From a virus (taxonomy: Duplodnaviria > Heunggongvirae > Uroviricota > Caudoviricetes): DNA of 60,110 nucleotides. The notes beneath the pieces were generated by a model, which made no database searches, was not told the DNA's origin, and saw only the letters and a list, made by a program, of their open reading frames with translations. Where the stretch lies: IMG/VR virus record IMGVR_UViG_2541047874_000004. One strand, written 5' to 3'. Positions 1 to 60,110 of the stretch are shown one piece after another. The translations under genes and the position numbers were made by a program. The stretch's first letter is position 1, and each line of letters opens with the position of its first letter.

Positions 1-19
1 CTATTTGATAAATATTAAA

Positions 20-1315
20 TTAATTTTTCATTGCTTCGTTATGGGGCATGGTTGGGGCAAACTCGCTTAACTGTGTATTTAACAAAGCTACCTGTGCATT
101 ATTGTTTTCAGACATCCATTTTCCGTATACCTGAAATACCATTTGCGCATCTGCATGGCCCATCTGGTTTGCTATAAATGCCGGGTTAGCACCAGCTGTC
201 AGCGACCAGCAGGCATAAGTATGTCTCGACTGATATGATTTTCGATGGCGGAGTCCGGCACGTTTTATCGCTGCGTCCCACATCTGCCTTATTGAGTCAA
301 CGGTAAAATGGTCACCATAATTTTTTACTCTCGCTGACACTTCAGGTTGAAAAACAAAGGTGCATTTTTGTTTTTCTGTTCTGCCATACTCTCTGAGGTG
401 AACATCAATGATATGCTCTTTGCTCAGTCTCGTTAATGTCATCTGACTCCGGAGAGCGTCGATTGCTGGCTTAATAAGATGAATGACCCGATTGGTTCCC
501 GCCTGTGTTTTTGGTACCGTGAAACGGTCTTTTGCTAAATTTCTCCTGATCATCATTGTTCCATTTTTCAGATCTATGTCCTCCCATCCAAGTGCACACA
601 GCTCACCAGGGCGAACTCCAGTATAAACAGAAACACACCATAAATTTTTTGCTTGCTGATTTCTGCACGCATCGATAAGACGGATAAATTCTTCCCGCGA
701 AAGAGGATCCGGAATGGTTCTTGATTCCTTTAATGGCGAGATCCCCTTAAACGGATTATCTGCCAGGTAACCGTTATCAACACCAAACTGGAACACGGCG
801 TTAAGATTTGTCATGTAATTATTTACAGTTACAGCCGATCTCCCTGGTTGTGTAACAATATAGTTACTTTTGGGGATCTGGTATCCAGTCAGTAACTCTT
901 TACGAACCTCCAGTAATTTTTCTTTATTAATCGATGAGGCAAGATTTTTTTCACCGATTATGCTCAGGATATTTTTGATGACGGCACGGTATGTGTTGAG
1001 TGATGTTTTGGCGACTTCAGTTTCTTTCAGTGCCAGAAATTTTTCAGCCAGTTCTTTTATGGTTAAATCTTGTCGGGCCTCACCAAATTTTTCCAGATTG
1101 CGTGAGGAGGGAAACTGTTTTGCATAGTCGAAAACACCAGTTTTTATTGCGTAACAAACAGAGGAGCGTAGTTCACCTGCAACGCGCCTGTTTTTTGCTG
1201 TGTCAGGAACCCCCAGATTTTCCCCGACTCTTACGTCTTTATAAACAAACCAGATACGTAATTTCCCTCCATGGTTTTCCACGCCTGTCGGATATTTCAT
1301 TTCAACTTCTCTCAT
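20..1315 (-). CDS. Phage tyrosine integrase (lambda Int family) at the left prophage end
   Basis: 431-aa ORF with C-terminal tyrosine recombinase catalytic region (R...HxxR...Y pattern: RHRKSYQSRHTYA, GHADAQMVFQVYGKW); sits next to an excisionase-like gene. True start may be the internal Met (MKYPTG...). Confidence 0.8.
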   Translation of the reverse strand: MREVEMKYPTGVENHGGKLRIWFVYKDVRVGENLGVPDTAKNRRVAGELRSSVCYAIKTGVFDYAKQFPSSRNLEKFGEARQDLTIKELAEKFLALKETEVAKTSLNTYRAVIKNILSIIGEKNLASSINKEKLLEVRKELLTGYQIPKSNYIVTQPGRSAVTVNNYMTNLNAVFQFGVDNGYLADNPFKGISPLKESRTIPDPLSREEFIRLIDACRNQQAKNLWCVSVYTGVRPGELCALGWEDIDLKNGTMMIRRNLAKDRFTVPKTQAGTNRVIHLIKPAIDALRSQMTLTRLSKEHIIDVHLREYGRTEKQKCTFVFQPEVSARVKNYGDHFTVDSIRQMWDAAIKRAGLRHRKSYQSRHTYACWSLTAGANPAFIANQMGHADAQMVFQVYGKWMSENNNAQVALLNTQLSEFAPTMPHNEAMKN

Positions 1316-1334
1316 TAGTTAGTGTGGTTTTTAG

Positions 1335-1586
1335 TCAAGTAAGATGACGTCTTGGTCTCGCTGATGCCTGGCGCTCAATCCAGCGATCAATTTCTTCCAG
1401 GTTGTAAAAGCATGGACTGTTATCCCATGGCATACCGTCATGAGCGACATGCTTATATTCCCTTCCTTCCATAAACGATTTTTCCCGGGCCTTTTTTAAC
1501 GTACCTTTTTTTATTCCTTTCAGCGCAATTAACTGCTCTTCGGATACCCATTTGCCGGGAGAGACAATCATGATTACTTCGCTCAT
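1335..1586 (-). CDS. Putative excisionase / small DNA-binding protein
   Basis: 83-aa ORF immediately upstream of the integrase on the same strand; the position is typical of xis. The family assignment is an inference. Confidence 0.5.
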   Translation of the reverse strand: MSEVIMIVSPGKWVSEEQLIALKGIKKGTLKKAREKSFMEGREYKHVAHDGMPWDNSPCFYNLEEIDRWIERQASARPRRHLT

Positions 1587-1658
1587 CGATTTCTTTATCT
1601 CTTACATCAGACGAGCGCCGGTTGCAGAATACCAGTCACAACCGGCGACAGTTGAACA

Positions 1659-4166
1659 TTAAGAATCAGCCTGACTCGGGATCAGTTTTTGCCAGATAAC
1701 TGAAACGTATTTTGCCTGGTAACGGGCGTCATCAAGTGCATTATGGCGCTCACCTTCGAATGGAATAGCCGTTCTGGCATCGAAGTCTATGGCTTTCCCC
1801 AGCTCAACGATTGTGCGTACATCGCGATCGTTGTAGTAACGCCACGGGCAGGGGATCCCCTGCCGTTCGTATGAACGGCGCAAAATCGTGTTGTCGAAGT
1901 TGGCTCCATTTCCCCAAACCTGAACAAAAAATTCACCGGAGTTTTCGTCGATAAATTCTCGCAATTGTAACAGTGCATCATCTAACGGGATTTCATCGGT
2001 CATAATGGCAGATTGCGCTTCGCGTGATTGCTTAAGCCACCATTTAATGGTGTCCCGATCAATGACTCCGCCAGCAGTTTCCAGATCGATAGTCTTACTA
2101 AATTCCGGTCCCATATCTCCGGTTTGCGGATCGAAAAATATTGCACCTATTGAGATGATCGGGGCATCAGGATTTTTTCCCATGGTTTCAAGGTCGATCA
2201 TTAGATGGTCACACGTCCTGCTGGTGGATGTGATTTCGTGATGACCGTTCACCTTAATTGGGTGATCTGCCGTCTCGCCAGTTTCATTATCGCTATTGTG
2301 ATGCTGATTGCCGCCAGTGTTCTCCTTGTGTGGATGTTCAGCGCCTTCCATTTCCTCCGGATCATCTTCCTGAACTTCAACCTGATACTCTTCATCGAAT
2401 GTTTCTTGGTATGTTGCGTCGCCCATCACCGCGCCACAATCAGGGCAGTTGCCGCCGCCGGTCTGACCGCAGGCGGTGCAGACTTTTTCCACTTCCTGTT
2501 GCGCTACTGGTTCAGGCTGTTTCGTTTCTGGCTCGTTTTGTAACGCATTTGGACTGTTTTGTTCCGCTTTTTGGTAGTTCCGTTCCGATTCATGCTGGTT
2601 CTGGTTCACAGAATCGCGGGTCTGGAGCCCCTTAACCCATTTCGGATCATTCGGGTCACTAATCCCTTCAACAAATTCACCACGTGATGCAGCAAGCAAC
2701 TTATCGGCGTCAGGCTGGCTGATATTGGCTGCCTGCATAATTTTGTTTACTTCGTCAGCGGTAACTTTTATCGGCTCTGGTTGTTCTGAATCTTCAGCGG
2801 TATCTACATTTTGCGGTAAGCCCGTGTATGTGCCATTTTTTCGGGCAAAATATTCTTCTTTTGTGATTTCAGTGGCGCCAGCAGCCAGTGCCTTATCCAG
2901 ACCAGAGAGTTTGTTTGCGCGACCGTATTTTTCTCCGTCCTTATCTGCGAAGAGGAAATAGAACGGCCCCTCACGCTCTACAGATGGTTCAGCTTCCGGC
3001 GCGGTTTCATTTTTTGGGATATCAGATACCTCAGTTTCCACTGCATCAGTTTGTGTTTCTGATGACTGGAGAACATCAACAGTGCCCAGGTCTGTTTCTT
3101 CATTCTCAAACACGCCCTTTGTCGTCAGGTATTCGCAGATATATTTGTTCAGTGCTACGGGATCTTTGTGAATGTCGATCGGACGCTCACGGACAAGGCC
3201 AAAAATAGTTTGGCGGTCGTAGCGAAGGGCATCAGGCTGTTTGCGCATTGATGCCGAGATACGCTTCCAGTCTTCGCGGTCGTTGTCGATAACTTCTTTT
3301 TTTGCCCAGCGATGGATGCTGCAGTCAATGTTTCCGGCATCCACATCACTAGGCCAGAGAGCGTAGGCCAGTTCGTCATCCAGTGTTTTCCATGTCTGCT
3401 TGTATTCGCGATGAATGGCAGCAATGACCGGGCTGATTTTTCCTGTTGAATTTTCAGTGTACTGTTGATTGGCTCTGGCGCGGGCGAGATCAACAACAGA
3501 CGTGTATTTTCCGGTTTCCTTGCGTTCACCTTCGCGACGTTTTTTCCAGATGCGCATCTCTGCCTGAATTTCGGGCCATTTAGCACCAGGAATACATTTA
3601 TGCTTAACCCACCCAATGGCGTGCAACTTAAGCTCCGGATACATGGCGTTAACTTCTGGCATTTTCATCAACGCTTCAACGATATGTCCGTCGAATGTTG
3701 CCATGTCTTCCTGCAACAATTCCTGTGCGCTAATAACCATATCAACGGTGATGTTTTCACATGTGTCGAACTTAACCATGACAGCGTTCTGTACTTCAGG
3801 GGCCAGCTTGTCAAAAGTGACGTTCATCGGATCGGATTCAGTCTCAACCGGGACAAAAGAAGCAGACTCCTCATCCCAGCGGTTTTCCTGCATATATTCA
3901 GCATCCCATGAATCGAGGGCAGGGCGGGGTATGCCAGGTTTATCCTCGCAGACAATAAATTTATAAGCGCAGTCCTGAGCAGCCGGATAATGTTCCAGGA
4001 ATTGCCAGTGAAATTTTGCTCGAGCACGGCGTTCGTCGCCAGCTTCAATGGCTGTGGCTACAGCCACAGCGCCTTCTTCCCTTGTTGCCAGTTCGTCAGG
4101 AATAGCGGCGCAAATAAAGACTTTACTCATTTGTTTTAACCTCATGACAGATTTAAGGATGAACAA
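1659..4166 (-). CDS. RecE-like exonuclease (exodeoxyribonuclease VIII family) with a DEDD-type exonuclease-like C-terminal domain
   Basis: 835-aa ORF; the central segment DADKLLAASRGEFVEGISDPNDPKWVKGLQTRD matches a recalled RecE segment; the C-terminal ~200 aa carry DLETMG...HNALDDA motifs typical of DnaQ-like exonucleases. Confidence 0.6.
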   Translation of the reverse strand: MFILKSVMRLKQMSKVFICAAIPDELATREEGAVAVATAIEAGDERRARAKFHWQFLEHYPAAQDCAYKFIVCEDKPGIPRPALDSWDAEYMQENRWDEESASFVPVETESDPMNVTFDKLAPEVQNAVMVKFDTCENITVDMVISAQELLQEDMATFDGHIVEALMKMPEVNAMYPELKLHAIGWVKHKCIPGAKWPEIQAEMRIWKKRREGERKETGKYTSVVDLARARANQQYTENSTGKISPVIAAIHREYKQTWKTLDDELAYALWPSDVDAGNIDCSIHRWAKKEVIDNDREDWKRISASMRKQPDALRYDRQTIFGLVRERPIDIHKDPVALNKYICEYLTTKGVFENEETDLGTVDVLQSSETQTDAVETEVSDIPKNETAPEAEPSVEREGPFYFLFADKDGEKYGRANKLSGLDKALAAGATEITKEEYFARKNGTYTGLPQNVDTAEDSEQPEPIKVTADEVNKIMQAANISQPDADKLLAASRGEFVEGISDPNDPKWVKGLQTRDSVNQNQHESERNYQKAEQNSPNALQNEPETKQPEPVAQQEVEKVCTACGQTGGGNCPDCGAVMGDATYQETFDEEYQVEVQEDDPEEMEGAEHPHKENTGGNQHHNSDNETGETADHPIKVNGHHEITSTSRTCDHLMIDLETMGKNPDAPIISIGAIFFDPQTGDMGPEFSKTIDLETAGGVIDRDTIKWWLKQSREAQSAIMTDEIPLDDALLQLREFIDENSGEFFVQVWGNGANFDNTILRRSYERQGIPCPWRYYNDRDVRTIVELGKAIDFDARTAIPFEGERHNALDDARYQAKYVSVIWQKLIPSQADS

Positions 4167-4222
4167 ATCCCTGCCATTGCTGGCATATAAGAATGAAACC
4201 GGATATTTATTACGGAACTGTT

Positions 4223-4414
4223 TTAAAGACCTGCCGGGATTTCGATATTATCCTGGTGAATAACTTTATCGACCGGGTAACAGTTACCGGGAATTTTCTG
4301 TTCGGTTGCTGCAGTCATACACTCCTGCATTGTCCTGTGAACACTGACTGCAATATCAACTGGCTCTCCGGAAACAAGAAAAACTGTCAGAACAAGCACA
4401 AATGCTGAATTCAT
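4223..4414 (-). CDS. ydfD: YdfD-like small protein with N-terminal hydrophobic segment
   Basis: 63 aa from the internal Met (MNSAFVLVLTVFLVSGEPVDIAV...), matching recalled Qin YdfD; ATGA overlap with dicB. Confidence 0.6.
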   Translation of the reverse strand: MNSAFVLVLTVFLVSGEPVDIAVSVHRTMQECMTAATEQKIPGNCYPVDKVIHQDNIEIPAGL

Positions 4415-4599
4415 TGTGCACATCCTTTTGGCATCAGACGTAAACGAGCCAGCATTGAAACAATGCATATTTTATTTAATAGCTCCCGTTCTTGTTTTCT
4501 CTTGTTAATGGCATCTTCAGTAAATACTGGGTTACTGATAGTGACACCAATTTCAAAACAACCTTCAGACGTATTAACGTTTGGTAATAACGTTTTCAT
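4411..4599 (-). CDS. dicB: Cell-division inhibitor DicB
   Basis: 62-aa protein MKTLLPNVNTSEGCFEIGVTISNPVFTEDAINKRKQERELLNKICIVSMLARLRLMPKGCAQ matches recalled DicB. Confidence 0.85.
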   Translation of the reverse strand: MKTLLPNVNTSEGCFEIGVTISNPVFTEDAINKRKQERELLNKICIVSMLARLRLMPKGCAQ

Positions 4600-4768
4600 T
4601 ATCGCGTCCTCAACAATGAATTTTGTGATGCAGTGCCTGGTGCCTCCAGGTGACGTTAACCAGTTAACAATTAACGCCGGATACAGAGAATCCACCCATA
4701 ACACTGTTTTTGGTTTTAACTGTTCCGCGTGCGCTCAGCCGCATTCACCACATCACAAAATTCACTTT

Positions 4769-4826
4769 AAAAAGGGCGGCAGAGCAGTCACGGAGTAAAA
4801 CTGATACCGCCAAACGTCACCAGAAA
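4769..4826 (-). ncRNA. dicF: DicF small RNA (division-inhibitor sRNA processed from the dicA-side operon transcript)
   Basis: The reverse complement reads TTTCTGGTGACGTTTGGCGGTATCAGTTTTACTCCGTGACTGCTCTGCCGCCCTTTTT, matching recalled DicF with its terminator hairpin; located between ydfC and dicB as in Qin. Confidence 0.8.
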
Positions 4827-5166
4827 ATTGATAACAGAGGGCGTTGCAGCGGGGTTGTCACTTAAGCGTATGGTCAACCTGACAACCCGGTGTCCTCAAC
4901 GGGGAAGGAATAACCCCGCCATACTTACCGCCGCGCCATTTCGCGGGTTGCCACAACCGGAAGCGCACGGTCGACGAAAATTTAACGACAGGCTATCTAT
5001 GAACCAGCTACCTCGCCGTGCGCTTTCGCGTTATGGTCTGACTTTTCAGGGAAATATCCTTTCAGTAAACTGTCAGTTCCGGATGCGCACCCGTGTCCGG
5101 CGCACGCACTCCACCTCACCCGTGGAGAACTCCTTAATTACTAACCTTAGCTTTGTTGATTAGCTA

Positions 5167-5385
5167 CTAACGCGGGTATGTAATCATTCTGGCAATGCTT
5201 AATGCCGCTGCTTTTTCCAGATTGGTGATATCCTGCTCCAGAGCGGACAGATTTTCAGCCTGCTTAGCCCTGGCTTCATTAGCCCATTTCAGATCCTGCG
5301 CTGCATTAATTTTCTGGCGCATCCACTCATAAAGTTCATCATCGGTATAGTCTGGCGCGATGATGACGGGTTCTCGTTTCTGCAT
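5167..5385 (-). CDS. ydfC: YdfC-like small protein
   Basis: 72-aa ORF in the dicA-ydfABC-dicF-dicB operon position. Confidence 0.6.
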   Translation of the reverse strand: MQKREPVIIAPDYTDDELYEWMRQKINAAQDLKWANEARAKQAENLSALEQDITNLEKAAALSIARMITYPR

Positions 5386-5414
5386 ACTGATTCCTCGCGG
5401 TGCTGTTTCGCTTA

Positions 5415-5543
5415 TCAGCCGTTAGATTTTGCCGAACTGGAAAGCGCCTGTTTAAACTCACTGAAGCTGAGAGCTTCTTCGCCTTCGGCAAGGCCTTCGA
5501 AGTATTCTTCGTAAGCCTTTTCCATGATTGTGTCGAAATCCAT
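5415..5543 (-). CDS. ydfB: YdfB-like small protein (42 aa)
   Basis: Hand translation of the minus strand gives MDFDTIMEKAYEEYFEGLAEGEEALSFSEFKQALSSSAKSNG; below the 60-aa ORF-track cutoff; operon position as in Qin. Confidence 0.6.
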   Translation of the reverse strand: MDFDTIMEKAYEEYFEGLAEGEEALSFSEFKQALSSSAKSNG

Positions 5544-5544
5544 A

Positions 5545-5700
5545 TCACTCACCTGAGTTTCTTTCCAGCCAGCGACGGGCACCATTTTCGGTTTTAAACG
5601 TTTTGCTTTTGGTATACGTCATTGCGGTGAACGTGCCGTCCTGGTTTGGAAACACGCCGTACACCAGAGATTCGTTGTTGCCAAGATCGATAGTATCCAT
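5545..5700 (-). CDS. ydfA: YdfA-like small protein (51 aa)
   Basis: Internal Met of ORF 5545..5778: MDTIDLGNNESLVYGVFPNQDGTFTAMTYTKSKTFKTENGARRWLERNSGE. Confidence 0.65.
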   Translation of the reverse strand: MDTIDLGNNESLVYGVFPNQDGTFTAMTYTKSKTFKTENGARRWLERNSGE

Positions 5701-5866
5701 GCTGACCTCATTTCCCCTTAACGCTGGGGTAGCGGAACTGTTTGCTGAGAACACCGTGCGGTGTGTTGATGCAAACAAGATTAGCCATGACTAACATATC
5801 GGTCAAGTGATTTTGTATGCTATAGCTAACATAATTGATGTGGTAAAAGATAACTCATTGATGATG

Positions 5867-6274
5867 TTATCTTTTATTTGTCCGCTGACGGGCTTTTAGT
5901 AATTCTTCAAAGAGTTTATTGAAGTTTTTTACTCGAGCTCGCATTTCGGCGAGCTGGGTATCCTGTTCTGATTCTGGCAGTGCATTAAACAGCTCAAGGA
6001 GCTCTAGTTCTTTGGGGGATAAGGCAACTGGCTTCTCAACAGGTGGTGTTGGTTGCTTGTCTTCATCGCCAAATAGAATCCATGTTGGTGAGCATTGCAA
6101 TACTTTGCTGAGGGCAAAAAGGTTCTTCCCTGTAGGTTCACTATCACCCCGTTCCCATTGTGATACAGACACATGGGAGATTTTCAGGGCTTTAGCAAGA
6201 GACCTTTGGGTGTGTTTGAGGTTTTTCCGACGATACCTGATGCGTTCGCCGATAGTTAAATTTTTTGTTTCCAT
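5867..6274 (-). CDS. dicA: HTH (XRE-family) repressor DicA
   Basis: 135-aa protein beginning METKNLTIGERIRYRRKNLKHTQRSLAKALKISHVSVSQWERG matches recalled DicA; divergent from dicC. Confidence 0.85.
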   Translation of the reverse strand: METKNLTIGERIRYRRKNLKHTQRSLAKALKISHVSVSQWERGDSEPTGKNLFALSKVLQCSPTWILFGDEDKQPTPPVEKPVALSPKELELLELFNALPESEQDTQLAEMRARVKNFNKLFEELLKARQRTNKR

Positions 6275-6357
6275 AGTTAGCTAATGCTAAATCGTATTGA
6301 CTATGTTTTTGTTAACATCTATCTTGTTAGTTATGGCTAACAATAAAGGTGTTTTAA
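6275..6357. promoter_or_regulatory. dicA/dicC divergent promoter-operator region
   Basis: 83-bp intergenic region between divergent repressor genes with palindromic TAGCTA / TTAGTTATGGCTAACAA-type motifs; a similar motif (ATGCTATAGCTAACAT) lies upstream of dicA near 5820. Confidence 0.5.
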
Positions 6358-6588
6358 ATGCTTAAAACTGACGCTCTTTTGTATTTCGGTTCAAAAACAA
6401 AACTTGCACAAGCAGCAGGTATTCGTTTGGCTTCGCTTTATAGCTGGAAAGGGGATTTAGTTCCCGAAGGTCGCGCGATGCGTCTACAGGAGGCATCTGG
6501 CGGGGAGCTTCAGTATGATCCCAAAGTTTATGATGAATATCGTAAGACGAAGCGGGCGGGGCGGTTGAACAATGAAAATCACTCCTGA
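6358..6588 (+). CDS. dicC: Cro-like regulator DicC
   Basis: 76-aa protein MLKTDALLYFGSKTKLAQAAGIRLASLYSWKGDLVPEGRAMRLQEASGG... matches recalled DicC. Confidence 0.8.
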   Translation: MLKTDALLYFGSKTKLAQAAGIRLASLYSWKGDLVPEGRAMRLQEASGGELQYDPKVYDEYRKTKRAGRLNNENHS

Positions 6589-7093
6589 ACAGGCTCGTGA
6601 GGCTCTGGATGCCTGGATATGTCGACCAGGAATGACACAGGAGCAGGCGACGATATTAATCACTGAAGCATTCTGGGCTTTGAAAGAGCGCCCGAACATC
6701 GATGTTCAGCGTGTCACATATGAAGGTGGCGCGATTGATCAGCGAGCGCTTGGCGTTAATCGAGTGAAGATATTTGAACGCTGGAAGGCTATCGACACCA
6801 GGGATAAGCGTGAAAAGTTCACGGCGCTAGTGCCTGCAATTATGGAGGCTATCCGGATTAATGATTTCAGGTTGTATCGTGAAATTACTGACGGAAAAAG
6901 CATCACGTGCATGATCGCCGGGTTAAACAAAGAATATGGCGATGTGGTGGAGTCCGGACTGCTTTTTGCTGATCCTGCCGTAGTGGATCGTGAAACTGAC
7001 GAACTTATAGAAAAAGCAATTGCTTTCAAACTTGCGTATCGACAGCAATACCAACAAAAAGCTGGATGGAATTATGAGCCTTCTTTTTGCTGA
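6572..7093 (+). CDS. Hypothetical early-operon protein (YdaT-like position)
   Basis: 173-aa ORF directly downstream of the Cro-like gene, overlapping it by 17 nt; the YdaT-like assignment is a weak inference. Confidence 0.45.
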   Translation: MKITPEQAREALDAWICRPGMTQEQATILITEAFWALKERPNIDVQRVTYEGGAIDQRALGVNRVKIFERWKAIDTRDKREKFTALVPAIMEAIRINDFRLYREITDGKSITCMIAGLNKEYGDVVESGLLFADPAVVDRETDELIEKAIAFKLAYRQQYQQKAGWNYEPSFC

Positions 7094-8039
7094 ACGCCCA
7101 CTGGTTATAAACACGCAGCTGGCAATGAAAATTGGCTTAAACGAAGCCATTGTTTTGCAACAACTGCACTACTGGTTGAGAGATACCAACTCCGGCATGG
7201 AATGTGATGGTGTTCGCTGGATTTATAACACAACGGAACAATGGCTGGAACAGTTCCCATTCTGGTCAGAGTCAACGTTAAAGCGCGCGTTTGCAAGTCT
7301 GAAAACGCTGGGGCTTTTGCGTTGTGAAAAGCTCAATAAATCAAAGCGCGATATGACCAATTTCTACACGATCAACTATGGGAGCGAGCTTTTAGATGGT
7401 GGCAAATTGAGCGAATCCATCGGTTCAAAATGCGCCGCTCCATCAGGTCAAAATGACACGATGGAAGAGGTCAAAATGAAACGCTCCATTGGTTCAAAAC
7501 GACCCAATGTCATCGGGTCAAAATGGCCTGATGATCTTACAGAGAATACAACAGAGATTACTACAGAGAATAAAAACACTTTTCGTCCGGAAGCTTCGCA
7601 ACCGGACCCGCAGACGACTGAACAGGATTTTTTAACCCGGAACTCCGACGCGGTTGTGTTTAGTGCGAAAAAACGCCAGTGGGGTAGCAGGGAGGATTTG
7701 GCGTGTGCGCAGTGGATCTGGGGGCGGATCGTGGGTCTCTACGAACAGGCAGCCAGTGATGATGGCGAGATCATGCGACCAAAAGAGCCTAACTGGACTG
7801 CCTGGGCCAATGACGTGCGCACAATGCGGATGCTGGATGGCAGAAGCCACAGACAAATTTGCGAAATGTTTGGTCGGGTTCAGCGAGATCCATTCTGGGT
7901 AAAAAACATCATGAGCCCGTCAAAGCTCCGCGAAAAATGGGACGAACTGGTCATCCGCCTGGGACGTTCACCTGTACAGCGTTGTGTTAATCATATTTCT
8001 GAACCGGATACAGAAATTCCGCCTGGTTTCAGAGGATAA
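7074..8039 (+). CDS. Phage replication initiation protein (replisome-organizer N-domain, DnaT-like C-region)
   Basis: N-terminus MSLLFAERPLVINTQLAMKIGLNEAIVLQQLHYWL is typical of phage replisome-organizer proteins; internal iterons encode repeated IGSK peptides. The ORF track starts at 7020; 7074 is preferred by homology. Confidence 0.7.
   Translation: MSLLFAERPLVINTQLAMKIGLNEAIVLQQLHYWLRDTNSGMECDGVRWIYNTTEQWLEQFPFWSESTLKRAFASLKTLGLLRCEKLNKSKRDMTNFYTINYGSELLDGGKLSESIGSKCAAPSGQNDTMEEVKMKRSIGSKRPNVIGSKWPDDLTENTTEITTENKNTFRPEASQPDPQTTEQDFLTRNSDAVVFSAKKRQWGSREDLACAQWIWGRIVGLYEQAASDDGEIMRPKEPNWTAWANDVRTMRMLDGRSHRQICEMFGRVQRDPFWVKNIMSPSKLREKWDELVIRLGRSPVQRCVNHISEPDTEIPPGFRG
7415..7530. repeat. Iteron-like direct repeats (GGTCAAAATG / GGTTCAAAA, about 5 copies) inside the replication gene; putative origin
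   Basis: Seen directly in the DNA; lambdoid origins are known to lie within the initiator gene. Confidence 0.55.
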
Positions 8040-8079
8040 GTGTTGATTTCAGGTCATGAGGTAATTTTAAGGGGGACTT

Positions 8080-8502
8080 GTGGCAAAAGTTTTTACACAA
8101 GAAGAGCGGGAAAAAATTAAATGGCAGGTGGTGGAACTCGTGCGCCAGAGCGGCCGTGAGACGTTACGGCAACTGGAAGCTAAAACAGGTGCGACTAGAT
8201 ATCTGATGAGCGTTCTTGCCAGAGAGCTGGTAGCCAGTGGCGATGTATACAACTCCGGCTACGGGTTATTCCCCTCTGAACAGGCGCGTAAGGACTGGCA
8301 AAACGCCCGCAAAAAACTCTCGAGGGCAAAGGTGAAGAAACCTGCTGTGGTTGATCCGGACCTTATCTGGTCATCACCTGACGGAGAAATACGTCGCTAC
8401 GACAGTCGCCTAAACATAATCTGTCGCGAGTGCCGGAAGAGCGAAGTTATGCAGCGCATACTGGCTTTCTATCAGGGTAATTTTCAGGACGTGGCGCAGT
8501 GA
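8080..8502 (+). CDS. Hypothetical phage protein
   Basis: 140-aa ORF in the replication-region operon; no confident family. Confidence 0.4.
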   Translation: MAKVFTQEEREKIKWQVVELVRQSGRETLRQLEAKTGATRYLMSVLARELVASGDVYNSGYGLFPSEQARKDWQNARKKLSRAKVKKPAVVDPDLIWSSPDGEIRRYDSRLNIICRECRKSEVMQRILAFYQGNFQDVAQ

Positions 8503-8855
8503 GTGCACCGGCAACCATTCTTGATATGTGCTGTGGCAGCCGCATGTTCTGGTTCGATAAGTCTGACGAACGGGCGATATTCAGCGATATCAGAAAAGAA
8601 GGATACACATTACGCAATGGGAGACGCTTGATTATCAGCCCTGACATTATCGCAGATTTTCGTGCATTATCATTTGCAGACGCATCTTTTTCGATGGTTG
8701 TATTAGACCCTCCGCATCTTGAGAGTGTTGGTGATAACGCCTGGATGGGAAAGAAATATGGACGGCTGAATAAAGATGCCTGGCGTGATGATTCGCGACA
8801 GAGATTTAAAGAAGCCTTTCGGGTGTTGAGGCCGCACGGCGTTCTGATTTTTTAA
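8499..8855 (+). pseudogene. DNA methyltransferase-like fragment, probably truncated
   Basis: 118-aa ORF with LDMCCGSRMFWFDK and VVLDPPH motifs (SAM-binding and DPPH/DPPY-like); ends at a T-run with no C-terminal half, followed by about 1.6 kb without sustained ORFs. Confidence 0.4.
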
Positions 8856-10007
8856 TGGAATGAAACGCAAATACCGGTAAGCCAGATTCTGGCACTGACA
8901 GACAGAAAACCTGTTATCTGTCAACGAACAGGGAAAAAACGATAAAACCCACTGGATTATTTTTATGAAAGAGGCATCCAGTGAGTAGATTCGTAAGGCT
9001 ACAGATACGTATATCTGAATAATTAAATTCAGTTCTGTAAATAAAATTTAATCCTTAACCGGATGGATTTCTGCACCCTCAGAACATCAGGAGGCCGCCC
9101 GAAAGGGCGGTAGTGAAATGCGAAAGTTCAAAATTATTATTGAAACGGGAATAGCTGGTGGAGATTTTGAGGATGTATTCGAAGTGGACGATGACGCAAC
9201 ACCTGAGGAAATTCATGACGGAGCATAAGAAATTTTCTTTAACTACTGCAATTACTCATACCACGAAATAAAAGACGATGAGGAAGAACAAAGTGGCTGA
9301 TTTTTGTTCAGCTAAATATAACATCAGTTTTGAAGAGCGGGATGAACTATTAATGGACTATGGTGAGTTACGCGGTGGAAGTGCTGCTGATGTCGAATCC
9401 TAGCGTGATGACTATGAAGCGGGAAAAACTCCGGTCGAAGCATATTGTGATGAGTGGGGCGATGAATGAGCGAGATTAATTATCAGGAAGGGCATGAAAC
9501 GGCGGGGCAAGCAAAACCAGTGGCATGGCGATATCGCTACGTGAAAAAAGGCGTTACGGACTTTCAGGGGAAGTAGTGGTCTGGTGACTGGAAATATGTA
9601 CCGAAAAAAGAGGATTGTAACGACAGGCCGAACTATCAAATTCAGGCCTTATTCACTGCCTCACCAGTCCCAGTTACATCAGAAGAACTGGTTAAAGCTG
9701 TGCACTTTTATGAACAACTAAAACGCGAAAATCCACCAACATCCGGCAACTAGATTAATGGATTAACTATGTCGGTTAAACGACCAGCCAACTGAAAAAG
9801 CGGAAACCTGATTACAGGTTGCCAGATAAGGCAATGAGCTACCTGGCGCGGAACGGACTGATAAGTATGGGGAATGTTTTACGATGAACCTTTAGACTAA
9901 AGAGTTTGTAACGCTATGTAAGTGATTTTTTCTGGTTTAGATATTTATATGTCCGGCCAAATTGAGGTGTGTTTAAATGTAATTGCACATTGATTGTAGG
10001 AGGAATA

Positions 10008-10187
10008 ATGAAAAACGCATTGCAGTTTTTGTTTGTTGCGTTCTGGTTGTTCGCATCATGTATGCCCATCATCTTCACAGCAAGGTATATGGAAAAAGTT
10101 GATGTTTTGATATTAATATTTGGATATATAAATGCCCTTTTTTTAGGGGTGTTCATGGCGGTCATGTGCATTGAATACTGGCGGTAA
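10008..10187 (+). CDS. Small hydrophobic membrane protein (hypothetical)
   Basis: Internal Met of ORF 9969..10187 (MKNALQFLFVAFWLFASCMPIIF...) with two hydrophobic segments; lies in an AT-rich decayed region. Confidence 0.3.
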   Translation: MKNALQFLFVAFWLFASCMPIIFTARYMEKVDVLILIFGYINALFLGVFMAVMCIEYWR

Positions 10188-10440
10188 ATACAGCGAACTC
10201 CATTGGTTTAGTTGGATATTTACTGTGCTGGACAAAAACGGTTTGCGGGGAAATCTTAGTTAAGTAGAATGACTGCGGGTGCTTGAGGCTATCTGCCTCG
10301 GGCATGGACACCAACGGCAGATAGAGAAAAGCCCCAGTTAACATTACGCGTCCTGCAAGACGCTTAACATTAATCTGAGGCCAATTTCATGCTAGACACA
10401 TGTAGGTTAGCCTCTTACGTGCCGAAAGGCACGGAGAAGC

Positions 10441-12005
10441 AGGCTATTGTTAACACCAAGCTGTAATGTCCCCTTTGAACCATTCTAAAATGTCCCCAGA
10501 CAATTCTCTGGGGGATTTTTCATGATCAAAGAGACTGTTACGATGAGTCATAAGGAACTCCACCGACTTCAGATTATTCAGGAACAAGCTGCGGCACGCA
10601 TTGGCATTTCTATTCGGCAGGTTAAACGTCTGGTGCAACGGTATAGAAATGAAGGGCCTTCTGGTCTGGTTTCCCACCGACGTGGAAAGCGTCCTAATAA
10701 TTCCTTTTCTACTGAATTCAGAGCAACAGTAATTTCACTCCTCAAAGGCCGTTACGCTGATTTTGGACCTACGTTTGCGTGCGAAAAATTGCGCGAGATA
10801 CACGGTTTATCTTTATCCGTTGAAACTCTCAGAAAGTGGATGATAGAAGAGGGGTTATGGCGTGAACGCCGTCGTAAAATTGCCCGTATATATCAACGCC
10901 GCATGCGACGACCATCTTACGGTGAACTGATCCAGATTGATGGCTCACCTCATGACTGGTTTGAAAATCGAGGCCCCAGATGTACACTGATCGTTTTCAT
11001 TGATGATGCCACCAGTGCGTTGATGGCGTTGCGTTTTGTGCCTGCTGAAACAACCCGGGCTTACATGGAAACCCTCCGGGGTTACCTTAATGATCATGGC
11101 GTACCGCTCGCTCTCTACTCTGATAGACACAGTATATTCAGGGTAAATAACCCAGAGCGGGAAGGTGAGCTGACCCAGTTCACTCGTGCGATAAAGACAC
11201 TGGGCATCGAGCCAATCCATGCCAACAGCCCGCAGGCAAAAGGGCGGGTAGAGCGCGCCAATCAGACACTACAGGACAGGCTGGTCAAAGAAATGCGGCT
11301 TCAGAATATCAGTGATATTGAAACAGCAAATGCATGGTTGCCGACCTTTATTGAAGCCTATAACAACCGGTTCGCTACGTCGCCTCGTACTACTGATAAT
11401 GCTCATCTTGATGTGCACCATTCTGAAGAGGAACTGGGTTATATCTTCAGCCTACAGGCGAAGCGCGTTCTGTCTAAAAATCTCACTTTCCAGTACAAAA
11501 GCAGTGCGTTTCAGGTACGCAGTGAGGGCCGGGGATATCGACTTAGGCATTCGGTTGTTACTGTATGCGAGAACTTTGACGGTGAAATTAACGTTCTGTA
11601 TGACGGGAAAGCGCTGGGCTGGGAAAAGTATGTTGATGGCCCGGAGCCTATACCACTGGATGATGAAAAGAGTGTCCATGAACGAGTGGATAATGCCCGT
11701 ATTGATTTACGCTCAAAATACTATGTTAAACCTAAAGCTGACCATCCCTGGCTTACGCGCCGAACGCAAAGTCATCAGCAAGTTAAGCCCCCGAAGTTAC
11801 CTAAAAAGAAGCCTGATCCCGATAAAAAAGATTGAAACCAAGATCGATTCGGTTGAGTGCATATCCATTCATAGGGTAGATTCTTAAGTCGCGTTTCTGG
11901 TGTTCATTTTCGGGTGGTTTGTTACTTGTTTTACCGGGGATATGCCAGAAACGCGCTGAGTCAGTCTGGGCGGTGCGCGTAATGAGGCGTTATGGTAAAT
12001 AGCCT
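10441..12005. mobile_element. Putative IS element carrying a DDE transposase; boundaries approximate
   Basis: Transposase ORF flanked by imperfect terminal matches (AGGCTATT at 10441 and its inverse near 12005); interrupts the Qin-like gene order between the replication region and flxA. The boundaries were not verified. Confidence 0.4.
10522..11835 (+). CDS. DDE transposase (integrase-core/rve type, ISNCY/IS481-like)
   Basis: 437-aa ORF with N-terminal HTH and an rve-like core (IQIDGSPHDWF...LIVFIDDATS...YSDRHSIF...GRVERANQTLQDRL). Confidence 0.7.
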   Translation: MIKETVTMSHKELHRLQIIQEQAAARIGISIRQVKRLVQRYRNEGPSGLVSHRRGKRPNNSFSTEFRATVISLLKGRYADFGPTFACEKLREIHGLSLSVETLRKWMIEEGLWRERRRKIARIYQRRMRRPSYGELIQIDGSPHDWFENRGPRCTLIVFIDDATSALMALRFVPAETTRAYMETLRGYLNDHGVPLALYSDRHSIFRVNNPEREGELTQFTRAIKTLGIEPIHANSPQAKGRVERANQTLQDRLVKEMRLQNISDIETANAWLPTFIEAYNNRFATSPRTTDNAHLDVHHSEEELGYIFSLQAKRVLSKNLTFQYKSSAFQVRSEGRGYRLRHSVVTVCENFDGEINVLYDGKALGWEKYVDGPEPIPLDDEKSVHERVDNARIDLRSKYYVKPKADHPWLTRRTQSHQQVKPPKLPKKKPDPDKKD

Positions 12006-12271
12006 ATGCTAATGTCCGCTAAGAGCAAGAAGCGGAAGTTGGCAGTTTTGTGGACTGTCCCCACAAAAGTGACTACAGAAATAGTTGCAATTCATAATTG
12101 ATCATGGGTTGTCAGTTAAACTCGTGGCGATTTAAATAGACTAATTGGGAGTGCGTCCATTACTTATATCTTGTAATGTTAACTATCAGAAATGATACAA
12201 AGATAATATGTCTTTAAAGAAAAGGCTGATGGCGAAAAGTGGCCCGATGAGGGCCACAATACGGCTGTCAC

Positions 12272-12604
12272 TTAGACGTAAATATCAATGGTGCCAGCGG
12301 TATTTGTATCGTCTTTTTTCTCTTCTTTTTTATCAGGCTGAACTGTCGCGTCTTCATTCTTTTTCTCTGCCTGCTGCCTTAACAACTGCTCCAGTTGAGC
12401 CCAGAGGCTTTCAATTTGCTTCTGTACCAATGCAGCCATTTCTTTTTTCTGCTGTGTCGTCATCCCCTCTTCCGATGAGATTTTCCCAAGCTTTTCAGTC
12501 AGCACCTGAATTTGTCTTGTGATTTTGGCTATTTCTGATGTTCCTTCCGGGGCGGAGTTGTTTGAAATAACGGTTGAGGTATTTCCCTGAATTGTGACAG
12601 ACAT
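12272..12604 (-). CDS. flxA: FlxA-like protein
   Basis: 110-aa protein MSVTIQGNTSTVISNNSAPEGTSEIAKITRQIQVLTEKLGK... matches recalled FlxA. Confidence 0.8.
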   Translation of the reverse strand: MSVTIQGNTSTVISNNSAPEGTSEIAKITRQIQVLTEKLGKISSEEGMTTQQKKEMAALVQKQIESLWAQLEQLLRQQAEKKNEDATVQPDKKEEKKDDTNTAGTIDIYV

Positions 12605-12806
12605 AGATTTCTCCTTTTAAAAAAGCACTATCGGCATGCACAAAAAAATCTTTAATCGTATTTCTTGTGTCATTAATTGTTTGATGTTCAGATTGTTTTC
12701 CTCGCGGGCTGGCGCGCCTCAGAAAGTAAAGCTTGTTGACAGGGGTAAACGTTCGGCAATAATTTTCTGCCGCATGCGGGTGTTGCATAAAACGTGTTAC
12801 GTTCCT

Positions 12807-13112
12807 TTATCGACAGGTCAGGTCACCGCTCACCCGCCGACGAGAAAGCAACACTGACATGCTAAAGCAAAAAATAGATGAATAAGTTGAGTTGTGCATA
12901 TGTAGCCTGACCGTCACAAAGTATATGGTGTCTGTACCAGTAAGATGATGGCCGGACTCTTTAAAAACGAGCTGACCTGCACAATACAGGATGGACTTAG
13001 CAATGGCTGCTCCTGGCACAAAGCGGACAGTGATCACCGTTCTTACGACTACTTTCTGACTTCCTTCGTGACTTGCCCTAAGCATGTTGTAGTGCGATAC
13101 TTGTAATGACAT
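12807..13112 (-). CDS. ydfV: YdfV-like hypothetical protein
   Basis: 101-aa ORF in the position and size of Qin ydfV between flxA and relB. Confidence 0.45.
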   Translation of the reverse strand: MSLQVSHYNMLRASHEGSQKVVVRTVITVRFVPGAAIAKSILYCAGQLVFKESGHHLTGTDTIYFVTVRLHMHNSTYSSIFCFSMSVLLSRRRVSGDLTCR

Positions 13113-13136
13113 TTGTAATTACAAGAGGTGTAAGAC

Positions 13137-13376
13137 ATGGGTAGCATTAACCTGCGTATTGACGATGAACTTAAAGCGCGTTCTTACGCCGCGCTTGAAA
13201 AAATGGGTGTAACTCCTTCTGAAGCGCTTCGTCTCATGCTCGAGTATATCGCTGACAATGAACGCTTGCCGTTCAAACAGACACTCCTGAGTGATGAAGA
13301 TGCTGAACTTGTGGAGATAGTGAAAGAACGGCTTCGTAATCCTAAGCCAGTACGTGTGACGCTGGATGAACTCTGA
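13137..13376 (+). CDS. relB: RelB antitoxin
   Basis: 79-aa MGSINLRIDDELKARSYAALEKMGVTPSEALRLMLEYIADNERLPF... matches recalled RelB. Confidence 0.9.
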   Translation: MGSINLRIDDELKARSYAALEKMGVTPSEALRLMLEYIADNERLPFKQTLLSDEDAELVEIVKERLRNPKPVRVTLDEL

Positions 13377-13663
13377 TGGCGTATTTTCTGGATTTTGACG
13401 AGCGGGCACTAAAGGAATGGCGAAAGCTGGGCTCGACGGTACGTGAACAGTTGAAAAAGAAGCTGGTTGAAGTACTTGAGTCACCCCGGATTGAAGCAAA
13501 CAAGCTCCGTGGTATGCCTGATTGTTACAAGATTAAGCTCCGGTCTTCAGGCTATCGCCTTGTATACCAGGTTATAGACGAGAAAGTTGTCGTTTTCGTG
13601 ATTTCTGTTGGGAAAAGAGAACGCTCGGAAGTATATAGCGAGGCGGTCAAACGCATTCTCTGA
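13376..13663 (+). CDS. relE: RelE mRNA-interferase toxin
   Basis: 95-aa MAYFLDFDERALKEWRKLGSTVREQLKKKLVEVLESPRIEANKLRGMPDCYKIKLRSSGYRLVYQV... matches recalled RelE; overlaps relB by 1 nt. Confidence 0.9.
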   Translation: MAYFLDFDERALKEWRKLGSTVREQLKKKLVEVLESPRIEANKLRGMPDCYKIKLRSSGYRLVYQVIDEKVVVFVISVGKRERSEVYSEAVKRIL

Positions 13664-13734
13664 ACCAAAGCATGACATCTCTGTTTCGCACCGAAGGTGA
13701 CACTTCTGCTTTGCGTTGACAGGAGAAGCAGGCT

Positions 13735-13890
13735 ATGAAGCAGCAAAAGGCGATGTTAATCGCCCTGATCGTCATCTGTTTAACCGTCATAGTGACGGCA
13801 CTGGTAACGAGGAAAGACCTCTGCGAGGTACGAATCCGAACCGGCCAGACGGAGGTCGCTGTCTTCACAGCTTACGAACCTGAGGAGTAA
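13735..13890 (+). CDS. hokD: Hok-family membrane toxin HokD (RelF)
   Basis: Hand translation gives MKQQKAMLIALIVICLTVIVTALVTRKDLCEVRIRTGQTEVAVFTAYEPEE (51 aa, below the ORF-track cutoff). Confidence 0.85.
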   Translation: MKQQKAMLIALIVICLTVIVTALVTRKDLCEVRIRTGQTEVAVFTAYEPEE

Positions 13891-13957
13891 GAGACCCGGC
13901 GGGGGAGAAATCCCTCGCCACCTCTGATGTGGCAGGCATCCTCAACGCACCCGCACT

Positions 13958-13990
13958 TAACCCGCTTCGGCGGGTTTTTGTTTTTATTTT
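13958..13990 (+). terminator. Rho-independent terminator downstream of hokD
   Basis: Hairpin CCCGCTTCGGCGGG followed by a T-run. Confidence 0.6.
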
Positions 13991-14106
13991 CAACGCGTTT
14001 GAAGTTCTGGACGGTGCCGGAATAGAATCAAAAATACTTAAGTAGCGCGCAGGGATAAGAGGGATGGTCCCTTAAAGGGGAGAGCTAATTATCCGGAAGG
14101 ATTCTG

Positions 14107-14358
14107 ATGATGAACATCGAAGAACTGCGTAAAATTTTTTGTGAAGATGGCCTCTATGCTGTGTGCGTTGAAAATGGAAATCTTGTTAGTCATTACCGCA
14201 TTATGTGTTTGCGAAAGAATGGGGCTGCGTTAATTAATTTTGTGGATGCTCGGGTCACGGACGGATTTATCTTGCGCGAAGGTGAGTTTGTCACTTCATT
14301 ACAGGCATTGAAAGAGATCGGAATAAAAGCTGGCTTTTCTGCTTTTTCAGGAGAATAA
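14107..14358 (+). CDS. rem: Rem-like protein
   Basis: 83-aa ORF in the Qin rem position. Confidence 0.6.
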   Translation: MMNIEELRKIFCEDGLYAVCVENGNLVSHYRIMCLRKNGAALINFVDARVTDGFILREGEFVTSLQALKEIGIKAGFSAFSGE

Positions 14359-14424
14359 ACTCATCTACAATCTTGCGCGGGGCTGAACTCCCGCTGAGTA
14401 ACACCGTGCCACCGGAGAAAACCG

Positions 14425-14703
14425 ATGGCACGCAATGCAAAATATTACAATTCTGATAATTCGCCCGTTCTTGCCTGCACGCACGGGCGGTATTCTCACG
14501 CATTCAAGTCTGAATGGTTCCAGCACCCTCCATGCACTGCAGAACAGGCCGAATGGCTGATTCATTCTTACCGCAGGCGCGGGTTCGAGGTTAAGAAAGC
14601 TCTCAGTCTCGACTATCGGCACTGGATAATCTCTGTCAGGCTGCCTTATTCCGAACGCCCACCACGTGCGTCCCGCACTTTCCAGCAACGGATCTGGAGG
14701 TAA
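14425..14703 (+). CDS. Hypothetical small protein
   Basis: 92-aa ORF between rem and ydfU; no homology recalled. Confidence 0.3.
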   Translation: MARNAKYYNSDNSPVLACTHGRYSHAFKSEWFQHPPCTAEQAEWLIHSYRRRGFEVKKALSLDYRHWIISVRLPYSERPPRASRTFQQRIWR

Positions 14704-15754
14704 CGTGCGGGTATTACTTAGACCTGTTCTGGTGCCTGAGCTTGGGCTGGTGGTCCTTAAGCCGGGCCGTGAATCCATACAGATATTTCATAATCCTCGA
14801 GTGCTGGTGGAACCGGAACCAAAAAGCATGCGTAATCTGCCATCCGGAGTCGTTCCTGCCGTTCGCCAGCCGCTGGCGGAAGACAAAACATTGCTGCCGT
14901 TTTTTAGTAACGAACGGGTGATTCGTGCTGCTGGCGGCGTTGGCGCATTGTCCGACTGGCTATTACGTCATGTTACATCCTGCCAGTGGCCTAATGGCGA
15001 TTACCATCACACTGAAACAGTCATTCACCGTTATGGTACCGGCGCAATGGTGTTGTGCTGGCACTGCGACAACCAACTGCGTGACCAGACATCGGAATCA
15101 CTGGAGCTGCTTGCTCAACAAAATCTGACAGCATGGGTGATTGACGTCATCCGTCACGCAATAAGCGGTACGCAGGAGCGGGAATTATCTTTGGCTGAAT
15201 TATCCTGGTGGGCGGTCTGCAATCAGGTGGTGGATGCACTACCTGAGGCTGTATCGCGTCGTTCGCTGGGATTACCAGCGGAAAAAATCTGCTCGGTGTA
15301 CCGCGAAAGCGACATCGTACCGGGAGAGCAGACCGCCACCAGCATATTGAAACAACGCACAAAAAATCTTGCACCGTTGCCTTACGCCCACCAGCAACAA
15401 AAATCACCACAGGAAAAGACGGTGGTAAGCATCACCGTTGATCCAGAGTCTCCGGAATCTTTCATGAAGCTGCCTAAACGTCGCCGCTGGGTTAAGGAGA
15501 AATACACACGTTGGGTTAAGACACAGCCGTGTGCTTGCTGCGGTATGCCAGCCGACGATCCGCATCATCTGATTGGTCACGGGCAGGGCGGAATGGGAAC
15601 AAAAGCACATGATCTCTTTGTGTTGCCTTTGTGCAGAAAGCATCACAACGAGCTGCATACGGATACAGTGGCATTTGAAGATAAGTATGGCTCCCAACTG
15701 GAGCTGATATTTCGTTTTATCGATCGCGCGCTGGCAATTGGCGTACTGGCGTAA
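14666..15754 (+). CDS. ydfU: YdfU-like DUF968 protein with HNH-like zinc-binding motif
   Basis: C-terminal CACCGMPADDPHHLIGHGQGGMGTKAHDLFVLPLCRKHHNELH; position upstream of Q as in Qin; start uncertain. Confidence 0.65.
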   Translation: MRPALSSNGSGGNVRVLLRPVLVPELGLVVLKPGRESIQIFHNPRVLVEPEPKSMRNLPSGVVPAVRQPLAEDKTLLPFFSNERVIRAAGGVGALSDWLLRHVTSCQWPNGDYHHTETVIHRYGTGAMVLCWHCDNQLRDQTSESLELLAQQNLTAWVIDVIRHAISGTQERELSLAELSWWAVCNQVVDALPEAVSRRSLGLPAEKICSVYRESDIVPGEQTATSILKQRTKNLAPLPYAHQQQKSPQEKTVVSITVDPESPESFMKLPKRRRWVKEKYTRWVKTQPCACCGMPADDPHHLIGHGQGGMGTKAHDLFVLPLCRKHHNELHTDTVAFEDKYGSQLELIFRFIDRALAIGVLA

Positions 15755-15767
15755 GTGGAGAACGAGC

Positions 15768-16520
15768 ATGAACCTTGAAGCCTTACCAAAATATTACTCC
15801 CCAAAATCTCCAAAATTGAGCGATGACGCTCCAGCGACAGGCACCGGTTGTTTAACAATTACGGATGTAATGGCAGCGCAGGGGATGGTGCAGTCGAAAG
15901 CACCACTTGGGTTGGCCTTATTTCTGGCAAAAGTTGGTGTTCAGGACCCTCAGTTTGCGATTGAAGGCCTGCTAAATTACGCGATGGCACTGGATAACCC
16001 GACATTGAACAAATTGAGTGAAGAAATCCGGTTACAGATTATTCCTTACCTCGTGAGTTTTGCCTTTGCTGATTACTCCAGGTCTGCGGCAAGTAAGGCT
16101 CGCTGTGAGCATTGTTCAGGTACGGGATTTTATAATGTATTGCGCGAAGTGGTGAAACACTACAGACGCGGGGAATCTGTAATCAAGGAAGAATGGGTGA
16201 AGGAACTATGTCAGCATTGCCATGGTAAGGGCGAAGCCAGCACAGCGTGCAGAGGGTGTAAGGGTAAAGGGATTGTTCTGGATGAAAAAAGAACCCGGTT
16301 TCATGGCGTACCGGTATATAAGATTTGTGGGCGTTGTAATGGAAACCGGTTTAGTCGTTTACCGACCACGCTGGCACGACGTCATGTCCAGAAGCTGGTA
16401 CCAGACCTGACCGATTATCAGTGGTATAAGGGGTATGCGGACGTCATTGGTAAACTGGTAACAAAGTGCTGGCAGGAAGAAGCATACGCGGAAGCGCAAT
16501 TGAGGAAGGTGACGAGATAA
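15768..16520 (+). CDS. quuQ: Late-gene antiterminator Q (phage 82 Q-like)
   Basis: 250 aa from the internal Met MNLEALPKYYSPK...; Cys/His-rich zinc motif CEHCSGTGF...CQHCHGKGEASTACRGCKGKG; located upstream of the lysis cassette. Confidence 0.75.
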   Translation: MNLEALPKYYSPKSPKLSDDAPATGTGCLTITDVMAAQGMVQSKAPLGLALFLAKVGVQDPQFAIEGLLNYAMALDNPTLNKLSEEIRLQIIPYLVSFAFADYSRSAASKARCEHCSGTGFYNVLREVVKHYRRGESVIKEEWVKELCQHCHGKGEASTACRGCKGKGIVLDEKRTRFHGVPVYKICGRCNGNRFSRLPTTLARRHVQKLVPDLTDYQWYKGYADVIGKLVTKCWQEEAYAEAQLRKVTR

Positions 16521-16625
16521 ATGATTTTTGCTGAAGATGGCGACATGATGTTTGCATTTTTCAAAAAATATGGATAAAATTTTTTCAACGATGGGCTTTG
16601 TATACCCGACGTTAAGAAAAAGTAG

Positions 16626-16655
16626 AAAACCCGCTGATGAGCGGGTTTTGTGCTT
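16626..16655 (+). terminator. tR'-like terminator downstream of Q (Q-dependent late promoter region expected just upstream)
   Basis: Hairpin AAACCCGCTGATGAGCGGGTTTTG about 100 bp after the Q stop; analogy to lambda pR'/tR'. Confidence 0.5.
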
Positions 16656-16941
16656 TAAATGGGGCAATGGTAATGTTGAATCTCATCCCGGGACTCATGT
16701 CTGTTAACTTATTATTTAGCTGGTGACTTGGTTATTTGCCTGATGTTTAAAATGTTTTCTTCCAGTACAATGTCCCTAAACACAATGAGTCTGCTTATTA
16801 TATTATTAGCAGAGCTATTACGGCCAAAGTACAGCATAAGCTTTTAAAGCCAATCAACCAGTCATCAAGACAGACGGGGTTATTCATAAAAACTCTCCAT
16901 GTGTGATCCGATGGGGCCTGAAATTAAAGCTTTAATATAGC

Positions 16942-17154
16942 TCATGAAAGGTAAACATTGGCAGCTGAAGGGCCACGCAGACCATTTATCCGGCAAAATT
17001 CCACGCGTAATCCGGTGGTAATTTCTTCTGCATCGCGGAGATTGAGCGCTGAAACATGAAGCTGGACATCGATACGACCATCGGATGGGGTGATAAGACC
17101 CTTGCCGCTTTTGCCGTCAAAGGTTTTGACAATTCCTGTCATTTTACGGGACAA
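16942..17154 (-). CDS. cspF: Cold-shock-like protein CspF
   Basis: 70-aa [70 protein letters not shown]. Confidence 0.9.
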
Positions 17155-17454
17155 AAAAATTCCTTAATACTGATAACTTGGCGCACTATACACACGTTCC
17201 TGAAGAAAGCTATAGTTTTTTGATGGGGTTGAAGATGGCTGGATGTCTAAAATAAACATTGCTTCATATGTTCAACTATGCGTTAATGATTGCGTCGGTT
17301 TGAAGAACAGACGATATACGAAGTAGTTTACTAAAGCAGTTCTCATTTCAGGTGTTATTCACTTATTCCTTCTTTGAGTCTCTCCAATTAAGTACGAAGT
17401 CGTTTCTGTTATGCAAACCATTTATGCCGAAAGGCTCAAGTTAAGGAATGTAGA

Positions 17455-17670
17455 ATGTCAAATAAAATGACTGGTTTAGTAAAATGGTTTAACGCTGATA
17501 AAGGTTTCGGCTTTATTTCTCCTGTTGATGGTAGTAAAGATGTGTTTGTGCATTTTTCTGCGATTCAGAATGATAATTATCGAACCTTATTTGAAGGTCA
17601 AAAGGTTACCTTCTCTATAGAGAGTGGTGCTAAAGGTCCTGCAGCAGCAAATGTCATCATTACTGATTAA
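17455..17670 (+). CDS. cspB: Cold-shock protein CspB
   Basis: 71-aa [71 protein letters not shown]. Confidence 0.9.
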
Positions 17671-17951
17671 AATTCATCGCTCGTCTGTATACGATAACGA
17701 AGAAGGCTGATGCCTGAGTAGAGATACGGACAGAGTAGTGAATATTGGATCTCTTTAATAAAAAGTAAGGAGGTCCAATACATGAAACAATGGCTAGCAT
17801 ATTTGGCAAAATCTTAATCAGGAAAAGTATGCTAACCATTGTGGTGAAGTGCAGGTTTGCTGCATGAATAGTTTTACAGCAGAAGCTAACTGCTGGCATG
17901 GCAAAACAAAGTGCGTAAGTGGATGACTCCCACAAAAAGCACCACAATCTC

Positions 17952-17975
17952 AAACCCGCTCAGGCGGGTTTTTTA
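17952..17975 (+). terminator. Rho-independent terminator after cspB
   Basis: Hairpin AAACCCGCTCAGGCGGGTTTTTT. Confidence 0.6.
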
Positions 17976-18033
17976 TTATCTGCTTTAAATATATTATTAA
18001 AATATAAAAAATACTTGTTACTAATAAAATCAA

Positions 18034-18204
18034 TCAGGCTACAGCTTTAAGATTTGTCTGGAATACTTTGTTGCAATGAGGGCAGATCAAAAGGGCACCT
18101 TTTTGTACTCTTGAAAAACTGTGTTCTGACTCTTGGGTGCAGTTTGGGCAGGAACATTTAACGAGATAATTACGGCGTGATTTTGAGTTTTTACGTTCTG
18201 ACAT
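18034..18204 (-). CDS. Small zinc-ribbon protein (hypothetical)
   Basis: Internal Met MSERKNSKSRRNYLVKCSCPNCTQESEHSFSRVQKGALLICPHCNKVF with two CxxC pairs. Confidence 0.4.
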   Translation of the reverse strand: MSERKNSKSRRNYLVKCSCPNCTQESEHSFSRVQKGALLICPHCNKVFQTNLKAVA

Positions 18205-18423
18205 AGGCTTTTCCTGTATAAATGGCCGTATACAGTACACTAAATATGAAAACATTTCTCGTATTATTATTTTATATATGACTTTCTTTCAAAATAATTA
18301 CCCACATTTTTAATGTGTATGTTTTTTTAGCGCCGTTGAGAACAACGTGTGCTGTCAAAACTACCCCGTAGACTCCGATCTTTTCAAACATATTGCACCA
18401 TCCGTGTACATCGGGGTGAGGAT

Positions 18424-18639
18424 ATGAAATCAATGGATAAGTTAACAACAGGTGTTGCCTATGGCACATCGGCGGGTAATGCTGGTTTCTGGGCATTGCA
18501 GTTACTCGATAAAGTAACTCCGTCACAGTGGGCTGCAATCGGTGTGCTGGGTAGCCTGGTTTTTGGCCTGCTGACGTATCTGACAAATCTTTATTTCAAG
18601 ATTAAAGAAGACAGGCGTAAGGCTGCGAGAGGAGAGTAA
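18424..18639 (+). CDS. essQ: Phage holin (phage 21 S-like)
   Basis: 71 aa from [28 protein letters not shown]... with transmembrane segments; first gene of the lysis cassette. Confidence 0.8.
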
Positions 18640-18643
18640 TCCA

Positions 18644-18951
18644 ATGACTCAAGACTATGAACTGGTTGTGAAAGGAGTCCGTAATTTTGAGAATAAAGTT
18701 ACGGTAACTGTAGCCTTACAGGACAAAGAACGCTTTGACGGTGAAATTTTTGACCTGGATGTCGCCATGGACCGTGTTGAAGGAGCTGCGCTGGAGTTTT
18801 ATGAGGCAGCAGCCAGAAGGAGCGTCCGGCAAGTCTTCCTGGAAGTAGCAGAAAAATTGTCAGAAAAAGTTGAGTCTTATCTGCAGCATCAGTACTCCTT
18901 TAAGATTGAAAATCCTGCCAATAAGCACGAGCGTCCTCATCATAAATATCT

Positions 18952-18955
<4 letters not shown>
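18644..18955 (+). CDS. ydfR: YdfR-like protein
   Basis: 103-aa ORF between holin and endolysin as in Qin. Confidence 0.6.
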
Positions 18956-19979
<1,024 letters not shown>

Positions 19980-20341
19980 GGTAATATTAAATCGGAACAT
20001 TTACATCGCGGAATGTAAAATTTAAATAAAAAGGACTCTTCCATGAGCCAAAATTCCTGAAATCTTAAGGGTAAGATAAAAGGTCTTAATCAGAATGACA
20101 CGTTTTATTAATAAATAAAACTATTCTTTCATTGCTGTGTTTTTCTTTACAAAAGTAATCCTTGCTATGGGTGGTTAATCATGCGTTAATGGTGTTCTGG
20201 TTTGTTACAAATTTATCTGAAGCAGTCATTGTTATAATTTTATTATTTGTACCTCTTGAGATTTCCTTGTTGGTTTTTCTCTCTGATATTTTTTTTCGGA
20301 CCATTCTGCCCAAGGGCTAATTTCTTCAAAAGGTAATAATT

Positions 20342-20554
20342 ATGTCTAACAAAATGACTGGTTTAGTGAAATGGTTTAACCCTGAAAAAGGTTTTGGTTT
20401 CATCACGCCGAAAGATGGCAGCAAAGATGTGTTTGTCCATTTCTCAGCAATTCAGAGCAACGATTTCAAAACATTAACTGAGAATCAGGAAGTTGAATTT
20501 GGTATTGAGAACGGACCTAAAGGTCCTGCCGCTGTTCATGTAGTGGCGCTTTGA
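20342..20554 (+). CDS. cspI: Cold-shock-like protein CspI
   Basis: 70-aa [70 protein letters not shown]. Confidence 0.9.
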
Positions 20555-20825
20555 GGTAGACAATATTACAAACCATATTCACTTTAGATGCCCGTGTTGT
20601 CATGGTTCCCAGTATAGAACATCATCTTTTGATGTTTCTGACATGAATCCTTTCGGGGCAAAATGTATCTTTTGTAAATCAATGATGATTACATTTGATA
20701 ATATTTCACAATACTTAAATGCCAGCCGTCTGTCGTTGGATTTAAAAAAGTGAAAATGAAGGCTCCTTCGGGAGCTTTTTTGCTTGGTGTCTATTCGATG
20801 GATACTCACATACTACGGTAACATC

Positions 20826-21056
20826 ATGAAAAAAATCATAGTTTTTTTTAACTCTGAACCAGCAGTGGTAGTGCCAGCGATGACTGGAGTTAACACCATC
20901 ATGCGTGAATATCCAAATGGCGAAAAAACACACCTTACTGTAATGGCCGCAGGGTTTCCATCTCTGACCGGAGATCATAAAGTCATTTATGTAGCCGCGG
21001 ATCGACATGTTACTTCAGAAGAAATTCTGGAAGCAGCAATAAGGCTCTTGAGTTGA
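20826..21056 (+). CDS. Hypothetical protein
   Basis: Internal Met MKKIIVFFNSEPAVVVPAMTG... of ORF 20784..21056; preceded by a terminator-like hairpin (GGCTCCTTCGGGAGCTTTTTT, 20761..20783). Confidence 0.4.
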   Translation: MKKIIVFFNSEPAVVVPAMTGVNTIMREYPNGEKTHLTVMAAGFPSLTGDHKVIYVAADRHVTSEEILEAAIRLLS

Positions 21057-21225
21057 TTTGATGCTATTGCATTGATAATTCAGGAAAATTCTCTTTGTCT
21101 GTTTGTGTAAAATTTAGACTATCGTATGTTGATTATTGCGATGTTTCATCTTATCTTTTACACGTTTGCACCATATAATCGACTTACTGTGTAACTGGAA
21201 AGTCATAACAGACTAAAAGAGGAAA

Positions 21226-21402
21226 TGATGAATATTGAAAACTTAAAAACAAAAGCAGAAGCAGATATTTCTGAATATATAACAAAAAAAATTATTGAAC
21301 TTAAGAAAAAGACCGGGAAAGAAGTTACCAGTATTCAGTTTACCGCACGGGAAAAAATGACGGGTCTTGAAAGCTATGATGTCAAGATTAATTTAATCTG
21401 AT
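21226..21402 (+). CDS. gnsB: Gns-family protein (GnsB-like)
   Basis: Hand translation gives MMNIENLKTKAEADISEYITKKIIELKKKTGKEVTSIQFTAREKMTGLESYDVKINLI (58 aa; not in the ORF track). Confidence 0.7.
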
Positions 21403-21552
21403 GTATTCAATAATAAAATTTATCCATAAACCTCGTTTTTACGGGGTTTTGTTATATTTGAATGGTTCCGAATATCTAAATCACAATTGTTGATGGTTTT
21501 TATTAAACCAATGCAGTCCGGCTCAGGAGTGAGAGAAGCCGGACGTTATGGT

Positions 21553-21963
21553 TTAGAGTGGTAAGATCTGTGTAGTTTTCTGGATGCTTTCAGTAAATAG
21601 TAATGAATTATCAAAGGTATAGTAATATCTTTTTTGTTCGTGGATATTTGTAACCCACCGAAAAACTCCTGCTTTAGCAAGGTTTCTTCTGTATTCCTGA
21701 AATGTGATCTCTCTGGATTTCAGCTTATTAGAGGTCGTTTCTATAAGATGCCTATCCTTTGAAAATTTGACAGACACAATGTTTTTTAGGCCCTTTAATA
21801 ACACTGTATTATCATTTTTTAATACAATATGAACATTCTCTGTGGCTAAATAGTAAATGTAATGTGAGACATTGTGACGTTTTAGCTCAGAATAAAACCA
21901 TTGATAGTTTAAATCGTTTCGAACTTTATCAAATATTTGTTTAAAAATGACTACCTGATCCAT
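21553..21963 (-). CDS. ydfO: YdfO-like protein (DUF1398)
   Basis: 136 aa from the internal Met [30 protein letters not shown]... Confidence 0.65.
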
Positions 21964-22020
21964 AGATAAACCTTCCATGTGATATGAGGGGGCGTAGTCT
22001 GCACGATTATCTAAATTGCT

Positions 22021-22254
22021 TCAATCTGGTCTGACCTGTTTTCTGAGCAATTCAGTAATGTCACTCTTTTCTTTGTTTGCTTCAGAAGAAACTCTTTTTT
22101 CTGAGCACAGTCTCCGGCGGCAGGCTTCAATGACCCAGGCTGAGAAATTCCCGGACCCTTTTTGCTCAAGAGCGATGTTAATTTGTTCAATCATTTGGTT
22201 AGGAAAGCGGATGTTGCGGGTTGTTGTTCTGCGGGTTCTGTTCTTCGTTGACAT
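22021..22254 (-). CDS. Ribbon-helix-helix (Arc/MetJ-like) DNA-binding protein, hypothetical
   Basis: 77-aa ORF with RFPNQMIEQINIALEQKGSGNFSAWVIEACRRRL, which fits the RHH beta-strand/helix pattern. Confidence 0.4.
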   Translation of the reverse strand: MSTKNRTRRTTTRNIRFPNQMIEQINIALEQKGSGNFSAWVIEACRRRLCSEKRVSSEANKEKSDITELLRKQVRPD

Positions 22255-22419
22255 GAGGTTGCCCCGTATTCAGTGTCGCTGATTTGTATTGTCTGAAGTT
22301 GTTTTTACGTTAAGTTGATGCAGATCAATTAATACGATACCTGCGTCATAATTGATTATTTGACGTGGTTTGATGGCCTCCACGCACGTTGTGATATGTA
22401 GATGATAATCATTATCACT

Positions 22420-22640
22420 TTACGGGTCCTTTCCGGTGATCCGACAGGTTACGGGGCGGCGACCTCGCGGGTTTTCGCTATTTATGAAAATTTTCCGGTT
22501 TAAGGCATTTCCGTTCTTCTTCGTCGTAACTTAATGTTTTTATTTAAAATACCCCCTGAAAAGAAAGGAAACGACAGGTGCTGAAAACGAGCTTTTGGGC
22601 CTCTGTCGTTTCCTTTCTCTGTTTTTGTCCGTGGAATGAA
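22420..22640. promoter_or_regulatory. Helper prophage cos region (cosQ-cosN-cosB) with the lambda cohesive-end sequence
   Basis: ACGGGTCCTTTCCGGTGATCCGACAGGTTACG-GGGCGGCGACCT-CGCGGGTTTTCGCTATTTATGAAAATTTTCCGG matches recalled lambda cos; the 12-nt cohesive end lies at about 22454..22465, just upstream of the Nu1 gene. Confidence 0.8.
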
Positions 22641-22642
22641 CA

Positions 22643-23162
22643 ATGGAAGTCAACAAAAAGCAGCTGGCTGAAATTTTCGGTGCGAGTATCCGTACCATTC
22701 AGAACTGGCAGGAGCAGGGAATGCCCGTTCTGCGAGGCGGTGGCAAGGGTAATGAGGTGCTTTATGACTCTGCCGCCGTCATAAAATGGTATGCCGAAAG
22801 GGATGCTGAAATTGAGAACGAAAAGCTGCGCCGGGAGGTTGAAGAATTACGGCTGGCCAGCGAGGCAGATCTTCACCCCGGAACACTTGAATTTGAGCGC
22901 CATCGCCTGACTCGTGCTCAGGCGACGGCGCAGGAACTGAAAAATGCCAAAGAATCGGCTGAAGTGGTGGAAACCGCATTCTGTACTTTCGTGCTGTCGC
23001 GTATAGCAAGGGAAATATCCAGTATTCTCGACGGTATTCCTCTGTCGGTGCAGCGACGTTTTCCTGAGCTGGATAACCGGCATATTGATTTCCTGAAACG
23101 GGATATCATCAAAGCCATGAACAAAGCAGCCGCGCTGGATGAACTGATACCGGGGTTGCTGA

Positions 23163-23188
<26 letters not shown>
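22643..23188 (+). CDS. nohQ: Terminase small subunit (lambda Nu1-like)
   Basis: 181 aa MEVNKKQLAEIFGASIRTIQNWQEQGMPVLRGGGKGNEVLYDSAAVIKWY..., near-identical to recalled lambda Nu1. Confidence 0.9.
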
Positions 23189-26869
<3,681 letters not shown>

Positions 26870-26889
<20 letters not shown>

Positions 26890-28189
26890 TCTCCCGCATA
26901 TTGCCAGCATGGCCTTTAATGAGCCGCTGATGCTTGAACCCGCCTATGCGCGGGTTTTCTTTTGTGCGCTTGCAGGCCAGCTTGGGATCAGCCGCCTGAC
27001 AGATGCGGTGTCCGGTGACAGCCTGACTGCCCCGGAGGCACCCGCGACGCTGGCGTTATCCGGTGATGATGACGGACCACGACAGGCCCGCAGTTATCAG
27101 GTCATGAACGGCATCGCCGTGCTGCCGGTTTACGGCACGCTGGTCAGCCGGACGCGGGCGCTGCAGCCGTATTCGGGGATGACCGGTTACAACGGCATTA
27201 TCGCCCGTCTGCAACAGGCTGCCAGCGACCCGATGGTGGACGGCATTCTGCTCGATATGGACACGCCCGGCGGGATGGTGGCGGGGGCATTTGACTGCGC
27301 TGACATCATCGCCCGCGTGCGTGACATAAAACCTGTATGGGCGCTGGCCAACGACATGAACTGCAGTGCAGGTCAGCTGCTTGCCAGCGCCGCCTCCCGG
27401 CGTCTGGTCACGCAGACCGCCCGGACAGGCTCCATCGGCGTCATGATGGCTCACAGTAATTACGGTGCTGCGCTGGAGAAACAGGGCGTGGAAATCACGC
27501 TGATTTACAGCGGCAGCCATAAGGTGGATGGCAACCCCTACAGCCATCTTCCGGATGACGTCCGGGAGACACTGCAGTCCCGGATGGATGCAACCCGCCA
27601 GATGTTTGCGCAGAAGGTGTCGGCATATACCGGCCTGTCCGTGCAGACTGTGCTGGATACCGAGGCTGCAGTGTACAGCGGTCAGGAGGCCATTGATGCC
27701 GGACTGGCTGATGAACTTGTTAACAGCACCGATGCGATCACCGTCATGCGTGATGCACTGGATGCACGTAAATCCCGTCTCTCAGGAGGGCGAATGACCA
27801 AAGAGACTCAATCAACAACTGTTTCAGCCACTGCTTCGCAGGCTGACGTTACTGACGTGGTGCAAGCGACGGAGGGCGAAAACGCCAGCGCGGCGCAGCC
27901 GGACGTGAACGCGCAGATCACCGCAGCGGTTGCGGCAGAAAACAGCCGCATTATGGGGATCCTCAACTGTGAGGAGGCTCACGGACGCGAAGAACAGGCG
28001 CGCGTTCTGGCAGAAACCCCCGGAATGACCGTGGAAACGGCCCGCCGCATTCTGGCCGCAGCACCACAGAGTGCACAGGCGCGCAGTGACACTGCGCTGG
28101 ATCGTCTGATGCAGGGTGCACCGGCACCGCTGGCTGCAGGTAACCCGGCATCTGATGCCGTTAACGATTTGCTGAATACACCAGTGTAA
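26870..28189 (+). CDS. C: Minor capsid protein C / head protease (lambda gpC), GTG start
   Basis: 439 aa from GTG MTAELRNLPHIASMAFNEPL...; the ORF track shows an upstream extension from 26735. Confidence 0.85.
27794..28189 (+). CDS. Nu3: Scaffolding protein Nu3, nested in frame in the 3' end of C
   Basis: 131 aa from the internal ATG MTKETQSTTVSATASQ... to the C stop, as in lambda. Confidence 0.8.
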   Translation: MTKETQSTTVSATASQADVTDVVQATEGENASAAQPDVNAQITAAVAAENSRIMGILNCEEAHGREEQARVLAETPGMTVETARRILAAAPQSAQARSDTALDRLMQGAPAPLAAGNPASDAVNDLLNTPV

Positions 28190-28198
28190 GGGATGTTT

Positions 28199-28531
28199 AT
28201 GACGAGCAAAGAAACCTTTACCCATTACCAGCCGCTGGGCAACAGTGACCCGGCTCATACCGCAACCGCGCCCGGCGGATTGAGTGCGAAAGCGCCTGCA
28301 ATGACCCCGCTGATGCTGGACACCTCCACCCGTAAGCTGGTTGCGTGGGATGGCACCACCGACGGTGCTGCCGTTGGCATTCTTGCGGTTGCTGCTGACC
28401 AGACCAGCACCACGCTGACGTTCTACAAGTCCGGCACGTTCCGTTATGAGGATGTGCTCTGGCCGGAGGCTGCCAGCGATGAGACGAAAAAACGGACCGC
28501 GTTTGCCGGAACGGCAATCAGCATCGTTTAA
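28199..28531 (+). CDS. D: Head decoration protein D
   Basis: 110 aa [43 protein letters not shown]..., matches recalled lambda D. Confidence 0.9.
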
Positions 28532-28586
28532 CCTGACCCTTCATCACTAAAGGCCGCCTGTGCGGCTTTTTTTACGGGATTTTTTT

Positions 28587-28832
28587 ATGTCGATGTACAC
28601 AACCGCCCAGCTGCTGGCGGCAAATGAGCAGAAATTTAAGTTTGATCCGCTGTTTCTGCGTCTCTTTTTCCGTGAGAGCTATCCCTTCACCACGGAGAAA
28701 GTCTATCTCTCACAAATTCCGGGACTGGTAAACATGGCGCTGTACGTTTCGCCGATTGTTTCCGGTGAGGTTATCCGTTCCCGTGGCGGCTCCACCTCTG
28801 AATTTACGCCGGGATATGTCAAGCCGAAGCAC
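28587..28832 (+). pseudogene. E: Major capsid protein E, 5' fragment (first 82 codons) interrupted by the satellite insertion
   Basis: MSMYTTAQLLAANEQKFKFDPLFLRLFFRESYPFTTEKVYLSQIPGLVNMALYVSPIVSGEVIRSRGGSTSEFTPGYVKPKH matches lambda E up to KPKH, then diverges (LAWLSEAFV, stop at 28862). Confidence 0.9.
28822..28831. repeat. Left copy of the 10-bp direct repeat AGCCGAAGCA (putative attL core of the inserted satellite)
   Basis: Identical 10-mer at the other junction (39785..39794), both in the E reading frame. Confidence 0.7.
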
Positions 28833-28994
28833 TTAGCATGGCTTTCTGAGGCTTTCGTGTAGTTGCTGGTTTTTACACTTAATCTTTTGATAATAAAGAA
28901 TAAGTTTATCTGGCGCTTTCACTGAATTTTCCTCGTTATCTGTGTGTTGCAATCATCTCTGTATTGCAGCTTGTATTGCTTTTTGGGGCTAAAA

Positions 28995-30230
28995 ATGGCT
29001 GGCGAGAACAAACTGAGCGACAAAGCGCTTAAAGGATATCTGGGGAAACCCAGAGAAAAGCAGATCACCATTGCTGATGGAAAGGGGCTTTCTATTCGTG
29101 TGAGTACTAAAGGGGCTGTGAGCTTTGTTTTCTTCTACAGGTTAGCAGGTGGCCGGGCTGCTCCGGTCTGGCTAACGTTGGGTAAATATCCTGATATGTC
29201 ACTCAAACAGGCAAGGGAAAAGCGCGACGAGTGCCGTGGTTGGTTGGCTGACAAACGTGATCCGCGTATCCAGATTAAGATTCAGGCTGAAGAACGCTTA
29301 AAGCCGGTCACAGTGGAGGATGCACTAAATTACTGGTATGAAAATTACTGTAAGGTGCGTCGTAAAACTCATGCTGTAACGCTTGGCAGATTTCGAAAGC
29401 ATATCTTTCCCTATATCGGTCATTTGCCCGTAAATGACACTCACCTATATGAATGGCTGGACTGTTTTGACCGAATTAAACGTAATGCACCAGTTATGGC
29501 GGCGTATGTTTTTTCTGACACTAAATTAGCTCTTCGTTTTTGTCGGGTACGCCAGTACGCGACGTGTGATGCTTTAAAGGATTTGCGCATGAGTGATGTG
29601 GGGCAGATTGCAGGTAAGCGAGATCGGGTTCTGGATGAAGCCGAACTCGGCCAGCTCTGGAAGGCAATTTTTGTCGAGCCTGATTTAAAACTAATGTCTG
29701 AATACACGCGAAAAATGTTTGTGCTTTGTACAGTATTTGGATGTCGAATGAGTGAAGCCCGATTATCAGAATGGAGCGAATGGGATCTCGAAAGTTGGGT
29801 TTGGACTGTACCAAAAGATCACTCAAAAACTGGTGTTGAAATCGTCAGACCAGTACCTGAAATTCTACGACAGTGGGTAACGGATGTTCACGAAGAGACA
29901 AAACATACTGGTTATGTGCTGGGAAGTCTGCGAATTAGAGAAAGCGTAAGCAAGATTGGGGGGAAAATCGGTAAACGTTTGGGCCATGAAAAACAATGGT
30001 CACTACACGACCTTAGAAGAACGCTATCTACTCATCTAAGTGATCTCGGTGTTGAATTTTATGTAGTAGAACAACTGTTAGGCCATGCGCTACCTGGCGT
30101 GGCAGGTGTTTACAATCGGAGTAAGTTTATGGCTAAAAAACTGGATGCTCTGGAACTCTGGACTACATATCTCAATAGCATCGCAGGTGCTGATTCAAAA
30201 GTGACAATCCTCAAACAAAAGGCTGGTTAA
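28995..30230 (+). CDS. Satellite tyrosine integrase (P4-type)
   Basis: About 411 aa from MAGENKLSDKALKGY...; arm-binding-type N-terminus and C-terminal catalytic region (HDLRRTLSTHL...LLGHA...VYNRSKF). Confidence 0.85.
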   Translation: MAGENKLSDKALKGYLGKPREKQITIADGKGLSIRVSTKGAVSFVFFYRLAGGRAAPVWLTLGKYPDMSLKQAREKRDECRGWLADKRDPRIQIKIQAEERLKPVTVEDALNYWYENYCKVRRKTHAVTLGRFRKHIFPYIGHLPVNDTHLYEWLDCFDRIKRNAPVMAAYVFSDTKLALRFCRVRQYATCDALKDLRMSDVGQIAGKRDRVLDEAELGQLWKAIFVEPDLKLMSEYTRKMFVLCTVFGCRMSEARLSEWSEWDLESWVWTVPKDHSKTGVEIVRPVPEILRQWVTDVHEETKHTGYVLGSLRIRESVSKIGGKIGKRLGHEKQWSLHDLRRTLSTHLSDLGVEFYVVEQLLGHALPGVAGVYNRSKFMAKKLDALELWTTYLNSIAGADSKVTILKQKAG

Positions 30231-30231
30231 C

Positions 30232-30459
30232 ATGAAAAAAATGGCAATTGTTGATAAAAAGGGTCTGGAGTACATTCCTAACATTGATCGTATGATCCGT
30301 GAGAAAGAATGTCGGGAGCTAACCACTCTTGCGAACAGCACACGCTGGAAGCTGGAGAAGGAAGGAAAATTTCCTAAGCGGATCAAGATTGGCGCTACTG
30401 CGGTAGCTTACCGTCTCTCCGAAGTTCAGGCATGGATTAGGGGGGAATGGCGGACATAA
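30232..30459 (+). CDS. alpA: AlpA-family transcriptional regulator
   Basis: 75 aa with the AlpA-type HTH (ECRELTTLANSTRWKLEKEGKFPKRIKIGATAVAYRLSEVQAWI) directly after int, as in PICI/P4-like satellites. Confidence 0.75.
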   Translation: MKKMAIVDKKGLEYIPNIDRMIREKECRELTTLANSTRWKLEKEGKFPKRIKIGATAVAYRLSEVQAWIRGEWRT

Positions 30460-30495
30460 ATGTTGTAGTAAATTGTTATATAAAAGGGTGTAAGC

Positions 30496-31371
30496 ATGGC
30501 TACTCGAAAAAAAAATAGCGTAGAAATGAAAACTGTTTGTGAACTAATCATATCAAGAGATGATATGAAAGATAAAATTCAAGACAGAATTCAAAAAGGA
30601 TTATTACTCCTACAGAAAAGCATAAATAACAATAGTGACTTGGAGCTGTTTAATGCTGATTACAGGAAATGGAGTGATTTTAATGCTGAGCTACTGAAGC
30701 GTAGTTTCACAAATGATGATTTCAAAGAAGAATATGAAGGTGGGGCATTTGGTGTTATTTCATTGTACGAGACTTCCTTGGGAGAAAAAATCAGTGAGGC
30801 TACGCGTAAACTCCAGAGTAAGATAAGAAAACTAGAGTCGATTATGGAGCGACTGGAGTTAATTCCTATATCTTCCAAAGTTGTTGAAGAAAATATTGAA
30901 GTACCTCAGAGTTCAGCGGTAAAAACCAAAAAGGTATTCATTGTTCATGGAAGAGATGAAATATCAAAAACCAACTTAGAAGTGTTTTTAAGAGAAATTG
31001 GCTTAGAACCTATTGTTCTCCATAGGCAAGCTGATGTAGGTCAGACAGTGATTGAGAAATTTGAAGCAAATAGTGATGTTGGTTTCGCATTCATTCTTCT
31101 CACACCTGATGAGATCGCTTATTTATTGCCGCAAGACTCTTTACCTGATAATGAAAGAGAAAAGGAGTTACGTGCACGACCAAATGTAATGTTTGAATTT
31201 GGTTATTTCGTAGGGAAATTAGGTCGTTCTAAGGTTTGTTGTCTATACACAGGTGATGTAGTGATTCCAAGTGATTTGAATGGTCTTATTTATAAAAAAT
31301 TCAATTCTTCTATTGAAGAAGTAGCATATAGCATTATTAAAGACTTGCGAGCTACTGGTTACGCAGTTTAG
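30496..31371 (+). CDS. TIR-like nucleotide-binding domain protein (Cap12/PycTIR-type C-terminal domain) with coiled-coil N-terminal domain; candidate anti-phage effector
   Basis: C-terminal KKVFIVHGRDEISKTNLEVFLREIGLEPIVLHRQADVGQTVIEKFEANSDVGFAFILLTPDE...RARPNVMFEFGYFVGKLGRSKVCCLYTGDVVIPSDLNGLIY fits the recalled TIR-like family signature; no cyclase or partner gene adjacent. Confidence 0.65.
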   Translation: MATRKKNSVEMKTVCELIISRDDMKDKIQDRIQKGLLLLQKSINNNSDLELFNADYRKWSDFNAELLKRSFTNDDFKEEYEGGAFGVISLYETSLGEKISEATRKLQSKIRKLESIMERLELIPISSKVVEENIEVPQSSAVKTKKVFIVHGRDEISKTNLEVFLREIGLEPIVLHRQADVGQTVIEKFEANSDVGFAFILLTPDEIAYLLPQDSLPDNEREKELRARPNVMFEFGYFVGKLGRSKVCCLYTGDVVIPSDLNGLIYKKFNSSIEEVAYSIIKDLRATGYAV

Positions 31372-31400
31372 TAAATTCTTTGAACTAAAAATCTGCATAG

Positions 31401-31434
31401 ATATAGAGCCATTCGAGATAAATGGCTCTATATG
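31401..31434. terminator. Bidirectional terminator-like hairpin between convergent satellite genes
   Basis: ATATAGAGCCATT-CGAGATAA-ATGGCTCTATAT inverted repeat. Confidence 0.5.
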
Positions 31435-31446
31435 AAATATTATCTG

Positions 31447-31626
31447 TTAAATTTTGACTTCATATCCGCGTTGCTGTAGTTCTTTGCGAATAATCCTTTT
31501 AATCCAGGCTGCTAAAGATTCGTCTCCATCTACTTGCTGTGCTTGCTCCATCAACTCCCTCAACTCAGGATCTAACCGAAACTGGAACGGAGGATTACCA
31601 CGTCTTTGATTTTTGTGTGTTGACAC
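31447..31626 (-). CDS. Small ribbon-helix-helix-like regulator (tentative; GTG start)
   Basis: Hand translation of the minus strand: VSTHKNQRRGNPPFQFRLDPELRELMEQAQQVDGDESLAAWIKRIIRKELQQRGYEVKI; RHH-like pattern (FQFRLDPELRE...SLAAWIKRII); divergent from the operator-like inverted repeat. Confidence 0.35.
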   Translation of the reverse strand: MSTHKNQRRGNPPFQFRLDPELRELMEQAQQVDGDESLAAWIKRIIRKELQQRGYEVKI

Positions 31627-31680
31627 GTCAATTACACCCGATGTAATGTGTTAATGTGTGATGACACATTACATACGTGT
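31621..31680. promoter_or_regulatory. Operator-like inverted repeats in the satellite divergent promoter region
   Basis: ATGTAATGTG ... CACATTACAT inverted repeat between the tentative RHH gene and the rightward replication operon. Confidence 0.4.
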
Positions 31681-31756
31681 TTAGGAAAATGCAACGCCTC
31701 GACGTGCGGGAACACCATCGAGGCGTCTAACCAACCCGTTAAATGAGGTAACGATT

Positions 31757-32122
31757 ATGGCTGGAACACAGCATACCCAAACTCACCCTAAATTTATATA
31801 CACCTTTCTGGCACTACACCACGACCGCATGGCAGATGGAGCAACTACGGTACATGTAGCCGCTGACACGCTGGTTGATGCCCGCAAGATGGTTAAGGAG
31901 ATGGGCTATACTGCGGCTTTCTGGAAAGGGCGTGAAGAAAACACGCTGTTTATTCAGAAATGCGAAAACAATTTCATCTGGCGTTTTATCGCCCTGAGCA
32001 CCGCACAACCACGCGTAATACACATCGAGGCCGCCAGCGAACAGGAAGCCCGGCTGCAATCCCCAACTGGCTACGTGATGATATTCGCCGCCCGTATTCG
32101 TCAGGAGGTGTGCCATGAATGA
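31757..32122 (+). CDS. Hypothetical satellite protein
   Basis: 121-aa ORF with an upstream GAGGT ribosome-binding site; first gene of the rightward operon leading to the primase. Confidence 0.5.
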   Translation: MAGTQHTQTHPKFIYTFLALHHDRMADGATTVHVAADTLVDARKMVKEMGYTAAFWKGREENTLFIQKCENNFIWRFIALSTAQPRVIHIEAASEQEARLQSPTGYVMIFAARIRQEVCHE

Positions 32123-32339
32123 TCTTTATTTTAAAGTGCTGACACATGCTGAAAACGCGCTCGTTTGTGGCAAAAATATGCGAGAAATCTTATCAACCTG
32201 GCTTGATGGGACAACAAATGCGGAACACGATGAACGGGATGCTAATTTAGCTGGAGCGTTAATTACGTTACTTGATCCTGTCATCAAAGAGCTGGATGAA
32301 GCTATAAAAATACACGACCAGAGCTATACCGGAGAATAA
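32115..32339 (+). CDS. Hypothetical satellite protein
   Basis: 74-aa ORF, translationally coupled (ATGAATGA overlap). Confidence 0.45.
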   Translation: MNDLYFKVLTHAENALVCGKNMREILSTWLDGTTNAEHDERDANLAGALITLLDPVIKELDEAIKIHDQSYTGE

Positions 32340-32342
32340 AAA

Positions 32343-32630
32343 ATGAAAAATAAATTTTCTGGCTTTATTGCCAGCGGTCAAACTCATTCAAAAATCAGCC
32401 TTGGGGATATTTTCAAAGACAGCTATGGCTATCGGGTAAAGATTATTTCGGTTGATGATCGTCGTGTCTCTTATTTGCGTGATGGTTATGATTTTGAATG
32501 TGTTATGCCGCGTCAGCAGTTCGAAAGAGATTTCATTCTGGTAAAAAATTGCAAGACAGATAATCAGAGGCGTGCCGCAGGCTATATCCGTAAAATTCGG
32601 GCAATGTTAGTTGCCGGAGGTAACAAATGA
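32343..32630 (+). CDS. Hypothetical satellite protein
   Basis: 95-aa ORF, overlaps the primase start (ATGA). Confidence 0.45.
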   Translation: MKNKFSGFIASGQTHSKISLGDIFKDSYGYRVKIISVDDRRVSYLRDGYDFECVMPRQQFERDFILVKNCKTDNQRRAAGYIRKIRAMLVAGGNK

Positions 32631-34447
32631 AACGTGCTCCGAACTTAAAATACCAACCGCGCGACAAAATGACGGAAGTCATCATTTTTGCTGGCAGTGA
32701 TGCCTGGAGCCATGCAAAAGAATGGAATGAATGGGCAGGTAAGCATATTGCAGCAGATGATACACCACCAGTCATTCTGGGTACGGAACAACTGGAAAAC
32801 CTGGATGATATGCAAATTATCGATGAAGGCCGTCATTATGTGCGTGTTTATCGTGCCGGAAAGATTGCAGAGAAAAGTCTGACGAAGGTTGCGACATTAC
32901 TTGCTATTGCAGGCGTAAAGGAAGCACGTTGTTACCGTAGCTTTGTTGATCGAGAGCCTGAAGACTGGACTCCGCGCCTTGTCGGCCTAAAAGCTGAAGC
33001 GGAGCATGGGGAAAGTCTGGTGATTGAACTGCCAGTGAAGAAGGCAGAGCGCAAAAATGACGAGCGTGCTTCATCTTTGGCGTTGAATCAGATGGGGGCC
33101 AGCCAGCGCGGTGAAGTTCTCCTTGCACATTACGGCGGCGAACTGGCAATCAATGCCGACTCTGACACCGTTCATCATTACAACGGCGTTGTATGGGAGC
33201 CGGTTCAGGATAAAGAGTTACAGCGTGCTATGGCGCAGATTTTCATTGATGCGGAGATCAGCTATTCGCAGAACGCTATTAAATCGGCGGTAGATACCAT
33301 GAAGTTAAGTTTGCCTGTAATGGGGAATACAGCCCGTAACCTGATTGGATTCAGTAACGGGGTATTTGATACCAGAACTGGTAATTTTCGGGAGCATAAC
33401 AAAAACGACTGGTTGTTAATTGCCAGTGAATTACCTTTCAGTCCACCAGCAGAGGGGGAAACGCTGGCAACACATGCGCCGAATTTCTGGAAGTGGTTGC
33501 GCCGTTCGGTGGCTGAGAATGACCGCAAGGCAGATCGCGTACTGGCGGCATTATTCATGGTGCTGGCGAACCGGTACGACTGGCAGTTATTCATTGAGGT
33601 AACAGGGCCGGGGGGAAGTGGTAAAAGTGTGATGGCGGAGATTTGCACCATGCTGGCGGGTAAGGCTAATACAGTATCAGCAAGCATGAAGGCGCTGGAA
33701 GATGCAAGGGAACGTGCGTTAGTGGTTGGCTTTTCGCTGATTATCATGCCGGATATGACCCGCTACGCTGGTGATGGGGCAGGGATTAAGGCCATTACAG
33801 GCGGTGACAAGGTGGCAATTGACCCGAAACACAAAGCCCCCTATTCAACGCGTATTCCGGCAGTAGTGCTGGCGGTTAACAATAACGCCATGTCATTCAG
33901 TGACCGCAGCGGGGGGATCTCACGTCGTCGGGTGATATTCAATTTTTCGGAAGTTGTACCGGAGAACGAACGCGATTCGATGCTGGCGGAAAAAATAGAA
34001 GGTGAGCTGGCGGTAGTGATTCGCCATCTGCTTACACGGTTTGCTGATCAGGACGAAGCCAGACGCCTGTTATATGAGCAGCAGAAATCTGAAGAAGCAC
34101 TGGCGATAAAGCGAGAGGGGGATTCGCTGGTGGACTTCTGCGGCTATCTCATGGCATCGGTAATGTGTGATGGCCTGTTAGTGGGTAATGCTGAAATTGT
34201 GCCATTCAGCCCACGCAGGTATCTCTATCATGCCTATCTGGCTTATATGAGGGCACATGGGTTTGGTAAACCTGTAACACTGACGCGCTTCGGTAAAGAT
34301 ATGCCGGGGGCAATGGCGGAATATGGCAGGGAGTATATGAAACGGAAAACGAAGCACGGTTTGCGTTCAAACGTGACACTGACGGAGGAATCAGAAGACT
34401 GGATGCCATCATGTGTATCGGTCACTAATGACGATAGCAAAAATTAA
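32627..34447 (+). CDS. Primase/replicative helicase (P4 alpha-like, D5_N plus P-loop NTPase)
   Basis: 606 aa; Walker A GPGGSGKS, Walker B-like LIIMPDM; cognate TGTTCACC iterons immediately downstream. Confidence 0.8.
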   Translation: MKRAPNLKYQPRDKMTEVIIFAGSDAWSHAKEWNEWAGKHIAADDTPPVILGTEQLENLDDMQIIDEGRHYVRVYRAGKIAEKSLTKVATLLAIAGVKEARCYRSFVDREPEDWTPRLVGLKAEAEHGESLVIELPVKKAERKNDERASSLALNQMGASQRGEVLLAHYGGELAINADSDTVHHYNGVVWEPVQDKELQRAMAQIFIDAEISYSQNAIKSAVDTMKLSLPVMGNTARNLIGFSNGVFDTRTGNFREHNKNDWLLIASELPFSPPAEGETLATHAPNFWKWLRRSVAENDRKADRVLAALFMVLANRYDWQLFIEVTGPGGSGKSVMAEICTMLAGKANTVSASMKALEDARERALVVGFSLIIMPDMTRYAGDGAGIKAITGGDKVAIDPKHKAPYSTRIPAVVLAVNNNAMSFSDRSGGISRRRVIFNFSEVVPENERDSMLAEKIEGELAVVIRHLLTRFADQDEARRLLYEQQKSEEALAIKREGDSLVDFCGYLMASVMCDGLLVGNAEIVPFSPRRYLYHAYLAYMRAHGFGKPVTLTRFGKDMPGAMAEYGREYMKRKTKHGLRSNVTLTEESEDWMPSCVSVTNDDSKN

Positions 34448-34454
34448 ACTTATG

Positions 34455-34695
34455 GAATAACTGTTCACCACTGTTCACCCTGTCATAAATATCTTTTATA
34501 TCAGTATATTATAGGGTGAACAGTTATTTATGAACTGTTCACCAAACTATTCACTGTTCACCTTTTTGATTGTTTATTGAGCTTCAAGGGTGAACAGTGG
34601 TGAACAGTTGGTGAATAGTTTTTGTGAAACTGTTCACCCATTAACATTATGAATTAAAAGAGAAAATATCAAAAGGTGAACAGGTGAAGGGTTAA
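34455..34695. repeat. Satellite replication origin: about 9-10 copies of the octamer TGTTCACC / GGTGAACA in both orientations
   Basis: Seen directly (for example CTGTTCACCACTGTTCACC, GGTGAACAGTGGTGAACAG); P4 ori/crr are built from TGTTCACC iterons bound by alpha (recalled). Confidence 0.75.
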
Positions 34696-34734
34696 AACGC
34701 AAAAATTTTAATTTACTGCTGTGAGATAAAGCCT

Positions 34735-34980
34735 ATGACAGCGAAGCACACAAAAAAATCACAATCGCACGCCCTTGATTTGACGGAACACTGGTTAAGG
34801 GTGTCGATAAAAATCATCGACCGCAACGCCGGGGAAGGATACGCGAAAGCACATCCCGAACTGATTAGCGCATTCATGACAACGGCGGCTGCAAACTTTG
34901 CCACTCTGACCGAACGGGAGATTGCTGAAGCGGAGGAAGTGACAACAATCAATATTAAGTCCGGAGAGCAGGCAGCATGA
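34735..34980 (+). CDS. Hypothetical satellite protein
   Basis: 81-aa ORF; ATGA overlap with ssb. Confidence 0.45.
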   Translation: MTAKHTKKSQSHALDLTEHWLRVSIKIIDRNAGEGYAKAHPELISAFMTTAAANFATLTEREIAEAEEVTTINIKSGEQAA

Positions 34981-35426
34981 CGGCGCAAATATCAGTTTAC
35001 GGGCGGTTGGTGGACGACCCGCAGACAAAACAGACCAGCAAGGGCACCCCCATGACGCTGGCGCGTATGGCGGTATCACTGCCCTGCAGTCAGTCGGATG
35101 ACGGTCAGGCGACGATGTGGTTATCTGTCCTGGCGTTTGGCAGACAAGCCGACGCGCTGGCAAAGCATCACAAAGGCGAACTCCTGAGCGTGGCGGGTAA
35201 TATGCAGGTGAGCCAGTGGACTGGACAGAACGGTGAAACGCGGCAGGGCTGGCAGGTTATCGCAGACAGCGTAATCAGTGCGCGAACGGTGCGACCGGGC
35301 GGCAAAAAAGGTCAACAGGGTCAGGCTACTGACGCACTGAACAGAGCAAAACAACAGGCAGATCAGCAAGGAAGCCATCCACCAGTGGGAGATAATGAAC
35401 AATGGGGAGATGATATTCCGTTTTAA
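34977..35426 (+). CDS. ssb: Single-stranded DNA-binding protein
   Basis: 149 aa; OB-fold-like N-terminus, Gly/Gln-rich linker and C-terminal acidic tail ending DDIPF. Confidence 0.8.
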   Translation: MTAQISVYGRLVDDPQTKQTSKGTPMTLARMAVSLPCSQSDDGQATMWLSVLAFGRQADALAKHHKGELLSVAGNMQVSQWTGQNGETRQGWQVIADSVISARTVRPGGKKGQQGQATDALNRAKQQADQQGSHPPVGDNEQWGDDIPF

Positions 35427-35643
35427 ATATTGCCAATAAAAAAGGCCGGAAAAAAATAAATTTTCCGGCATGCTACATAAATCCCGACCAAAGGGAGTGA
35501 AGATATTAACACTAATTATCCGCGCTGAAGTTGTTATCCCAAAACTTTATACAACATTGCACTCGGTTGCATGTATTCGCATGACAAATATCGGTGATAG
35601 CATATATCCACAATTATTTTTAATGAATGCAAAGAGGATGCGT

Positions 35644-36684
35644 ATGGTTGATTTATATTCGCCTACCCAGCTTGTACAGGTGGTTAATGCTGTAGATGTA
35701 CAAAAACAACTAAATGCGTTGTTTACCAGTTTGTTTTTTACTCGCTCGGTAATGTTTGAATCGCGCGATATTATTCTTGATACAATCGACGATCCAAATA
35801 TCCCAATTGCAGCGTTTTGTTCTCCTATGGTGGGTAGTAAAGTTTCACGTGACGAAGGGTACGAATCAAAAACAATTCGTCCAGGCTATATGAAGCCGAA
35901 AAGCAGCATTGATCCAAATAAGTTAGCTGTGCGCCCTGCTGGTGTATCACCTGAGCAATACAATGCTTTTGGAGCGCGTAATATTAAAGTTAAACAGGCG
36001 ATTGTAAATCAGGCTAAAGCTATTCGTACACGTATTGAATGGCTTGCCGTTCAGGCAATCACAACGGGGAAAAATATCATTGAGGGCGATGGTATTGAAC
36101 GTTATGAGCTGGACTGGAATATTAAACCACAAAATATCATCACTCAGTCTGGCGGTGCTGAGTGGTCAGGTAAGGATAAAGAAACTTTTGATCCAAATGA
36201 TGATATTGAGAGCTACGCAGAATTTAGTGAGGGCGTCACTAATATCATCATTATGGGCGGTAATGTATGGAAGAAATACCGTTCATTCAGAGCGATAAAA
36301 GAGGCTTTGGATACCCGTCGTGGTTCTAATTCCGAACTGGAAACGGCTCTTAAAGACCTTGGTGATTCGGTGAGTTTTAAAGGGTATATGGGCGATGTTG
36401 CGATTGTTGTATACAGCGGGCGTTATACCGACGAGGACGGAACTGAAAAACATTTCCTTGATCCTGATTTGATGGTGCTTGGCAATACGGCTCTTCAGGG
36501 GATTGTCGCCTATGGCGGTATTCAGGATCCGGAGCTAATCCGAATGGGGCTGACTAAAGCCGAACTTGCACCGAAAAACTATATTGTGCCTGGTGATCCG
36601 GCTATTGAATATGTGCAGACACATTCAGCACCACAGCCAATACCGGCCCGCATCAATCGTTTTGTTACCGTTCGCATTGGCTAA
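35644..36684 (+). CDS. Satellite-encoded major capsid protein homolog (lambda E-like)
   Basis: Aligns along its length with the helper E protein (for example ITQSGGAEWSGKDKETFDPNDDIESYA vs ITQSGGTQWSQRDKSTYDPTDDIEAYA; LDTRRGSNSELETALKDLGDSVSFKGYMGDVAIVVYSG vs LDTRRGSHSELETAVKDLGKAVSYKGMYGDVAIVVYSG). Start chosen at the ATG after the AAGAGGA ribosome-binding site; the ORF track extends to 35470. Confidence 0.8.
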   Translation: MVDLYSPTQLVQVVNAVDVQKQLNALFTSLFFTRSVMFESRDIILDTIDDPNIPIAAFCSPMVGSKVSRDEGYESKTIRPGYMKPKSSIDPNKLAVRPAGVSPEQYNAFGARNIKVKQAIVNQAKAIRTRIEWLAVQAITTGKNIIEGDGIERYELDWNIKPQNIITQSGGAEWSGKDKETFDPNDDIESYAEFSEGVTNIIIMGGNVWKKYRSFRAIKEALDTRRGSNSELETALKDLGDSVSFKGYMGDVAIVVYSGRYTDEDGTEKHFLDPDLMVLGNTALQGIVAYGGIQDPELIRMGLTKAELAPKNYIVPGDPAIEYVQTHSAPQPIPARINRFVTVRIG

Positions 36685-36693
36685 GGGGGAGCA

Positions 36694-37035
36694 ATGGCTA
36701 CTCATTACACTGAACTCATGGCTGGCACTGAAGCACTGGTGACTACGCTGGGGATATTTTCAGCTAATAAAGGGGTAATTCCTGCATTTACGCCACTGAT
36801 GCAGGAAGATGCAACAGGTGCACTGGTGGTATGGGATGGTTCGAGCGTAGGTAAAGCGGTTTATGTTTCCGCTGTACAAATCGACACCGCGAAAAAAACA
36901 CAGGCTCAGGTCTATAAGACAGGTGTCTTAAATGTTGATGCTCTGAACTGGCCTGAGTCTGTAAAAGAACTGTCAGTAAAGATTGCAGCGTTTGTTGGCT
37001 CAGGTATTTCTGTTCAGCCGCTGGCTCGTGTGTAA
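36694..37035 (+). CDS. Putative head decoration protein (lambda D-like)
   Basis: 113 aa; shares the TPLM...LVVWDG...KTG...WPE...GISV pattern with gpD and is adjacent to the E-like gene; the homology is weak. Confidence 0.5.
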   Translation: MATHYTELMAGTEALVTTLGIFSANKGVIPAFTPLMQEDATGALVVWDGSSVGKAVYVSAVQIDTAKKTQAQVYKTGVLNVDALNWPESVKELSVKIAAFVGSGISVQPLARV

Positions 37036-37046
37036 AGGGGGATACA

Positions 37047-37430
37047 ATGCAGAATGATTACAATGACCTTAAGCCAATTGCCGAAATGATGTACCCGAAT
37101 CCAGCTGTAGAGGAATTAAAAGCTATCGCTGACAAAATGTGTTTAAGCGAGCGCCTTGTTGATATGAATCAGGTGATGGAAATTACAACCCTGAGTCGGC
37201 GTACACTGCTAAACCTTGAGGCTAGTGGAGAGTTCCCGGAGCGTGTGCAGGTTACGGAAGGGCGTAAGGCCTGGTATTTAAGTGAAGTGATCGACTGGAT
37301 AAATAATATTCCTCGCGCTTCTGAATATTGCCGCGTACCTGTCCCAAAAAAGCCAGATGCGGCGCTATGCCTCAAGATTGAGCGTGTACGCCGCAATGCA
37401 CGGGATGGTCGCTATAAGCTGATTGGTTGA
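37047..37430 (+). CDS. AlpA-like HTH-domain protein
   Basis: 127 aa with MNQVMEITTLSRRTLLNLEASGEFPERVQVTEGRKAWYLSEVIDWINN; ribosome-binding site AGGGGGA upstream. Confidence 0.55.
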   Translation: MQNDYNDLKPIAEMMYPNPAVEELKAIADKMCLSERLVDMNQVMEITTLSRRTLLNLEASGEFPERVQVTEGRKAWYLSEVIDWINNIPRASEYCRVPVPKKPDAALCLKIERVRRNARDGRYKLIG

Positions 37431-37456
37431 TGAAATTAGGGCCCGCTCTGGCTGGC

Positions 37457-37530
37457 GGGTCCTTTCCGGCGATCCGGCAGGCTACGGGGCGGAAGGCGCG
37501 CGGGTTTTCGCTATTTATGAGCATTTTAAG
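37457..37530. promoter_or_regulatory. Satellite cos-like site with an altered cohesive-end sequence
   Basis: CGGGTCCTTTCCGGCGATCCGGCAGGCTACG-GGGCGGAAGGCG-CGCGGGTTTTCGCTATTTATGAGCATTTT; flanks are conserved with the helper cos, 6 substitutions fall inside the 12-nt cohesive-end segment. Confidence 0.7.
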
Positions 37531-37646
37531 GGGACTGGTGGTGGTTTTGTTGTTCGCTATATCTGTATGAATAATAAGAGAAAAATACAATCAATACACC
37601 AACCTGAAACAGTAATTAAGTTGTGGTATCAATGAAATTACACCTG

Positions 37647-38174
37647 ATGAACAAAAAAAACATGGCAAAAAGTTGCCGTGTAAGCGCCACTGCGTTCGAT
37701 AAGTGGGGAGTGATTCCCGTCGAGCGTAAGGGCCGTGAGGCGTTCTATGATGTTGCCAGTGTAATAGATAATCGGGTTAACAATGCAATCAGCCAGATTA
37801 CAAACGAAACGGGCGATATTGATGACGATGAACTTTTACGCGTCAGGATCAGATTACTGACAGCACAGGCAGAGGCGCAGGAGCTTAAAAACGAGCGCGA
37901 ACGCGGCGACGTTATTGATACAGAGTTTTGTATGTATGTTCTTTCCAAACTGGCGAGTCAGATTTCATCTATCATGGACAGCCTGCCGCTTACCATGCAA
38001 AGGCGCTTCCCACAGATGACTCCGGCTATGCTGGATGGACTTAAAAAGGAAGTGGCTAAAGCCTGTAATGCCAGTGCCGGCGTTGCTGACAACCTCCCAC
38101 AGATACTGGCTGATTATCTGATGGAAAGTACAGGAAACGTACCGGATAAGTTGCAGCTGAATAAGGATAAGTAA
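37647..38174 (+). CDS. Terminase small subunit-like protein (Nu1 C-terminal homology, divergent N-terminal DNA-binding domain)
   Basis: C-terminal half aligns with helper Nu1 (TAQAEAQELKNERERGDVIDTEFCMYVLSKLASQISSIMDSLPLTMQRRFPQ vs TRAQATAQELKNAKESAEVVETAFCTFVLSRIAREISSILDGIPLSVQRRFPE); the N-terminus differs. Start uncertain (ATG at 37632, 37647 or 37662). Confidence 0.7.
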   Translation: MNKKNMAKSCRVSATAFDKWGVIPVERKGREAFYDVASVIDNRVNNAISQITNETGDIDDDELLRVRIRLLTAQAEAQELKNERERGDVIDTEFCMYVLSKLASQISSIMDSLPLTMQRRFPQMTPAMLDGLKKEVAKACNASAGVADNLPQILADYLMESTGNVPDKLQLNKDK

Positions 38175-38185
38175 CGTAGTACGCT

Positions 38186-38461
38186 ATGACTGAATCCGAA
38201 CTACTGAAAGTAATCTGCCATGCTGGTGGAGTCAGCCACCAGCATGACGAACAGACCACGCAGCCGGGCAGTGTCACCGCTGAAAATTACGCTCGTGTGG
38301 TTGCTGAGGTTATGTGGCGTGACGGTATAGAACTGAACGGACAGGATTGCTTAGTCATCCGCACCAAAGTGGTGGCTATACTGGCAGCTAGGCGGAGGCA
38401 GGGACAACGCCAGAACGTTGCATCGTACCAGTGGAAGAAGCCTGACAGACTGCGGCGATAA
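38186..38461 (+). CDS. Hypothetical satellite protein
   Basis: 91-aa ORF after the TerS-like gene. Confidence 0.4.
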   Translation: MTESELLKVICHAGGVSHQHDEQTTQPGSVTAENYARVVAEVMWRDGIELNGQDCLVIRTKVVAILAARRRQGQRQNVASYQWKKPDRLRR

Positions 38462-38863
38462 CTCTTTGATTTTCTCGACGGCCCCAAAATGGGCCTTACC
38501 ATAGCCAGCTAATAAATGAGCAAGCCTCAAAAGTGAGGTTTGTGGCCGTTTGGCCTATTCATATGCTAACTCGTTGATATTCCTGACGACGCAAATTTAC
38601 GCCTTGTGGCTGGTAGTCGAATTGCAAATTTGCAACTCAACTATGAAACTACAGGTAGTTTGGGTAGTAAAAGCAACACACTGATTTTGGGGCTTCTTCG
38701 CGATACCTAATATTATGGTATCGGTGGAAGAGATATCGTTTCTCATAGGTTAGCACCGAGGGCGGAGTTCCGCCCTCATCGAAAAATTGCTTACGAGTCG
38801 TCAAAATAAATTAATCGACTGAGTATAATGATTAACTAATTGCTCGTGTTACTTCATTATACG

Positions 38864-39625
38864 TTATTTCCCATCTTTAAGGTTTAACCAAGTGTTAATT
38901 AAAAAAAGAGCCATTGAGCCTGATAAATTTACTGCAAGTTCGGCATGCCTTGGGGATGGCTTAATTGATGAGCTGTTCGTTCCATGTGCATCACCGAGTT
39001 TATTACGAAGAGTACCTAACCCATTTACAACTGCAGAACAACCGCCGAGAATTTGTTTGAAGATATTTTCAGTATGTTGGTCGGCAGATAGGTTAAGTTC
39101 TTTTGAAAGAGTTTTATAAAGCTCTGACATTTCAATATTTTTATTATTATACTGAATGCCCATATCATCAAGAATGTGTTTGCAAACTGTTTCAAGAAGT
39201 GTTCTTGCGGAGGTTATCGCACCATCCGGATCTGTATGGCGCCGTTCAAGTGCTTTTATCCAAACGGCGTGGACTCCATCCTCGTTAAACTTTCTTAATA
39301 CATCAGATATGTCTTCATCCGCTGGAGCTTTATTTTTCCCTTCTAGATAATCCAGCATCGGCTGAAATGCCTTATAAATCAAATCTCTCCGGGGGGCATA
39401 CTTTTCAGTCTTTTTTATAAATCCCCAAAATTCTTTTAGTGAGCGATTAGTTCTCACAAACTCTGGTAATAGCTGATGTAAAGGAGGATTTTGTAAGAAA
39501 TATGTTCTTAGAAGCAAATAATCATTATTAGCTTCATCCTGGGCTCCTGTAGCTCTTGCAATTAGTATGTTTTGAAGCGCTACTGCGCGCTCTAGGTCAT
39601 TTTGAAGGGTATCTATAATATTCAT
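38864..39625 (-). CDS. Abortive-infection-like protein with Abi_C-type C-terminal domain; candidate defense cargo
   Basis: 253 aa; C-terminal GLGTLRNKLGDAHGT...PSPRHAELAVNLSGSMALFLINTWL fits the recalled Abi C-terminus signature; opposite strand to the rest of the element, at its right end. Confidence 0.55.
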   Translation of the reverse strand: MNIIDTLQNDLERAVALQNILIARATGAQDEANNDYLLLRTYFLQNPPLHQLLPEFVRTNRSLKEFWGFIKKTEKYAPRRDLIYKAFQPMLDYLEGKNKAPADEDISDVLRKFNEDGVHAVWIKALERRHTDPDGAITSARTLLETVCKHILDDMGIQYNNKNIEMSELYKTLSKELNLSADQHTENIFKQILGGCSAVVNGLGTLRNKLGDAHGTNSSSIKPSPRHAELAVNLSGSMALFLINTWLNLKDGK

Positions 39626-39784
39626 AACAAATCTTTATTCACTTCATTTGTGGGTTGATAATTGAATGGTTTGTACATTGATTTCTGTGTATTGCAGTGT
39701 GTATTGCAACATAGCCATTCAGGTAGAGATTATGCTCTATTTTTCCTCTTATATCATTCACATACTTACACCATTGACTCATGT

Positions 39785-39794
39785 AGCCGAAGCA
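39785..39794. repeat. Right copy of the 10-bp direct repeat AGCCGAAGCA (putative attR core)
   Basis: Identical to 28822..28831; E resumes in frame immediately here. Confidence 0.7.
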
Positions 39795-40575
39795 TGAAGT
39801 GAATCCGCAGATGACCCTGCGTCGCCTGCCGGATGAAGATCCGCAGAATCTGGCGGACCCGGCTTACCGCCGCCGTCGCATCATCATGCAGAACATGCGT
39901 GACGAAGAGCTGGCCATTGCTCAGGTCGAAGAGATGCAGGCCGTTTCTGCCGTGCTTAAGGGCAAATACACCATGACCGGTGAAGCCTTCGATCCGGTTG
40001 AGGTGGATATGGGCCGCAGTGAGGAGAATAACATCACGCAGTCCGGCGGCACGCAGTGGAGCCAGCGTGACAAGTCCACGTATGACCCGACCGACGATAT
40101 CGAAGCCTACGCGCTGAACGCCAGCGGTGTGGTGAATATCATCGTGTTCGATCCGAAAGGCTGGGCGCTGTTCCGTTCCTTCAAGGCCGTCAAGGATAAG
40201 CTGGATACCCGTCGCGGCTCTCATTCCGAGCTGGAGACAGCGGTGAAAGACCTGGGCAAAGCGGTGTCCTATAAGGGAATGTATGGCGATGTGGCCATCG
40301 TCGTGTATTCCGGACAGTACGTGGAAAACGGCGTCAAAAAGAACTTCCTGCCGGACAACACGATGGTGCTGGGGAACACTCAGGCACGCGGTCTGCGCAC
40401 CTATGGCTGCATTCAGGATGCGGACGCACAGCGCGAAGGCATTAACGCCTCTGCCCGTTACCCGAAAAACTGGGTGACCACCGGCGATCCGGCGCGTGAG
40501 TTCACTATGATTCAGTCAGCACCGCTGATGCTGCTGGCTGACCCTGATGAGTTCGTGTCCGTACAACTGGCGTAA
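39787..40575 (+). pseudogene. E: Major capsid protein E, 3' fragment (resumes at ...PKHEVNPQMTLRR)
   Basis: Matches recalled lambda E from EVNPQMTLRRLPDEDPQNLADPAYRRRR to the C-terminus DPDEFVSVQLA; no ATG or ribosome-binding site of its own (the ORF track begins at GTG 39799). Confidence 0.9.
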
Positions 40576-40616
40576 TCATGGCCCTTCGGGGCCATTTTCT
40601 CTCTGTGGAGGAGTCC

Positions 40617-41015
40617 ATGACGAAAGATGAACTGATTGCCCGTCTTCAGGTGCTGGGTGAGCAACTGAACCGTGATGTCAGCCTGACGGGGACGAAAGAA
40701 GAACTGGCACTCCGTGTGGCAGAGCTGGAAGAGGAGCTTGATGACACGGATGAAACTGCCGGTCAGGACACCCCTCTCAGCCGGGAAAATGTGCTGACCG
40801 GACATGAAAATGAGGTGGGATCAGCGCAGCCGGATACCGTGATTCTGGATACGTCTGAACTGGTCACGGTCGTGGCACTGGTGACGCTGCATACCGATGC
40901 ACTTCACGCCACGCGGGATGAACCTGTGGCATTTGTGCTGCCGGGAACGGCGTTTCGTGTCTCTGCCGGTGTGGCAGCCGAAATGACAGAACGTGGCCTG
41001 GCCAGAATGCAATAA
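40617..41015 (+). CDS. FI: DNA-packaging protein FI
   Basis: MTKDELIARLQVLGEQLNRDVSLTGTKEELALRVAELEEELDDTDETAGQ... matches recalled lambda FI. Confidence 0.9.
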   Translation: MTKDELIARLQVLGEQLNRDVSLTGTKEELALRVAELEEELDDTDETAGQDTPLSRENVLTGHENEVGSAQPDTVILDTSELVTVVALVTLHTDALHATRDEPVAFVLPGTAFRVSAGVAAEMTERGLARMQ

Positions 41016-41026
41016 CGGGAGGCGCT

Positions 41027-41380
41027 GTGGCTGATTTCGATAACCTGTTCGATGCTGCCATTGCCCGCGCCGATGAAACGATACGCGGGTACATGGGAAC
41101 GTCAGCCACCATGACATCCGGTGAGCAGTCCGGTGCTGTGATACGTGGTGTTTTTGATGACCCTGAAAATATCAGCTATGCCGGACAGGGCGTGCGCGTT
41201 GAAGGCTCCAGCCCGTCCCTGTTTGTCCGGACTGATGAGGTGCGGCAGCTGCGGCGTGGAGACACGCTGACCATCGGTGAGGAAAATTTCTGGGTAGATC
41301 GGGTTTCGCCGGATGATGGCGGAAGTTGTCATCTCTGGCTTGGACGGGGCGTACCGCCTGCCGTTAACCGTCGTCGCTGA
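41027..41380 (+). CDS. FII: Head completion protein FII
   Basis: 117 aa MADFDNLFDAAIARADETIRGYMGTSAT... Confidence 0.9.
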   Translation: MADFDNLFDAAIARADETIRGYMGTSATMTSGEQSGAVIRGVFDDPENISYAGQGVRVEGSSPSLFVRTDEVRQLRRGDTLTIGEENFWVDRVSPDDGGSCHLWLGRGVPPAVNRRR

Positions 41381-41391
41381 AAGGGGGATGT

Positions 41392-41970
41392 ATGGCCATA
41401 AAAGGTCTTGAGCAGGCCGTTGAAAACCTCAGCCGTATCAGCAGAACGGCGGTGCCTGGTGCGTCAGCAATGGCCATTAACCGCGTTGCTTCATCCGCGA
41501 TATCGCAGTCGGCGGCACAGGTTGCCCGTGAGACAAAGGTACGCCGGAAACTGGTAAAGGAAAGGGCCAGGCTGAAAAGGGCCACGGTCAAAAATCCGCA
41601 GGCCAGAATCAAGGTTAACCGGGGGGATTTGCCCGTAATCAAGCTGGGGAATGCGCGGGTTGTCCTGTCCCGCCGCAGGCGTCGTAAAAAGGGGCAGCGT
41701 TCATCCCTGAAAGGTGGCGGTAGCGTGCTTGTGGTGGGAAACCGTCGTATTCCCGGCGCGTTTATTCAGCAACTGAAAAATGGCCGGTGGCATGTCATGC
41801 AGCGTGTGGCCGGGAAAAACCGTTACCCCATTGATGTGGTGAAAATCCCGATGGCGGTGCCGCTGACCACGGCGTTTAAACAGAATATTGAGCGGATACG
41901 GCGTGAACGTCTTCCGAAAGAGCTGGGCTATGCGCTGCAGCATCAACTGAGAATGGTAATAAAGCGATGA
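41392..41970 (+). CDS. Z: Tail completion protein Z
   Basis: 192 aa; lambda order and sequence. Confidence 0.9.
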   Translation: MAIKGLEQAVENLSRISRTAVPGASAMAINRVASSAISQSAAQVARETKVRRKLVKERARLKRATVKNPQARIKVNRGDLPVIKLGNARVVLSRRRRRKKGQRSSLKGGGSVLVVGNRRIPGAFIQQLKNGRWHVMQRVAGKNRYPIDVVKIPMAVPLTTAFKQNIERIRRERLPKELGYALQHQLRMVIKR

Positions 41971-42362
41971 AACATACTGAACTCCGTGCAGCCGTACTGG
42001 ATGCACTGGAGAAGCATGACACCGGGGCGACGCTTTTTGATGGTCGCCCCGCTGTTTTTGATGAGGCGGATTTTCCGGCAATTGCCGTTTATCTCACCGG
42101 CGCTGAATACACGGGCGAAGAGCTGGACAGCGATACCTGGCAGGCGGAGCTGCATATTGAAGTTTTCCTGCCTGCTCAGGTGCCGGATTCAGAGCTGGAT
42201 GCGTGGATGGAGTCCCGGATTTATCCGGTGATGAGCGATGTCCCGGCACTGTCAGATTTGATCACCAGTATGGTGGCCAGTGGCTATGACTACCGGCGCG
42301 ACGATGATGCGGGCCTGTGGAGTTCAGCCGATCTGACTTATGTCATTACCTATGAAATGTGA
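41967..42362 (+). CDS. U: Tail terminator protein U
   Basis: 131 aa [45 protein letters not shown]... Confidence 0.9.
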
Positions 42363-42369
42363 GGACGCT

Positions 42370-43110
42370 ATGCCTGTACCAAATCCTACAATGCCGGTGA
42401 AAGGGGCCGGGACCACACTGTGGGTTTATAAGGGGAACGGTGACCCTTATGCGAACCCGCTTTCAGACGTTGACTGGTCGCGTCTGGCAAAAGTTAAAGA
42501 CCTGACGCCCGGCGAACTGACCGCTGAGTCCTATGACGACAGCTATCTCGATGATGAAGATGCAGACTGGACTGCGACCGGGCAGGGGCAGAAATCAGCC
42601 GGAGATACCAGCTTCACGCTGGCGTGGATGCCCGGAGAGCAGGGGCAGCAGGCGCTGCTGGCGTGGTTTAATGAAGGTGATACCCGTGCCTATAAAATCC
42701 GCTTCCCGAACGGCACGGTCGATGTGTTCCGTGGCTGGGTCAGCAGTATCGGTAAAGCGGTGACGGCGAAGGAAGTGATCACCCGCACGGTGAAAGTCAC
42801 CAATGTGGGACGTCCGTCGATGGCAGAAGATCGCAGCACGGTAACAGCGGCAACCGGCATGACCGTGACGCCTGCCAGCACCTCGGTGGTGAAAGGGCAG
42901 AGCACCACGCTGACCGTGGCCTTCCAGCCGGAGGGCGTAACCGACAAGAGCTTCCGTGCGGTGTCTGCGGATAAAACAAAAGCCACCGTGTCGGTCAGTG
43001 GTATGACCATCACCGTGAACGGCGTTGCTGCAGGCAAGGTCAACATTCCGGTCGTATCCGGTAATGGTGAGTTTGCTGCGGTTGCAGAAATCACCGTCAC
43101 CGCCAGTTAA
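42370..43110 (+). CDS. V: Major tail protein V
   Basis: 246 aa from [22 protein letters not shown]...; C-terminal Ig-like domain. Confidence 0.9.
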
Positions 43111-43125
43111 TCTGGGGAGTCAGAG

Positions 43126-43548
43126 ATGTTCCTGAAAACCGAATCATTTGAATATAACGGCGTGACCGTCACGCTTTCTGAACTGTCAGCCCTGCAGCGT
43201 ATTGAGCATCTCGCCCTGATGAAACGGCAGGCAGAACAGGCGGAGTCAGACAGCAACCGGAAGTTTACTGTGGAAGACGCCATCAGAACCGGCGCGTTTC
43301 TGGTGGCGATGTCCCTGTGGCATAACCATCCGAAGAAGACGCAGATGCCGTCCATGAATGAAGCCGTTAAACAGATTGAGCAGGAAGTGCTTACCACCTG
43401 GCCCACAGAGGCAATTTCTCATGCTGAAAACGTGGTGTACCGGCTGTCCGGTATGTATGAGTTTGTGGTGAATAATGCCCCTGAACAGGCAGATGACGCC
43501 GGGCCTGCAGAGCCTGTTTCTGCGGGAAAGTGTTCGATGGTGAGCTGA
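43126..43548 (+). CDS. G: Tail assembly chaperone G
   Basis: 140 aa MFLKTESFEYNGVTVTLSELSALQRIEHLALMKRQAEQ... Confidence 0.9.
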   Translation: MFLKTESFEYNGVTVTLSELSALQRIEHLALMKRQAEQAESDSNRKFTVEDAIRTGAFLVAMSLWHNHPKKTQMPSMNEAVKQIEQEVLTTWPTEAISHAENVVYRLSGMYEFVVNNAPEQADDAGPAEPVSAGKCSMVS

Positions 43549-43964
43549 GTTTTGCCCTGAAACTGGCGCGAGAGATGGGGCGACCCGACTGGCGCGCCAT
43601 GCTTGCCGGGATGTCATCCACGGAGTATGCCGACTGGCACCGCTTTTACAGTACCCATTATTTTCATGATGTTCTGCTGGATATGCATTTTTCCGGGCTG
43701 ACGTACACCGTGCTCAGCCTGTTTTTCAGCGATCCGGATATGCATCCGCTGGATTTCAGTCTGCTGAACCGGCGTGAGGCTGGCGAAGAGCCTGAAGATG
43801 ATGTGCTGATGCAGAAAGCGGCAGGGCTTGCCGGAGGCGTCCGCTTTGGCCCGGAAGGGAATGAAGTTATCCCCGCTTCCCCGTATGTGGCGGACATGAC
43901 GGAGGATGACGTAATGCTGATGACAGTATCAGAAGGGATCGCAGGAGGAGTCCGGTATGGCTGA
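43530..43964 (+). CDS. T: Tail assembly protein T, expressed as a G-T fusion by -1 programmed frameshift
   Basis: Slippery heptamer GGGAAAG at about 43524..43530 near the end of G; the T frame runs to 43964, as in lambda. Confidence 0.8.
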   Translation: MFDGELSFALKLAREMGRPDWRAMLAGMSSTEYADWHRFYSTHYFHDVLLDMHFSGLTYTVLSLFFSDPDMHPLDFSLLNRREAGEEPEDDVLMQKAAGLAGGVRFGPEGNEVIPASPYVADMTEDDVMLMTVSEGIAGGVRYG

Positions 43965-46518
43965 ACCGGTAGGCGATCTGGTCGTTGATTTAAGTCTGGA
44001 TGCGGCCAGATTTGACGAGCAGATGGCCAGAGTCAGGCGTCATTTTTCCGGTACGGAAACTGATGCGAAAAAAACAGCGGCAGTCGTTGAACAGTCAATG
44101 AACCGGCAGGCGCTGGCTGCACAGAAAGCGGGGATTTCCGTCGGGCAGTATAAAGCCGCCATGCGTATGCTGCCTGCACAGTTCACCGACGTGGCCACGC
44201 AGCTTGCAGGGGGGCAGAATCCGTGGCTCATCCTGCTGCAACAGGGTGGTCAGGTGAAGGACTCCTTCGGCGGGATGATCCCCATGTTCCGGGGGCTTGC
44301 CGGTGCGATCACCCTGCCGATGGTGGGGGCTACCTCGCTGGCGGTGGCGACCGGAGCGCTGGCGTATGCCTGGTATCAGGGCAACTCAACCCTGTCCGAT
44401 TTCAACAAAACGCTGGTCCTTTCCGGCAATCAGGCGGGACTGACGGCAGATCGTATGCTGGCCCTGTCCAGATCCGGGCAGGCGGCAGGGCTGACGTTTA
44501 ACCAGACCAGCGAGTCACTCAGCGCACTGGTTAAGGCGGGGGTAAGCGGTGAGGCTCAGATTGCGTCCATCAGCCAGAGTGTGGCGCGTTTCTCCTCTGC
44601 ATCCGGTGTGGAGGTGGACAAGGTCGCTGAAGCCTTCGGGAAGCTGACCACAGACCCGACGTCGGGGCTGACGGCGATGGCGCGCCAGTTCCATAACGTG
44701 ACGGCGGAGCAGATTGCGTATGTTGCTCAGTTGCAGCGTTCCGGCGATGGGGCCGGGGCATTGCAGGCGGCGAACGAGGCCGCAACGAAAGGGTTTGATG
44801 ACCAGACCCGTAAACTGAAAGATAACATGGGTACGCTGGAGACCTGGGCAGACAAGACTGCACAGGCATTCAAATCCATGTGGGATGCGGTGCTGGATAT
44901 TGGTCGTCCTGATACCGCGCAGGAGATGCTGATTAAGGCAGAGGCCGCGTTTAAGAAAGCGGACGATATCTGGAATCTGCGCAAGGATGATTATTTTGTT
45001 AACGATGAAGCGCGGGCGCGTTACTGGGATGATCGTGAAAAGGCCCGTCTTGCGCTTGAAGCCGCCCGAAAGAAGGCTGAGCAGCAGAGTCAACAGGACA
45101 AAAATGCGCAGCAGCAGAGCGATACCGAAGCGTCACGGCTGAAATATACCGAAGAGGCGCAGAAGGCTTACGAACGGCTGCAGACGCCGCTGGAGAAATA
45201 TACCGCCCGTCAGGAAGAACTGAACAAGGCACTGAAAGACGGGAAAATCCTGCAGGCGGATTACAACACGCTGATGGCGGCGGCGAAAAAGGATTATGAA
45301 GCGACGCTGAAAAAGCCGAAACAGTCCGGCGTGAAGGTGTCTGCGGGCGATCGTCAGGAAGACAGTGCTCATGCTGCCCTGCTGACGCTTCAGGCAGAAC
45401 TCCGGACGCTGGAGAAGCATGCCGGAGCAAATGAGAAAATCAGCCAGCAGCGCCGGGATTTGTGGAAGGCGGAGAGTCAGTTCGCGGTACTGGAGGAGGC
45501 GGCGCAACGTCGCCAGCTGTCTGCACAGGAGAAATCCCTGCTGGCGCATAAAGATGAGACGCTGGAGTACAAACGCCAGCTGGCTGCACTTGGCGACAAG
45601 GTTACGTATCAGGAGCGCCTGAACGCGCTGGCGCAGCAGGCGGATAAATTCGCACAGCAGCAACGGGCAAAACGGGCCGCCATTGATGCGAAAAGCCGGG
45701 GGCTGACTGACCGGCAGGCAGAACGGGAAGCCACGGAACAGCGCCTGAAGGAACAGTATGGCGATAATCCGCTGGCGCTGAATAACGTCATGTCAGAGCA
45801 GAAAAAGACCTGGGCGGCTGAAGACCAGCTTCGCGGGAACTGGATGGCAGGCCTGAAGTCCGGCTGGAGTGAGTGGGAAGAGAGCGCCACGGACAGTATG
45901 TCGCAGGTTAAAAGTGCAGCCACGCAGACCTTTGATGGTATTGCACAGAATATGGCGGCGATGCTGACCGGCAGTGAGCAGAACTGGCGCAGCTTCACCC
46001 GTTCCGTGCTGTCCATGATGACAGAAATTTTGCTTAAGCAGGCAATGGTGGGGATTGTCGGGAGTATCGGCAGCGCCATTGGCGGGGCTGTTGGTGGCGG
46101 CGCATCCGCGTCAGGCGGTACAGCCATTCAGGCCGCTGCGGCGAAATTCCATTTTGCGACCGGAGGATTTACGGGAACCGGCGGCAAATATGAGCCAGCG
46201 GGGATTGTTCACCGTGGTGAATTTGTCTTCACGAAGGAGGCAACCAGCCGGATTGGCGTGGGGAATCTTTACCGGCTGATGCGCGGCTATGCCACCGGCG
46301 GTTATGTCGGTACACCGGGCAGCATGGCAGACAGCCGGTCGCAGGCGTCCGGGAAGTTTGAGCAGAATAACCATGTGGTGATTAACAACGACGGCACGAA
46401 CGGGCAGATAGGTCCGGCTGCTCTGAAGGCGGTGTATGACATGGCCCGCAAGGGTGCCCGTGATGAAATTCAGACACAGATGCGTGATGGTGGCCTGTTC
46501 TCCGGAGGTGGACGATGA
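43957..46518 (+). CDS. H: Tape measure protein H
   Basis: 853 aa; lambda order and size. Confidence 0.9.
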   Translation: MAEPVGDLVVDLSLDAARFDEQMARVRRHFSGTETDAKKTAAVVEQSMNRQALAAQKAGISVGQYKAAMRMLPAQFTDVATQLAGGQNPWLILLQQGGQVKDSFGGMIPMFRGLAGAITLPMVGATSLAVATGALAYAWYQGNSTLSDFNKTLVLSGNQAGLTADRMLALSRSGQAAGLTFNQTSESLSALVKAGVSGEAQIASISQSVARFSSASGVEVDKVAEAFGKLTTDPTSGLTAMARQFHNVTAEQIAYVAQLQRSGDGAGALQAANEAATKGFDDQTRKLKDNMGTLETWADKTAQAFKSMWDAVLDIGRPDTAQEMLIKAEAAFKKADDIWNLRKDDYFVNDEARARYWDDREKARLALEAARKKAEQQSQQDKNAQQQSDTEASRLKYTEEAQKAYERLQTPLEKYTARQEELNKALKDGKILQADYNTLMAAAKKDYEATLKKPKQSGVKVSAGDRQEDSAHAALLTLQAELRTLEKHAGANEKISQQRRDLWKAESQFAVLEEAAQRRQLSAQEKSLLAHKDETLEYKRQLAALGDKVTYQERLNALAQQADKFAQQQRAKRAAIDAKSRGLTDRQAEREATEQRLKEQYGDNPLALNNVMSEQKKTWAAEDQLRGNWMAGLKSGWSEWEESATDSMSQVKSAATQTFDGIAQNMAAMLTGSEQNWRSFTRSVLSMMTEILLKQAMVGIVGSIGSAIGGAVGGGASASGGTAIQAAAAKFHFATGGFTGTGGKYEPAGIVHRGEFVFTKEATSRIGVGNLYRLMRGYATGGYVGTPGSMADSRSQASGKFEQNNHVVINNDGTNGQIGPAALKAVYDMARKGARDEIQTQMRDGGLFSGGGR

Positions 46519-46844
46519 AGACCTTCCGCTGGAAAGTGAAACCCGGTATGGATGTGGCTTCGGTCCCTTCTGTAAGAAAGGTGCGCTTTGGTGATGGCTA
46601 TTCTCAGCGAGCGCCTGCCGGGCTGAATGCCAACCTGAAAACGTACAGCGTGACGCTTTCTGTCCCCCGTGAGGAGGCCACGGTACTGGAGTCGTTTCTG
46701 GAAGAGCACGGGGGCTGGAAATCCTTTCTGTGGACGCCGCCTTATGGTTACAGGCAGATAAAGGTGACCTGCGCAAAATGGTCGTCGCGGGTCAGTATGC
46801 TGCGTGTTGAGTTCAGCGCAGAGTTTGAACAGGTGGTGAACTGA
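46515..46844 (+). CDS. M: Tail tip protein M
   Basis: 109 aa. Confidence 0.9.
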   Translation: MKTFRWKVKPGMDVASVPSVRKVRFGDGYSQRAPAGLNANLKTYSVTLSVPREEATVLESFLEEHGGWKSFLWTPPYGYRQIKVTCAKWSSRVSMLRVEFSAEFEQVVN

Positions 46845-47542
46845 TGCAGGATATCCGGCAGGAAACATTGAATGAATGCACCCGTGCGGAGCAGTCGGCC
46901 AGCGTGGTGCTCTGGGAAATCGATCTGACAGAGGTCGGTGGAGAACGTTATTTTTTCTGTAATGAGCAGAACGAAAAAGGTGAGCCGGTCACCTGGCAGG
47001 GGCGGCAGTATCAGGCGTATCCCATTCAGGGGAGCGGTTTTGAACTGAATGGCAAAGGCACCAGTACGCGCCCCACGCTGACGGTTTCTAACCTGTACGG
47101 TATGGTCACCGGGATGGCGGAAGATCTGCAGAGTCTGGTCGGCGGAACGGTGGTCCGGCGTAAGGTTTACGCCCGTTTTCTGGATGCGGTGAACTTCGTC
47201 AAAGGAAACAGCGATGCCGATCCGGAGCAGGAGGTGATCAGCCGCTGGCGCATTGAGCAGTGCAGCGAACTGAGCGCGGTGAGTGCCTCCTTTGTACTGT
47301 CCACGCCGACGGAAACGGATGGCGCTGTTTTTCCGGGACGTATCATGCTGGCCAACACCTGCACCTGGACCTATCGCGGTGACGAGTGCGGTTATAGCGG
47401 TCCGGCTGTCGCGGATGAATATGACCAGCCAACGTCCGACATCACGAAGGATAAATGCAGCAAATGCCTGAGCGGTTGTAAGTTCCGCAATAACGTCGGC
47501 AACTTTGGCGGCTTCCTTTCCATTAACAAACTTTCGCAGTAA
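46844..47542 (+). CDS. L: Tail tip protein L
   Basis: 232 aa. Confidence 0.9.
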   Translation: MQDIRQETLNECTRAEQSASVVLWEIDLTEVGGERYFFCNEQNEKGEPVTWQGRQYQAYPIQGSGFELNGKGTSTRPTLTVSNLYGMVTGMAEDLQSLVGGTVVRRKVYARFLDAVNFVKGNSDADPEQEVISRWRIEQCSELSAVSASFVLSTPTETDGAVFPGRIMLANTCTWTYRGDECGYSGPAVADEYDQPTSDITKDKCSKCLSGCKFRNNVGNFGGFLSINKLSQ

Positions 47543-47547
47543 ATCCC

Positions 47548-48291
47548 ATGACACAGACAGAATCAGCGATTCTGGCGCACGCCCGGCGATGTGCGCCAGC
47601 GGAGTCGTGCGGCTTCGTGGTAAGCACGCCGGAGGGGGAAAGATATTTCCCCTGCGTGAATATCTCCGGTGAGCCGGAGGCGTATTTCCGTATGTCGCCG
47701 GAAGACTGGCTGCAGGCAGAAATGCAGGGTGAGATTGTGGCGCTGGTCCACAGCCACCCCGGTGGTCTGCCCTGGCTGAGTGAGGCCGACCGGCGGCTGC
47801 AGGTGCAGAGTGATTTGCCGTGGTGGCTGGTCTGCCGGGGGACGATTCATAAGTTCCGCTGTGTGCCGCATCTCACCGGGCGGCGCTTTGAACACGGGGT
47901 GACGGACTGTTACACGCTGTTCCGGGATGCTTATCATCTGGCGGGGATTGAGATGCCGGACTTTTATCGTGAGGATGACTGGTGGCGTAACGGCCAGAAT
48001 CTCTATCTGGATAATCTGGAGGCGACGGGGCTGTATCAGGTGCCGTTGTCAGCGGCACAGCCGGGCGATGTGCTGCTGTGCTGTTTTGGTTCATCAGTGC
48101 CGAATCACGCCGCAATTTACTGCGGCGACGGCGAGCTGCTGCACCATATTCCTGAACAACTGAGCAAACGAGAGAGGTATACCGACAAATGGCAGCGACG
48201 CACACACTCCCTCTGGCGTCACCGGGCATGGCGCGCATCTGCCTTTACGGGGATTTACAACGATTTGGCCGCCGCATCGACCTTCGTGTGA
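47548..48291 (+). CDS. K: Tail tip assembly protein K (MPN/JAB plus NlpC/P60-like)
   Basis: HSHP...SEADR motif and a Cys/His NlpC-like region; the start relative to the lambda annotation is uncertain; about 100 nt overlap with I. Confidence 0.8.
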   Translation: MTQTESAILAHARRCAPAESCGFVVSTPEGERYFPCVNISGEPEAYFRMSPEDWLQAEMQGEIVALVHSHPGGLPWLSEADRRLQVQSDLPWWLVCRGTIHKFRCVPHLTGRRFEHGVTDCYTLFRDAYHLAGIEMPDFYREDDWWRNGQNLYLDNLEATGLYQVPLSAAQPGDVLLCCFGSSVPNHAAIYCGDGELLHHIPEQLSKRERYTDKWQRRTHSLWRHRAWRASAFTGIYNDLAAASTFV

Positions 48292-48860
48292 AAACGGGGG
48301 CTGAAGCCATTCGGGCGCTGGCCACACAGCTCCCGGCGTTTCGTCAGAAACTGAGCGACGGCTGGTATCAGGTACGGATTGCCGGGCGGGACGTCAGCAC
48401 GTCCGGGTTAACGGCGCAGTTACATGAGGCTCTGCCTGACGGCGCTGTGATTCATATCGTTCCCAGAGTCGCCGGGGCCAAGTCAGGTGGCGTATTCCAG
48501 ATTGTCCTGGGGGCTGCCGCCATTGCCGGATCATTCTTTACCGCCGGAGCCACCCTTGCAGCATGGGGGGCAGCCATTGGGACCGGTGGTATGACCGGCA
48601 TCCTGTTTTCTCTCGGTGCCAGTATGGTGCTCGGTGGTGTGGCGCAGATGCTGGCACCGAAAGCCAGAACTCCCCGTACACAGACAACGGATAACGGTAA
48701 GCAGAACACCTATTTCTCCTCACTGGATAACATGGTTGCCCAGGGCAATGTTCTGCCTGTTCTGTACGGGGAAATGCGCGTGGGGTCTCGCGTGGTTTCT
48801 CAGGAGATCAGCACGGCAGACGAAGGGGACGGTGGTCAGGTTGTGGTGATTGGTCGCTGA
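48189..48860 (+). CDS. I: Tail assembly protein I
   Basis: 223 aa MAATHTLPLASPGMARICLYGDLQRFGRRIDLRVKTG... Confidence 0.9.
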   Translation: MAATHTLPLASPGMARICLYGDLQRFGRRIDLRVKTGAEAIRALATQLPAFRQKLSDGWYQVRIAGRDVSTSGLTAQLHEALPDGAVIHIVPRVAGAKSGGVFQIVLGAAAIAGSFFTAGATLAAWGAAIGTGGMTGILFSLGASMVLGGVAQMLAPKARTPRTQTTDNGKQNTYFSSLDNMVAQGNVLPVLYGEMRVGSRVVSQEISTADEGDGGQVVVIGR

Positions 48861-48920
48861 TGCAAAATGTTTTATGTGAAACCGCCTGCGGGCGGTTTTG
48901 TCATTTATGGAGCGTGAGGA

Positions 48921-51900
48921 ATGGGTAAAGGCAGCAGTAAGGGGCATACCCCGCGCGAAGCGAAGGACAACCTGAAGTCCACGCAGCTGCTGAGTGTGAT
49001 CGATGCCATCAGCGAAGGGCCGGTTGAAGGTCCGGTGGATGGATTAAAAAGCGTGCTGCTGAACAGTACGCCGGTGCTGGACACTGAGGGGAATACCAAC
49101 ATCTCCGGTGTCACGGTGGTGTTCCGTGCCGGTGAGCAGGAGCAGACACCGCCGGAGGGGTTTGAATCCTCCGGCTCCGAGACGGTGCTGGGTACGGAAG
49201 TGAAATATGACACGCCGATCACCCGCACCATTACGTCTGCAAACATCGACCGTCTGCGCTTTACCTTCGGCGTGCAGGCACTGGTGGAAACCACCTCAAA
49301 GGGGGACCGGAATCCGTCGGAAGTCCGCCTGCTGGTTCAGATCCAGCGTAATGGTGGCTGGGTGACGGAAAAAGACATCACCATTAAGGGCAAAACCACC
49401 TCGCAGTATCTGGCCTCGGTGGTGGTGGGTAACCTGCCGCCGCGCCCGTTTAATATCCGGATGCGCAGGATGACGCCGGACAGCACCACAGACCAGCTGC
49501 AGAACAAAACGCTCTGGTCGTCATACACTGAAATCATCGATGTGAAACAGTGCTACCCGAACACGGCACTGGTCGGCGTGCAGGTGGATTCGGAGCAGTT
49601 CGGCAGCCAGCAGGTGAGCCGTAATTATCATCTGCGCGGGCGCATTCTGCAGGTGCCGTCGAACTATAACCCGCAGACGCGGCAATACAGCGGTATCTGG
49701 GACGGAACGTTTAAGCCAGCATACAGCAACAACATGGCCTGGTGTCTGTGGGATATGCTGACCCACCCGCGCTACGGCATGGGGAAACGTCTTGGTGCGG
49801 CGGATGTGGACAAATGGGCGCTGTATGTCATCGGCCAGCATTGCGATCAGTCGGTGCCGGACGGTTTTGGCGGCACAGAGCCGCGCATCACCTGTAATGC
49901 GTACCTGACCACACAGCGCAAGGCGTGGGATGTGCTCAGTGATTTCTGCTCTGCGATGCGCTGTATGCCGGTATGGAACGGGCAGACGCTGACGTTCGTG
50001 CAGGACCGACCGTCGGATAAGGTGTGGACCTATAACCGCAGTAATGTGGTGATGCCGGATGATGGTGCGCCGTTCCGCTACAGCTTCAGCGCCCTGAAGG
50101 ACCGCCATAATGCCGTTGAGGTGAACTGGATTGACCCGAATAACGGCTGGGAGACGGCGACAGAGCTTGTGGAGGACACGCAGGCCATTGCCCGTTATGG
50201 TCGTAACGTCACGAAGATGGATGCCTTTGGCTGTACCAGCCGGGGGCAGGCACACCGAGCCGGGCTGTGGCTGATTAAAACGGAGCTGCTGGAAACGCAG
50301 ACCGTGGACTTCAGCGTGGGTGCTGAAGGGCTTCGCCATGTACCGGGCGATGTCATTGAAATCTGCGATGATGACTATGCCGGTATCAGCACCGGCGGGC
50401 GCGTGCTGGCGGTGAACAGCCAGAGCCGGACGCTGACGCTCGACCGTGAAATCACGCTGCCATCCTCCGGTACCACGCTGATAAGCCTGGTTGACGGAAG
50501 TGGCAATCCGGTCAGCGTGGAGGTCCAGTCCGTCACCGACGGCGTGAAGGTGAAAGTGAGCCGTGTTCCTGACGGCGTTGCTGAATACAGCGTATGGGGG
50601 CTGAAGCTGCCGACGTTGCGCCAGCGCCTGTTCCGCTGCGTGAGTATCCGTGAGAACGACGACGGCACGTATGCCATCACCGCCGTGCAGCATGTACCGG
50701 AAAAAGAGGCCATCGTGGATAACGGGGCGCACTTTGACGGCGACCAGAGCGGCACGGTAAATGGTGTCACGCCGCCAGCGGTGCAGCACCTGACCGCAGA
50801 AGTCACCGCAGACAGCGGGGAATACCAGGTGCTGGCGCGCTGGGACACGCCGAAGGTGGTGAAGGGCGTGAGCTTCCTGCTTCGCCTGACCGTGGCAGCG
50901 GATGACGGCCGTGAGCGGCTGGTCAGCACGGCCCGGACGACGGAAACCACTTACCGCTTCACACAACTGGCTCTGGGGAACTACAGGCTGACAGTCCGGG
51001 CAGTAAATGCGTGGGGGCAGCAGGGCGATCCGGCGTCGGTATCGTTCCGGATTGCCGCACCGGCAGCGCCGTCGCGGATTGAGCTGACGCCGGGCTATTT
51101 TCAGATAACCGCCACGCCGCATCTTGCGGTTTATGACCCGACGGTACAGTTTGAGTTCTGGTTCTCGGAAAAACGGATTGCGGATATCAGGCAGGTTGAA
51201 ACCAGCGCGCGTTATCTTGGTACGGCACTGTACTGGATAGCCGCCAGTATCAATATCAAACCGGGCCATGATTATTATTTTTACGTTCGCAGTGTGAACA
51301 CCGTTGGCAAATCGGCATTCGTGGAGGCTGTCGGTCAGCCGAGTGATGATGCATCAGGCTATCTGGATTTTTTCAAAGGCGAGATAGGGAAAACCCATCT
51401 GGCTCAGGAGCTGTGGACGCAGATTGATAACGGTCAGCTTGCGCCTGACCTGACTGAAATCAGGACGTCCATAACGGATGTCAGCAATGAAATAACACAG
51501 ACCGTCAATAAGAAACTGGAAGACCAGAGTGCAGCGATCCAGCAGATACAGAAGGTTCAGGTTGATACAAATAATAACCTGAACAGCATGTGGGCAGTGA
51601 AGCTGCAGCAGATGCAGGACGGACGCCTTTATATTGCGGGTATCGGTGCCGGTATTGAGAACACCCCTGACGGCATGCAGAGTCAGGTGCTGCTGGCAGC
51701 AGACAGGATTGCGATGATTAATCCTGCGAATGGCAACACAAAGCCGATGTTTGTTGGTCAGGGCGATCAGATATTCATGAATGAAGTGTTCCTGAAACGC
51801 CTGACGGCCCCCACCATTACCAGCGGCGGTAATCCTCCGGCATTTTCCCTGACATCAGACGGGAGACTGACGGCGAAAAATGCGGATATCAGTGGCAGTG

Positions 51901-52418
51901 TGAATGCGAACTCAGGAACGCTCAACAATGTCACGATTAACCAGAACTGTACGATTAAGGGCATGCTGGAGGCGACCCAGGTCAGAGGAGATTTCGTTAA
52001 AGCTGTATCAAAAGCCTTCCCGAAAAAAGTCGGTACGTGGGGTAACACGGAAACACCAAACGGTACGGTTACAGTCACCATCAGCGATGATCATAACTTT
52101 GACCGCCAGATTATTATTCCGCCCATTATTTTTAACGGTATAGCGTATGACGATCCGGGGAGCGGAAATAACCCAGGAGGCACGCGATACACGGGTTATG
52201 GTTTTGAAGTTCGCAAAAACGGCGTATTAATCGCATCCAGAGAAACTAAAGGGGCCATTCCCGGTAGTTACAGTGCAGTTATTGATATGCCGAGTGGCAG
52301 GGGAAGCGTCACTCTGGAGTTTAAGATTTTCCAGAAAGGCAATCAGGGGGCAGGCAATATCACCGACTGTACGGTGATTGTGACCAAAAAAGCCGCTTCC
52401 GGCATCAGTATTCGTTGA
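48921..52418 (+). CDS. J: Central tail fiber / host specificity protein J
   Basis: 1165 aa; N-terminal three quarters lambda J-like; the C-terminal receptor-binding region appears divergent. Confidence 0.85.
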
Positions 52419-52437
52419 AATATTTATAACCCCAATA

Positions 52438-52467
52438 AAGGGCGTCAGGAATGACGCCTTTTTTATT
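52438..52467 (+). terminator. Rho-independent terminator after J
   Basis: AAAGGCGTCAGGAATGACGCCTTTTTTATT. Confidence 0.7.
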
Positions 52468-52488
52468 GCAGAAAAGCGAGAGGTAATT

Positions 52489-53088
52489 ATGCGTAAAGTT
52501 TGTGCAGCAATTTTGTCCGCAGCCATTTGTCTGGCCGTATCCGGTGCGCCTGCATGGGCGTCTGAACATCAGTCCACGCTGAGCGCGGGGTATCTTCATG
52601 CCTCGACGAACGTCCCCGGCAGTGATGATCTGAACGGGATTAACGTGAAATACCGTTATGAGTTTACGGACACACTGGGGCTGGTGACGTCATTCAGCTA
52701 TGCAGGAGACAAGAATCGCCAGCTGACCCGTTACAGCGATACCCGCTGGCATGAAGATTCCGTTCGTAACCGCTGGTTCAGCGTAATGGCGGGGCCGTCT
52801 GTGCGCGTGAATGAATGGTTCAGCGCGTATGCGATGGCGGGTGTGGCTTACAGCCGTGTGTCGACTTTCTCCGGGGATTATCTCCGCGTAACTGACAACA
52901 AGGGGAAAAAGCACGATGTGCTGACCGGAAGTGATGACGGTCGCCACAGCAACACGTCTCTGGCGTGGGGAGCTGGCGTGCAGTTTAACCCGACCGAATC
53001 CGTGGCCATTGATATTGCTTATGAAGGCTCCGGCAGTGGTGACTGGCGCACTGACGGTTTCATCGTGGGTGTCGGTTATAAATTCTGA
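52489..53088 (+). CDS. lom: Outer membrane protein Lom (Ail/Lom family)
   Basis: 199 aa with signal peptide MRKVCAAILSAAICLAVSGAPAWA and a beta-barrel ending GVGYKF. Confidence 0.9.
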   Translation: MRKVCAAILSAAICLAVSGAPAWASEHQSTLSAGYLHASTNVPGSDDLNGINVKYRYEFTDTLGLVTSFSYAGDKNRQLTRYSDTRWHEDSVRNRWFSVMAGPSVRVNEWFSAYAMAGVAYSRVSTFSGDYLRVTDNKGKKHDVLTGSDDGRHSNTSLAWGAGVQFNPTESVAIDIAYEGSGSGDWRTDGFIVGVGYKF

Positions 53089-53114
53089 TTAGCCAGGTAA
53101 CACAGTGTTATGAC

Positions 53115-53142
53115 AGCCCGCCGGTTCAGGCGGGCTTTTTTG
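53115..53142 (+). terminator. Rho-independent terminator after lom
   Basis: AGCCCGCCGGTTCAGGCGGGCTTTTTT. Confidence 0.7.
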
Positions 53143-53146
53143 TGGG

Positions 53147-56100
53147 GTGAATATGGCAGTAAAGATTTCAGGTGTACTGAAAGACGGCACAGGAAAACCG
53201 GTACAGAACTGCACAATCCAGCTGAAAGCAAAACGTAACAGCACCACGGTGGTGGTGAACACGCTGGCCTCAGAAAATCCGGATGAAGCCGGGCGTTACA
53301 GCATGGACGTTGAGTACGGGCAGTACAGCGTTATTCTGTTGGTGGAGGGATTCCCGCCGTCACATGCCGGGACCATCACCGTGTATGAAGATTCCCGACC
53401 CGGTACGCTGAATGATTTTCTCGGTGCCATGACGGAGGATGATGCCCGTCCTGAGGCACTGCGCCGTTTTGAACTGATGGTGGAAGAGGTGGCGCGTAAC
53501 GCGTCCGCGGTGGCACAGAACACGGCAGCCGCGAAGAAGTCAGCCAGCGATGCCAGCACATCAGCCCGTGAGGCGGCAACCCATGCGACTGATGCTGCAG
53601 GCTCAGCACGCGCAGCCAGCACGTCAGCCGGACAGGCCGCGTCGTCGGCTCAGTCAGCATCTTCCAGCGCAGGAACGGCATCAACAAAGGCCAGTGAAGC
53701 ATCGAAAAGTGCTGCTGCTGCAGAGTCCTCAAAAAGCGCGGCAGCTACCAGTGCCGCTGCGGCGAAAACGTCAGAAACGAATGCGGCAGCGTCACAACAA
53801 TCAGCAGCCACTTCTGCATCCGCCGCGACCACGAAGGCGTCAGAAGCTGCCACCTCAGCCCGGGATGCGGCGGCCTCAAAAGAGGCAGCGAAATCATCAG
53901 AAACGAACGCATCCTCGAGCGCCAGTAGCGCAGCTTCCTCGGCAACAGCGGCAGGAAATTCCGCGAAGGCGGCAAAAACGTCAGAGACGAACGCCAGGTC
54001 TTCTGAAACGGCAGCGGGACAGAGCGCCTCAGCTGCGGCAGACTCTGAGACAACAGCTGCATCATCGGCCCGTGAGGCGTCCATTAAGGCAGAGGAGGCA
54101 GCAGTCAGTGCCACCGCCGCCGGAAAATCGGCAGAAAGCGCCGCATCATCCGCTTCAACAGCCACAACGAAGGCTGGCGAAGCCACTGAACAGGCCAGCG
54201 CAGCAGCGAGGTCTGCTTCCGCAGCGAAGACATCCGAAACGAACGCGAAAGCGTCGGAAACCAGCGCAGAATCCTCAAAAACGGCTGCCGCATCGTCCGC
54301 CAGTTCGGCGGCGTCATCGGCATCATCGGCGTCTGCTTCAAAAGATGAGGCGACCAGACAGGCGTCAGCAGCGAGGGGCAGCGCCACGACGGCATCCACG
54401 AAGGCGACAGAGGCTGCTGGCAGTGCGGCAGCGGCAGCACAGAGCAAAAGTACGGCAGAATCCGCAGCAACGCGCGCCGAGACAGCAGCAAAACGGGCAG
54501 AGGATATTGCATCCGCCGTGGCGCTTGAGGATGCGAGCACGACGAAAAAGGGGATAGTACAGCTCAGTAGTGCGACTAACAGCACTTCCGAGTCACTGGC
54601 GGCAACACCAAAAGCCGTTAAGGCCGCGTATGACCTGGCTAACGGGAAATACACCGCACAGGATGCAACGACAGCACAGAAAGGGATAATCCAGCTAAGC
54701 AGCGCGACCAACAGCACGTCTGAAACGCTTGCCGCGACACCAAAGGCAGTAAAAGCAGCCAATGACAATGCTGAGAAACGTCTGCAGAAAGATCAGAACG
54801 GTGCGGATATCCCTGGCAAAGATACCTTTACGAAAAATATTGGTGCCTGCCGTGCCTTCGGTGGGTCAGTAAGCACAACAACAGGAAACTGGACGACTGC
54901 ACAGTTTATCGAGTGGCTGGATTCTCAGGGAGCATTTAACCATCCATACTGGATGTGCAAGGGTTCCTGGTCTTATGGCAATAATAAAATCATTACTGAT
55001 ACTGACTGCGGTAATATTCATCTCGCCGGAGCTGTCATTGAAGTAATGGGGATAAAGTCAGCGATGACGATCCGCATTACCACACCGACCACCTCCACTG
55101 GTGGTGGAACAACTAACGCCCAGTTTACCTATATTAATCACGGAACAGATTATTCACCTGGCTGGCGAAGGGACTATAACTCCAGAAATAAGCCAACGGC
55201 ATCAGAGATCGGGGCGTTACCGTCAGGTGGAACAGCAGTATCATCAGTTAATCTGGCTTCAAAAGGTCGGGTAACCGCGCTGACAGACAATACGCAGGGG
55301 GCAGCAGGTCTTGAGTTATACGAGGTGTATAACAACGGATATCCAACAGCGTATGGAAATATCATTCACCTGAAAGGGATGACAGCCGTTGGCGAAGGTG
55401 AGTTACTCATCGGCTGGAGTGGTACAAGCGGTGCTCATGCTCCGGCATTTATTCGTTCACGACGGGATACGACCGACGCAAACTGGTCGCCGTGGGCGCA
55501 GCTTTACACCTCGGCTCATCCTCCTGCAGAGTTTTATCCAGTCGGTGCACCAATCCCGTGGCCATCAGATACCGTTCCGTCTGGTTATGCCCTGATGCAG
55601 GGGCAGACTTTTGACAAATCTGCATACCCGAAAATTGCAGTTGCTTATCCGTCAGGCGTGATCCCTGATATGCGTGGCTGGACGATTAAGGGCAAGCCCG
55701 CCAGTGGTCGGGCCGTATTATCTCAGGAACAGGACGGCATTAAATCGCACACCCACAGCGCCAGCGCATCCAGTACGGATTTGGGGACGAAAACCACATC
55801 GTCGTTTGATTACGGAACCAAATCCACGAATAACACCGGGGCGCATACCCATAGTATTAGCGGGACCGCAAATAGTGCCGGTGCGCACCAACACAAGAGT
55901 TCCGGTGCATTTGGTGGCACGAACACGAGCATTTTCCCTAATGGTTATACCGCGATTTCAAATCTAAGCGCGGGGATTATGAGCACAACAAGCGGTAGTG
56001 GCCAGACTCGTAATGCAGGGAAGACATCATCAGATGGTGCTCATACCCACTCGCTGTCCGGCACTGCTGCAAGCGCAGGCGCACATGCACATACTGTCGG

Positions 56101-56227
56101 TATTGGTGCTCATACGCACTCCGTTGCGATTGGTTCACATGGACACACCATCACCGTTAACGCTGCTGGTAACGCGGAAAACACCGTCAAAAACATCGCA
56201 TTTAACTATATTGTGAGGCTTGCATAA
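53147..56227 (+). CDS. stfQ: Side tail fiber protein (Stf-like) with a long Ala/Ser/Thr-rich low-complexity central region
   Basis: 1026 aa; lambda Stf-like N-terminus [36 protein letters not shown]...; His-rich C-terminal receptor-binding region ([27 protein letters not shown]...). Confidence 0.85.
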
Positions 56228-56802
56228 TGGCATTCAGAATGAGTGAACAACCACGGACCATAAAAATTTATAATCTGCTGGCCGGAACTAATGAATTTAT
56301 TGGTGAAGGTGATGCATATATTCCGCCTCATACAGGTCTGCCAGCAAACAGTACCGATATTGCACCGCCAGATATTCCGGCTGGCTTCGTGGCTGTTTTC
56401 AACAGTGATGAGTCATCGTGGCATCTCGTTGAAGATCATCGGGGTAAAACGGTTTATGACGTGGCTTCCGGCGACGCGTTATTTATTTCTGAACTCGGTC
56501 CGTTACCGGAAAATGTTACCTGGTTATCGCCGGAAGGGGAGTTTCAGAAGTGGAACGGCACAGCCTGGGTGAAGGATACGGAAGCAGAAAAACTGTTCCG
56601 GATCCGGGAGGCGGAAGAAACAAAAAACAACCTGATGCAGGTAGCCAGTGAGCATATTGCGCCGCTTCAGGATGCTGCAGATCTGGAAATTGCAACGGAG
56701 GAAGAAATCTCGTTGCTGGAAGCATGGAAAAAGTATCGGGTATTGCTGAACCGTGTTGATACGTCAACTGCACAGGATATTGAATGGCCAGCACTGCCGT
56801 AG
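56227..56802 (+). CDS. tfaQ: Tail fiber assembly protein (Tfa)
   Basis: 191 aa directly after stf; Tfa-like. Confidence 0.85.
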
Positions 56803-56899
56803 GGTAAAACATATAAATTCTATAATTAGATGTATCTTTCCATTTACGGCAAGGAAGGGGGCTTGGAAGACGTAAAGCATCTCACACCGAGATTATTTT

Positions 56900-57490
56900 T
56901 TATATGTCAGGTGTCTGAAGTTTTGCTTTGGCTCTTAAAATGGTTTGCCGCGAGGTTTTGAATTCCCGGGCAATGGCACTTATACTTACACCTGACTTAA
57001 TTCGTTCGAATACCGCCTGTTTCTGTTCTTCATTTAACACAGGTGGTCGACCAAAACGTTTCCCTGCGCCGCGGGCTCTTACTATCCCGGAATGAGTGCG
57101 TTCAAGTAAAAGGTCTCGTTCAAATTCAGCGACTGCTGAAATTACTTGCATCATCATTTTTCCTGTTGGACTGGTCAGGTCAATGCCCCCCAATGCTAAG
57201 CAATGCACTCTGATACCTGTTTCGGTCAGTTGTTCCACTGTTTTCCTGATATCCATTGCATTACAACCAAGGCGATCCAGTTTTGTCACAATCAATTGAT
57301 CACCACATTTCAGGCGAGCAAGCAACCGGTTAAAACCAGGACGCTCACTGGTTGCTGCTGAGCCGCTAATGTGTTCTTCGATTATTTGCTGAGGTTTGAT
57401 TTTAAAACCTGCACTTTCGATTTCCCGGCGTTGATTTTCGGTGGTCTGATCCAGCGTTGATATCCGACAGTAAGCAAAAATTTGAGACAT
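56900..57490 (-). CDS. pinQ: Serine recombinase / DNA invertase (Pin/Hin/Gin family)
   Basis: 196 aa [20 protein letters not shown]... with catalytic-Ser N-terminus and C-terminal HTH. Confidence 0.85.
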
Positions 57491-57806
57491 AGTGAGACTC
57501 TATACGAAATTGGTGTTCATATCATAATGCATCTCAGAAAATAATTATGATTATTTTTGTGCATATTTGTATGTACACGTTCGAAAATAAACGAATGCGT
57601 ATGCAACCCCGTAATTTTGGTGAGACCCAAAATCGATTTTGTGAAAAATGGCTTTAACTCGGTTTGTTTTTCGAGTTCCGGGCGGACTCAAGGAAGAAGA
57701 ATAGTGTTGCGTGTTATTTTAACCAGATTTCAAGTTGTTTGGTCGTGGAAAAGTGGAGCAAAATGTTGTTAAAGTGGAAAAATGATAAAAAAGTAAGTTT
57801 ATTATA

Positions 57807-58040
57807 TTACATTTTACCATTTAAATTTTGGTTGTCTTTAAGAACTGATATCGCTGTTTGTAATAATTCTTTGTTATCCAGCCATGATTTTTTCTTTATG
57901 TTTCCTTCAATGTAATCAAGCAATGTTCTGGTATTGATAGGTCTTCCCTGTTTTGCTACTTCCACTACAGCATCCCCTAGGATAATTCTTACTTCAGGAA
58001 GCTGCGCAGGGAACCACTTTAGGGTGTCTTTTGATTTCAT
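57807..58040 (-). CDS. ydfK: YdfK/YnaE-like small protein
   Basis: 77 aa from the internal Met MKSKDTLKWFPAQLPEVRIILGDAVVEVAKQG... Confidence 0.7.
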   Translation of the reverse strand: MKSKDTLKWFPAQLPEVRIILGDAVVEVAKQGRPINTRTLLDYIEGNIKKKSWLDNKELLQTAISVLKDNQNLNGKM

Positions 58041-58826
58041 GAAGATATTCCTTAAAATATTATTGATTTTCATTGCGATATTGTATGTCTGATTCAGGAT
58101 ATGTTGACTTATACATCGGTTTTGTCTGGGTTATTGGATATGCCAATCCCTAATTTTATTAGGGCATGACTAAAAATGCTGAATATGATAAGGAGAGATG
58201 TGATTATCAGTATGCTGTTCATATAGCCTCGAATTAGTAATGTGTTATATATGATATAGTTGACAATTTTTATCTTGGGTGTTCTTAAAGTTCGTAGATA
58301 AACATTGTCGTTTCAGGTATACAGGAATGCTAACAGGTGGCAGCAAAAATCAGGCGGTTTATGGCGCAAGCTGAAGCGGCAACTGCAAACTATCTTATGC
58401 AGAGACTCTACACGGATTGGGTTTAAAAGTATACATAGATAACAGTTTTTATCTGAAAAAGAAAAATATCAAGGTGATATAGCCTATATGCCTTTGATGC
58501 GGAGGAATGAATGTGATGGGAGTGATGTATCTGAATAGTTGAAAAACCGCAGACACGCCTTATGCAAGAACGTGCTGCGATTGGCTGGTAAATTTTTCGA
58601 TAGTGTGAGTATTGAATGATTTCCAGCCGTTCTTGATTTTACGCATAAATCCATGAAAAAACTACTTATCTGTTGGGGAGTTTTTTTGGGGCATATATGG
58701 GACAGAAATAGGCCCCAGATAGACACTGAGATCGAACTTAGGATGCTTTTTAAAAAAATGCAACTATCTGAAAAAACCTAGAAAACGCCAAGGAAACCAC
58801 AGGATGGGAAAAAACACCTGTGAATT

Positions 58827-60110
58827 ATGGATTTTCAGTTATACTCGCTCGGTGCAGCGTTAGTATTCCATGAAATATTTTTTCCGGAATCATCAACCGC
58901 AATGGCGTTAATTCTGGCAATGGGAACCTACGGTGCTGGTTATGTTGCACGTATTGTCGGAGCATTTATTTTCGGCAAAATGGGCGACAGAATAGGGCGT
59001 AAAAAAGTGCTCTTTATTACCATCACCATGATGGGGATCTGTACTACCTTAATTGGTGTGTTGCCGACCTATGCGCAGATTGGTGTTTTTGCGCCAATAT
59101 TGCTGGTGACGCTGCGTATTATTCAGGGGCTGGGGGCAGGCGCTGAAATTTCCGGTGCTGGTACGATGCTGGCGGAATATGCGCCGAAAGGTAAACGCGG
59201 CATTATCTCCTCATTCGTTGCGATGGGAACGAACTGCGGTACGTTGAGCGCAACGGCAATCTGGGCCTTTATGTTCTTTATTCTTAGTAAAGAAGAACTG
59301 CTGGCATGGGGATGGCGTATACCGTTCCTGGCGAGCGTTGTCGTGATGGTCTTTGCTATCTGGTTGCGTATGAACCTGAAAGAAAGCCCGGTCTTTGAGA
59401 AGGTTAACGACAGCAACCAACCTACAGCAAAACCTGCACCTGTTGGTAGCATGTTCCAGAGCAAATCTTTTTGGTTGGCAACGGGTCTGCGTTTTGGACA
59501 GGCAGGAAACTCAGGTCTGATTCAAACCTTCCTTGCTGGTTATTTAGTGCAAACTTTGCTGTTCAATAAAGCAATTCCCACAGATGCATTAATGATCAGT
59601 TCTATTATCGGTTTTATGACGATTCCTTTCCTCGGTTGGTTATCTGATAAAATTGGTCGTCGTATTCCTTACATCATTATGAATACTTCAGCTATTGTCC
59701 TGGCGTGGCCAATGCTTTCTATCATTGTAGATAAAAGCTATGCACCGGGCACCATCATGGTTGCTCTCATTGTGATTCACAACTGCGCGGTGTTGGGATT
59801 ATTTTCCCTGGAAAACATTACCATGGCAGAGATGTTCGGCTGTAAAAACCGCTTTACCCGAATGGCAATATCTAAAGAAATTGGTGGTCTTATCGCTTCA
59901 GGTTTTGGTCCTATTCTGGCCGGTATTTTCTGTACCATGACCGGATCCTGGTATCCGATTGCAATAATGATTATGGCTTATTCCGTCATCGGCTTAATTT
60001 CCGCGCTGAAAATGCCAGAAGTTAAAGACCGCGATTTGAGTGCGCTGGAAGATGCTGCAGAAGATCAACCGCGCGTTGTAAGAGCTGCGCAACCTTCAAC
60101 AAGTCTGTAA
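58827..60110 (+). CDS. ydfJ: MFS transporter (YdfJ-like), apparently missing its 5' end at the prophage right boundary
   Basis: 427 aa with 12 predicted transmembrane segments and the MFS motif GKMGDRIGRKK; begins at MDFQLYSLGAALVF, which in MFS transporters normally lies about 25-30 aa inside the protein. Confidence 0.6.
   Translation: MDFQLYSLGAALVFHEIFFPESSTAMALILAMGTYGAGYVARIVGAFIFGKMGDRIGRKKVLFITITMMGICTTLIGVLPTYAQIGVFAPILLVTLRIIQGLGAGAEISGAGTMLAEYAPKGKRGIISSFVAMGTNCGTLSATAIWAFMFFILSKEELLAWGWRIPFLASVVVMVFAIWLRMNLKESPVFEKVNDSNQPTAKPAPVGSMFQSKSFWLATGLRFGQAGNSGLIQTFLAGYLVQTLLFNKAIPTDALMISSIIGFMTIPFLGWLSDKIGRRIPYIIMNTSAIVLAWPMLSIIVDKSYAPGTIMVALIVIHNCAVLGLFSLENITMAEMFGCKNRFTRMAISKEIGGLIASGFGPILAGIFCTMTGSWYPIAIMIMAYSVIGLISALKMPEVKDRDLSALEDAAEDQPRVVRAAQPSTSL

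Follow-up and report, generated by a model that had tools for sequence, protein, structure and literature searches.

The residence of a satellite within its helper's capsid gene is already known: Tommasini, Mageeney and Williams (NAR Genom Bioinform 2023; PMC10111431) reported the helper-embedded PICI (HE-PICI; PICI, phage-inducible chromosomal island) "11capE" at the site E:Phage_cap_E:80, and mapped 491 HE-PICIs, 201 of them at this site (PMC10111431). These elements have, in order, an Integration zone (int, alpA), a Bro zone, a Replication zone (pri, SSB, DUF5906, ori), and a Late zone (captured late genes), and those at the E site carry two co-oriented doubled motifs tgTGTATTGCantgTGTATTGCa on either side of the attP centre, upstream at 81 +/- 2 bp and downstream at 132 +/- 2 bp (PMC10111431). 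For the prototype, qPCR and deep sequencing after mitomycin C treatment revealed the circle junction predicted for attP and, in E, the restored attB; upon SOS induction, the composite excised as a whole and replicated, and the satellite was precisely excised about 1 h later, restoring E, with excision from 42-98% of the copies by 2-3 h (PMC10111431). Virions or plaques of the prototype pair were not recovered by the authors (PMC10111431); thus, transfer and a true helper relationship are putative even for the prototype.

Here we analysed a stretch of 60,110 bp (IMGVR_UViG_2541047874_000004; hereafter, the window), for which a preliminary description had supposed that no satellite with an attB in a helper structural gene had been described. 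This was wrong, since E codon 80 is the commonest site of the published HE-PICI class (PMC10111431). The insert in the window is almost certainly an HE-PICI of the E:Phage_cap_E:80 group, closely related to the prototype Eco567.11capE and located in E of an otherwise complete lambdoid prophage, and nothing in this analysis contradicted the assignment.

Interruption of gene E and the attachment sites

By direct reading of the window and recomputation, the lambda-type gene E (start ATG at 28587) was found to be split at codon 82 by an insert of about 11 kb: the first 82 codons are kept to position 28832, ending ...PGYVKPKH, and are followed by 10 foreign codons and a stop at 28860-28862. The 10-bp block AGCCGAAGCA has exactly two copies in the window, 28822..28831 and 39785..39794 (one per junction), and no copy on the minus strand of the 60,110 bp; the element bounds were set at 28822-39794, from the first base of the left repeat to the last base of the right repeat. 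[quoted passage not shown] In-silico deletion of 28832..39794 (10,963 bp, comprising the insert and one copy of the repeat) gave ...AAG CCG AAG CAT GAA GTG AAT... and the full, uninterrupted E of 341 aa; precise restoration of E on excision holds, at the sequence level, for the copy in the window. The interruption with its foreign codons and stop, the direct repeat at both junctions, the rebuilt E, and the integrase gene beside the left junction (163 bp from it), all claimed in the preliminary description, were thus borne out.

The site has the features of E:Phage_cap_E:80, namely, a position near codon 80, a short identity block (AGCCGAAGCA or AACCCAAGCA), and an attP without a replacement 3' end of E. 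The identity block (agccgaagca) is listed 85 times in the supplement of PMC10111431, and, for the ~95 nt that the published attL alignment displays, the left arm has an identical sequence. The motif TGTATTGC occurs seven times in the window (both strands together), and four of the seven are the doubled-motif sites, whose spacing, measured from motif edge to core centre (an assumed convention), was 81.5 bp upstream and 131.5 bp downstream, in agreement with the published HE-PICI values. A tyrosine integrase recombined the satellite attP, the core of which lies between two doubled TGTATTGC motifs, with AGCCGAAGCA inside E, as the earlier claim of site-specific integration into a lambdoid gene E had it. 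E was split by this integration, which brought in no substitute for its 3' end.

The core of the insert-free prophage L001 (see below) is AACCCAAGCA versus AGCCGAAGCA, which had suggested an "escape allele", with synonymous changes blocking integration; this reading was rejected because AACCCAAGCA is the identity block of the prototype itself and many genomes have an integration at one or the other variant. A perfect inverted repeat of 11 nt between E right of the core (39794-39804) and the satellite right arm (39637-39647) was treated as chance, because it is absent from the right arm of the prototype and is uncompensated in L004, in which the E flank differs.

Gene content and relationship to known satellites

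The surrounding prophage occupies the E. coli Qin/ydfJ locus and extends from int (23-1300) as far as the tail fibres and ydfJ. Compared with L001, the helper late genes from Nu1 to J are all full length, with the exception of E, and the helper int, xis, Q, and lysis genes are intact. The satellite int, alpA, and pri lie on the same strand as helper Nu1 to J. The features assigned are summarized in Table 1.

Table 1. Features of the satellite and of the adjoining helper late region (positions in the window)
Feature	Position	Strand	Evidence
Helper cosN 12-mer GGGCGGCGACCT, upstream of helper Nu1	22454..22465	+	Exact lambda cosN match, the window's only one
Helper late genes Nu1, A, W, B, C, D, upstream of split E	22643..28531	+	Full-length tblastn matches to annotated genes of L001; Pfam Peptidase_S49 (C), HDPD (D)
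Helper E, 5' part (~82 codons), ending in attL core	28587..28831	+	100% identical to residues 1-82 of E in L001
attL copy of the 10-bp identity block AGCCGAAGCA	28822..28831		Same block listed for E_Phage_cap_E_80 HE-PICIs in the supplement of PMC10111431
Doubled motif tcTGTATTGCagctTGTATTGCt, attP downstream copy	28958..28980	+	Starts 131.5 bp from core centre
Satellite tyrosine integrase	28995..30230	+	Pfam Arm-DNA-bind_3, Phage_integrase; 99.8% aa identity to 11capE prototype integrase over 411 residues
AlpA (excisionase/regulator)	30232..30459	+	Pfam Phage_AlpA E = 6e-15; 96% identical to prototype
TIR-domain protein (PADLOC candidate system PDC-S35), cargo, variable region 1	30496..31371	+	Pfam CAP12-PCTIR_TIR E = 1e-33; PADLOC E = 7e-67
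Icd-like/repressor-like protein, Bro zone position	31757..32122	+	PHROG 1743/6196 "transcriptional repressor"; homologue annotated Icd-like
Two small conserved ORFs (74-aa protein, DUF4222 protein)	32115..32630	+	PHROG 2196; Pfam DUF4222
D5-type primase/helicase pri	32627..34447	+	Pfam D5_N, DUF5906, Pox_D5; 99.8% identical to prototype
Putative satellite origin, with iteron GGTGAACAGT present at least 11 times, some in each orientation	34441..34695		Downstream of pri, as described for GN-PICIs
81-aa conserved ORF and SSB	34735..35426	+	PHROG 1231; Pfam SSB
Satellite major capsid protein, gpE homologue, 346 aa	35644..36684	+	Pfam Phage_cap_E E = 5e-41; 41% identical to helper E
Satellite head-decoration protein, gpD homologue	36694..37035	+	Pfam HDPD E = 4e-15; 38% identical to helper D
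Second AlpA-family HTH protein	37047..37430	+	Pfam Phage_AlpA; PHROG 2790
Satellite cos-like site (cosQ/cosN region)	37456..37527	+	86% identical to helper 22423-22494
Nu1-family small terminase subunit, variable region 2	37632..38174	+	Pfam Phage_Nu1 E = 1e-24; PHROG 57; 37% identical to helper Nu1
91-aa ORF, function unassigned	38186..38461	+	PHROG 1561
Abi_C/AbiJ-like abortive-infection protein, cargo	38864..39625	-	Pfam Abi_C E = 1e-23; PADLOC AbiJ E = 2e-21
Doubled motif tgTGTATTGCagtgTGTATTGCa, attP upstream copy	39686..39708	+	Ends 81.5 bp before core centre
attR copy of AGCCGAAGCA	39785..39794		Exact repeat search
Helper E, 3' part, residues 80-341 (unique part from 39795)	39787..40575	+	Pfam; reconstruction; tblastn against L001

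The satellite genes follow the four-zone HE-PICI order (int-alpA; TIR and Icd-like genes; DUF4222-pri-ori-SSB; E-D-AlpA2-cos-Nu1), the Bro zone being assigned by position and the Icd-like gene only, as no Bro-N domain was found in the satellite by Pfam. Because the integrase is nearly identical to that of the prototype, no integrase tree was needed for its placement in the HE-PICI clade and the E-site subclade. The start codon of the satellite capsid gene was taken from the RefSeq annotation of the prototype, and the best PDB matches of its product were 3BQW (the closest; deposited as "Putative capsid protein of prophage") and lambda gpE 7VI9; no solved structure was related in sequence to the small-terminase homologue at E <= 0.001. 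At the cosN position, the satellite has the 12-mer GGGCGGAAGGCG, of which 5 of the 12 bases differ from the helper, and the likeness of the two cos regions is limited to the cosQ/cosN part, with no shared cosB. Families of tail or lysis genes were not detected in the insert. In the promoter/terminator scan, counts did not exceed those of shuffled sequence, and the sole use made of it was that no plus-strand terminator-like hairpin was seen from the E fragment to int.

The prototype 11capE (prophage 50icd, E. coli NRG857c) has the same E target codon, a 10-bp identity block, and the same doubled TGTATTGC spacing, and its integrase, primase, capsid, and decoration proteins are 99.8%, 99.8%, 99.7%, and 100% identical to those of the window. 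The common backbone (int, alpA, Icd-like, DUF4222, pri, ori, SSB, the E and D homologues, the second AlpA-like gene, and the cos-like site) is 99.3% identical at the nucleotide level over 5.6 kb. The two differ in the core (AGCCGAAGCA in the window versus AACCCAAGCA in the prototype, both listed in the supplement of PMC10111431), in the helper locus (Qin/ydfJ versus icd), and in the length of the cos-like stretch shared with the helper (72 bp versus 258 bp reported for the prototype pair). In variable region 1, the TIR (PDC-S35) gene is present in the window and in H1 and absent from the prototype; in variable region 2, the window has a complete Nu1-like terS, the 91-aa ORF, and the AbiJ-like gene, whereas the prototype has a 64-aa ORF, the first codons of which match the start of helper Nu1, together with HEPN and DUF262 genes. 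As an element, the copy in the window is set apart from the prototype only by swapped cargo modules and the complete small-terminase gene.

As for the Gram-negative (GN) PICIs in general, the 10,963-bp insert (10-20 kb expected) has int, alpA, pri, ori iterons, and a cos-like site, and it shares with elements such as EcCICFT073 (Fillol-Salom et al. 2018, PMC6092414) the size of ~11 kb, the unidirectional int-alpA-pri-ori-late order, a cos-type site, a lambdoid helper, and a capsid-E homologue. However, the classical GN-PICIs are located in chromosomal genes away from the helper and act in trans only, whereas the element in the window lies inside a helper late gene. The capsid-forming PICIs (cf-PICIs; bioRxiv 10.1101/2022.09.08.507074) likewise have their own capsid-shell protein and small terminase and are reported to encode all proteins for making and filling capsids; by contrast, the satellite in the window has only the E homologue, the D homologue, and TerS, and no portal, protease/scaffold, head-tail connector, or large terminase was found in it with Pfam and PHROG. 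With P4 it has in common an integrase of the same broad clade (PMC10111431), an AlpA-family regulator, a D5/alpha-type primase, and helper cos packaging, but the helper in the window is lambdoid and not P2-like, and no homologues of Psu, Sid, or Delta were found (Pfam, PHROG). A P4-type immunity RNA (C4/isrK, CI RNA) was also sought, with no Rfam match at the gathering threshold or at E <= 1. Rfam otherwise gave sub-threshold noise only, from symR and two miRNA models falling on the iteron origin.

Expected course of excision and the alternatives

Since the satellite is co-oriented with the late operon, intact helper E can be formed only once the satellite has left. Q-antiterminated helper late transcription may read through Nu1-A-W-B-C-D-E' into int and alpA; such read-through would place satellite excision in the late phase and hold back the synthesis of helper capsid. 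The excised satellite would then replicate from its pri/iteron origin and be packaged from its own cos by the helper large terminase gpA, guided by its own Nu1-like small subunit, into heads using the helper portal, protease/scaffold, and tails. The TIR (PDC-S35) and AbiJ-like genes are probably interchangeable defence-type cargo. The earlier proposal that capsid production depends on excision stands for intact helper E, but not for capsid proteins as a whole, because the full-length E and D homologues of the satellite (41% and 38% identical) make some capsid-type protein possible without excision.

An identical attL junction was found in 173 of 5,426 complete E. coli genomes, and in about 3,000 other complete E. 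coli genomes the alignment with the junction query, by homology to uninterrupted E, ended at 28831, where the repeat has its last base; the junction is therefore not due to chance, since so many alignments stop exactly there while the 173 genomes continue across. The same element was present in E of many prophages, as had been looked for, and an insert-free allele was also found: L001, a near-identical (99%) prophage of another E. coli at the same Qin/ydfJ locus, has an uninterrupted E. The exact mosaic of the window was in no complete E. coli genome (best, 93% coverage with 97% identity, or 89% with 99.4%); it is composed of the TIR module as in H1 and the backbone as in H33 and NRG857c. That a PICI contig was chimerically joined into a prophage contig is practically inconceivable, because 173 independent complete assemblies share the junction; moreover, the core is present at both junctions, removal of the insert restores a perfect ORF, and the junctions and excision products of the prototype were confirmed by deep-sequencing reads (PMC10111431). 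It is very unlikely that the island entered a decaying cryptic prophage by chance or off target and has no functional relationship with a helper in this strain. The Qin locus, at which the prophage lies, holds a defective prophage remnant in K-12, and pseudogenes and an IS fragment in the early region of L001 suggest that induction of the helper may be incomplete; a truncated look is shared by many HE-PICI helpers, and the prototype gave no virions (PMC10111431). Against a dead end, however, the site is identical in the 173 complete genomes and 201 published instances, the insert is co-oriented with a late operon that is full length except for E in a prophage with intact int, xis, Q, and lysis genes, the satellite cos-like site resembles that of the helper, and excision is active in the prototype (PMC10111431).

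A different role may be considered for the satellite late genes, in which the knockout of helper E is an anti-helper device more than a timing switch, and the diverged E and D, the private cos, and the small terminase build a satellite shell, possibly of another size, on the portal and scaffold of the helper. The full-length E and D homologues and the Nu1 homologue (37%) are in line with it, as are the cos-like site, which has just the cosQ/cosN part in common with the helper and 5 of 12 bases changed at the cosN overhang position, and the possibility, noted in PMC10111431, that the satellite copy backs up the broken gene. Nevertheless, we consider this interference unlikely: capsid genes are present in 21 of 29 reference GN-PICIs not embedded in E, the restoration of helper E by excision reaches 42-98% of prototype copies by 2-3 h, and the E. 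coli model PICI was reported to be packaged as phage-length concatemers, not in small heads (PMC10111431); a PICI with its capsid gene knocked out was still transferred (Fillol-Salom 2018, as that work is cited in PMC10111431), and no sequence feature predicts capsid size. It is decidedly unlikely that, for the variant bearing TerS, particles made before or without excision would consist of satellite shell proteins filled only with satellite DNA. If true, such a "capsid swap" would be a kind of helper interference with no demonstrated case among HE-PICIs so far.

Meaning for the HE-PICI family

A satellite lodged in its helper's gene for the capsid represents a cis-acting parasitism, in which the helper shell would wait on the departure of the parasite. 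Before 2022, this would have been a notable discovery; it now belongs to a documented class with measured excision kinetics, and the value of the window is confirmatory, as a clean, complete composite at a different locus (Qin/ydfJ), with an insert-free, near-isogenic prophage in another strain. The window also illustrates how defence cargo and packaging genes are exchanged as modules in the HE-PICI family, and a copy of this kind could address particle formation, the role of the satellite E and D, and the redirection of packaging by the small terminase.

The split gene E and its published counterparts

The lambda-type gene E of the helper (the lambdoid prophage of the window) starts at 28587 and reads 82 native codons (…PGYVKPKH), followed by ten foreign codons and a stop at 28860-28862; at the right junction, TAG (39784-39786) precedes the E frame, which reopens at 39787. 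The decamer AGCCGAAGCA lies at 28822-28831 (attL) and 39785-39794 (attR), and no other copy was found on either strand of the window. In silico removal of 28832..39794 (10,963 bp) gave …AAG CCG AAG CAT GAA GTG AAT…, a continuous E of 341 codons. The match to Pfam Phage_cap_E spans profile positions 1-78 for the left part of E and 94-328 for the right part, and the G+C content was about 0.58 in the late genes on either side versus 0.39-0.51 within the insert. The preliminary description had reported the split E, the 10-bp direct repeat and the E rebuilt by removing the insert with one repeat copy, and every element of this observation was confirmed. Its interpretation, site-specific integration of a satellite in the capsid gene, is supported.

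However, the suggestion that no such satellite had been described was not borne out. Helper-embedded phage-inducible chromosomal islands (HE-PICIs) are a published class with 491 members at 14 late-gene sites, of which 201 are at E:Phage_cap_E:80 (Tommasini, Mageeney and Williams 2023, PMC10111431). The prototype, the 11-kb PICI Eco567.11capE of E. coli NRG857c, is integrated in prophage 50icd, within the lambda-E-like capsid gene; it has an identity block of 10 bp, encodes a capsid homologue of its own and is oriented like the late genes (PMC10111431). When compared with the prototype sequence (NC_017634.1), the window element was 99.3% identical over 5.6 kb at the nucleotide level; amino acid identities were 99.8% (integrase), 96% (AlpA), 99.8% (primase), 99.3% (SSB), 99.7% (capsid), 100% (decoration protein) and 100% (second AlpA-like protein). 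The left arm equals the published attL alignment sequence over the approximately 95 nt displayed, and the block 'agccgaagca' occurs 85 times in the supplementary table (PMC10111431). The published distance of the diagnostic doubled motif tgTGTATTGCantgTGTATTGCa from the attP centre is 81 ± 2 bp on the upstream side and 132 ± 2 bp on the downstream side (PMC10111431); in the window, the motif was found at 39686-39708 and 28958-28980, with its edges 81.5 and 131.5 bp away from the centre of the core. The insert was assigned neither to the P4-like satellites (Pfam, PHROG, Rfam) nor to the cf-PICIs (Pfam, PHROG). The window element belongs to an already known class, the HE-PICIs, and occupies its commonest site.

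Gene content and cos-like site of the satellite

The gene content of the insert was determined from ORF calls, Pfam, PHROG and PADLOC, and no tail, lysis, portal, protease or large-terminase gene was found among its genes. The gene set is that of a Gram-negative PICI. The iteron array forms long imperfect palindromes and is probably the replication origin of the satellite; it also attracts spurious sub-threshold miRNA-precursor matches in Rfam. The best solved relatives of the satellite capsid homologue were 3BQW and lambda gpE 7VI9. Its mechanical ORF includes 58 extra codons (35470-35643) ahead of 35644, where annotations of relatives place the start (MVDLYSP…); these codons show no resemblance to gpE and are probably untranslated.

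Features of the insert and of the helper (window positions)
Feature	Coordinates	Location	Remarks
Tyrosine integrase with arm-binding domain		insert	
AlpA		insert	
TIR-domain protein		insert, first variable region	PADLOC candidate PDC-S35
Icd-like / repressor-like protein		insert	
Two small conserved ORFs, one DUF4222		insert	
D5-type primase/helicase		insert	
Putative origin	34441-34695 (255 bp)	insert, directly 3' of primase gene	at least 11 GGTGAACAGT iterons, both orientations
81-aa ORF and SSB		insert	
gpE homologue, full length		insert	41% identical to helper E
gpD homologue		insert	38% identical to helper D
Second AlpA-family protein		insert	
Nu1-family small terminase		insert, second variable region	37% identical to helper Nu1
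91-aa ORF		insert, second variable region	
AbiJ-like Abi_C protein		insert, second variable region	opposite strand
DicF RNA	4774-4825	helper	
dicA/dicB/dicC, relBE, pinQ		helper	
hokD with sok RNA	10277-10448	helper	
cspB/cspF/cspI, cspA-type thermoregulator leaders	17294-17686, 20196-20581	helper	
IS009 RNA match	56570-56768	helper side of window	

Comparison of 37456-38174 with 22423-23188 identified a cos-like stretch of 72 bp in the satellite, 86% identical to the helper cosQ/cosN region. At the position of the cosN overhang, the 12-mer is GGGCGGAAGGCG in the satellite (37487-37498) versus GGGCGGCGACCT in the helper (5 of 12 bases differ). Where the helper has cosB, the satellite has unrelated sequence and then a complete Nu1-family terS; no cosB is common to the two. 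In the prototype of NRG857c, yet another 12-mer, GGGCGTCAGGCG, is present and a helper-like cosB is retained; the cos common to satellite and helper is 258 bp in that pair (PMC10111431).

Insert-free relatives, alternative explanations and predicted life cycle

With a 351-bp query spanning the left junction, matches at a coverage of at least 80% were obtained in 173 of the 5,426 complete E. coli genomes. For about 3,000 further genomes, the alignment ended at query position 182 (window 28831, where the decamer ends), which on these alignments is the point where uninterrupted E alleles part from the window. In strain PRO_A-1407-6W-A_ESBL, to which the first 7 kb of the window is 100% identical, the prophage at the same Qin/ydfJ locus (99.05% identity over 33.9 kb) has an uninterrupted E where the window has the split one; comparison of this E with the reconstructed one gave 31 differences in 1,026 nt and 9 in 341 aa. 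Both the insert-free allele and the recurrent junction, for which a search had been proposed, were found. The core in the uninterrupted E of this near-identical, insert-free prophage (L001 28823-28832, corresponding to window 28822-28831) is a synonymous variant, AACCCAAGCA. Since both AGCCGAAGCA and AACCCAAGCA have been published as identity blocks of HE-PICIs (PMC10111431), the difference is regarded as a polymorphism, with no obvious resistance allele.

The helper (1-28586, 40576-60110) is a lambdoid prophage of full length that occupies the Qin locus, and its right end is followed by the 3' part of ydfJ. DicF RNA, the dic genes, relBE, hokD with sok RNA, the csp genes with their leaders and pinQ are familiar from the Qin remnant of K-12. 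Its late genes Nu1 through J, except E, and its int, xis, Q and lysis genes are full length. The part most diverged from L001 is the lom and side-tail-fibre region (52489-55000 versus L001 41509-45868), where lom is 86% identical, the tail fibre is alike at the N-terminus only and the distal fibre genes are unshared; this pattern suggests that a host-range module was exchanged between prophages that are nearly identical elsewhere.

An assembly chimera is excluded by the recurrence of the left junction in complete genomes, by the restoration of E on removal of the insert and by the excision junctions of the prototype seen by deep sequencing (PMC10111431). For this strain, a non-functional insertion in a decaying prophage is considered improbable, as the late operon is intact and the same site recurs. 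That the E, D, TerS and cos set of the satellite serves to interfere with the helper, as a capsid swap, is considered rather improbable.

The sequence shows a site-specific insertion of a satellite, which broke E without supplying a replacement end, lies in the orientation of the helper late operon and leaves E exactly restorable. No terminator-like hairpin was found on the plus strand from the E fragment to int in a promoter/terminator scan; read-through of the helper late transcript would drive satellite int and alpA. The satellite would then replicate from the pri/iteron origin, its cos would be packaged by helper gpA with the satellite small terminase, and its DNA would enter heads needing the helper portal, protease/scaffold, connectors and tails. 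According to evidence cited in PMC10111431, a PICI with a capsid-gene knockout still transfers. [quoted passage not shown]

Variation within the family

Homology to the prototype is interrupted at two cargo hot spots, 30451-31703 and 37528-39772. The first region contains the TIR gene in the window, as in EC190486, whereas the prototype has a hypothetical gene and a YlcI/YnfO-family gene. The second contains the complete Nu1-like terS, the 91-aa ORF and the AbiJ-like gene, likewise in EC190486 and STEC711, whereas the prototype, described as lacking terS (PMC10111431), has a 64-aa ORF with first codons matching the helper Nu1 start, and opposite-strand HEPN and DUF262 genes. The helper locus also differs (Qin/ydfJ versus icd). 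The cargo combination is a mosaic of modules found separately in EC190486 and STEC711. Both modules are common, and at least 80% of the element is present in 40 complete genomes, those of EC190486 and STEC711 among them; the exact mosaic was intact in no complete genome (best, 93% coverage at 97% identity, or 89% at 99.4%). The differences from the prototype are within-family variation and do not constitute a new kind of element.

Follow-up and report, generated by a model that had tools for sequence, protein, structure and literature searches.

The gene at 30496..31371 (+) of the window, by which we mean the whole 60,110-nt stretch of viral DNA that was analyzed, encodes a two-domain TIR-like protein. 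With confidence a little above even, we read this protein as a single-protein NAD-depleting abortive-infection module, a PDC-S35 sensor-effector carried as cargo by a helper-embedded PICI. The idea is a catalogued one: the 11capE element, the concept of satellite-borne defense and the candidate family PDC-S35 are all known already. The ORF is complete, with an ATG start and 291 aa followed by a stop codon, and its product is identical to RefSeq WP_000235578.1, a 'TIR domain-containing protein'. All of the motifs quoted in an earlier, sequence-only reading of this DNA (FIVHGRD, PIVLH, GQTVIEKFE, GFAFILLTPDE, RARPNVMFEFGYFVGKLGR and PSDLNG) are present in the translation, and we could confirm that the TIR-like pattern is not a chance resemblance. 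A Shine-Dalgarno-like AAGGGTG (30484..30490, +) lies 5 nt before the ATG, within the 36-nt gap that follows the alpA stop codon. The choice of this ATG is supported by the conserved N-terminus, with M1 found in at least 90% of homologs and a start of the MATRKK type.

A homolog search of a large protein collection returned 4658 proteins at E<=1e-3, and PHROG 16442 (function unknown) matches the protein over its full length (E=3.8e-133). Five PADLOC models of PDC-S35 match with E-values from 6.9e-67 to 9.2e-41, the strongest aligning aa 39-291 with profile positions 10-257 of 264. PDC-S35 is one of 145 untested single- or multi-gene phage-defense candidates in PADLOC (Payne et al. 2024 preprint), predicted on the logic of 'guilt by embedding' from genes within loci for BREX, DISARM or type I RM. 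With a near-full-length match, the same two-domain layout and the same single-gene arrangement, the TIR-like protein is a member of this family, although it is found here as satellite cargo and not in a BREX, DISARM or type I RM locus like those behind the models. The sequence-only reading had put forward a single-gene defense candidate, and PADLOC, an independent resource, models the family in the same way. Literature searches for PDC-S35, WP_000235578, COG4271 and IPR019302/CAP12-PCTIR found no study of the PDC-S35 family, and the papers that cite PF10137 either exclude standalone TIRs or merely use the HMM.

The TIR-like domain and its predicted active site

An AlphaFold2 model of the protein, built with 36 homologs as input (mean pLDDT 76.6), falls into three parts: an N-terminal domain (aa 1-125; 30496..30870, +), a linker (aa 126-145; 30871..30930, +) and a C-terminal TIR-like domain of the Cap12/PycTIR type (aa 146-291; 30931..31368, +). 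The linker is disordered, with pLDDT below 50 at aa 131-142, and it varies among homologs in both length and sequence (alignment A1). That the C-terminal region is TIR-like had been claimed from the sequence, and the HMM check bears this out: Pfam PF10137 (CAP12-PCTIR_TIR) matches aa 146-270 with 116.1 bits (cutoff 24.7; E=1.2e-33), spanning model positions 1-118 of 119. Matches in the PDB and from Foldseek concur. In the AlphaFold2 model, aa 146-287 show the beta-alpha alternation of a TIR/flavodoxin-like fold, and Foldseek against the PDB places TIR-STING/Cap12 structures first (9lmq, 9lmr and 7un8; E=3e-6 to 7e-4) and SARM1 next. When PDB sequences were searched with HMMER, both by profile and pairwise, only Cap12 (7un8/9lmq) and PycTIR (8jsj) came up, in alignments that center on the motifs R-x-N-V-x-F-E-F-G and P-(S/T)-D-L-x-G. 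A fold search of a viral structure library gave no match at E<=1e-3.

In the cryo-EM structure of SfSTING, R78 and N80 are among the residues that coordinate NAD+, E84 is catalytic, and D110 completes the active site of the dimer mate from across, so that activation occurs by filament formation (PMC9402430). These four residues align, at a constant offset, with R228, N230, E234 and D260 of the TIR-like protein. Among 36 homologs, down to 57% identity (alignment A1), R228, N230 and E234 never vary, and conservation of D260 is at least 90%; the sequence-only reading spoke of conserved Gly/Glu residues, and the putative catalytic glutamate can be placed at E234, which is kept together with its partner residues across this set. 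Homology shows the C-terminal domain to be of the Cap12/PycTIR type, a predicted TIR hydrolase that retains its active-site residues. From these alignments we infer NADase activity: the protein would be a catalytically competent NAD+ hydrolase with an active site that requires TIR-TIR contact.

We consider it improbable that the domain performs some other chemistry, either making a ThsB-like signaling nucleotide or hydrolyzing another nucleotide or nucleoside in the manner of a deoxyribosyltransferase, DNPH1 or a MilB-like enzyme. TIR chemistry is versatile, the fold is common to nucleoside deoxyribosyltransferase and DNPH1 (weak scores, at Foldseek rank 43 and at ranks 5 and 39 in the viral structure library), and the N-terminal domain is elsewhere joined to signal-making GGDEF and cyclase domains. 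The best matches, however, are the NAD+-depleting Cap12 and PycTIR, with specific NAD-binding residues conserved, and no Thoeris-type effector is adjacent. Thoeris ThsB as such was rejected as an identity for the protein, as no ThsA-type effector (SIR2/SLOG, TM, Macro or the like) adjoins the gene, the neighbors being alpA and a 59-aa backbone gene.

The closest relative in both sequence and fold, Cap12/TIR-STING of CBASS (SfSTING, PDB 7UN8, 9LMQ), belongs to the same PF10137 subfamily, shares the R-x-N-x-x-x-E residues and the trans-acting Asp, and like the present protein is probably activated by oligomerization. Its architecture is different, in that the Cap12 TIR is N-terminal and is followed by a STING domain, whereas the TIR is C-terminal here and there is no STING. 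Membership in Cap12 was rejected on the absence of a STING domain and of a CD-NTase in the satellite or surrounding prophage annotations; the NCBIfam Cap12 models, whose cutoff is 450 bits, reach 42 and 35 bits in alignments confined to aa 221-277. Sensing of a CBASS cyclic nucleotide through STING cannot be the trigger here.

PycTIR of Pycsar (PDB 8JSJ) has the same order of an N-terminal regulatory domain and a C-terminal PF10137 TIR, and its mode of action, NAD+ depletion, is the one that we propose here by analogy. It differs in its N-terminal domain, a receptor for cyclic pyrimidine nucleotides, and in its pairing with the PycC cyclase; the corresponding domain here is an unrelated helical bundle. 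PycTIR membership was also rejected, there being no cNMP-binding Pfam match and no cyclase nearby, and what PADLOC finds is a weak PycTIR match (E=1e-7) confined to the TIR region (aa 144-273). The absence of a nearby cyclase, asserted in the sequence-only reading, extends to genomic copies that are near-identical or closely related to the window regions, in which neither a cyclase nor a CD-NTase is annotated. By analogy, the protein would act most like the effectors Cap12 and PycTIR, with a helical bundle in place of their cyclic-nucleotide receptor.

A similar outline is known from the bacterial coiled-coil-TIR proteins AbTir, TcpC and BtpA/TcpB, which measure about 250-310 aa, combine helices at the N-terminus with a TIR NADase at the C-terminus and are often found on mobile islands. 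These carry TIR_2-type domains (PF13676) and have been studied mainly as virulence factors. Their N-terminal regions have no detectable relation to the N-terminal domain described here, and their TIR_2 contrasts with the PF10137 domain of our protein, for which BtpA appears at Foldseek rank 23.

The N-terminal domain and its fusion partners

The N-terminal domain is modeled as helices at aa 21-40, 46-70, 75-81 and 95-122, with pLDDT of about 87-92. It had been described from the sequence as a coiled coil, a claim that we do not uphold: the AlphaFold2 model and the fold search predict a compact helical bundle instead. No Pfam family matched the N-terminal ~125 aa, and the fold search returned generic helical-bundle matches only.

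A profile search of 1.84 billion proteins with the N-terminal domain found at least 1871 cluster representatives (50%-identity clusters), and the same TIR-like domain is present in 76 of the best 150 of these 1871. Fusion partners were read by Pfam and PADLOC from the longer remainder of the best 150 representatives. They include GGDEF domains (P0260, P0174), with a weak resemblance to the Cas10 palm; a class III cyclase (P0251), weakly resembling PycC; a canonical TIR_2 (P0168) that resembles pAgo-associated TIR; DpnII/MboI-like restriction endonucleases (P0252, P0270) that resemble the pAgo-associated 'Helical-REase'; a HEPN-type Hypoth_Ymh domain (P0220) resembling PD-Lambda-3_B and Aga_HEPN; an EAD7 adaptor (P0233), with no PADLOC resemblance; and a CBASS-type TIR effector (P0212) that is recognized by PADLOC only and has no Pfam match. 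The N-terminal domain is a recurrent mobile module joined to many effector types, which is a new finding. Several more fusions of the domain have C-termini without annotation.

Conflict systems typically exchange effectors behind an input domain that stays constant, and dimerization is required by TIR NADases, GGDEF domains and class III cyclases. The domain-swap pattern, together with the presence of several dimerization-dependent outputs, suggests that the N-terminal domain may act as a switch based on regulated proximity. A wider proposal, which we advance tentatively and with well under even confidence, is that the domain is a widespread sensor/oligomerization module, new to description, that defines a superfamily of one-protein immune systems with interchangeable outputs, and that the capE-PICI version with a TIR is switched on by phage induction via the alpA/helper-late circuit. 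The outputs of such a superfamily would be Cap12-type TIR, TIR_2, DpnII-like nuclease, HEPN, GGDEF, class III cyclase and EAD7. Sensing by the domain is a conjecture, given how generic its fold matches are. The N-terminal domains of the E. coli protein and of non-enteric homologs such as those of Pseudomonas are about 42-48% identical (alignment A2), a degree of conservation that is unusual for a recognizer of fast-evolving phage proteins and that counts against the sensor model.

The satellite, its cargo slot and selection on the gene

The window is a Qin-like lambdoid prophage, with dicB, relBE, hokD and cspB/F/I, whose lambda-E-like capsid gene is split by an island of ~10.96 kb between direct repeats of AGCCGAAGCA. 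The attL core (28822..28831, +) lies within the truncated helper capsid gene E (fragment 28560..28862), and the 3' part of gene E resumes at the attR core (39785..39794, +). The island opens with a tyrosine integrase (28944..30230, +; RefSeq start about 28995), followed by alpA (30232..30459, +), which encodes a Phage_AlpA HTH regulator/excisionase and lies immediately upstream of the TIR-like gene, then by the TIR-like gene itself and a convergent 59-aa YlcI/YnfO-like gene. Its middle part contains icd-like, DUF4222, primase and SSB genes and the island's own E-family capsid and decoration genes, and it ends with an HTH gene, terS and a minus-strand AbiJ-like/Abi_C gene. All key satellite genes are on the plus strand, co-oriented with the helper late genes. 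The attR-proximal AbiJ-like/Abi_C (HEPN) gene (38864..39625, -), an 'abortive infection family protein', is a second cargo gene, with matches to Pfam Abi_C (E=1.3e-23) and PADLOC AbiJ (E=2.2e-21) and a GC content of 35-41%.

The satellite is a helper-embedded PICI of the published '11capE' type, with the int-alpA-pri genes. It resembles Eco567.11capE in its length of about 11 kb, its int-alpA-pri content, its own lambda-E-family capsid gene and its position in helper gene E at a 10-bp core, AGCCGAAGCA being the 10-bp identity block described for 11capE; the helpers differ, Qin-like here and an icd-site prophage there (Mageeney et al. 2023, PMC10111431). The 11capE zone after alpA is termed a 'dynamic zone' and is said to contain Bro-N proteins and repressor RNAs, with no mention of TIR or defense cargo in the description of the element, and helper late transcription is able to read into the embedded element (PMC10111431).

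The sequence-only reading had assigned the TIR-like gene to an int-alpA proximal cargo slot, and the comparison of genomes agrees with this, as the gene directly follows alpA and the slot is variable among sister satellites. The int-alpA backbone (at least 96.7% identity) occurs in 175 of 5426 complete E. coli genomes, and homology ends with alpA. The TIR-like gene is present in 37 of the 5426, at no less than 99.7% identity and with the ORF intact in all 37. Five sister satellites were sampled, each with a different, unrelated cargo after alpA: a 265-aa hypothetical protein with SWIM and HicB-like genes on the minus strand after it, a DUF2971 protein with a weak PDC-S31 match, a 178-aa hypothetical protein on the minus strand, and hypothetical proteins of 305 aa and of 467 aa. 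The 59-aa YlcI/YnfO-family gene (31447..31626, -) forms the conserved backbone edge of the slot; the small minus-strand gene at this edge is of the YlcI/YnfO family in loci L092-L094 and of the HicB family or hypothetical in L090-L091. The 59-aa gene has no match in Pfam or PADLOC, and it was rejected as a partner or antitoxin because the backbone position is also filled beside unrelated cargo. The GC content is ~36% in the TIR-like gene, 43-52% in the satellite backbone and 57-64% in the helper.

A 13-bp hairpin (31401..31433; RNA fold -17.1 kcal/mol) between the convergent TIR-like and ylcI/ynfO-like genes, with z=-3.8 and no equally stable structure in 200 shuffles, is a probable bidirectional terminator. 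A scan for sigma-70-like promoters found none in the gap between alpA and the ORF, and no excess over shuffles. As the gap has no such site, and as two sister satellites have a cargo ORF that overlaps the alpA stop codon, alpA and the TIR-like gene probably share a transcript.

This arrangement bears on the view that the protein is a satellite life-cycle or helper-interference factor, which would modulate NAD+ or nucleotide pools and thereby tilt the helper-satellite balance or block none but rival lambdoid phages. Lying just behind alpA, the gene may be expressed on induction as in an operon, helper late transcription can read into the element (PMC10111431), and the association with capE-type satellites is kept across genera. 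We nevertheless hold such a role to be rather unlikely. Full-length homologs are widespread in non-satellite chromosomal settings of many phyla, and most sister satellites carry unrelated genes in the slot, so that the TIR-like gene is dispensable for the satellite cycle.

Orthologs from K. oxytoca (89% identity), E. coli (79%) and Citrobacter (76%) occupy exactly the same slot, all three of their satellites being capE-embedded, with replication modules that differ in part, and none having a partner gene. Measured against these satellite orthologs, dN/dS of the TIR-like gene is 0.11-0.12 overall; by part, it is 0.04-0.06 in the TIR domain, 0.09-0.12 in the N-terminal domain and 0.26-0.73 in the linker, and, against the 79%-identical ortholog, dN of the N-terminal domain is up to 8-fold above that of the TIR domain. 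Purifying selection maintains the gene, and the putative input domain evolves faster than the enzyme. A less expected by-product of this comparison is the stable tie of the TIR-like gene to capE satellites across genera. That the gene is an inert passenger or is decaying, with no current function, is very improbable: its low GC and patchy distribution (37/5426 E. coli genomes) would fit such a history, but a dN/dS of 0.11, as low as 0.04-0.06 in the catalytic domain, an ORF intact in 37 of 37 genomes and invariant catalytic residues argue against it.

Wider neighbors, an NTPase cassette and the proposed action

Full-length two-domain homologs with 57-62% identity are found in Pseudomonas, Aeromonas, Plesiomonas and Burkholderiales, and others that are 31-52% identical in Bacteroidota, Planctomycetota, Acidobacteriota, Poribacteria and other phyla. 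BLAST clustering of the neighbors at 80 GTDB loci detected no conserved neighbor beyond lineage-specific ones. In distant genomes the neighbors include type III RM methyltransferases, MADS mad2, PDC-S59, STAND-like NTPases and tandem PDC-S35 paralogs, in keeping with the way PADLOC derived PDC-S35 from BREX, DISARM and type I RM loci; for the 52 GTDB loci that share the N-terminal domain, defense-gene neighbors are given as descriptive family counts with no background control.

In four Pseudomonas species the only shared DNA consists of the TIR-like gene and a gene for a 553-aa Walker-A (nSTAND1/AAA_16-like) NTPase, which starts -3 to 35 bp downstream of it. The 57%-identical Pseudomonas homolog travels as a two-gene cassette with this P-loop NTPase, a new finding. 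In Aeromonas, a P-loop PDC-S59 gene is located 111 bp downstream of the TIR-like homolog. No homology was detected between the Pseudomonas and Aeromonas NTPases, and no homolog of either is present within the window. Since the closest non-enteric homologs are accompanied by a P-loop NTPase, the TIR-like protein may not be fully autonomous. The sequence-only reading had taken it for a single-gene system, and this stands for the window and for all enterobacterial satellite copies examined, in which the gene is solo, but not for the Pseudomonas homologs with their P-loop NTPase.

It follows that the protein could be the effector half only, with a P-loop or STAND-like NTPase as the sensor, in which case the solo copy would need a partner elsewhere or would be inactive. 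The Pseudomonas pair and the downstream PDC-S59 gene of Aeromonas point in this direction, as does the one N-domain fusion that bears EAD7, an adaptor typical of NTPase-centered conflict systems. We think this unlikely, as the two NTPases show no detectable relation to one another and neither has a homolog in the window, the enterobacterial satellite copies (76-100% identity, three genera) are solo and under strong purifying selection, most of the 52 diverse loci lack an adjoining NTPase, and the PADLOC model is single-gene.

For the reading that we prefer, a self-contained NAD-depleting abortive-infection protein, the association with defense is seen in the PDC-S35 match, the neighbors in distant genomes, the effector fusions of the N-terminal domain and the second, Abi-type gene in the satellite. 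The enzyme would be off as a monomer. A phage-infection cue would act through the N-terminal helical bundle to bring the TIR domains together, a control of assembly to which the domain-swap pattern points. TIR-TIR assembly would then activate the enzyme, with D260 completing the active site of the neighboring subunit, as judged by D110 of SfSTING. As with Cap12 and PycTIR, NAD+ would be depleted and the infected cell would arrest or die before the competing phage matures. Expression would come from the int-alpA operon and possibly also from helper late read-through. The satellite and helper prophage would benefit from a protected clonal host population in which competitors are excluded, as in the satellite-hotspot literature (PMC9122126).

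The P4 satellite hotspots described there provide a variable slot with interchangeable, low-GC anti-phage genes, and among their validated systems is a TIR protein encoded by one gene (Rousset et al. 2022, PMC9122126). This P4 TIR-NLR differs from the present protein in that its TIR is fused to a STAND NTPase and TPR and is not of the PF10137 type. The hotspot also belongs to a different satellite family, where ours is a helper-embedded PICI, and to a different slot, where ours follows alpA.

If active, the protein would provide the first functional evidence for the PADLOC candidate PDC-S35 and an instance of a Cap12-type TIR NADase that runs without a cyclic-nucleotide partner, by way of a small helical domain. 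It would also extend the picture of satellites as defense-gene carriers to helper-embedded PICIs. This would be no new class of biology, as standalone TIR effectors and satellite-borne defenses are expected by specialists. The protein comes from E. coli, is small and offers clear point mutants (E234A and D260A), all of which makes it cheap to test, and the other uncharacterized genes of the post-alpA slot, among them the 265-, 305- and 467-aa hypotheticals and the DUF2971 gene, could be mined in the same way.

Satellite, helper prophage and insertion site

The satellite, about 10.96 kb long (window 28822-39794), is inserted within the lambda-E-like capsid gene of its helper prophage, and carries int, alpA, a primase gene, an SSB gene, E-family capsid and decoration genes of its own, and terS. 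Direct AGCCGAAGCA cores flank it on both sides, and the interrupted helper E gene is left as two fragments, at 28560..28862 and ~39799..40575. This type of satellite, the helper-embedded PICI '11capE', has already been published (PMC10111431).

The helper itself is a full-length Qin-like lambdoid prophage, for which window 1-22500 contains int/xis, exo, dicB/dicA/dicC, relBE, hokD, ydfU, the Q antiterminator gene, cspB/F/I, lysis genes and ynfO. Part of this segment recurs with 100% identity in several further E. coli genomes. Of the TIR-carrying genomes examined, NZ_AP022222.1 is the closest; its prophage, at the argU/DLP12 site, matches that of the window in the late region and differs from it in the early one, so the helpers of the satellite are mosaic.

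Cargo at the two ends of the satellite

We compared the slot that follows alpA (window 30460-31446), which here holds the gene for the TIR-like protein, with its equivalent in L090-L094, sister satellites from other E. coli genomes. The int-alpA backbone that they share with this satellite is found in 175 genomes, and the slot contents in the sister satellites are unrelated and mostly without annotation: hypothetical proteins of 265, 305 and 467 aa, a DUF2971 protein with a weak PDC-S31 match, and a 178-aa gene on the minus strand. SWIM and HicB-like genes, also on the minus strand, adjoin the 265-aa gene. The slot is possibly a hotspot in which new defense genes might be found.

The second low-GC cargo gene of the satellite, attR-proximal (window 38864-39625, minus strand), encodes an AbiJ-like/Abi_C (HEPN) 'abortive infection family protein' (Pfam Abi_C, E=1.3e-23; PADLOC AbiJ, E=2.2e-21), and therefore defense-type cargo lies at each end of the element.

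Domain partners, neighbors and relatives of the TIR-like protein

The N-terminal helical-bundle domain of the TIR-like protein matches no Pfam family, and it is also joined to other C-terminal domains (P0174, P0260, P0251, P0168, P0252, P0270, P0220, P0233 and P0212 from the profile search). Its partners include GGDEF, class III cyclase, TIR_2, a DpnII/MboI-like REase, HEPN (Hypoth_Ymh), EAD7 and a CBASS-type TIR effector, with several more C-terminal domains lacking annotation.

Among genes flanking a family member, 4/101 gave PDC-S35 matches (52 loci with the N-terminal domain), BLAST clustering pointing to the GTDB loci L022, L057, L059 and L062; this suggests that PDC-S35 paralogues stand in tandem in some genomes. 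In four Pseudomonas species (L010, L012, L013 and L037, ~8000-10600), a homologue 57% identical to the query is followed downstream by a 553-aa Walker-A (nSTAND1/AAA_16-like) NTPase. Because this block is the sole DNA common to the four loci, it points to a two-gene cassette that is mobile. The Aeromonas homologue (L005/L011) is followed instead by a P-loop PDC-S59 gene not detectably related to the Pseudomonas NTPase.

Escherichia phage vB_EcoM-689R2 (L095, ON470582.1) encodes a 253-aa 'TIR-like domain-containing protein' (3788-4549) with 35% identity across query aa 115-289, flanked by a DNA polymerase gene on one side and by small hypothetical and nuclease genes on the other, so phages themselves also carry PF10137-type TIRs.

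Follow-up and report, generated by a model that had tools for sequence, protein, structure and literature searches.

The window analysed here is a 60,110-bp stretch of DNA in which a satellite of ~11 kb (28833-39796) interrupts the capsid gene E of a lambdoid prophage and is co-oriented with that gene. Terminase, portal, protease and decoration genes of the helper prophage lie before the satellite, and its FI-to-tail genes lie after it. The 10-bp identity block AGCCGAAGCA is found on the plus strand at both junctions: attL (28823..28832) lies within the helper capsid gene E, with the satellite starting at 28833, and gene E resumes beyond attR (39787..39796). A split capsid gene is also annotated in Escherichia coli E04 and NRG857c. 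The satellite genes are arranged in one direction, the 5′ part holding an integrase (28944-30230), a small HTH gene, a TIR-domain gene, an Icd-like gene, a DUF4222 gene and pri. These are followed by the putative origin, an 81-aa ORF, an SSB gene, the satellite's own lambda E-type capsid gene (35470-36684) and D-type decoration gene (36694-37035), and a further HTH gene. The 81-aa ORF (PHROG 1231, phrog_1231) and the SSB gene (Pfam SSB) together occupy 34735..35426 on the plus strand and complete the replication zone; their order is the same in NRG857c and in EcCICFT073, the model Gram-negative PICI (Fillol-Salom et al. 2018, PMC6092414). The arrangement corresponds to the PICI gene order (int, alpA-type HTH, ..., pri, ori, late genes, all in one direction). 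Judged from its sequence, the element is a Gram-negative PICI of the helper-embedded type founded on Eco567.11capE (11capE) of E. coli NRG857c (Tommasini, Mageeney & Williams 2023, PMC10111431), and not a P4 relative.

Several accessory features were observed in the satellite. Between the alpA-type and Icd-like genes, the plus strand (30496-31371) encodes a protein of 291 aa whose TIR domain is of the CAP12/Pycsar-effector type (Pfam E=1e-33). NRG857c carries another gene at this position, which looks like a slot for anti-phage cargo. At the right end of the satellite, matching genomes label a 253-aa ORF on the minus strand (38864-39625) as 'abortive infection family protein'; in NRG857c and E04 its place is taken by DUF262 and HEPN genes, and these differing genes point to a second variable defence slot. 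Paired repeats TGTATTGCAG..TGTATTGC located just within the satellite ends (28956-28979 and 39684-39707) are probably arm-type integrase binding sites. A cos-like site of the satellite (37456-37530) is ~86% identical over 72 nt to the helper cos (22423-22494), and the right half of cosN differs between the two (GGGCGGAAGGCG in the satellite versus GGGCGGCGACCT in the helper). For its packaging, the satellite may depend on a terminase whose specificity is redirected, a change already reported in other E. coli PICIs.

Close copies of the pri-ori-ssb segment are present in ~500 of 5,426 complete E. coli genomes, and at least 80% of the prophage-satellite composite is present in 44 complete E. coli genomes. 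Among the genomes listed, E. coli E04 (NZ_CM143912.1) provides the sole 100% match to pri-ori-ssb; its satellite is disrupted by IS66 (in int), IS3, IS5 and IS200, so that the window must stem from a different copy that is less decayed. A 10,790-bp circular E. coli record deposited as a plasmid, pZ1323HEC0475-3 (NZ_CP148328.1), is an excised PICI that encodes int, AlpA, Icd-like, DUF4222 and Pri proteins, the same origin and an HK97-type protease-capsid fusion. Its identity to the window is 98% across the final 550 bp of pri together with the origin gap, and all nine exact repeat sites described below are retained (9/9). Finding the same origin on a different PICI backbone indicates that the pri-ori cassette is common to PICIs with different integrases and late modules.

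Between pri and the 81-aa ORF lies an AT-rich, non-coding region of 287 bp (34448..34734, no strand assigned), in which the GC content is 27-38% compared to ~50% in the flanks. An exact-match count of TGTTCACC on both strands of the window returned 13 matches versus 2.03 expected, and 0 of 100 shuffles reached 13. Nine of the thirteen TGTTCACC/GGTGAACA matches fall within 221 bp (34462-34682), five on the plus strand (34462, 34472, 34536, 34555 and 34631) and four on the minus strand (34515, 34589, 34599 and 34675). Reading of the sequence added three degenerate octamers, GGTGAATA (34610-34617, one mismatch), TATTCACT (34548-34555, two mismatches) and GGTGAAGG (34683-34690, two mismatches), giving 12 sites in the gap with a span of 34462-34690. 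The first iteron begins 15 bp past the stop codon (34445-34447) of the 606-aa ORF 32627-34447. An earlier sequence-only reading of the locus, which placed at least nine octamers in both orientations within about 240 bp (34455-34695) directly after a 'primase' gene, was thus accurate as to number, orientation and position. The gap 34448-34734 contains no ORF longer than 29 aa and gave no match to Rfam families. A DnaA box, the IHF consensus, GATC and a 13-mer motif are all absent from it; the lack of the first three fits a self-contained initiator.

The 12 sites form two inverted units of ~100 bp around a centre near 34575 (inverted-repeat pairs I1 and I2). Each unit follows the same plan: three sites, 13 bp, one site in the opposite orientation, a 35/36-bp spacer that is 80-83% AT, and two further sites. 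The left unit (34462..34562, minus strand), read in minus-strand order, consists of an iteron at 34555-62, the degenerate site at 34548-55 and an iteron at 34536-43, then the 13-bp gap, the opposite iteron at 34515-22, a 35-bp spacer of 80% AT (34480-34514) and iterons at 34472-79 and 34462-69. The right unit (34589..34690, plus strand) consists of iterons at 34589-96 and 34599-606 and the degenerate site at 34610-17, then the 13-bp gap, the opposite iteron at 34631-38, a 36-bp spacer of 83% AT (34639-34674), an iteron at 34675-82 and the degenerate site at 34683-90. A central segment of 26 bp (34563..34588, 73% AT, no strand assigned) surrounds the dyad centre. Assuming 10.5 bp per turn, the site centres all fall within ~1/3 turn of one helical face. 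As a single strand, 253 nt of the region fold into one long hairpin (z = -7.75); this fold arises because the two units are inverted, and it restates the dyad symmetry.

The gene immediately upstream, pri (32627..34447, plus strand), encodes an initiator protein of 606 aa, Pri, with Pfam matches to D5_N, DUF5906 and Pox_D5. D5_N and the SF3 helicase (DUF5906, with a P-loop) span aa 163-449 by Pfam. A C-terminal winged-helix origin-binding domain follows at aa 497-594 (34115..34408; Pfam Pox_D5 at aa 497-592), of which aa 498-594 match PDB 1KA8, the origin-binding domain of P4 alpha, in a phmmer search (E=1.9e-24). Over the C-terminal three-quarters of the protein (aa 149-596), Pri is 51% identical to P4 alpha aa 323-771. 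The remaining N-terminal alpha/beta domain (aa 1-130; 32627..33016) stands where P4 alpha has its zinc-ribbon/TOPRIM primase region. Pfam finds Zn_Ribbon_Prim and Toprim_3 in P4 alpha and neither of them in Pri, hhalign gave a probability of 0.5%, and the fold similarity of Pri to TOPRIM primases is weak and uncorroborated. Because Pri has no recognisable primase domain, 'primase' is an unproven annotation label. The 'satellite primase' of the sequence-only reading therefore stands as regards an alpha-type helicase with an origin-binding domain and falls as regards a primase domain, no zinc ribbon or TOPRIM being recognisable. Similarly, only the helicase and binding domains underlie the common annotation 'DNA primase family protein'.

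One relative, from Enterobacter hormaechei, shows 80% identity across the helicase and binding domains, and its origin is of the same double inverted form; the N terminus of its protein (L012:2080-4452) is a zinc ribbon plus Toprim_3, unlike that of Pri in the window. Since the N termini differ and the remainder is alike, these N-terminal modules are interchangeable. The 130-aa N-terminal domain of Pri is itself conserved in PICIs ranging from Escherichia to Haemophilus (33-34% identity over the full length). Database proteins also show it joined to other downstream segments, most such matches being truncated proteins, which suggests module shuffling at the initiator N terminus. As the homologous-protein matches were mostly truncated, they were adequate for alignment of the N-terminal region only.

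In P4, alpha binds type I iterons (see also the P4 GenBank annotation and PDB 1KA8), and ori and crr are required as two separate cis elements. The octamer TGTTCACC is the 'ori type 1 repeat' annotated in both P4 ori and crr (X51522). This record contains six octamers in ori (9310-9413) and ten in crr (4291-4590), with crr immediately following the alpha gene; counted from the alpha stop codon, the P4 clusters lie at -4.7 kb and at +52 to +316. The best blastn match of the window origin region was P4 ori 9304-9378 (E=5e-6), which aligns with the right unit. A unit alignment was assembled from both window units, P4 ori, both crr repeats and two units from Escherichia phage vB_KppS-Ant. The left and right window units aligned with each other, with P4 ori and with both crr repeats column for column, and across all units the site columns were invariant and the spacing equal. 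The right window unit closely resembles a crr repeat. By this alignment, P4 ori and crr are built from a single kind of unit. The comparison with P4 ori and crr that had been proposed for this locus thus finds both window units homologous to ori and to each crr repeat. The earlier description of a P4-type iteron origin is upheld by the octamer identity, the blastn match to P4 ori and the 1KA8 domain in the upstream protein, and that of a replication module of P4-family ancestry by the 51% identity of Pri to alpha and the aligned units. Within the alpha gene itself, P4 and two P4-type relatives (L035 and L022) have a single TGTTCAC at the same position, 563 bp before the stop codon of alpha; it may be conserved coding sequence or be related to P4's second replicon.

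A scan with one genome per species returned 72 relatives. Site conservation was assessed in eight relatives with the same octamer from different genera, the comparison covering Raoultella, Pluralibacter, Kluyvera, Citrobacter, Klebsiella and Serratia. Iteron columns were more conserved than spacer columns (mean 0.93 versus 0.76; 62% versus 32% invariant; Mann-Whitney p=6e-10). Other relatives have replaced the octamer while keeping its position and the twelve-site layout: TGTCTACC occurs in relatives from E. ruysiae, Kluyvera georgiana and E. hormaechei, TGTCCGCC or TGTCCACC in Serratia relatives, and TCTCTACC in a Symbiopectobacterium relative. A Proteus relative has TGTGCACC mixed with TGTTCACC in a single unit, with no inverted pair.

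These substitutions are accompanied by a change in the initiator. In the lineage whose binding domains are 73-84% identical to that of the window protein, the segment corresponding to KRKTKHGLRSN (aa 572-582; 34340..34372, plus strand) is 82-91% identical in relatives with the same octamer. In equally diverged relatives with different octamers, the segment is 19-25% identical and carries a 5-aa insertion, whereas the binding domain outside aa 572-582 is still 73-77% identical. Within this lineage, only an 11-16-residue segment of the binding domain changes along with the octamer. This co-variation of protein and repeat is the strongest in-silico evidence that the repeats are likely binding sites of the Pri C-terminal domain, and it locates a putative specificity determinant at aa 572-582. 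From the helix order in 1KA8 (PMC2777425), the segment lies after the YLYHAY helix and the helix next to it, and from this position we infer that it forms the beta-hairpin 'wing'. A single-sequence AlphaFold model of the C-terminal domain had a pLDDT of 42 and was discarded. If aa 572-582 are the determinant, exchanging them for RKQCTRGPDKGRTISN should shift the specificity to TGTCTACC. The relatives would then represent a natural experiment in which a winged-helix initiator alters its DNA specificity by the swap of a short segment, with the domain otherwise constant.

The repeats and their inverted architecture, the homology to P4 ori/crr and to the alpha binding domain, the selective conservation of the octamers and their co-variation with Pri all support the model that the gap 34448-34734 is the replication origin of a helper-embedded PICI, recognised by the Pri protein encoded directly upstream. 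We assign this reading a probability of roughly 0.85. According to PMC6092414, Gram-negative PICI origins are situated just 3′ of the initiator gene and have iteron sets flanking AT-rich DNA; the window origin has this form, with iterons 15 bp 3′ of pri and spacers that are 80-83% AT. In the same source, an EcCICFT073 pri-ori clone keeps a temperature-sensitive plasmid at the restrictive temperature, while clones lacking ori or pri fail to do so (PMC6092414). By analogy with this homologous pri-ori experiment, the window origin would be expected to replicate autonomously. The 10.8-kb circular record with the same origin offers circumstantial support for a pri-ori replicon. Because Pri has no recognisable primase domain, self-sufficiency of the replicon is not assured.

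The alternative that best survives makes the cluster no more than a cis enhancer of the crr kind or a 'sink' for protein loading, with initiation elsewhere in the satellite or at the helper prophage origin, the latter copying the embedded satellite passively. The cluster does sit at the P4 crr position, right after an alpha-type gene, and its right unit is close to a crr repeat. Upon induction of 11capE, the attP:attB ratio was near 1 in two of three repeats and 1.6-1.9 in the third, and little replication followed excision (PMC10111431). Autonomous replication of 11capE after excision thus appears weak or masked, and its authors note that the helper can passively replicate an embedded satellite within the composite (PMC10111431). 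However, the element (28833-39796) contains no second iteron cluster, the units also match P4 ori, which is the site of the best blastn match, and in EcCICFT073 the equivalent gap together with pri suffices for plasmid replication, which deletion of the gap impairs (PMC6092414). We consider a pure enhancer role improbable to a high degree.

A still slimmer chance is given to the repeats being mainly operators, through which Pri would exert feedback control on read-through from its own gene, or control whether the SSB and capsid genes downstream are expressed. The sites do lie between two co-oriented gene blocks, winged-helix proteins are often regulators, and a regulatory role could coexist with origin function. 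Against a primarily regulatory role, consensus searches of 34200-35000 for sigma-70-like promoters and intrinsic terminators gave nothing above chance, and a 230-bp dyad holding twelve phased sites and AT-rich spacers is origin-like rather than operator-like. The sites of P4 alpha are moreover replication elements, and EcCICFT073 shows a replication phenotype (PMC6092414).

Equally hard to sustain is the view that the origin is a decaying relic whose pri-ori module no longer functions, the helper copying the satellite. Such decay could account for the weak replication of 11capE after excision (PMC10111431), for the three degenerate sites among the twelve and for a Pri protein with no recognisable primase domain. 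The pri ORF is nevertheless intact, with 605 of 606 residues identical between strains, and the origin is identical at 300 of 301 positions and retained at 98% in a different PICI backbone on a free circle. The octamers are selectively conserved across genera, and relatives and P4 have their degenerate sites at these positions too, indicating that the degeneracy is part of the design. Finally, the cluster was ruled out as a packaging site, since a separate cos-like site is found at ~37456-37530.

The reading as a Pri-recognised origin suggests the following mechanism. By inference from P4 alpha and EcCICFT073, the winged-helix domain of Pri would bind the twelve phased TGTTCACC-type sites. Binding would gather the SF3 helicase on both sides of the dyad, such that two hexamers could assemble in opposite orientation. 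Melting would occur either at one of the 35/36-bp spacers (80-83% AT) or in the central 26 bp, and the satellite's own SSB would coat the unwound strands. Priming, by the unusual N-terminal domain or by host DnaG, would then lead to bidirectional theta replication. In evolutionary terms, the module is the PICI form of the P4 alpha/ori/crr module, in which an ori unit and a crr-like unit are fused head to head right behind the gene.

An origin located after pri in PICIs, the 11capE-type element and the P4 type I iteron are all already known. The pri-ori module of 11capE-type PICIs has been described, and in their available text the PICI papers mention only 'distant homology' of Pri-Rep with P4 proteins (PMC6092414, PMC10111431). 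The word 'iteron' is absent from the 11capE paper (PMC10111431), and a search for the bare octamer in the full-text literature matched only unrelated primer sequences. The additions made here are modest: homology of P4 ori/crr and the PICI origin at the level of the unit, the inverted pair, the octamer-linked specificity segment and the missing primase domain. They fix the annotation of the gap as a satellite origin and of the surrounding 11 kb as a known helper-embedded PICI, and they make the P4 and Gram-negative PICI replication modules one family whose likeness extends to the internal build of the origin unit. The general view of how satellites replicate stays as it was.

The octamer is shared exactly between the window PICI and P4, and their recognition segments are similar (KRKTKHGLRSN in the window PICI versus KRHTKQGIQTN in P4). 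A shared octamer read by a similar segment implies that the two initiators might fire or titrate each other's origins. We hold as speculative, and rather unlikely, two readings: that P4 and PICI origins cross-talk through the shared octamer, and that the N-terminal domain of Pri is a new minimal primase or an adaptor recruiting host DnaG. If the first is true, two families of satellites with different helpers would interfere in replication, through cross-talk or incompatibility. In that case the 11-16-residue segment would be a swappable specificity cassette, letting lineages escape such cross-talk.

Among described elements, 11capE has its integration site in capsid gene E and its 10-bp att identity block in common with the window satellite (PMC10111431). 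At the NRG857c locus, 605 of 606 Pri residues and 300 of 301 nt of the origin gap are identical to the window; no differences separate the small ORF, capsid, decoration and HTH proteins of the two elements, and the SSB variants are nearly identical. The two elements differ in accessory cargo, the TIR-domain and Abi-family genes of the window being replaced in NRG857c by other genes (DUF262, HEPN). EcCICFT073 shares the order of DUF4222, pri, origin gap, small ORF, ssb, and capsid and decoration genes, and likewise has a twelve-site inverted origin directly 3′ of pri. Its Pri protein is 44% identical to that of the window over the full length, N-terminal domain included. In contrast, its iteron is (C)TGTCTACC/TCTACC rather than TGTTCACC, its binding domain comes from a different lineage, one of its spacers is GC-rich, and it is integrated in the chromosome and not in a prophage.

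P4 and the window origin have in common an identical octamer, a unit plan of three sites, ~13 bp, one opposite site, ~36 bp of AT-rich DNA and two sites, and homologous SF3 helicase and winged-helix domains; crr adjoins the initiator gene as the window cluster does. In P4, however, ori is one unit and crr consists of two direct 120-bp repeats 4.5 kb away, whereas in the window two units are fused as an inverted pair at the crr position, with no distant partner. As the element contains a single cluster, the P4 mechanism is not transferable unchanged. The proteins diverge at the N terminus, where alpha aa 1-320 form the zinc-ribbon/TOPRIM region and the window Pri has an unrelated 130-aa domain instead. 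The window element also differs from P4 in its lambda-type capsid genes, cos-like site and int/alpA layout.

A more distant analogy is provided by SV40 large T antigen and papillomavirus E1, viral SF3 helicase initiators with palindromic origins. Their binding-domain fold and site sequences are unrelated to those of the window, where the double hexamer is a proposal. The resemblance lies in the fusion of an SF3 helicase to a sequence-specific origin-binding domain, and in inverted sites that flank AT-rich DNA and so permit head-to-head assembly of a double hexamer.

Follow-up and report, generated by a model that had tools for sequence, protein, structure and literature searches.

A putative satellite-specific pair of capsid and decoration genes in an island that interrupts the major capsid gene of its lambdoid helper

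Described satellites and the island in the window

Homologues of phage capsid and decoration proteins were described in E. coli PICIs in 2018 (PMC6092414), and the helper-embedded PICIs (HE-PICIs) of site group E:Phage_cap_E_80, which include Eco567.11capE, have been catalogued in 201 instances (Tommasini, Mageeney and Williams, NAR Genom Bioinform 2023, PMC10111431). The residence of a satellite within its own helper's capsid gene is striking biology that is already in print, and the element type described here, known from these publications, is not new. What is new is the satellite-specific lineage of an E→D gene pair, the purifying selection acting on it and its occurrence regardless of the integration site.

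The window is the whole stretch of 60,110 nucleotides that was analysed (IMG/VR record IMGVR_UViG_2541047874_000004, Caudoviricetes). It contains an island (Table 1) with a GC content of 0.39-0.51, against about 0.58 outside, which separates two fragments of capsid gene E in a lambda-like prophage, the helper. Once joined, these fragments encode an intact 341-aa protein of lambda type, with 337/341 residues identical to lambda gpE and 4/341 differing; the disruption of helper E reported by the first-pass annotation is therefore real. The island lies at the site of group E:Phage_cap_E_80, in the same codon of the lambda-E cognate as Eco567.11capE and its relatives (PMC10111431), and its att core corresponds to codons 79-82 of helper E. 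Like these elements, it is about 11 kb long, shows a near-identical junction with the 10-bp identity block of the catalogued sequence at both island ends, carries a capsid gene of its own that belongs to the family of the target gene, and has doubled TGTATTGC motifs at the published spacing from the attP centre, the HE-PICI motif tgTGTATTGCantgTGTATTGCa being located 81 ± 2 bp upstream and 132 ± 2 bp downstream (PMC10111431). Its four zones follow in order (Integration with int/AlpA, Bro/dynamic, Replication with primase/SSB, and Late), from an inward-facing int-alpA through primase and SSB to the capsid gene. The core AGCCGAAGCA, which is shared with several catalogued members and given as 'agccgaagca' for E_Phage_cap_E_80 HE-PICIs in the supplement of PMC10111431, differs from AACCCAAGCA in the original 11capE. 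In contrast to 11capE, moreover, the variable zone holds a TIR (PDC-S35) gene. The terminal genes of the helper encode a resolvase and an MFS transporter. The TIR gene, accompanied in the dynamic zone by an Arc-like gene, is swapped for other genes in islands that are otherwise 99% identical. A Pfam search of the island found no Bro-N domain in this zone, and an Rfam scan (E ≤ 0.1) found no C4/isrK-type immunity RNA in the island.

At least 80% of the island is present in about 40 complete E. coli genomes, always flanked by two capsid-gene fragments, and none of the complete RefSeq genomes has a whole-length match. The nucleotide identity of 97-99% to same-site islands in complete genomes implies that the integrase is a member of the HE-PICI clade. 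The island is thus almost certainly an HE-PICI of the '11capE' type, site group E:Phage_cap_E_80, inserted by its own tyrosine integrase. That the element is a satellite, as initially annotated, is supported by its int-alpA, D5-type primase, SSB, own cos and TerS-like gene, together with the lack of portal, protease, tail and large terminase genes.

Table 1. Features of the island and of the flanking helper capsid region (positions in the window).
Feature	Position	Strand	Description
Helper head decoration gene D	28193..28531	+	Intact; Pfam HDPD 4e-22
Helper E 5' fragment	28587..28831	+	Codons 1-82; cut off by island
attL	28822..28831		10-bp identity block AGCCGAAGCA
Satellite island	28832..39794	+	10,963 bp; same orientation as helper late operon
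Doubled TGTATTGC motif, downstream of attP centre	28956..28979	+	Repeat family D6; starts about 131 bp past core centre (reconstructed attP)
Tyrosine integrase	28995..30230	+	Pfam Arm-DNA-bind_3 3.7e-19, Phage_integrase 1e-16
AlpA (excisionase/activator)	30232..30459	+	Pfam Phage_AlpA 6e-15
TIR-domain cargo, candidate defence gene PDC-S35	30496..31371	+	Variable zone; Pfam CAP12-PCTIR_TIR 1.2e-33; PADLOC PDC-S35 7e-67
DUF4222 gene	32343-32630		Precedes primase/helicase
D5-type primase/helicase	32627..34447	+	Replication module; Pfam D5_N, DUF5906, Pox_D5
Satellite SSB	34977..35426	+	Pfam SSB 2.6e-16
satE	35644..36684	+	Lambda-E-type HK97-fold major capsid protein, 346 aa
satD	36694..37035	+	gpD/SHP-type head decoration protein, 113 aa; directly downstream of satE
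Second AlpA-like regulator	37047..37430	+	Pfam Phage_AlpA 7.6e-9; PHROG 2790 1e-49
Satellite cos (cosQ/cosN-like)	37458..37531	+	62/74 bases identical to helper cos 22425-22498
Nu1-type small terminase homologue	37632..38174	+	Full-length; Pfam Phage_Nu1 1.1e-24; PHROG 57 3e-53
AbiJ-like abortive-infection cargo	38864..39625	-	Pfam Abi_C 1.3e-23; PADLOC AbiJ 2e-21
Doubled TGTATTGC motif, upstream of attP centre	39684..39707	+	Ends about 82 bp before core centre (reconstructed attP)
attR	39785..39794		Second copy of AGCCGAAGCA
Helper E 3' fragment	39795..40575	+	Codons 82-341

The satellite EcCICFT073 (Fillol-Salom et al. 2018 ISME J; 2019 Mol Cell) also uses lambdoid helpers and has a comparable layout, int-alpA being followed by pri, the capsid gene c1499, the decoration gene c1500 and cos, but it is chromosomal whereas the island studied here is embedded. 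Its 144-aa RppA retargets helper TerS; our island, by contrast, encodes a 180-aa Nu1 homologue of full length in which no similarity to RppC is detectable. This protein (180-183 aa) is 37% identical to helper Nu1 over residues 3-180 and, although an RppC structure has been solved, phmmer matched it to no PDB chain at E ≤ 0.01. Rpp proteins are about 144-153 aa long, are related to RppA/B/C and combine a wHTH domain with a C-terminal coiled-coil dimer; an Rpp identity of this gene was ruled out by that alignment, the Pfam Phage_Nu1 match and the lack of detectable RppC similarity. The satellite cos carries the 12-nt cohesive-end core GGGCGGAAGGCG, against GGGCGGCGACCT in helper cos, and the similarity between the two disappears in the cosB region.

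An own major capsid protein and small terminase are also features of the cf-PICIs (EcCIEDL933; Alqurainy et al., bioRxiv 10.1101/2022.09.08.507074). These encode in addition portal, protease, head-tail connectors, HNH and large terminase and steal tails only, whereas the ORFs of our island include no portal, maturation protease, head-tail connectors or large terminase/HNH, which places it outside the cf-PICIs. SaPIbov5 Ccm is, like SatE, a satellite-encoded homologue of the helper HK97-fold coat protein, and it lowers helper yield. Ccm redirects head size; in contrast, there is no evidence of size redirection here, and the DNA packaged by the E. coli relative EcCICFT073 is phage-sized (PMC6092414).

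Identity of satE and satD and the att-like string

The satE gene, whose ATG start is located 5 nt 3' of AGAGGA, encodes a full-length member of the gpE family with the HK97 fold. The protein matches Pfam Phage_cap_E (PF03864) at 2.8e-41 over profile positions 4-327 of 329 (142 bits for a curated cut-off of 22.9) and PHROG 29 'major head protein' at 1e-88. PDB sequence matches were obtained with 3BQW (E. coli CFT073 'putative capsid protein of prophage', 1e-120) and lambda gpE (7VI9, 3e-76), and the AlphaFold model (pLDDT 79, pTM 0.81) superposes with a TM of 0.95 on 3BQW (53% identity) and of 0.91 on the lambda gpE crystal structure 7SJ5. We presume that 3BQW is the EcCICFT073 capsid protein c1499. 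End-to-end alignment with the reconstituted helper E gave 144/349 identical positions (41%), 59% positives and E=2e-84. Alignment and model thus agree with the first-pass annotation that the product is E-like over its full length, but the 'high similarity' to helper E that it mentioned was overstated at 41% identity, and satE is a paralogous lineage rather than an allele of helper E.

The adjacent 113-aa protein had been described as D-like, rightly so: it matches Pfam HDPD (PF02924) at 4.4e-15, with 56.3 bits for a curated cut-off of 29.1, and is 38% identical to helper D. Its top PDB matches were phage 21 SHP (1TD0, 6e-16) and lambda gpD (1e-11), and this similarity to solved gpD/SHP trimers places it in the gpD/SHP decoration family. 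Gene order is D→E in the helper and E→D in the satellite.

An att-core-like string within satE had also been noted, with the suggestion that the att site derives from capsid-gene homology. The string GAAGCCGAAAAGCA is indeed present, once, at 35892-35905, and at codons homologous to the helper att core (GYVKPKH in the helper, GYMKPKS in the satellite), but only 7/10 core bases match in frame, and a 14-mer chance test allowing 2 mismatches gave 2 matches for 0.75 expected, so that the string in itself is unremarkable. Its position within satE is explained by codon homology with helper E. The proposed origin of att is not supported: the island ends, where attP lies, are over 3 kb away from satE, and the likeness reflects conserved K-P-K codons. 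Tommasini et al. compared these segments of the satellite and target capsid genes and found them too different for self-integration (PMC10111431). Moreover, integrases of this clade use 14 target sites spread over 9 late genes (PMC10111431), some of which have no copy in the satellite (e.g. portal in L004).

Lineage of the E→D pair and selection

Across all PICI loci sampled, the satE-satD pair is 52-99% identical, whereas the best identity to any phage among 50,697 phage genomes is 42%. Bacterial genomes contain a graded series of satE relatives from 99% down to 52% identity; all series members checked are located in a PICI with the order E→D, and in each of the satellite loci examined satD directly follows satE. 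Below the identity gap, the single relative inspected (L013, 41%) belongs to a true prophage with the order D→E. A long branch of the neighbour-joining tree parts the satellite group from the phage group, and satE residues 41-85, 129-157 and 306-346 are conserved among members of the satellite clade but not across the two clades. Clade-specific indels occupy only 4 columns, each of them located in the N-arm. Clades were defined by the tree because a simple identity threshold misassigned one hybrid helper-E/satE gene (P0043, L015). This hybrid was considered as natural evidence of compatibility and dropped: its crossover lies in just 13-14 identical bases on a single metagenome scaffold, the junction occurs in 0 of 5,426 complete E. 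coli genomes, and it is possibly an assembly chimera.

The pair was also found in PICIs that leave E uninterrupted, among them chromosomal PICIs at fis (L002, L014), chromosomal PICIs of E. coli (L006/L007, L008) and the embedded PICI L004, which splits the portal gene. These comparisons indicate that satE and satD, rather than being recent copies of helper genes, are a long-resident, satellite-specific pair of Gram-negative PICIs, whatever the integration site.

The dN/dS ratios, from which the most distant pairs were left out as their synonymous sites are saturated, were 0.02-0.15 for satE and 0.10-0.16 for satD; in the least saturated pair, dS and dN were 1.09 and 0.10 for satE, and 0.24 and 0.028 for satD. 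Both genes retain an intact reading frame in genera ranging from Escherichia to Serratia, Edwardsiella and Lelliottia. The substitution pattern thus shows that the genes are functional and under purifying selection; their presence also in PICIs with E intact argues against a specific replacement for a broken E. Capture of late genes by PICIs has been proposed by Tommasini et al. (PMC10111431) and knockouts in EcCICFT073 had no phenotype, which might suggest that the pair is a decaying relic captured by chance from a helper and devoid of function. Such a relic is effectively refuted, and we give it hardly any probability, in view of dN/dS values of about 0.02-0.16 across lineages with saturated synonymous change, the intact frames, and a distinct clade with a gene order inverted relative to phages. 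Taken together, lineage and selection argue against a simple 'backup of broken gene' or 'recent capture' and point to a structural or conditional role.

Possible role of satE and satD in the satellite life cycle

As shown by qPCR and deep sequencing, the 11capE satellite excises precisely and late after helper induction, with restoration of E, and has left 42-98% of composites by 2-3 h; plaques or particles were not recovered from the composite by Tommasini et al. (PMC10111431). By extension of the cycle published for 11capE, SOS induction of the helper would lead to excision and replication of the whole composite, and helper late transcription through Nu1-A-W-B-C-D-E' would enter the co-oriented satellite, so that satE and satD may be expressed by read-through. 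A promoter/terminator consensus scan gave counts at or below shuffle expectation and was uninformative on satE transcription. Precise excision of the satellite would then restore E, and the Nu1-like TerS together with the variant cos would steer helper terminase and heads to satellite concatemers.

Within such a cycle, we tentatively propose that SatE and SatD are assembly-competent shell and cement proteins, made late, that enter phage-sized heads together with helper E and D, or as a supplement to them, on the portal and protease/scaffold of the helper, assuming that they are compatible with these helper parts. They would provide a shell supply partly independent of the helper, in an accessory and conditional rather than essential manner. 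The combination of HE-PICI identity, a satellite-lineage gene pair, this life cycle and an accessory structural role is in our opinion the best explanation of the locus and a reasonably probable one. The coat genes are strongly conserved, and yet the sole knockouts gave no phenotype: in EcCICFT073, the nearest relative studied by experiment, whose capsid and decoration genes are 53-56% identical to their satE/satD homologues, deletion of c1499 or c1500 left both transfer and lambda interference unchanged (PMC6092414). At least when the helper is intact, a structural contribution can therefore be dispensed with.

The first-pass annotation had proposed instead that the satellite E and D proteins replace the disrupted helper coat, giving satellite-specific heads that use the portal, protease, scaffold and tail of the helper and might differ in size or stability. 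Indeed, satE is the sole intact major capsid gene of the composite while the satellite is integrated, both genes are co-oriented with the helper late operon and under purifying selection, and TerS and cos are likewise supplied by the satellite itself. Tommasini et al. also raised the idea of a 'backup intact copy' (PMC10111431), and Pasteurella PmCI172, a PICI with a capsid homologue, makes small heads (PMC6092414). Nevertheless, the same type of pair resides in PICIs that leave E uninterrupted, the EcCICFT073 deletion mutants transfer normally and DNA is packaged at phage size, and 42-98% of the composites would have regained E within 2-3 h if excision proceeds as in 11capE. The proposal is thus not supported and we regard it as rather unlikely; sole replacement of helper E, or redirection of head size, seems improbable.

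A further reading is that of a 'half capsid-forming' PICI, in which satE/satD, the full-length TerS and the variant cos act together: since helper E stays interrupted up to satellite excision, the shells forming earliest on the portal and scaffold of the helper would consist of satellite coat and cement proteins and would be preferentially filled with satellite concatemers. We consider this unlikely; if true, it would place the element mechanistically midway between classical PICIs and cf-PICIs, would give a reason for the embedded lifestyle and would make the ancient satellite-specific E→D lineage a dedicated satellite shell.

Alternatively, SatE and SatD might act as interference factors, poisoning or destabilising the heads of the helper by co-assembly with its E and D proteins, with an outcome like that of SaPIbov5 Ccm. 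Satellites commonly act against capsid assembly (PMC6092414, PMC6893505), the segments conserved within the satellite clade alone could mark altered interfaces, and purifying selection means that some function is retained. However, deletion of c1499 or c1500 did not relieve the lambda interference of EcCICFT073, where a dominant Rpp block could mask a second mechanism, and SatE has a full fold without truncation, close to gpE and with its few clade-specific indels confined to the N-arm. There is in our view only a small chance that the two proteins are interference factors.

Finally, a non-structural role could be considered, SatE and SatD for instance acting as decoys, or triggering or regulating a capsid-sensing immunity that may be tied to the TIR and AbiJ cargo. 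The island does encode a PDC-S35 TIR protein and an AbiJ-like protein, and its relative EcCICFT073 showed no structural phenotype. This role is nevertheless quite improbable, since the defence cargo varies across islands whereas the E-D pair is constant, and a whole HK97 fold with its cognate decoration protein is conserved, beyond the needs of a decoy.

The satellite island and its published relatives

The window contains a complete lambdoid prophage, the helper, whose major capsid gene E is split by an island of 10,963 bp with a G+C content below that of its surroundings. Disruption of helper E by the satellite, noted at the first pass, was confirmed: the two parts rejoin into a 341-aa protein with four differences from lambda gpE. 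The island is bounded at both ends by the direct 10-bp repeat AGCCGAAGCA, and all its function-assigned genes lie on the plus strand except the Arc-like and AbiJ-like genes. The island lacks genes for a portal, a protease, a large terminase or tails.

Features of the helper prophage and of the island, in window coordinates
Feature	Position	Strand	Remark
Prophage integrase	20-1315	minus	
Helper cos	~22454		followed by Nu1, A, portal, C protease, D, tail genes, resolvase
Helper E, 5' part	28587-28831		codons 1-82
Island	28832-39794		
Tyrosine integrase, AlpA		+	island genes, in order from here
TIR-domain protein	30496-31700 (stretch)	+	PADLOC candidate PDC-S35
Arc-like protein		minus	
Icd-like protein, DUF4222 protein		+	
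D5-type primase, SSB		+	
satE	35644-36684	+	E-like
satD	36694-37035	+	D-like
Second AlpA-like gene		+	
Satellite cos	37458-37531		
Nu1-type small terminase homologue	37632-38174	+	full-length
Small conserved ORF			
AbiJ-like gene	38864-39625	minus	
Helper E, remainder	39795-40575		
Host MFS transporter gene	from 58827		

Tommasini, Mageeney and Williams (2023, PMC10111431) described Eco567.11capE (11capE), an 11-kb PICI of E. coli NRG857c that sits within prophage 50icd, in capsid gene E, has an identity block of 10 bp and carries a capsid gene belonging to the family of its target; their census of helper-embedded PICIs (HE-PICIs) counted 201 further instances at the E site and 290 at 13 other late-gene sites. 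Our island is a member of their group E:Phage_cap_E_80, an assignment that rests on those defining features testable from sequence. Indeed, its att core string is one catalogued for E_Phage_cap_E_80, its left junction matches the published alignment, the four-zone HE-PICI gene order is seen, and the HE-PICI-specific doubled motif TGTATTGC-N4-TGTATTGC is present in two copies, which in the reconstructed attP lie ~82 bp upstream and ~131 bp downstream of the centre (published spacing 81+/-2 and 132+/-2 bp, PMC10111431). Moreover, at least 80% of the island is carried by ~40 complete E. coli genomes, always flanked by two fragments annotated as capsid gene. Even before that, Fillol-Salom et al. 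(2018, PMC6092414) had reported capsid and decoration homologues from an E. coli PICI, namely c1499 and c1500 in EcCICFT073. The finding stands, but as a rediscovery of a described element type. Classification as a cf-PICI was rejected, the island differing from these in the absence of portal, protease, connectors and large terminase.

The defence-type cargo consists of the TIR protein (PADLOC match 7e-67) and the AbiJ-like protein. In otherwise 99% identical islands the TIR gene is replaced by different genes (locus L001, 5698-6887), so that the stretch after alpA acts as a swap-in hotspot. A transposase gene with HTH and rve_3 domains lies at 10522-11835, within the helper early region; the helper may therefore bear an IS insertion besides the satellite.

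Coat and decoration proteins of a satellite lineage

Sequence and predicted structure identify the satE product (346 aa) as a bona fide lambda-E-type coat protein, in agreement with the first-pass annotation. It matches nearly the entire Pfam Phage_cap_E profile (2.8e-41), and its PDB sequence matches include 3BQW (1e-120) and lambda gpE (3e-76). The HK97 fold, whose absence had been named beforehand as refuting the annotation, was recovered in the AlphaFold2 model (pLDDT 79, pTM 0.81); this superposes with a TM of 0.95 on 3BQW and of 0.91 on the crystal structure of lambda gpE. The gene had also been called a highly similar, distinct allele of helper E; the full-length alignment with reconstituted helper E held (59% similarity end to end, E=2e-84), but identity is 41% and the two represent paralogous lineages rather than alleles. 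The satD product (113 aa) is likewise assigned as a gpD/SHP decoration protein, as first suggested, from a Pfam HDPD match (4.4e-15) and 38% identity to helper D, with phage 21 SHP as closest solved relative.

The Nei-Gojobori dN/dS against homologues at other loci (0.02-0.15 for satE, 0.10-0.16 for satD; in the least saturated comparison, dS 1.09 and dN 0.10, and dS 0.24 and dN 0.028, respectively) shows purifying selection on both genes. The closest match to satE in 50,697 phage genome records was lambda E (42%), and a collection of 5.8 billion proteins yielded graded relatives from 99% down to 52% identity. Every one of these with inspected context has the order E then D within a PICI. Identity to satE is 84-86% in further copies lying inside E, 84% in an "off-target" copy on a chromosome, 74% in a fis PICI of Serratia, 60% in an Edwardsiella PICI lodged in a portal gene, 56% in chromosomal PICIs of E. 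coli and 52% in a fis PICI of Lelliottia, which also has an S49 protease. The one relative checked below the identity gap (41%) belongs to a complete prophage and has D before E, as phages do, and a long branch parts the satellite and phage groups in a neighbour-joining tree. Residues 41-85, 129-157 and 306-346 of satE, with a mean identity of 0.69-0.82 within the satellite clade vs 0.32-0.43 between satellite and phage, are candidate satellite-specific interfaces. These comparisons place satE and satD in a satellite-specific lineage; the pair is no recent capture, no copy of the present helper genes and not bound to E integration.

It had also been suggested that the att site derives from capsid-gene homology, an idea that did not survive. 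At 35892-35905, GAAGCCGAAAAGCA covers the satE codons that correspond by homology to those of the helper att core (GYMKPKS in satE, GYVKPKH in the helper), but this 14-mer is statistically unremarkable, only 7 of the core's 10 bases agree in frame, and attP is built from the island ends, not from satE. Moreover, the HE-PICI integrase clade also targets late genes without a satellite homologue (PMC10111431), as in the Edwardsiella locus L004 (1-15626), a PICI inside a helper portal gene that has E and D and lacks a portal gene. Figure 1A of the same paper sets the att site beside the matching segment of the satellite capsid gene, and its authors concluded that the differences would prevent self-integration. 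Protein homology accounts for the resemblance.

Packaging and possible role of the pair

Over residues 3-180, the island Nu1 homologue and helper Nu1 share 37% identity, in an alignment that takes in the C-terminal region, which in lambda Nu1 binds gpA. Its full Nu1 length and lack of similarity to RppC led us to reject an assignment as Rpp; EcCICFT073 has a short Rpp, in contrast to the Nu1-type TerS homologue of the island, which suggests that this PICI group follows a SaPI-like "own TerS" strategy. Satellite and helper cos (22425-22498) share 62 of 74 bases, with cosQ and the cosN flanks kept and an unrelated cosB side. Since the 12-nt cohesive-end cores differ (GGGCGGAAGGCG in the satellite, GGGCGGCGACCT in the helper), their ends would not anneal together. 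The satellite Nu1 homologue might recruit the helper terminase to the satellite cos.

Upon mitomycin C, the whole 11capE composite is excised and then replicates; precise satellite excision, which restores E, comes only later, at 2 h, in 42-98% of composites, and neither plaques nor particles were recovered (PMC10111431). In our window, helper late transcription would enter the co-oriented satellite. The best-supported reading, itself weak, is that satE and satD may be shell and cement proteins competent for assembly, which would add to helper E and D, or mix with them, in heads of phage size. The proposal that satE substitutes for the broken helper E as sole coat, or redirects capsid size, is very unlikely given EcCICFT073, where deletion of either gene left transfer unchanged (3.8e3 and 8.7e3 vs 8e3 transductants/ml, Table 1) and packaged DNA was all phage-sized (PMC6092414). 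Interference by the pair is slightly less improbable, although lambda interference was also unaffected by deleting the capsid or decoration gene (PMC6092414). We consider a non-structural role highly improbable, and a functionless relic is effectively excluded. There is strong support for a function of the pair retained by selection, and the remaining interest lies in what this conserved pair of coat and decoration genes, specific to satellites, does.

Variant loci

The off-target copy (L008, 2940-13941; same gene order) occupies an intergenic chromosomal site between UPF0060 and MR_MLE genes with no prophage around, presumably by "off-target" integration. Locus L015 (ENA ERZ28600228 scaffold_2787) carries at 2801-3829 a hybrid capsid gene of 342 aa, followed by satD and an AlpA-like gene. 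Its first ~690 nt are ~100% identical to window helper E, uninterrupted, and the rest to satE, with the crossover within a 13-14-nt identity, TGGATACCCGTCG. This junction was found in no complete E. coli genome; the hybrid is therefore either an uncommon recombinant or a product of chimeric assembly. Two homologues, P0005 (463 aa) and P0084 (470 aa), are predicted single-frame fusions of capsid (PF03864) and decoration (PF02924) domains, which may have arisen by loss of the stop codon that separates E from D, or from sequencing errors. In the chromosomal Lelliottia locus (L014, 10001-12752), E and D are followed by an S49 protease/scaffold gene, an arrangement that represents a step towards capsid autonomy.

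Follow-up and report, generated by a model that had tools for sequence, protein, structure and literature searches.

Introduction

Among described elements, those closest to the locus reported here are the helper-embedded satellites of gene E (Tommasini, Mageeney & Williams, bioRxiv 10.1101/2022.07.18.500453). Their 11capE type is about 11 kb long, has the PICI gene order, lies co-oriented in a lambda-like E gene with a 10-bp core, and carries its own E-like capsid gene and a cos site near its right end. It was described as lacking terS, and it shares 258 bp (90% identity) with the cos of its helper.

Lambda-like packaging is redirected to the PICI cosB by the Rpp protein of EcCICFT073-type PICIs. 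Rpp is 139-154 aa long, has no C-terminal Nu1-like region, and acts only as a heterodimer with the small terminase (TerS) of the helper (PMC6739421). Some Gram-negative PICIs encode a TerS (Fillol-Salom et al. 2018, PMC6092414), and two TerS-encoding E. coli PICIs assayed in that study were not mobilised by resident prophages. The review of PICI cos sites by Murialdo and Feiss deals with Rpp islands only (PMC9026076). The SaPIs, which are pac islands of Staphylococcus, also encode a small terminase that is paired with the helper large terminase (TerL).

For phage terminases, a precedent is N15hy4, in which a chimeric TerS with N15 recognition, together with TerL of lambda, packages N15-specific DNA, whereas lambda terminase cannot (PMC4669245). 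The terminases of lambda and phage 21 are a pair described as large-terminase-specific (PMC9026076). Within cosN, changes at bp 7-12 leave cos cleavage unaffected; selection acts on the left half and on cosQ but not on bp 7-12 (Feiss et al. 2015, PMC4669245). The natural cosN variation of phiD326, N15 and Gifsy-1 lies within bp 7-12 (PMC4669245).

Here we describe a satellite in which a lambda-type cosQ and cosN adjoin an N15/Monarch-like cosB and the gene for a full-length Nu1-family TerS, a module that probably recruits the large terminase of the helper.

Results

A satellite embedded in the capsid gene of a lambda-like prophage

The window (the whole stretch of DNA analysed, 60,110 nt) contains a lambda-like prophage with the gene order Nu1, A, W, B, C, D after its cos. 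Its major capsid gene E is split by a satellite into two fragments (28560-28831 and 39785-40575). The features of this region are as follows.

22424-22642, plus strand: helper prophage cos, with cosQ at 22424-22430, the cohesive-end segment GGGCGGCGACCT at 22454-22465, and a lambda-type cosB with R3, R2 and R1
22643-25088, plus strand: helper terminase genes, Nu1 (22643-23188) and A (23163-25088)
28822-39794, plus strand: satellite of about 10.96 kb, co-oriented inside helper gene E, with a 10-bp repeat, AGCCGAAGCA, as att core at 28822-28831 and 39785-39794
35470-36684: satellite E-like capsid gene
36694-37035: satellite D-like decoration gene

Besides the E-like capsid and D-like decoration proteins, the satellite encodes an integrase, a TIR protein, a D5-type primase-helicase, an SSB, an AlpA-like protein and a Nu1-family TerS, and an Abi_C protein is encoded on the opposite strand. 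The genes int, alpA, primase and the late zone are co-oriented, the element is integrated in a late gene of the helper, the att core is short, and the size expected of a Gram-negative PICI or helper-embedded satellite is about 10-20 kb. The hallmarks of cf-PICIs (own portal, protease, head-tail connectors, large terminase/HNH) were not found in the satellite, which has only the E-like capsid protein, the D-like decoration protein and TerS. RefSeq annotates an identical architecture in E. coli K56-43-un, WP8-S17 and N1420. We identify the region as the packaging module of a helper-embedded satellite of PICI type, which is a described kind of element.

Size, gene order, orientation in E, the 10-bp core, the E-like capsid gene and the position of cos are as in the 11capE type. 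Unlike 11capE, the window satellite has a TerS gene and its own cosB, and it shares only about 75 bp with the cos of its helper (cosQ, cosN and the first 22 nt rightward). Until the satellite leaves E, the helper is unable to make its own capsid protein; the satellite brings E-like and D-like genes.

The second cos site has a lambda-type cosQ and cosN

At 37457-37520 the window has a second lambda-type cos, which lies 15 kb downstream of that of the helper prophage.

37457-37463, plus strand: satellite cosQ, GGGTCCT, 30 nt upstream of the first cohesive-end base as in lambda, identical to the helper cosQ in sequence and spacing
37485-37500, plus strand: satellite cosN, CG-GGGCGGAAGGCG-CG, with a predicted 12-nt 5' cohesive end at 37487-37498 if the nicks fall as in lambda

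The window has exactly two copies of the 22-nt right flank CGCGGGTTTTCGCTATTTATGA, at 22466 and 37499, where 0 are expected by chance. Upstream of each copy come, in this order, cosQ GGGTCCT, 23 nt of spacer with ACG at its end, and a 12-nt segment. A satellite cos that keeps the helper flanks, as described in an earlier reading of this DNA from its sequence only, is therefore borne out. To the right of the shared 22 nt, the satellite and helper sequences are unrelated. The helper 12-mer is identical to that of lambda, and the satellite 12-mer GGGCGGAAGGCG differs from it at five positions (7, 8, 9, 10 and 12, with C at position 11 in both), rather than at the six of 12 counted previously.

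The distance to cosQ, the CG-flanked 12-bp segment and the left half GGGCGG are those of a lambda-type cos. Among 53 unique satellite cos sequences, cosQ is nearly invariant, with GGGTCC in all but a few. Across phages and satellites, the flanking CG dinucleotides and bp 1-5 of cosN are conserved, while bp 6-12 are polymorphic. The natural cosN variants of phiD326, N15 and Gifsy-1 follow the same pattern, with differences confined to bp 6-12 and conserved CG flanks and left half (PMC4669245, PMC9026076); these cited variants differ at two or three positions, whereas GGGCGGAAGGCG differs at five.

Two further observations were made at this site. An inverted repeat, GGCCCGC ... GCGGGTCC, at 37432-37466 closely follows the AlpA-like ORF and overlaps with cosQ. 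It has the look of a terminator-type hairpin and has no counterpart at the helper cos. The satellites of the window and of K56-43-un are 99.4% identical over 1201 nt, with roughly seven differences, five of which fall within 60 nt that begin shortly before cosQ and reach to the cohesive-end segment (window 37440-37500 compared with 14140-14200 of locus L001). In view of this clustering, the stretch that runs from cosQ into the right half of cosN seems to be a local hot spot of variation or exchange.

The cohesive-end allele is shared with ordinary phages

The sequence-only reading had taken the overhang for a satellite-specific adaptation that prevents cross-annealing with helper ends, paired with a chimeric TerS consisting of a foreign N-domain and the C-terminal half of Nu1. 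The five mismatches in the window agree with this explanation, as does the computed duplex stability: the satellite/helper hybrid reaches -9.5 kcal/mol compared to -19 kcal/mol for the cognate DNA duplex, and retains just a 6-bp GGGCGG stem. For the viable two-mismatch N15/lambda pair, the value is -15.3 kcal/mol.

The distribution of the allele speaks against such an adaptation. IMG/VR was scanned for cos sites that have the lambda flanks and a base other than T at position 12. GGGCGGAAGGCG was found at 50 sites, 45 of which adjoin a canonical lambda R3/cosB and only 3 a satellite-type cosB. The isolated phages PhiR46_1 and YDC107_1 likewise have GGGCGGAAGGCG with a lambda cosB (GenBank). PhiR46_1 and the window helper are 98.5-100% identical across the three domains of Nu1 and 99.5% identical in TerL, so that essentially the same terminase uses a GGGCGGAAGGCG cosN as its own. 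A co-variation of large terminase and overhang allele, which we had considered, was dismissed on the same comparison, as TerL of PhiR46_1 is this similar to that of the helper despite the other allele.

A second survey was keyed on the satellite cosB motif and gave 89 satellite-type cos sites. The lambda allele is present at 64 of these, GGGCGTCAGGCG at 9, GGGCGGAGACCT at 5 and GGGCGGAAGGCG at only 3. GGGCGTCAGGCG is the allele of the K56-43-un and WP8-S17 satellites, which are 99.4% identical to the window satellite over 1.2 kb. The islands between roxA and phoQ in Nissle 1917 and O157:H7 have the same cosB and TerS together with the lambda allele. Across the two surveys, the overhang allele assorts independently of the cosB type.

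Helper and embedded satellite were compared directly in six composites. Their alleles differ in four, as the adaptation would have it, and are identical in two (FDAARGOS_1296 and N1420). One of the composites is the reverse of the window: in E. coli CFSAN018748, the helper carries GGGCGGAAGGCG (AAGGCG) and the satellite the lambda allele (locus L293, 17484-17560 and 30249-30330). This satellite has the same type of TerS and cosB as that of the window and sits in a lambda-like prophage, within the portal gene. A rule that helper and satellite overhangs stay different seemed to hold for the first four composites, which differed, and was abandoned when FDAARGOS_1296 and N1420 matched.

Among the IMG/VR loci, non-lambda alleles were found in 11 of 15 E-embedded satellites and in none of 10 satellites seen outside E. 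A single cosB sub-lineage accounts for all but one of the E-embedded elements, and relatives that are not embedded have TCAGGCG (L195) or the lambda allele (L296). This enrichment may reflect lineage and shared ancestry and not adaptation.

Taken together, the allele data already contradict an overhang adaptation, which we regard as very unlikely. GGGCGGAAGGCG is one of several natural alleles of the right half of cosN that are shared by ordinary phages and satellites, and it appears to be incidental to the hijack. The poor annealing of satellite and helper ends appears real as computed, although as a by-product of drift and no property of the satellite; the idea of a designed barrier does not stand, given the two identical composites and the lack of selection on bp 7-12 (PMC4669245).

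The satellite has its own cosB

To the right of cosN, the following elements were assigned.

37499-37631, plus strand: satellite cosB, with the first 22 nt as in lambda, followed by satellite-type elements
37537-37554 (bp 51-68): R3-like GGTGGTGGTTTTGTTGTT, conserved, a candidate TerS-binding element
37596-37604 (bp 110-118): inverted ACACCAACC
37620-37629 (bp 134-143): GTTGTGGTAT, just before the start codon at bp 146

No similarity between the satellite cosB and R3, R2 or R1 of lambda was found. Its elements resemble R3 of N15 (GAGGTTGTTGTT, bp 48-59) and three GGTTGTTGT elements of the K56 helper prophage, and a GGT/GTTGTT motif is common to N15 R3 and the K56 helper R elements. The inverted element ATACACCAACCTGAA and its surroundings, which were not part of the search pattern, are invariant in the 53 unique sequences. 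A scan with the IHF consensus (WATCAANNNNTTR) was uninformative, as it gave no site in any cosB, the helper's included.

Satellite cosB and TerS are tightly coupled, occurring together at 84 of the 89 sites, and the module of both is present in 692 of 5426 complete E. coli genomes (13%). No match was obtained when GTDB species representatives were scanned with a strict pattern of the satellite cosB.

The satellite TerS is a full-length member of the Nu1 family

Two ORFs follow the satellite cosB.

37632-38174, plus strand: satellite TerS, 180 aa, Nu1 family, with an N15-class winged-helix DNA-binding domain
38186-38461, plus strand: 91-aa ORF directly downstream of terS, conserved, with homologues at the corresponding place behind rppA in EcCICFT073 and behind terS in the islands of Nissle 1917 and O157

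Residues 35-151 of TerS match Pfam PF07471 (Phage_Nu1) with 87.4 bits (cutoff 30, E = 1e-24), which confirms a Nu1-family protein downstream of the cos. A homologue is annotated as "terminase small subunit" in RefSeq, with a length of 180 aa when read from the ATG at 37632; upstream of this ATG, a strong ribosome-binding site is not apparent. The 91-aa ORF gave no Pfam match.

Overall, TerS is 37% identical to the helper Nu1 and 47% identical to gp1 of N15. The N-terminal region, which had been thought unrelated to Nu1, turned out to be homologous: it is 35-37% identical to that of Nu1 (z = 8.8, with none of 2000 shuffles as good), and with a four-sequence profile of the domain class, the three best matches in the whole PDB were DNA-binding domains of lambda TerS (1J9I, 7LW0 and 6HN7_B; E = 0.01-0.02). 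A phmmer search of the PDB with full-length TerS gave no terminase match. Aligned with the helper Nu1, TerS is 35% identical over its DNA-binding domain, 46% over the middle region and 29% over the final 41 residues. Contrary to what had been supposed, the C-terminal half was not specially kept; the last 41 residues are the least Nu1-like part, and divergence is spread over the whole protein. These residues form the large-terminase-binding part in Nu1 of lambda, and their 29% identity to the helper Nu1 is comparable to that between lambda and phage 21 (32%). The C-terminal region of TerS nevertheless aligns to the end of Nu1 and is followed by a conserved 13-residue tail. The uniform divergence and the homologous N-domain argue against the chimeric TerS that accompanied the overhang proposal. 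The modular "chimera" pattern is seen in phage terminases such as N15 gp1 and not in the satellite TerS.

The closest named relative of TerS is N15 gp1. Their DNA-binding domains are 58% identical and the AFDKWGV helix segment is identical; S-x-x-AFDKWGV is shared by the satellite TerS, N15 gp1 and the K56 helper TerS. At 84 of the 89 satellite-type sites, the ORF is intact and has the recognition-helix segment SATAFDKWGV. Compared with the Nissle homologue, terS has an overall dN/dS of 0.10; the value is 0.02 for the DNA-binding domain, 0.08 for the middle region and 0.27 for the C-terminal part. By this measure, terS is under purifying selection that is strongest in the DNA-binding domain, and cosB and TerS, both strongly constrained, are the satellite-specific parts of the site.

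These data bear on the explanation that the satellite cos and terS derive from captured phage DNA, are in decay and have no present function. Helper-embedded satellites readily capture helper late genes (bioRxiv 10.1101/2022.07.18.500453), and the TerS-bearing PICIs assayed earlier were not mobilised (PMC6092414). However, the low dN/dS values, the intact ORF at 84 of 89 sites, the invariance of cosQ, the cosN flanks and the cosB elements across the 53 unique sequences, and the presence of the module in 13% of complete E. coli genomes make decay scarcely credible.

Comparison with N15/Monarch, Rpp and SaPI systems

A putative R element of the GGT/GTTGTT type lies at about bp 50-68 in the satellite, similar to those of the N15 gp1/cosB-N15 and "Monarch" group (PMC4669245). 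The R3-like block of the satellite is longer and shifted (GGTGGTGGTTTTGTTGTT at bp 51-68, compared with GAGGTTGTTGTT at bp 48-59 in N15), and, unlike in N15/Monarch, the satellite TerS is carried without a large terminase. The proteins also differ in their C-terminal domains: that of N15 gp1 is 80% identical to Nu1, whereas that of the satellite TerS is 29-32% identical to both. In its DNA-binding domain, N15 gp1 is 31% identical to Nu1.

The helper prophage of K56-43-un (locus L193) encodes a 168-aa N15-class TerS and has a cosB with three GGTTGTTGT elements, two direct and one inverted. It carries the lambda cohesive-end allele and a large terminase that is 92% identical to that of phage 21. 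The layout of its cosB matches the "Monarch" layout of Feiss et al. (PMC4669245), and the layout of the satellite cosB is analogous.

The Rpp of EcCICFT073-type PICIs (PMC6739421) occupies the same slot as the satellite TerS, in the order capsid, decoration protein, small ORF, cos, gene, and an ORF of 91-93 aa, and serves the same purpose. In EcCICFT073, rppA encodes 144 aa and is placed directly after cos and before a conserved ORF of about 92 aa. One slot of an otherwise conserved late module is taken by rppA there and by terS in the window satellite (7660-8094 of locus L192 and 37632-38174 of the window). An alignment of TerS with Nu1 and Rpp had been put forward as a check in the sequence-only reading. 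In it, TerS aligns with Nu1 through to the end, but the satellite TerS and RppA have no detectable similarity (BLASTP E = 6.3; z = 1.8 for the N-domain). Whereas Rpp works in a complex with helper TerS, the satellite TerS is a full-length protein of 180 aa.

As in the SaPIs, a satellite-encoded small terminase would be paired with a helper large terminase. SaPIs use headful (pac) packaging and unrelated TerS folds; the window satellite has a cos system with predicted 12-nt cohesive ends.

Discussion

A model for packaging of the satellite

We favour the reading in which the satellite module recruits the helper large terminase. After excision and replication of the satellite, its TerS would bind the satellite cosB elements and place helper gpA on the adjacent cosN. 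gpA would nick 12 nt apart whatever the right-half allele, and satellite concatemers would go into helper-derived particles. The helper Nu1 would not recognise the satellite cosB, so that recognition would depend on the satellite, and the right-half alleles of cosN would drift freely because the terminase does not read those bases.

That the satellite uses its own cos for recruiting the helper large terminase had been proposed before. A distinct cosB and an own TerS beside a lambda-type cosQ and cosN make this plausible; the contact between TerS and TerL, with 29% identity in the last 41 residues, is its weak point. TerS-bearing satellites of this family occur in helpers with lambda-type, 21-type and N15/Monarch-type TerS/cosB, near-identical satellites being those of the window, WP8 and K56 only. 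TerL was compared for two helpers only, those of the window and K56, and the first 60 residues are 57% identical. With such divergent helper types and the low C-terminal identity, direct binding of TerS to all helper TerLs is not obvious.

One alternative for this contact is bridging similar to that by Rpp. The satellite TerS would form mixed oligomers with helper TerS through the central self-association region; satellite subunits would read the satellite cosB, helper subunits would give the large-terminase-binding tails, and packaging of the helper would be poisoned as well. Such bridging is consistent with the conservation of TerS, as the middle region is the best conserved part relative to every helper TerS type (39-49%) and the C-terminal tail the poorest (29-41%). 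It also accords with the co-occurrence of one TerS sequence with three helper TerS types, and with RppA holding the same gene slot in EcCICFT073, given that Rpp heterodimerises with helper TerS (PMC6739421). On the other hand, TerS keeps what Rpp (139-154 aa) lacks, a full-length Nu1-aligned C-terminal region and the conserved 13-residue tail. This C-terminal region is constrained (dN/dS 0.27), and the similarity to RppA is undetectable (z = 1.8). On balance, we consider bridging less likely than direct recruitment, at roughly one chance in a few, but a rival to be taken seriously.

Within the recruitment model, TerS could tentatively be seen as a helper-independent adaptor for divergent large terminases, acting either via its C-terminal region and the 13-residue tail or by co-assembly with helper TerS; this, too, we hold to be improbable, if well worth considering. 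The adaptor proposal draws on the contrast between a frozen DNA-binding domain and cosB (dN/dS 0.02, invariant R elements) and helpers of three packaging specificities. If true, an adaptor TerS would be a third strategy of hijacking cos packaging, distinct from Rpp and from capsid-forming PICIs, and would shed light on a still unsolved problem, the way in which TerL is held by TerS in the lambda terminase.

The analysis separates the satellite-specific parts, namely cosB and its TerS reader, from a freely drifting sticky-end allele that is shared with ordinary phages, and it keeps a tempting but apparently wrong idea of incompatible overhangs out of the record. Satellites with an N15-class TerS are abundant in E. 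coli, being present in 13% of complete genomes, among them Nissle 1917 and O157:H7. How such a TerS engages the helper large terminase lies outside the Rpp model and is the more useful question.

Accessory genes of the satellite

Two genes of the satellite are likely anti-phage cargo. The TIR-domain protein at 30496-31371 (plus strand) matches the Pfam family CAP12-PCTIR_TIR (E = 1e-33), and the protein at 38864-39625 (minus strand), at the right end of the satellite, is an Abi_C abortive-infection protein (E = 1e-23). The left-hand cargo slot differs among related satellites and is occupied, for example, by a putative abortive-infection protein in K56-43-un.
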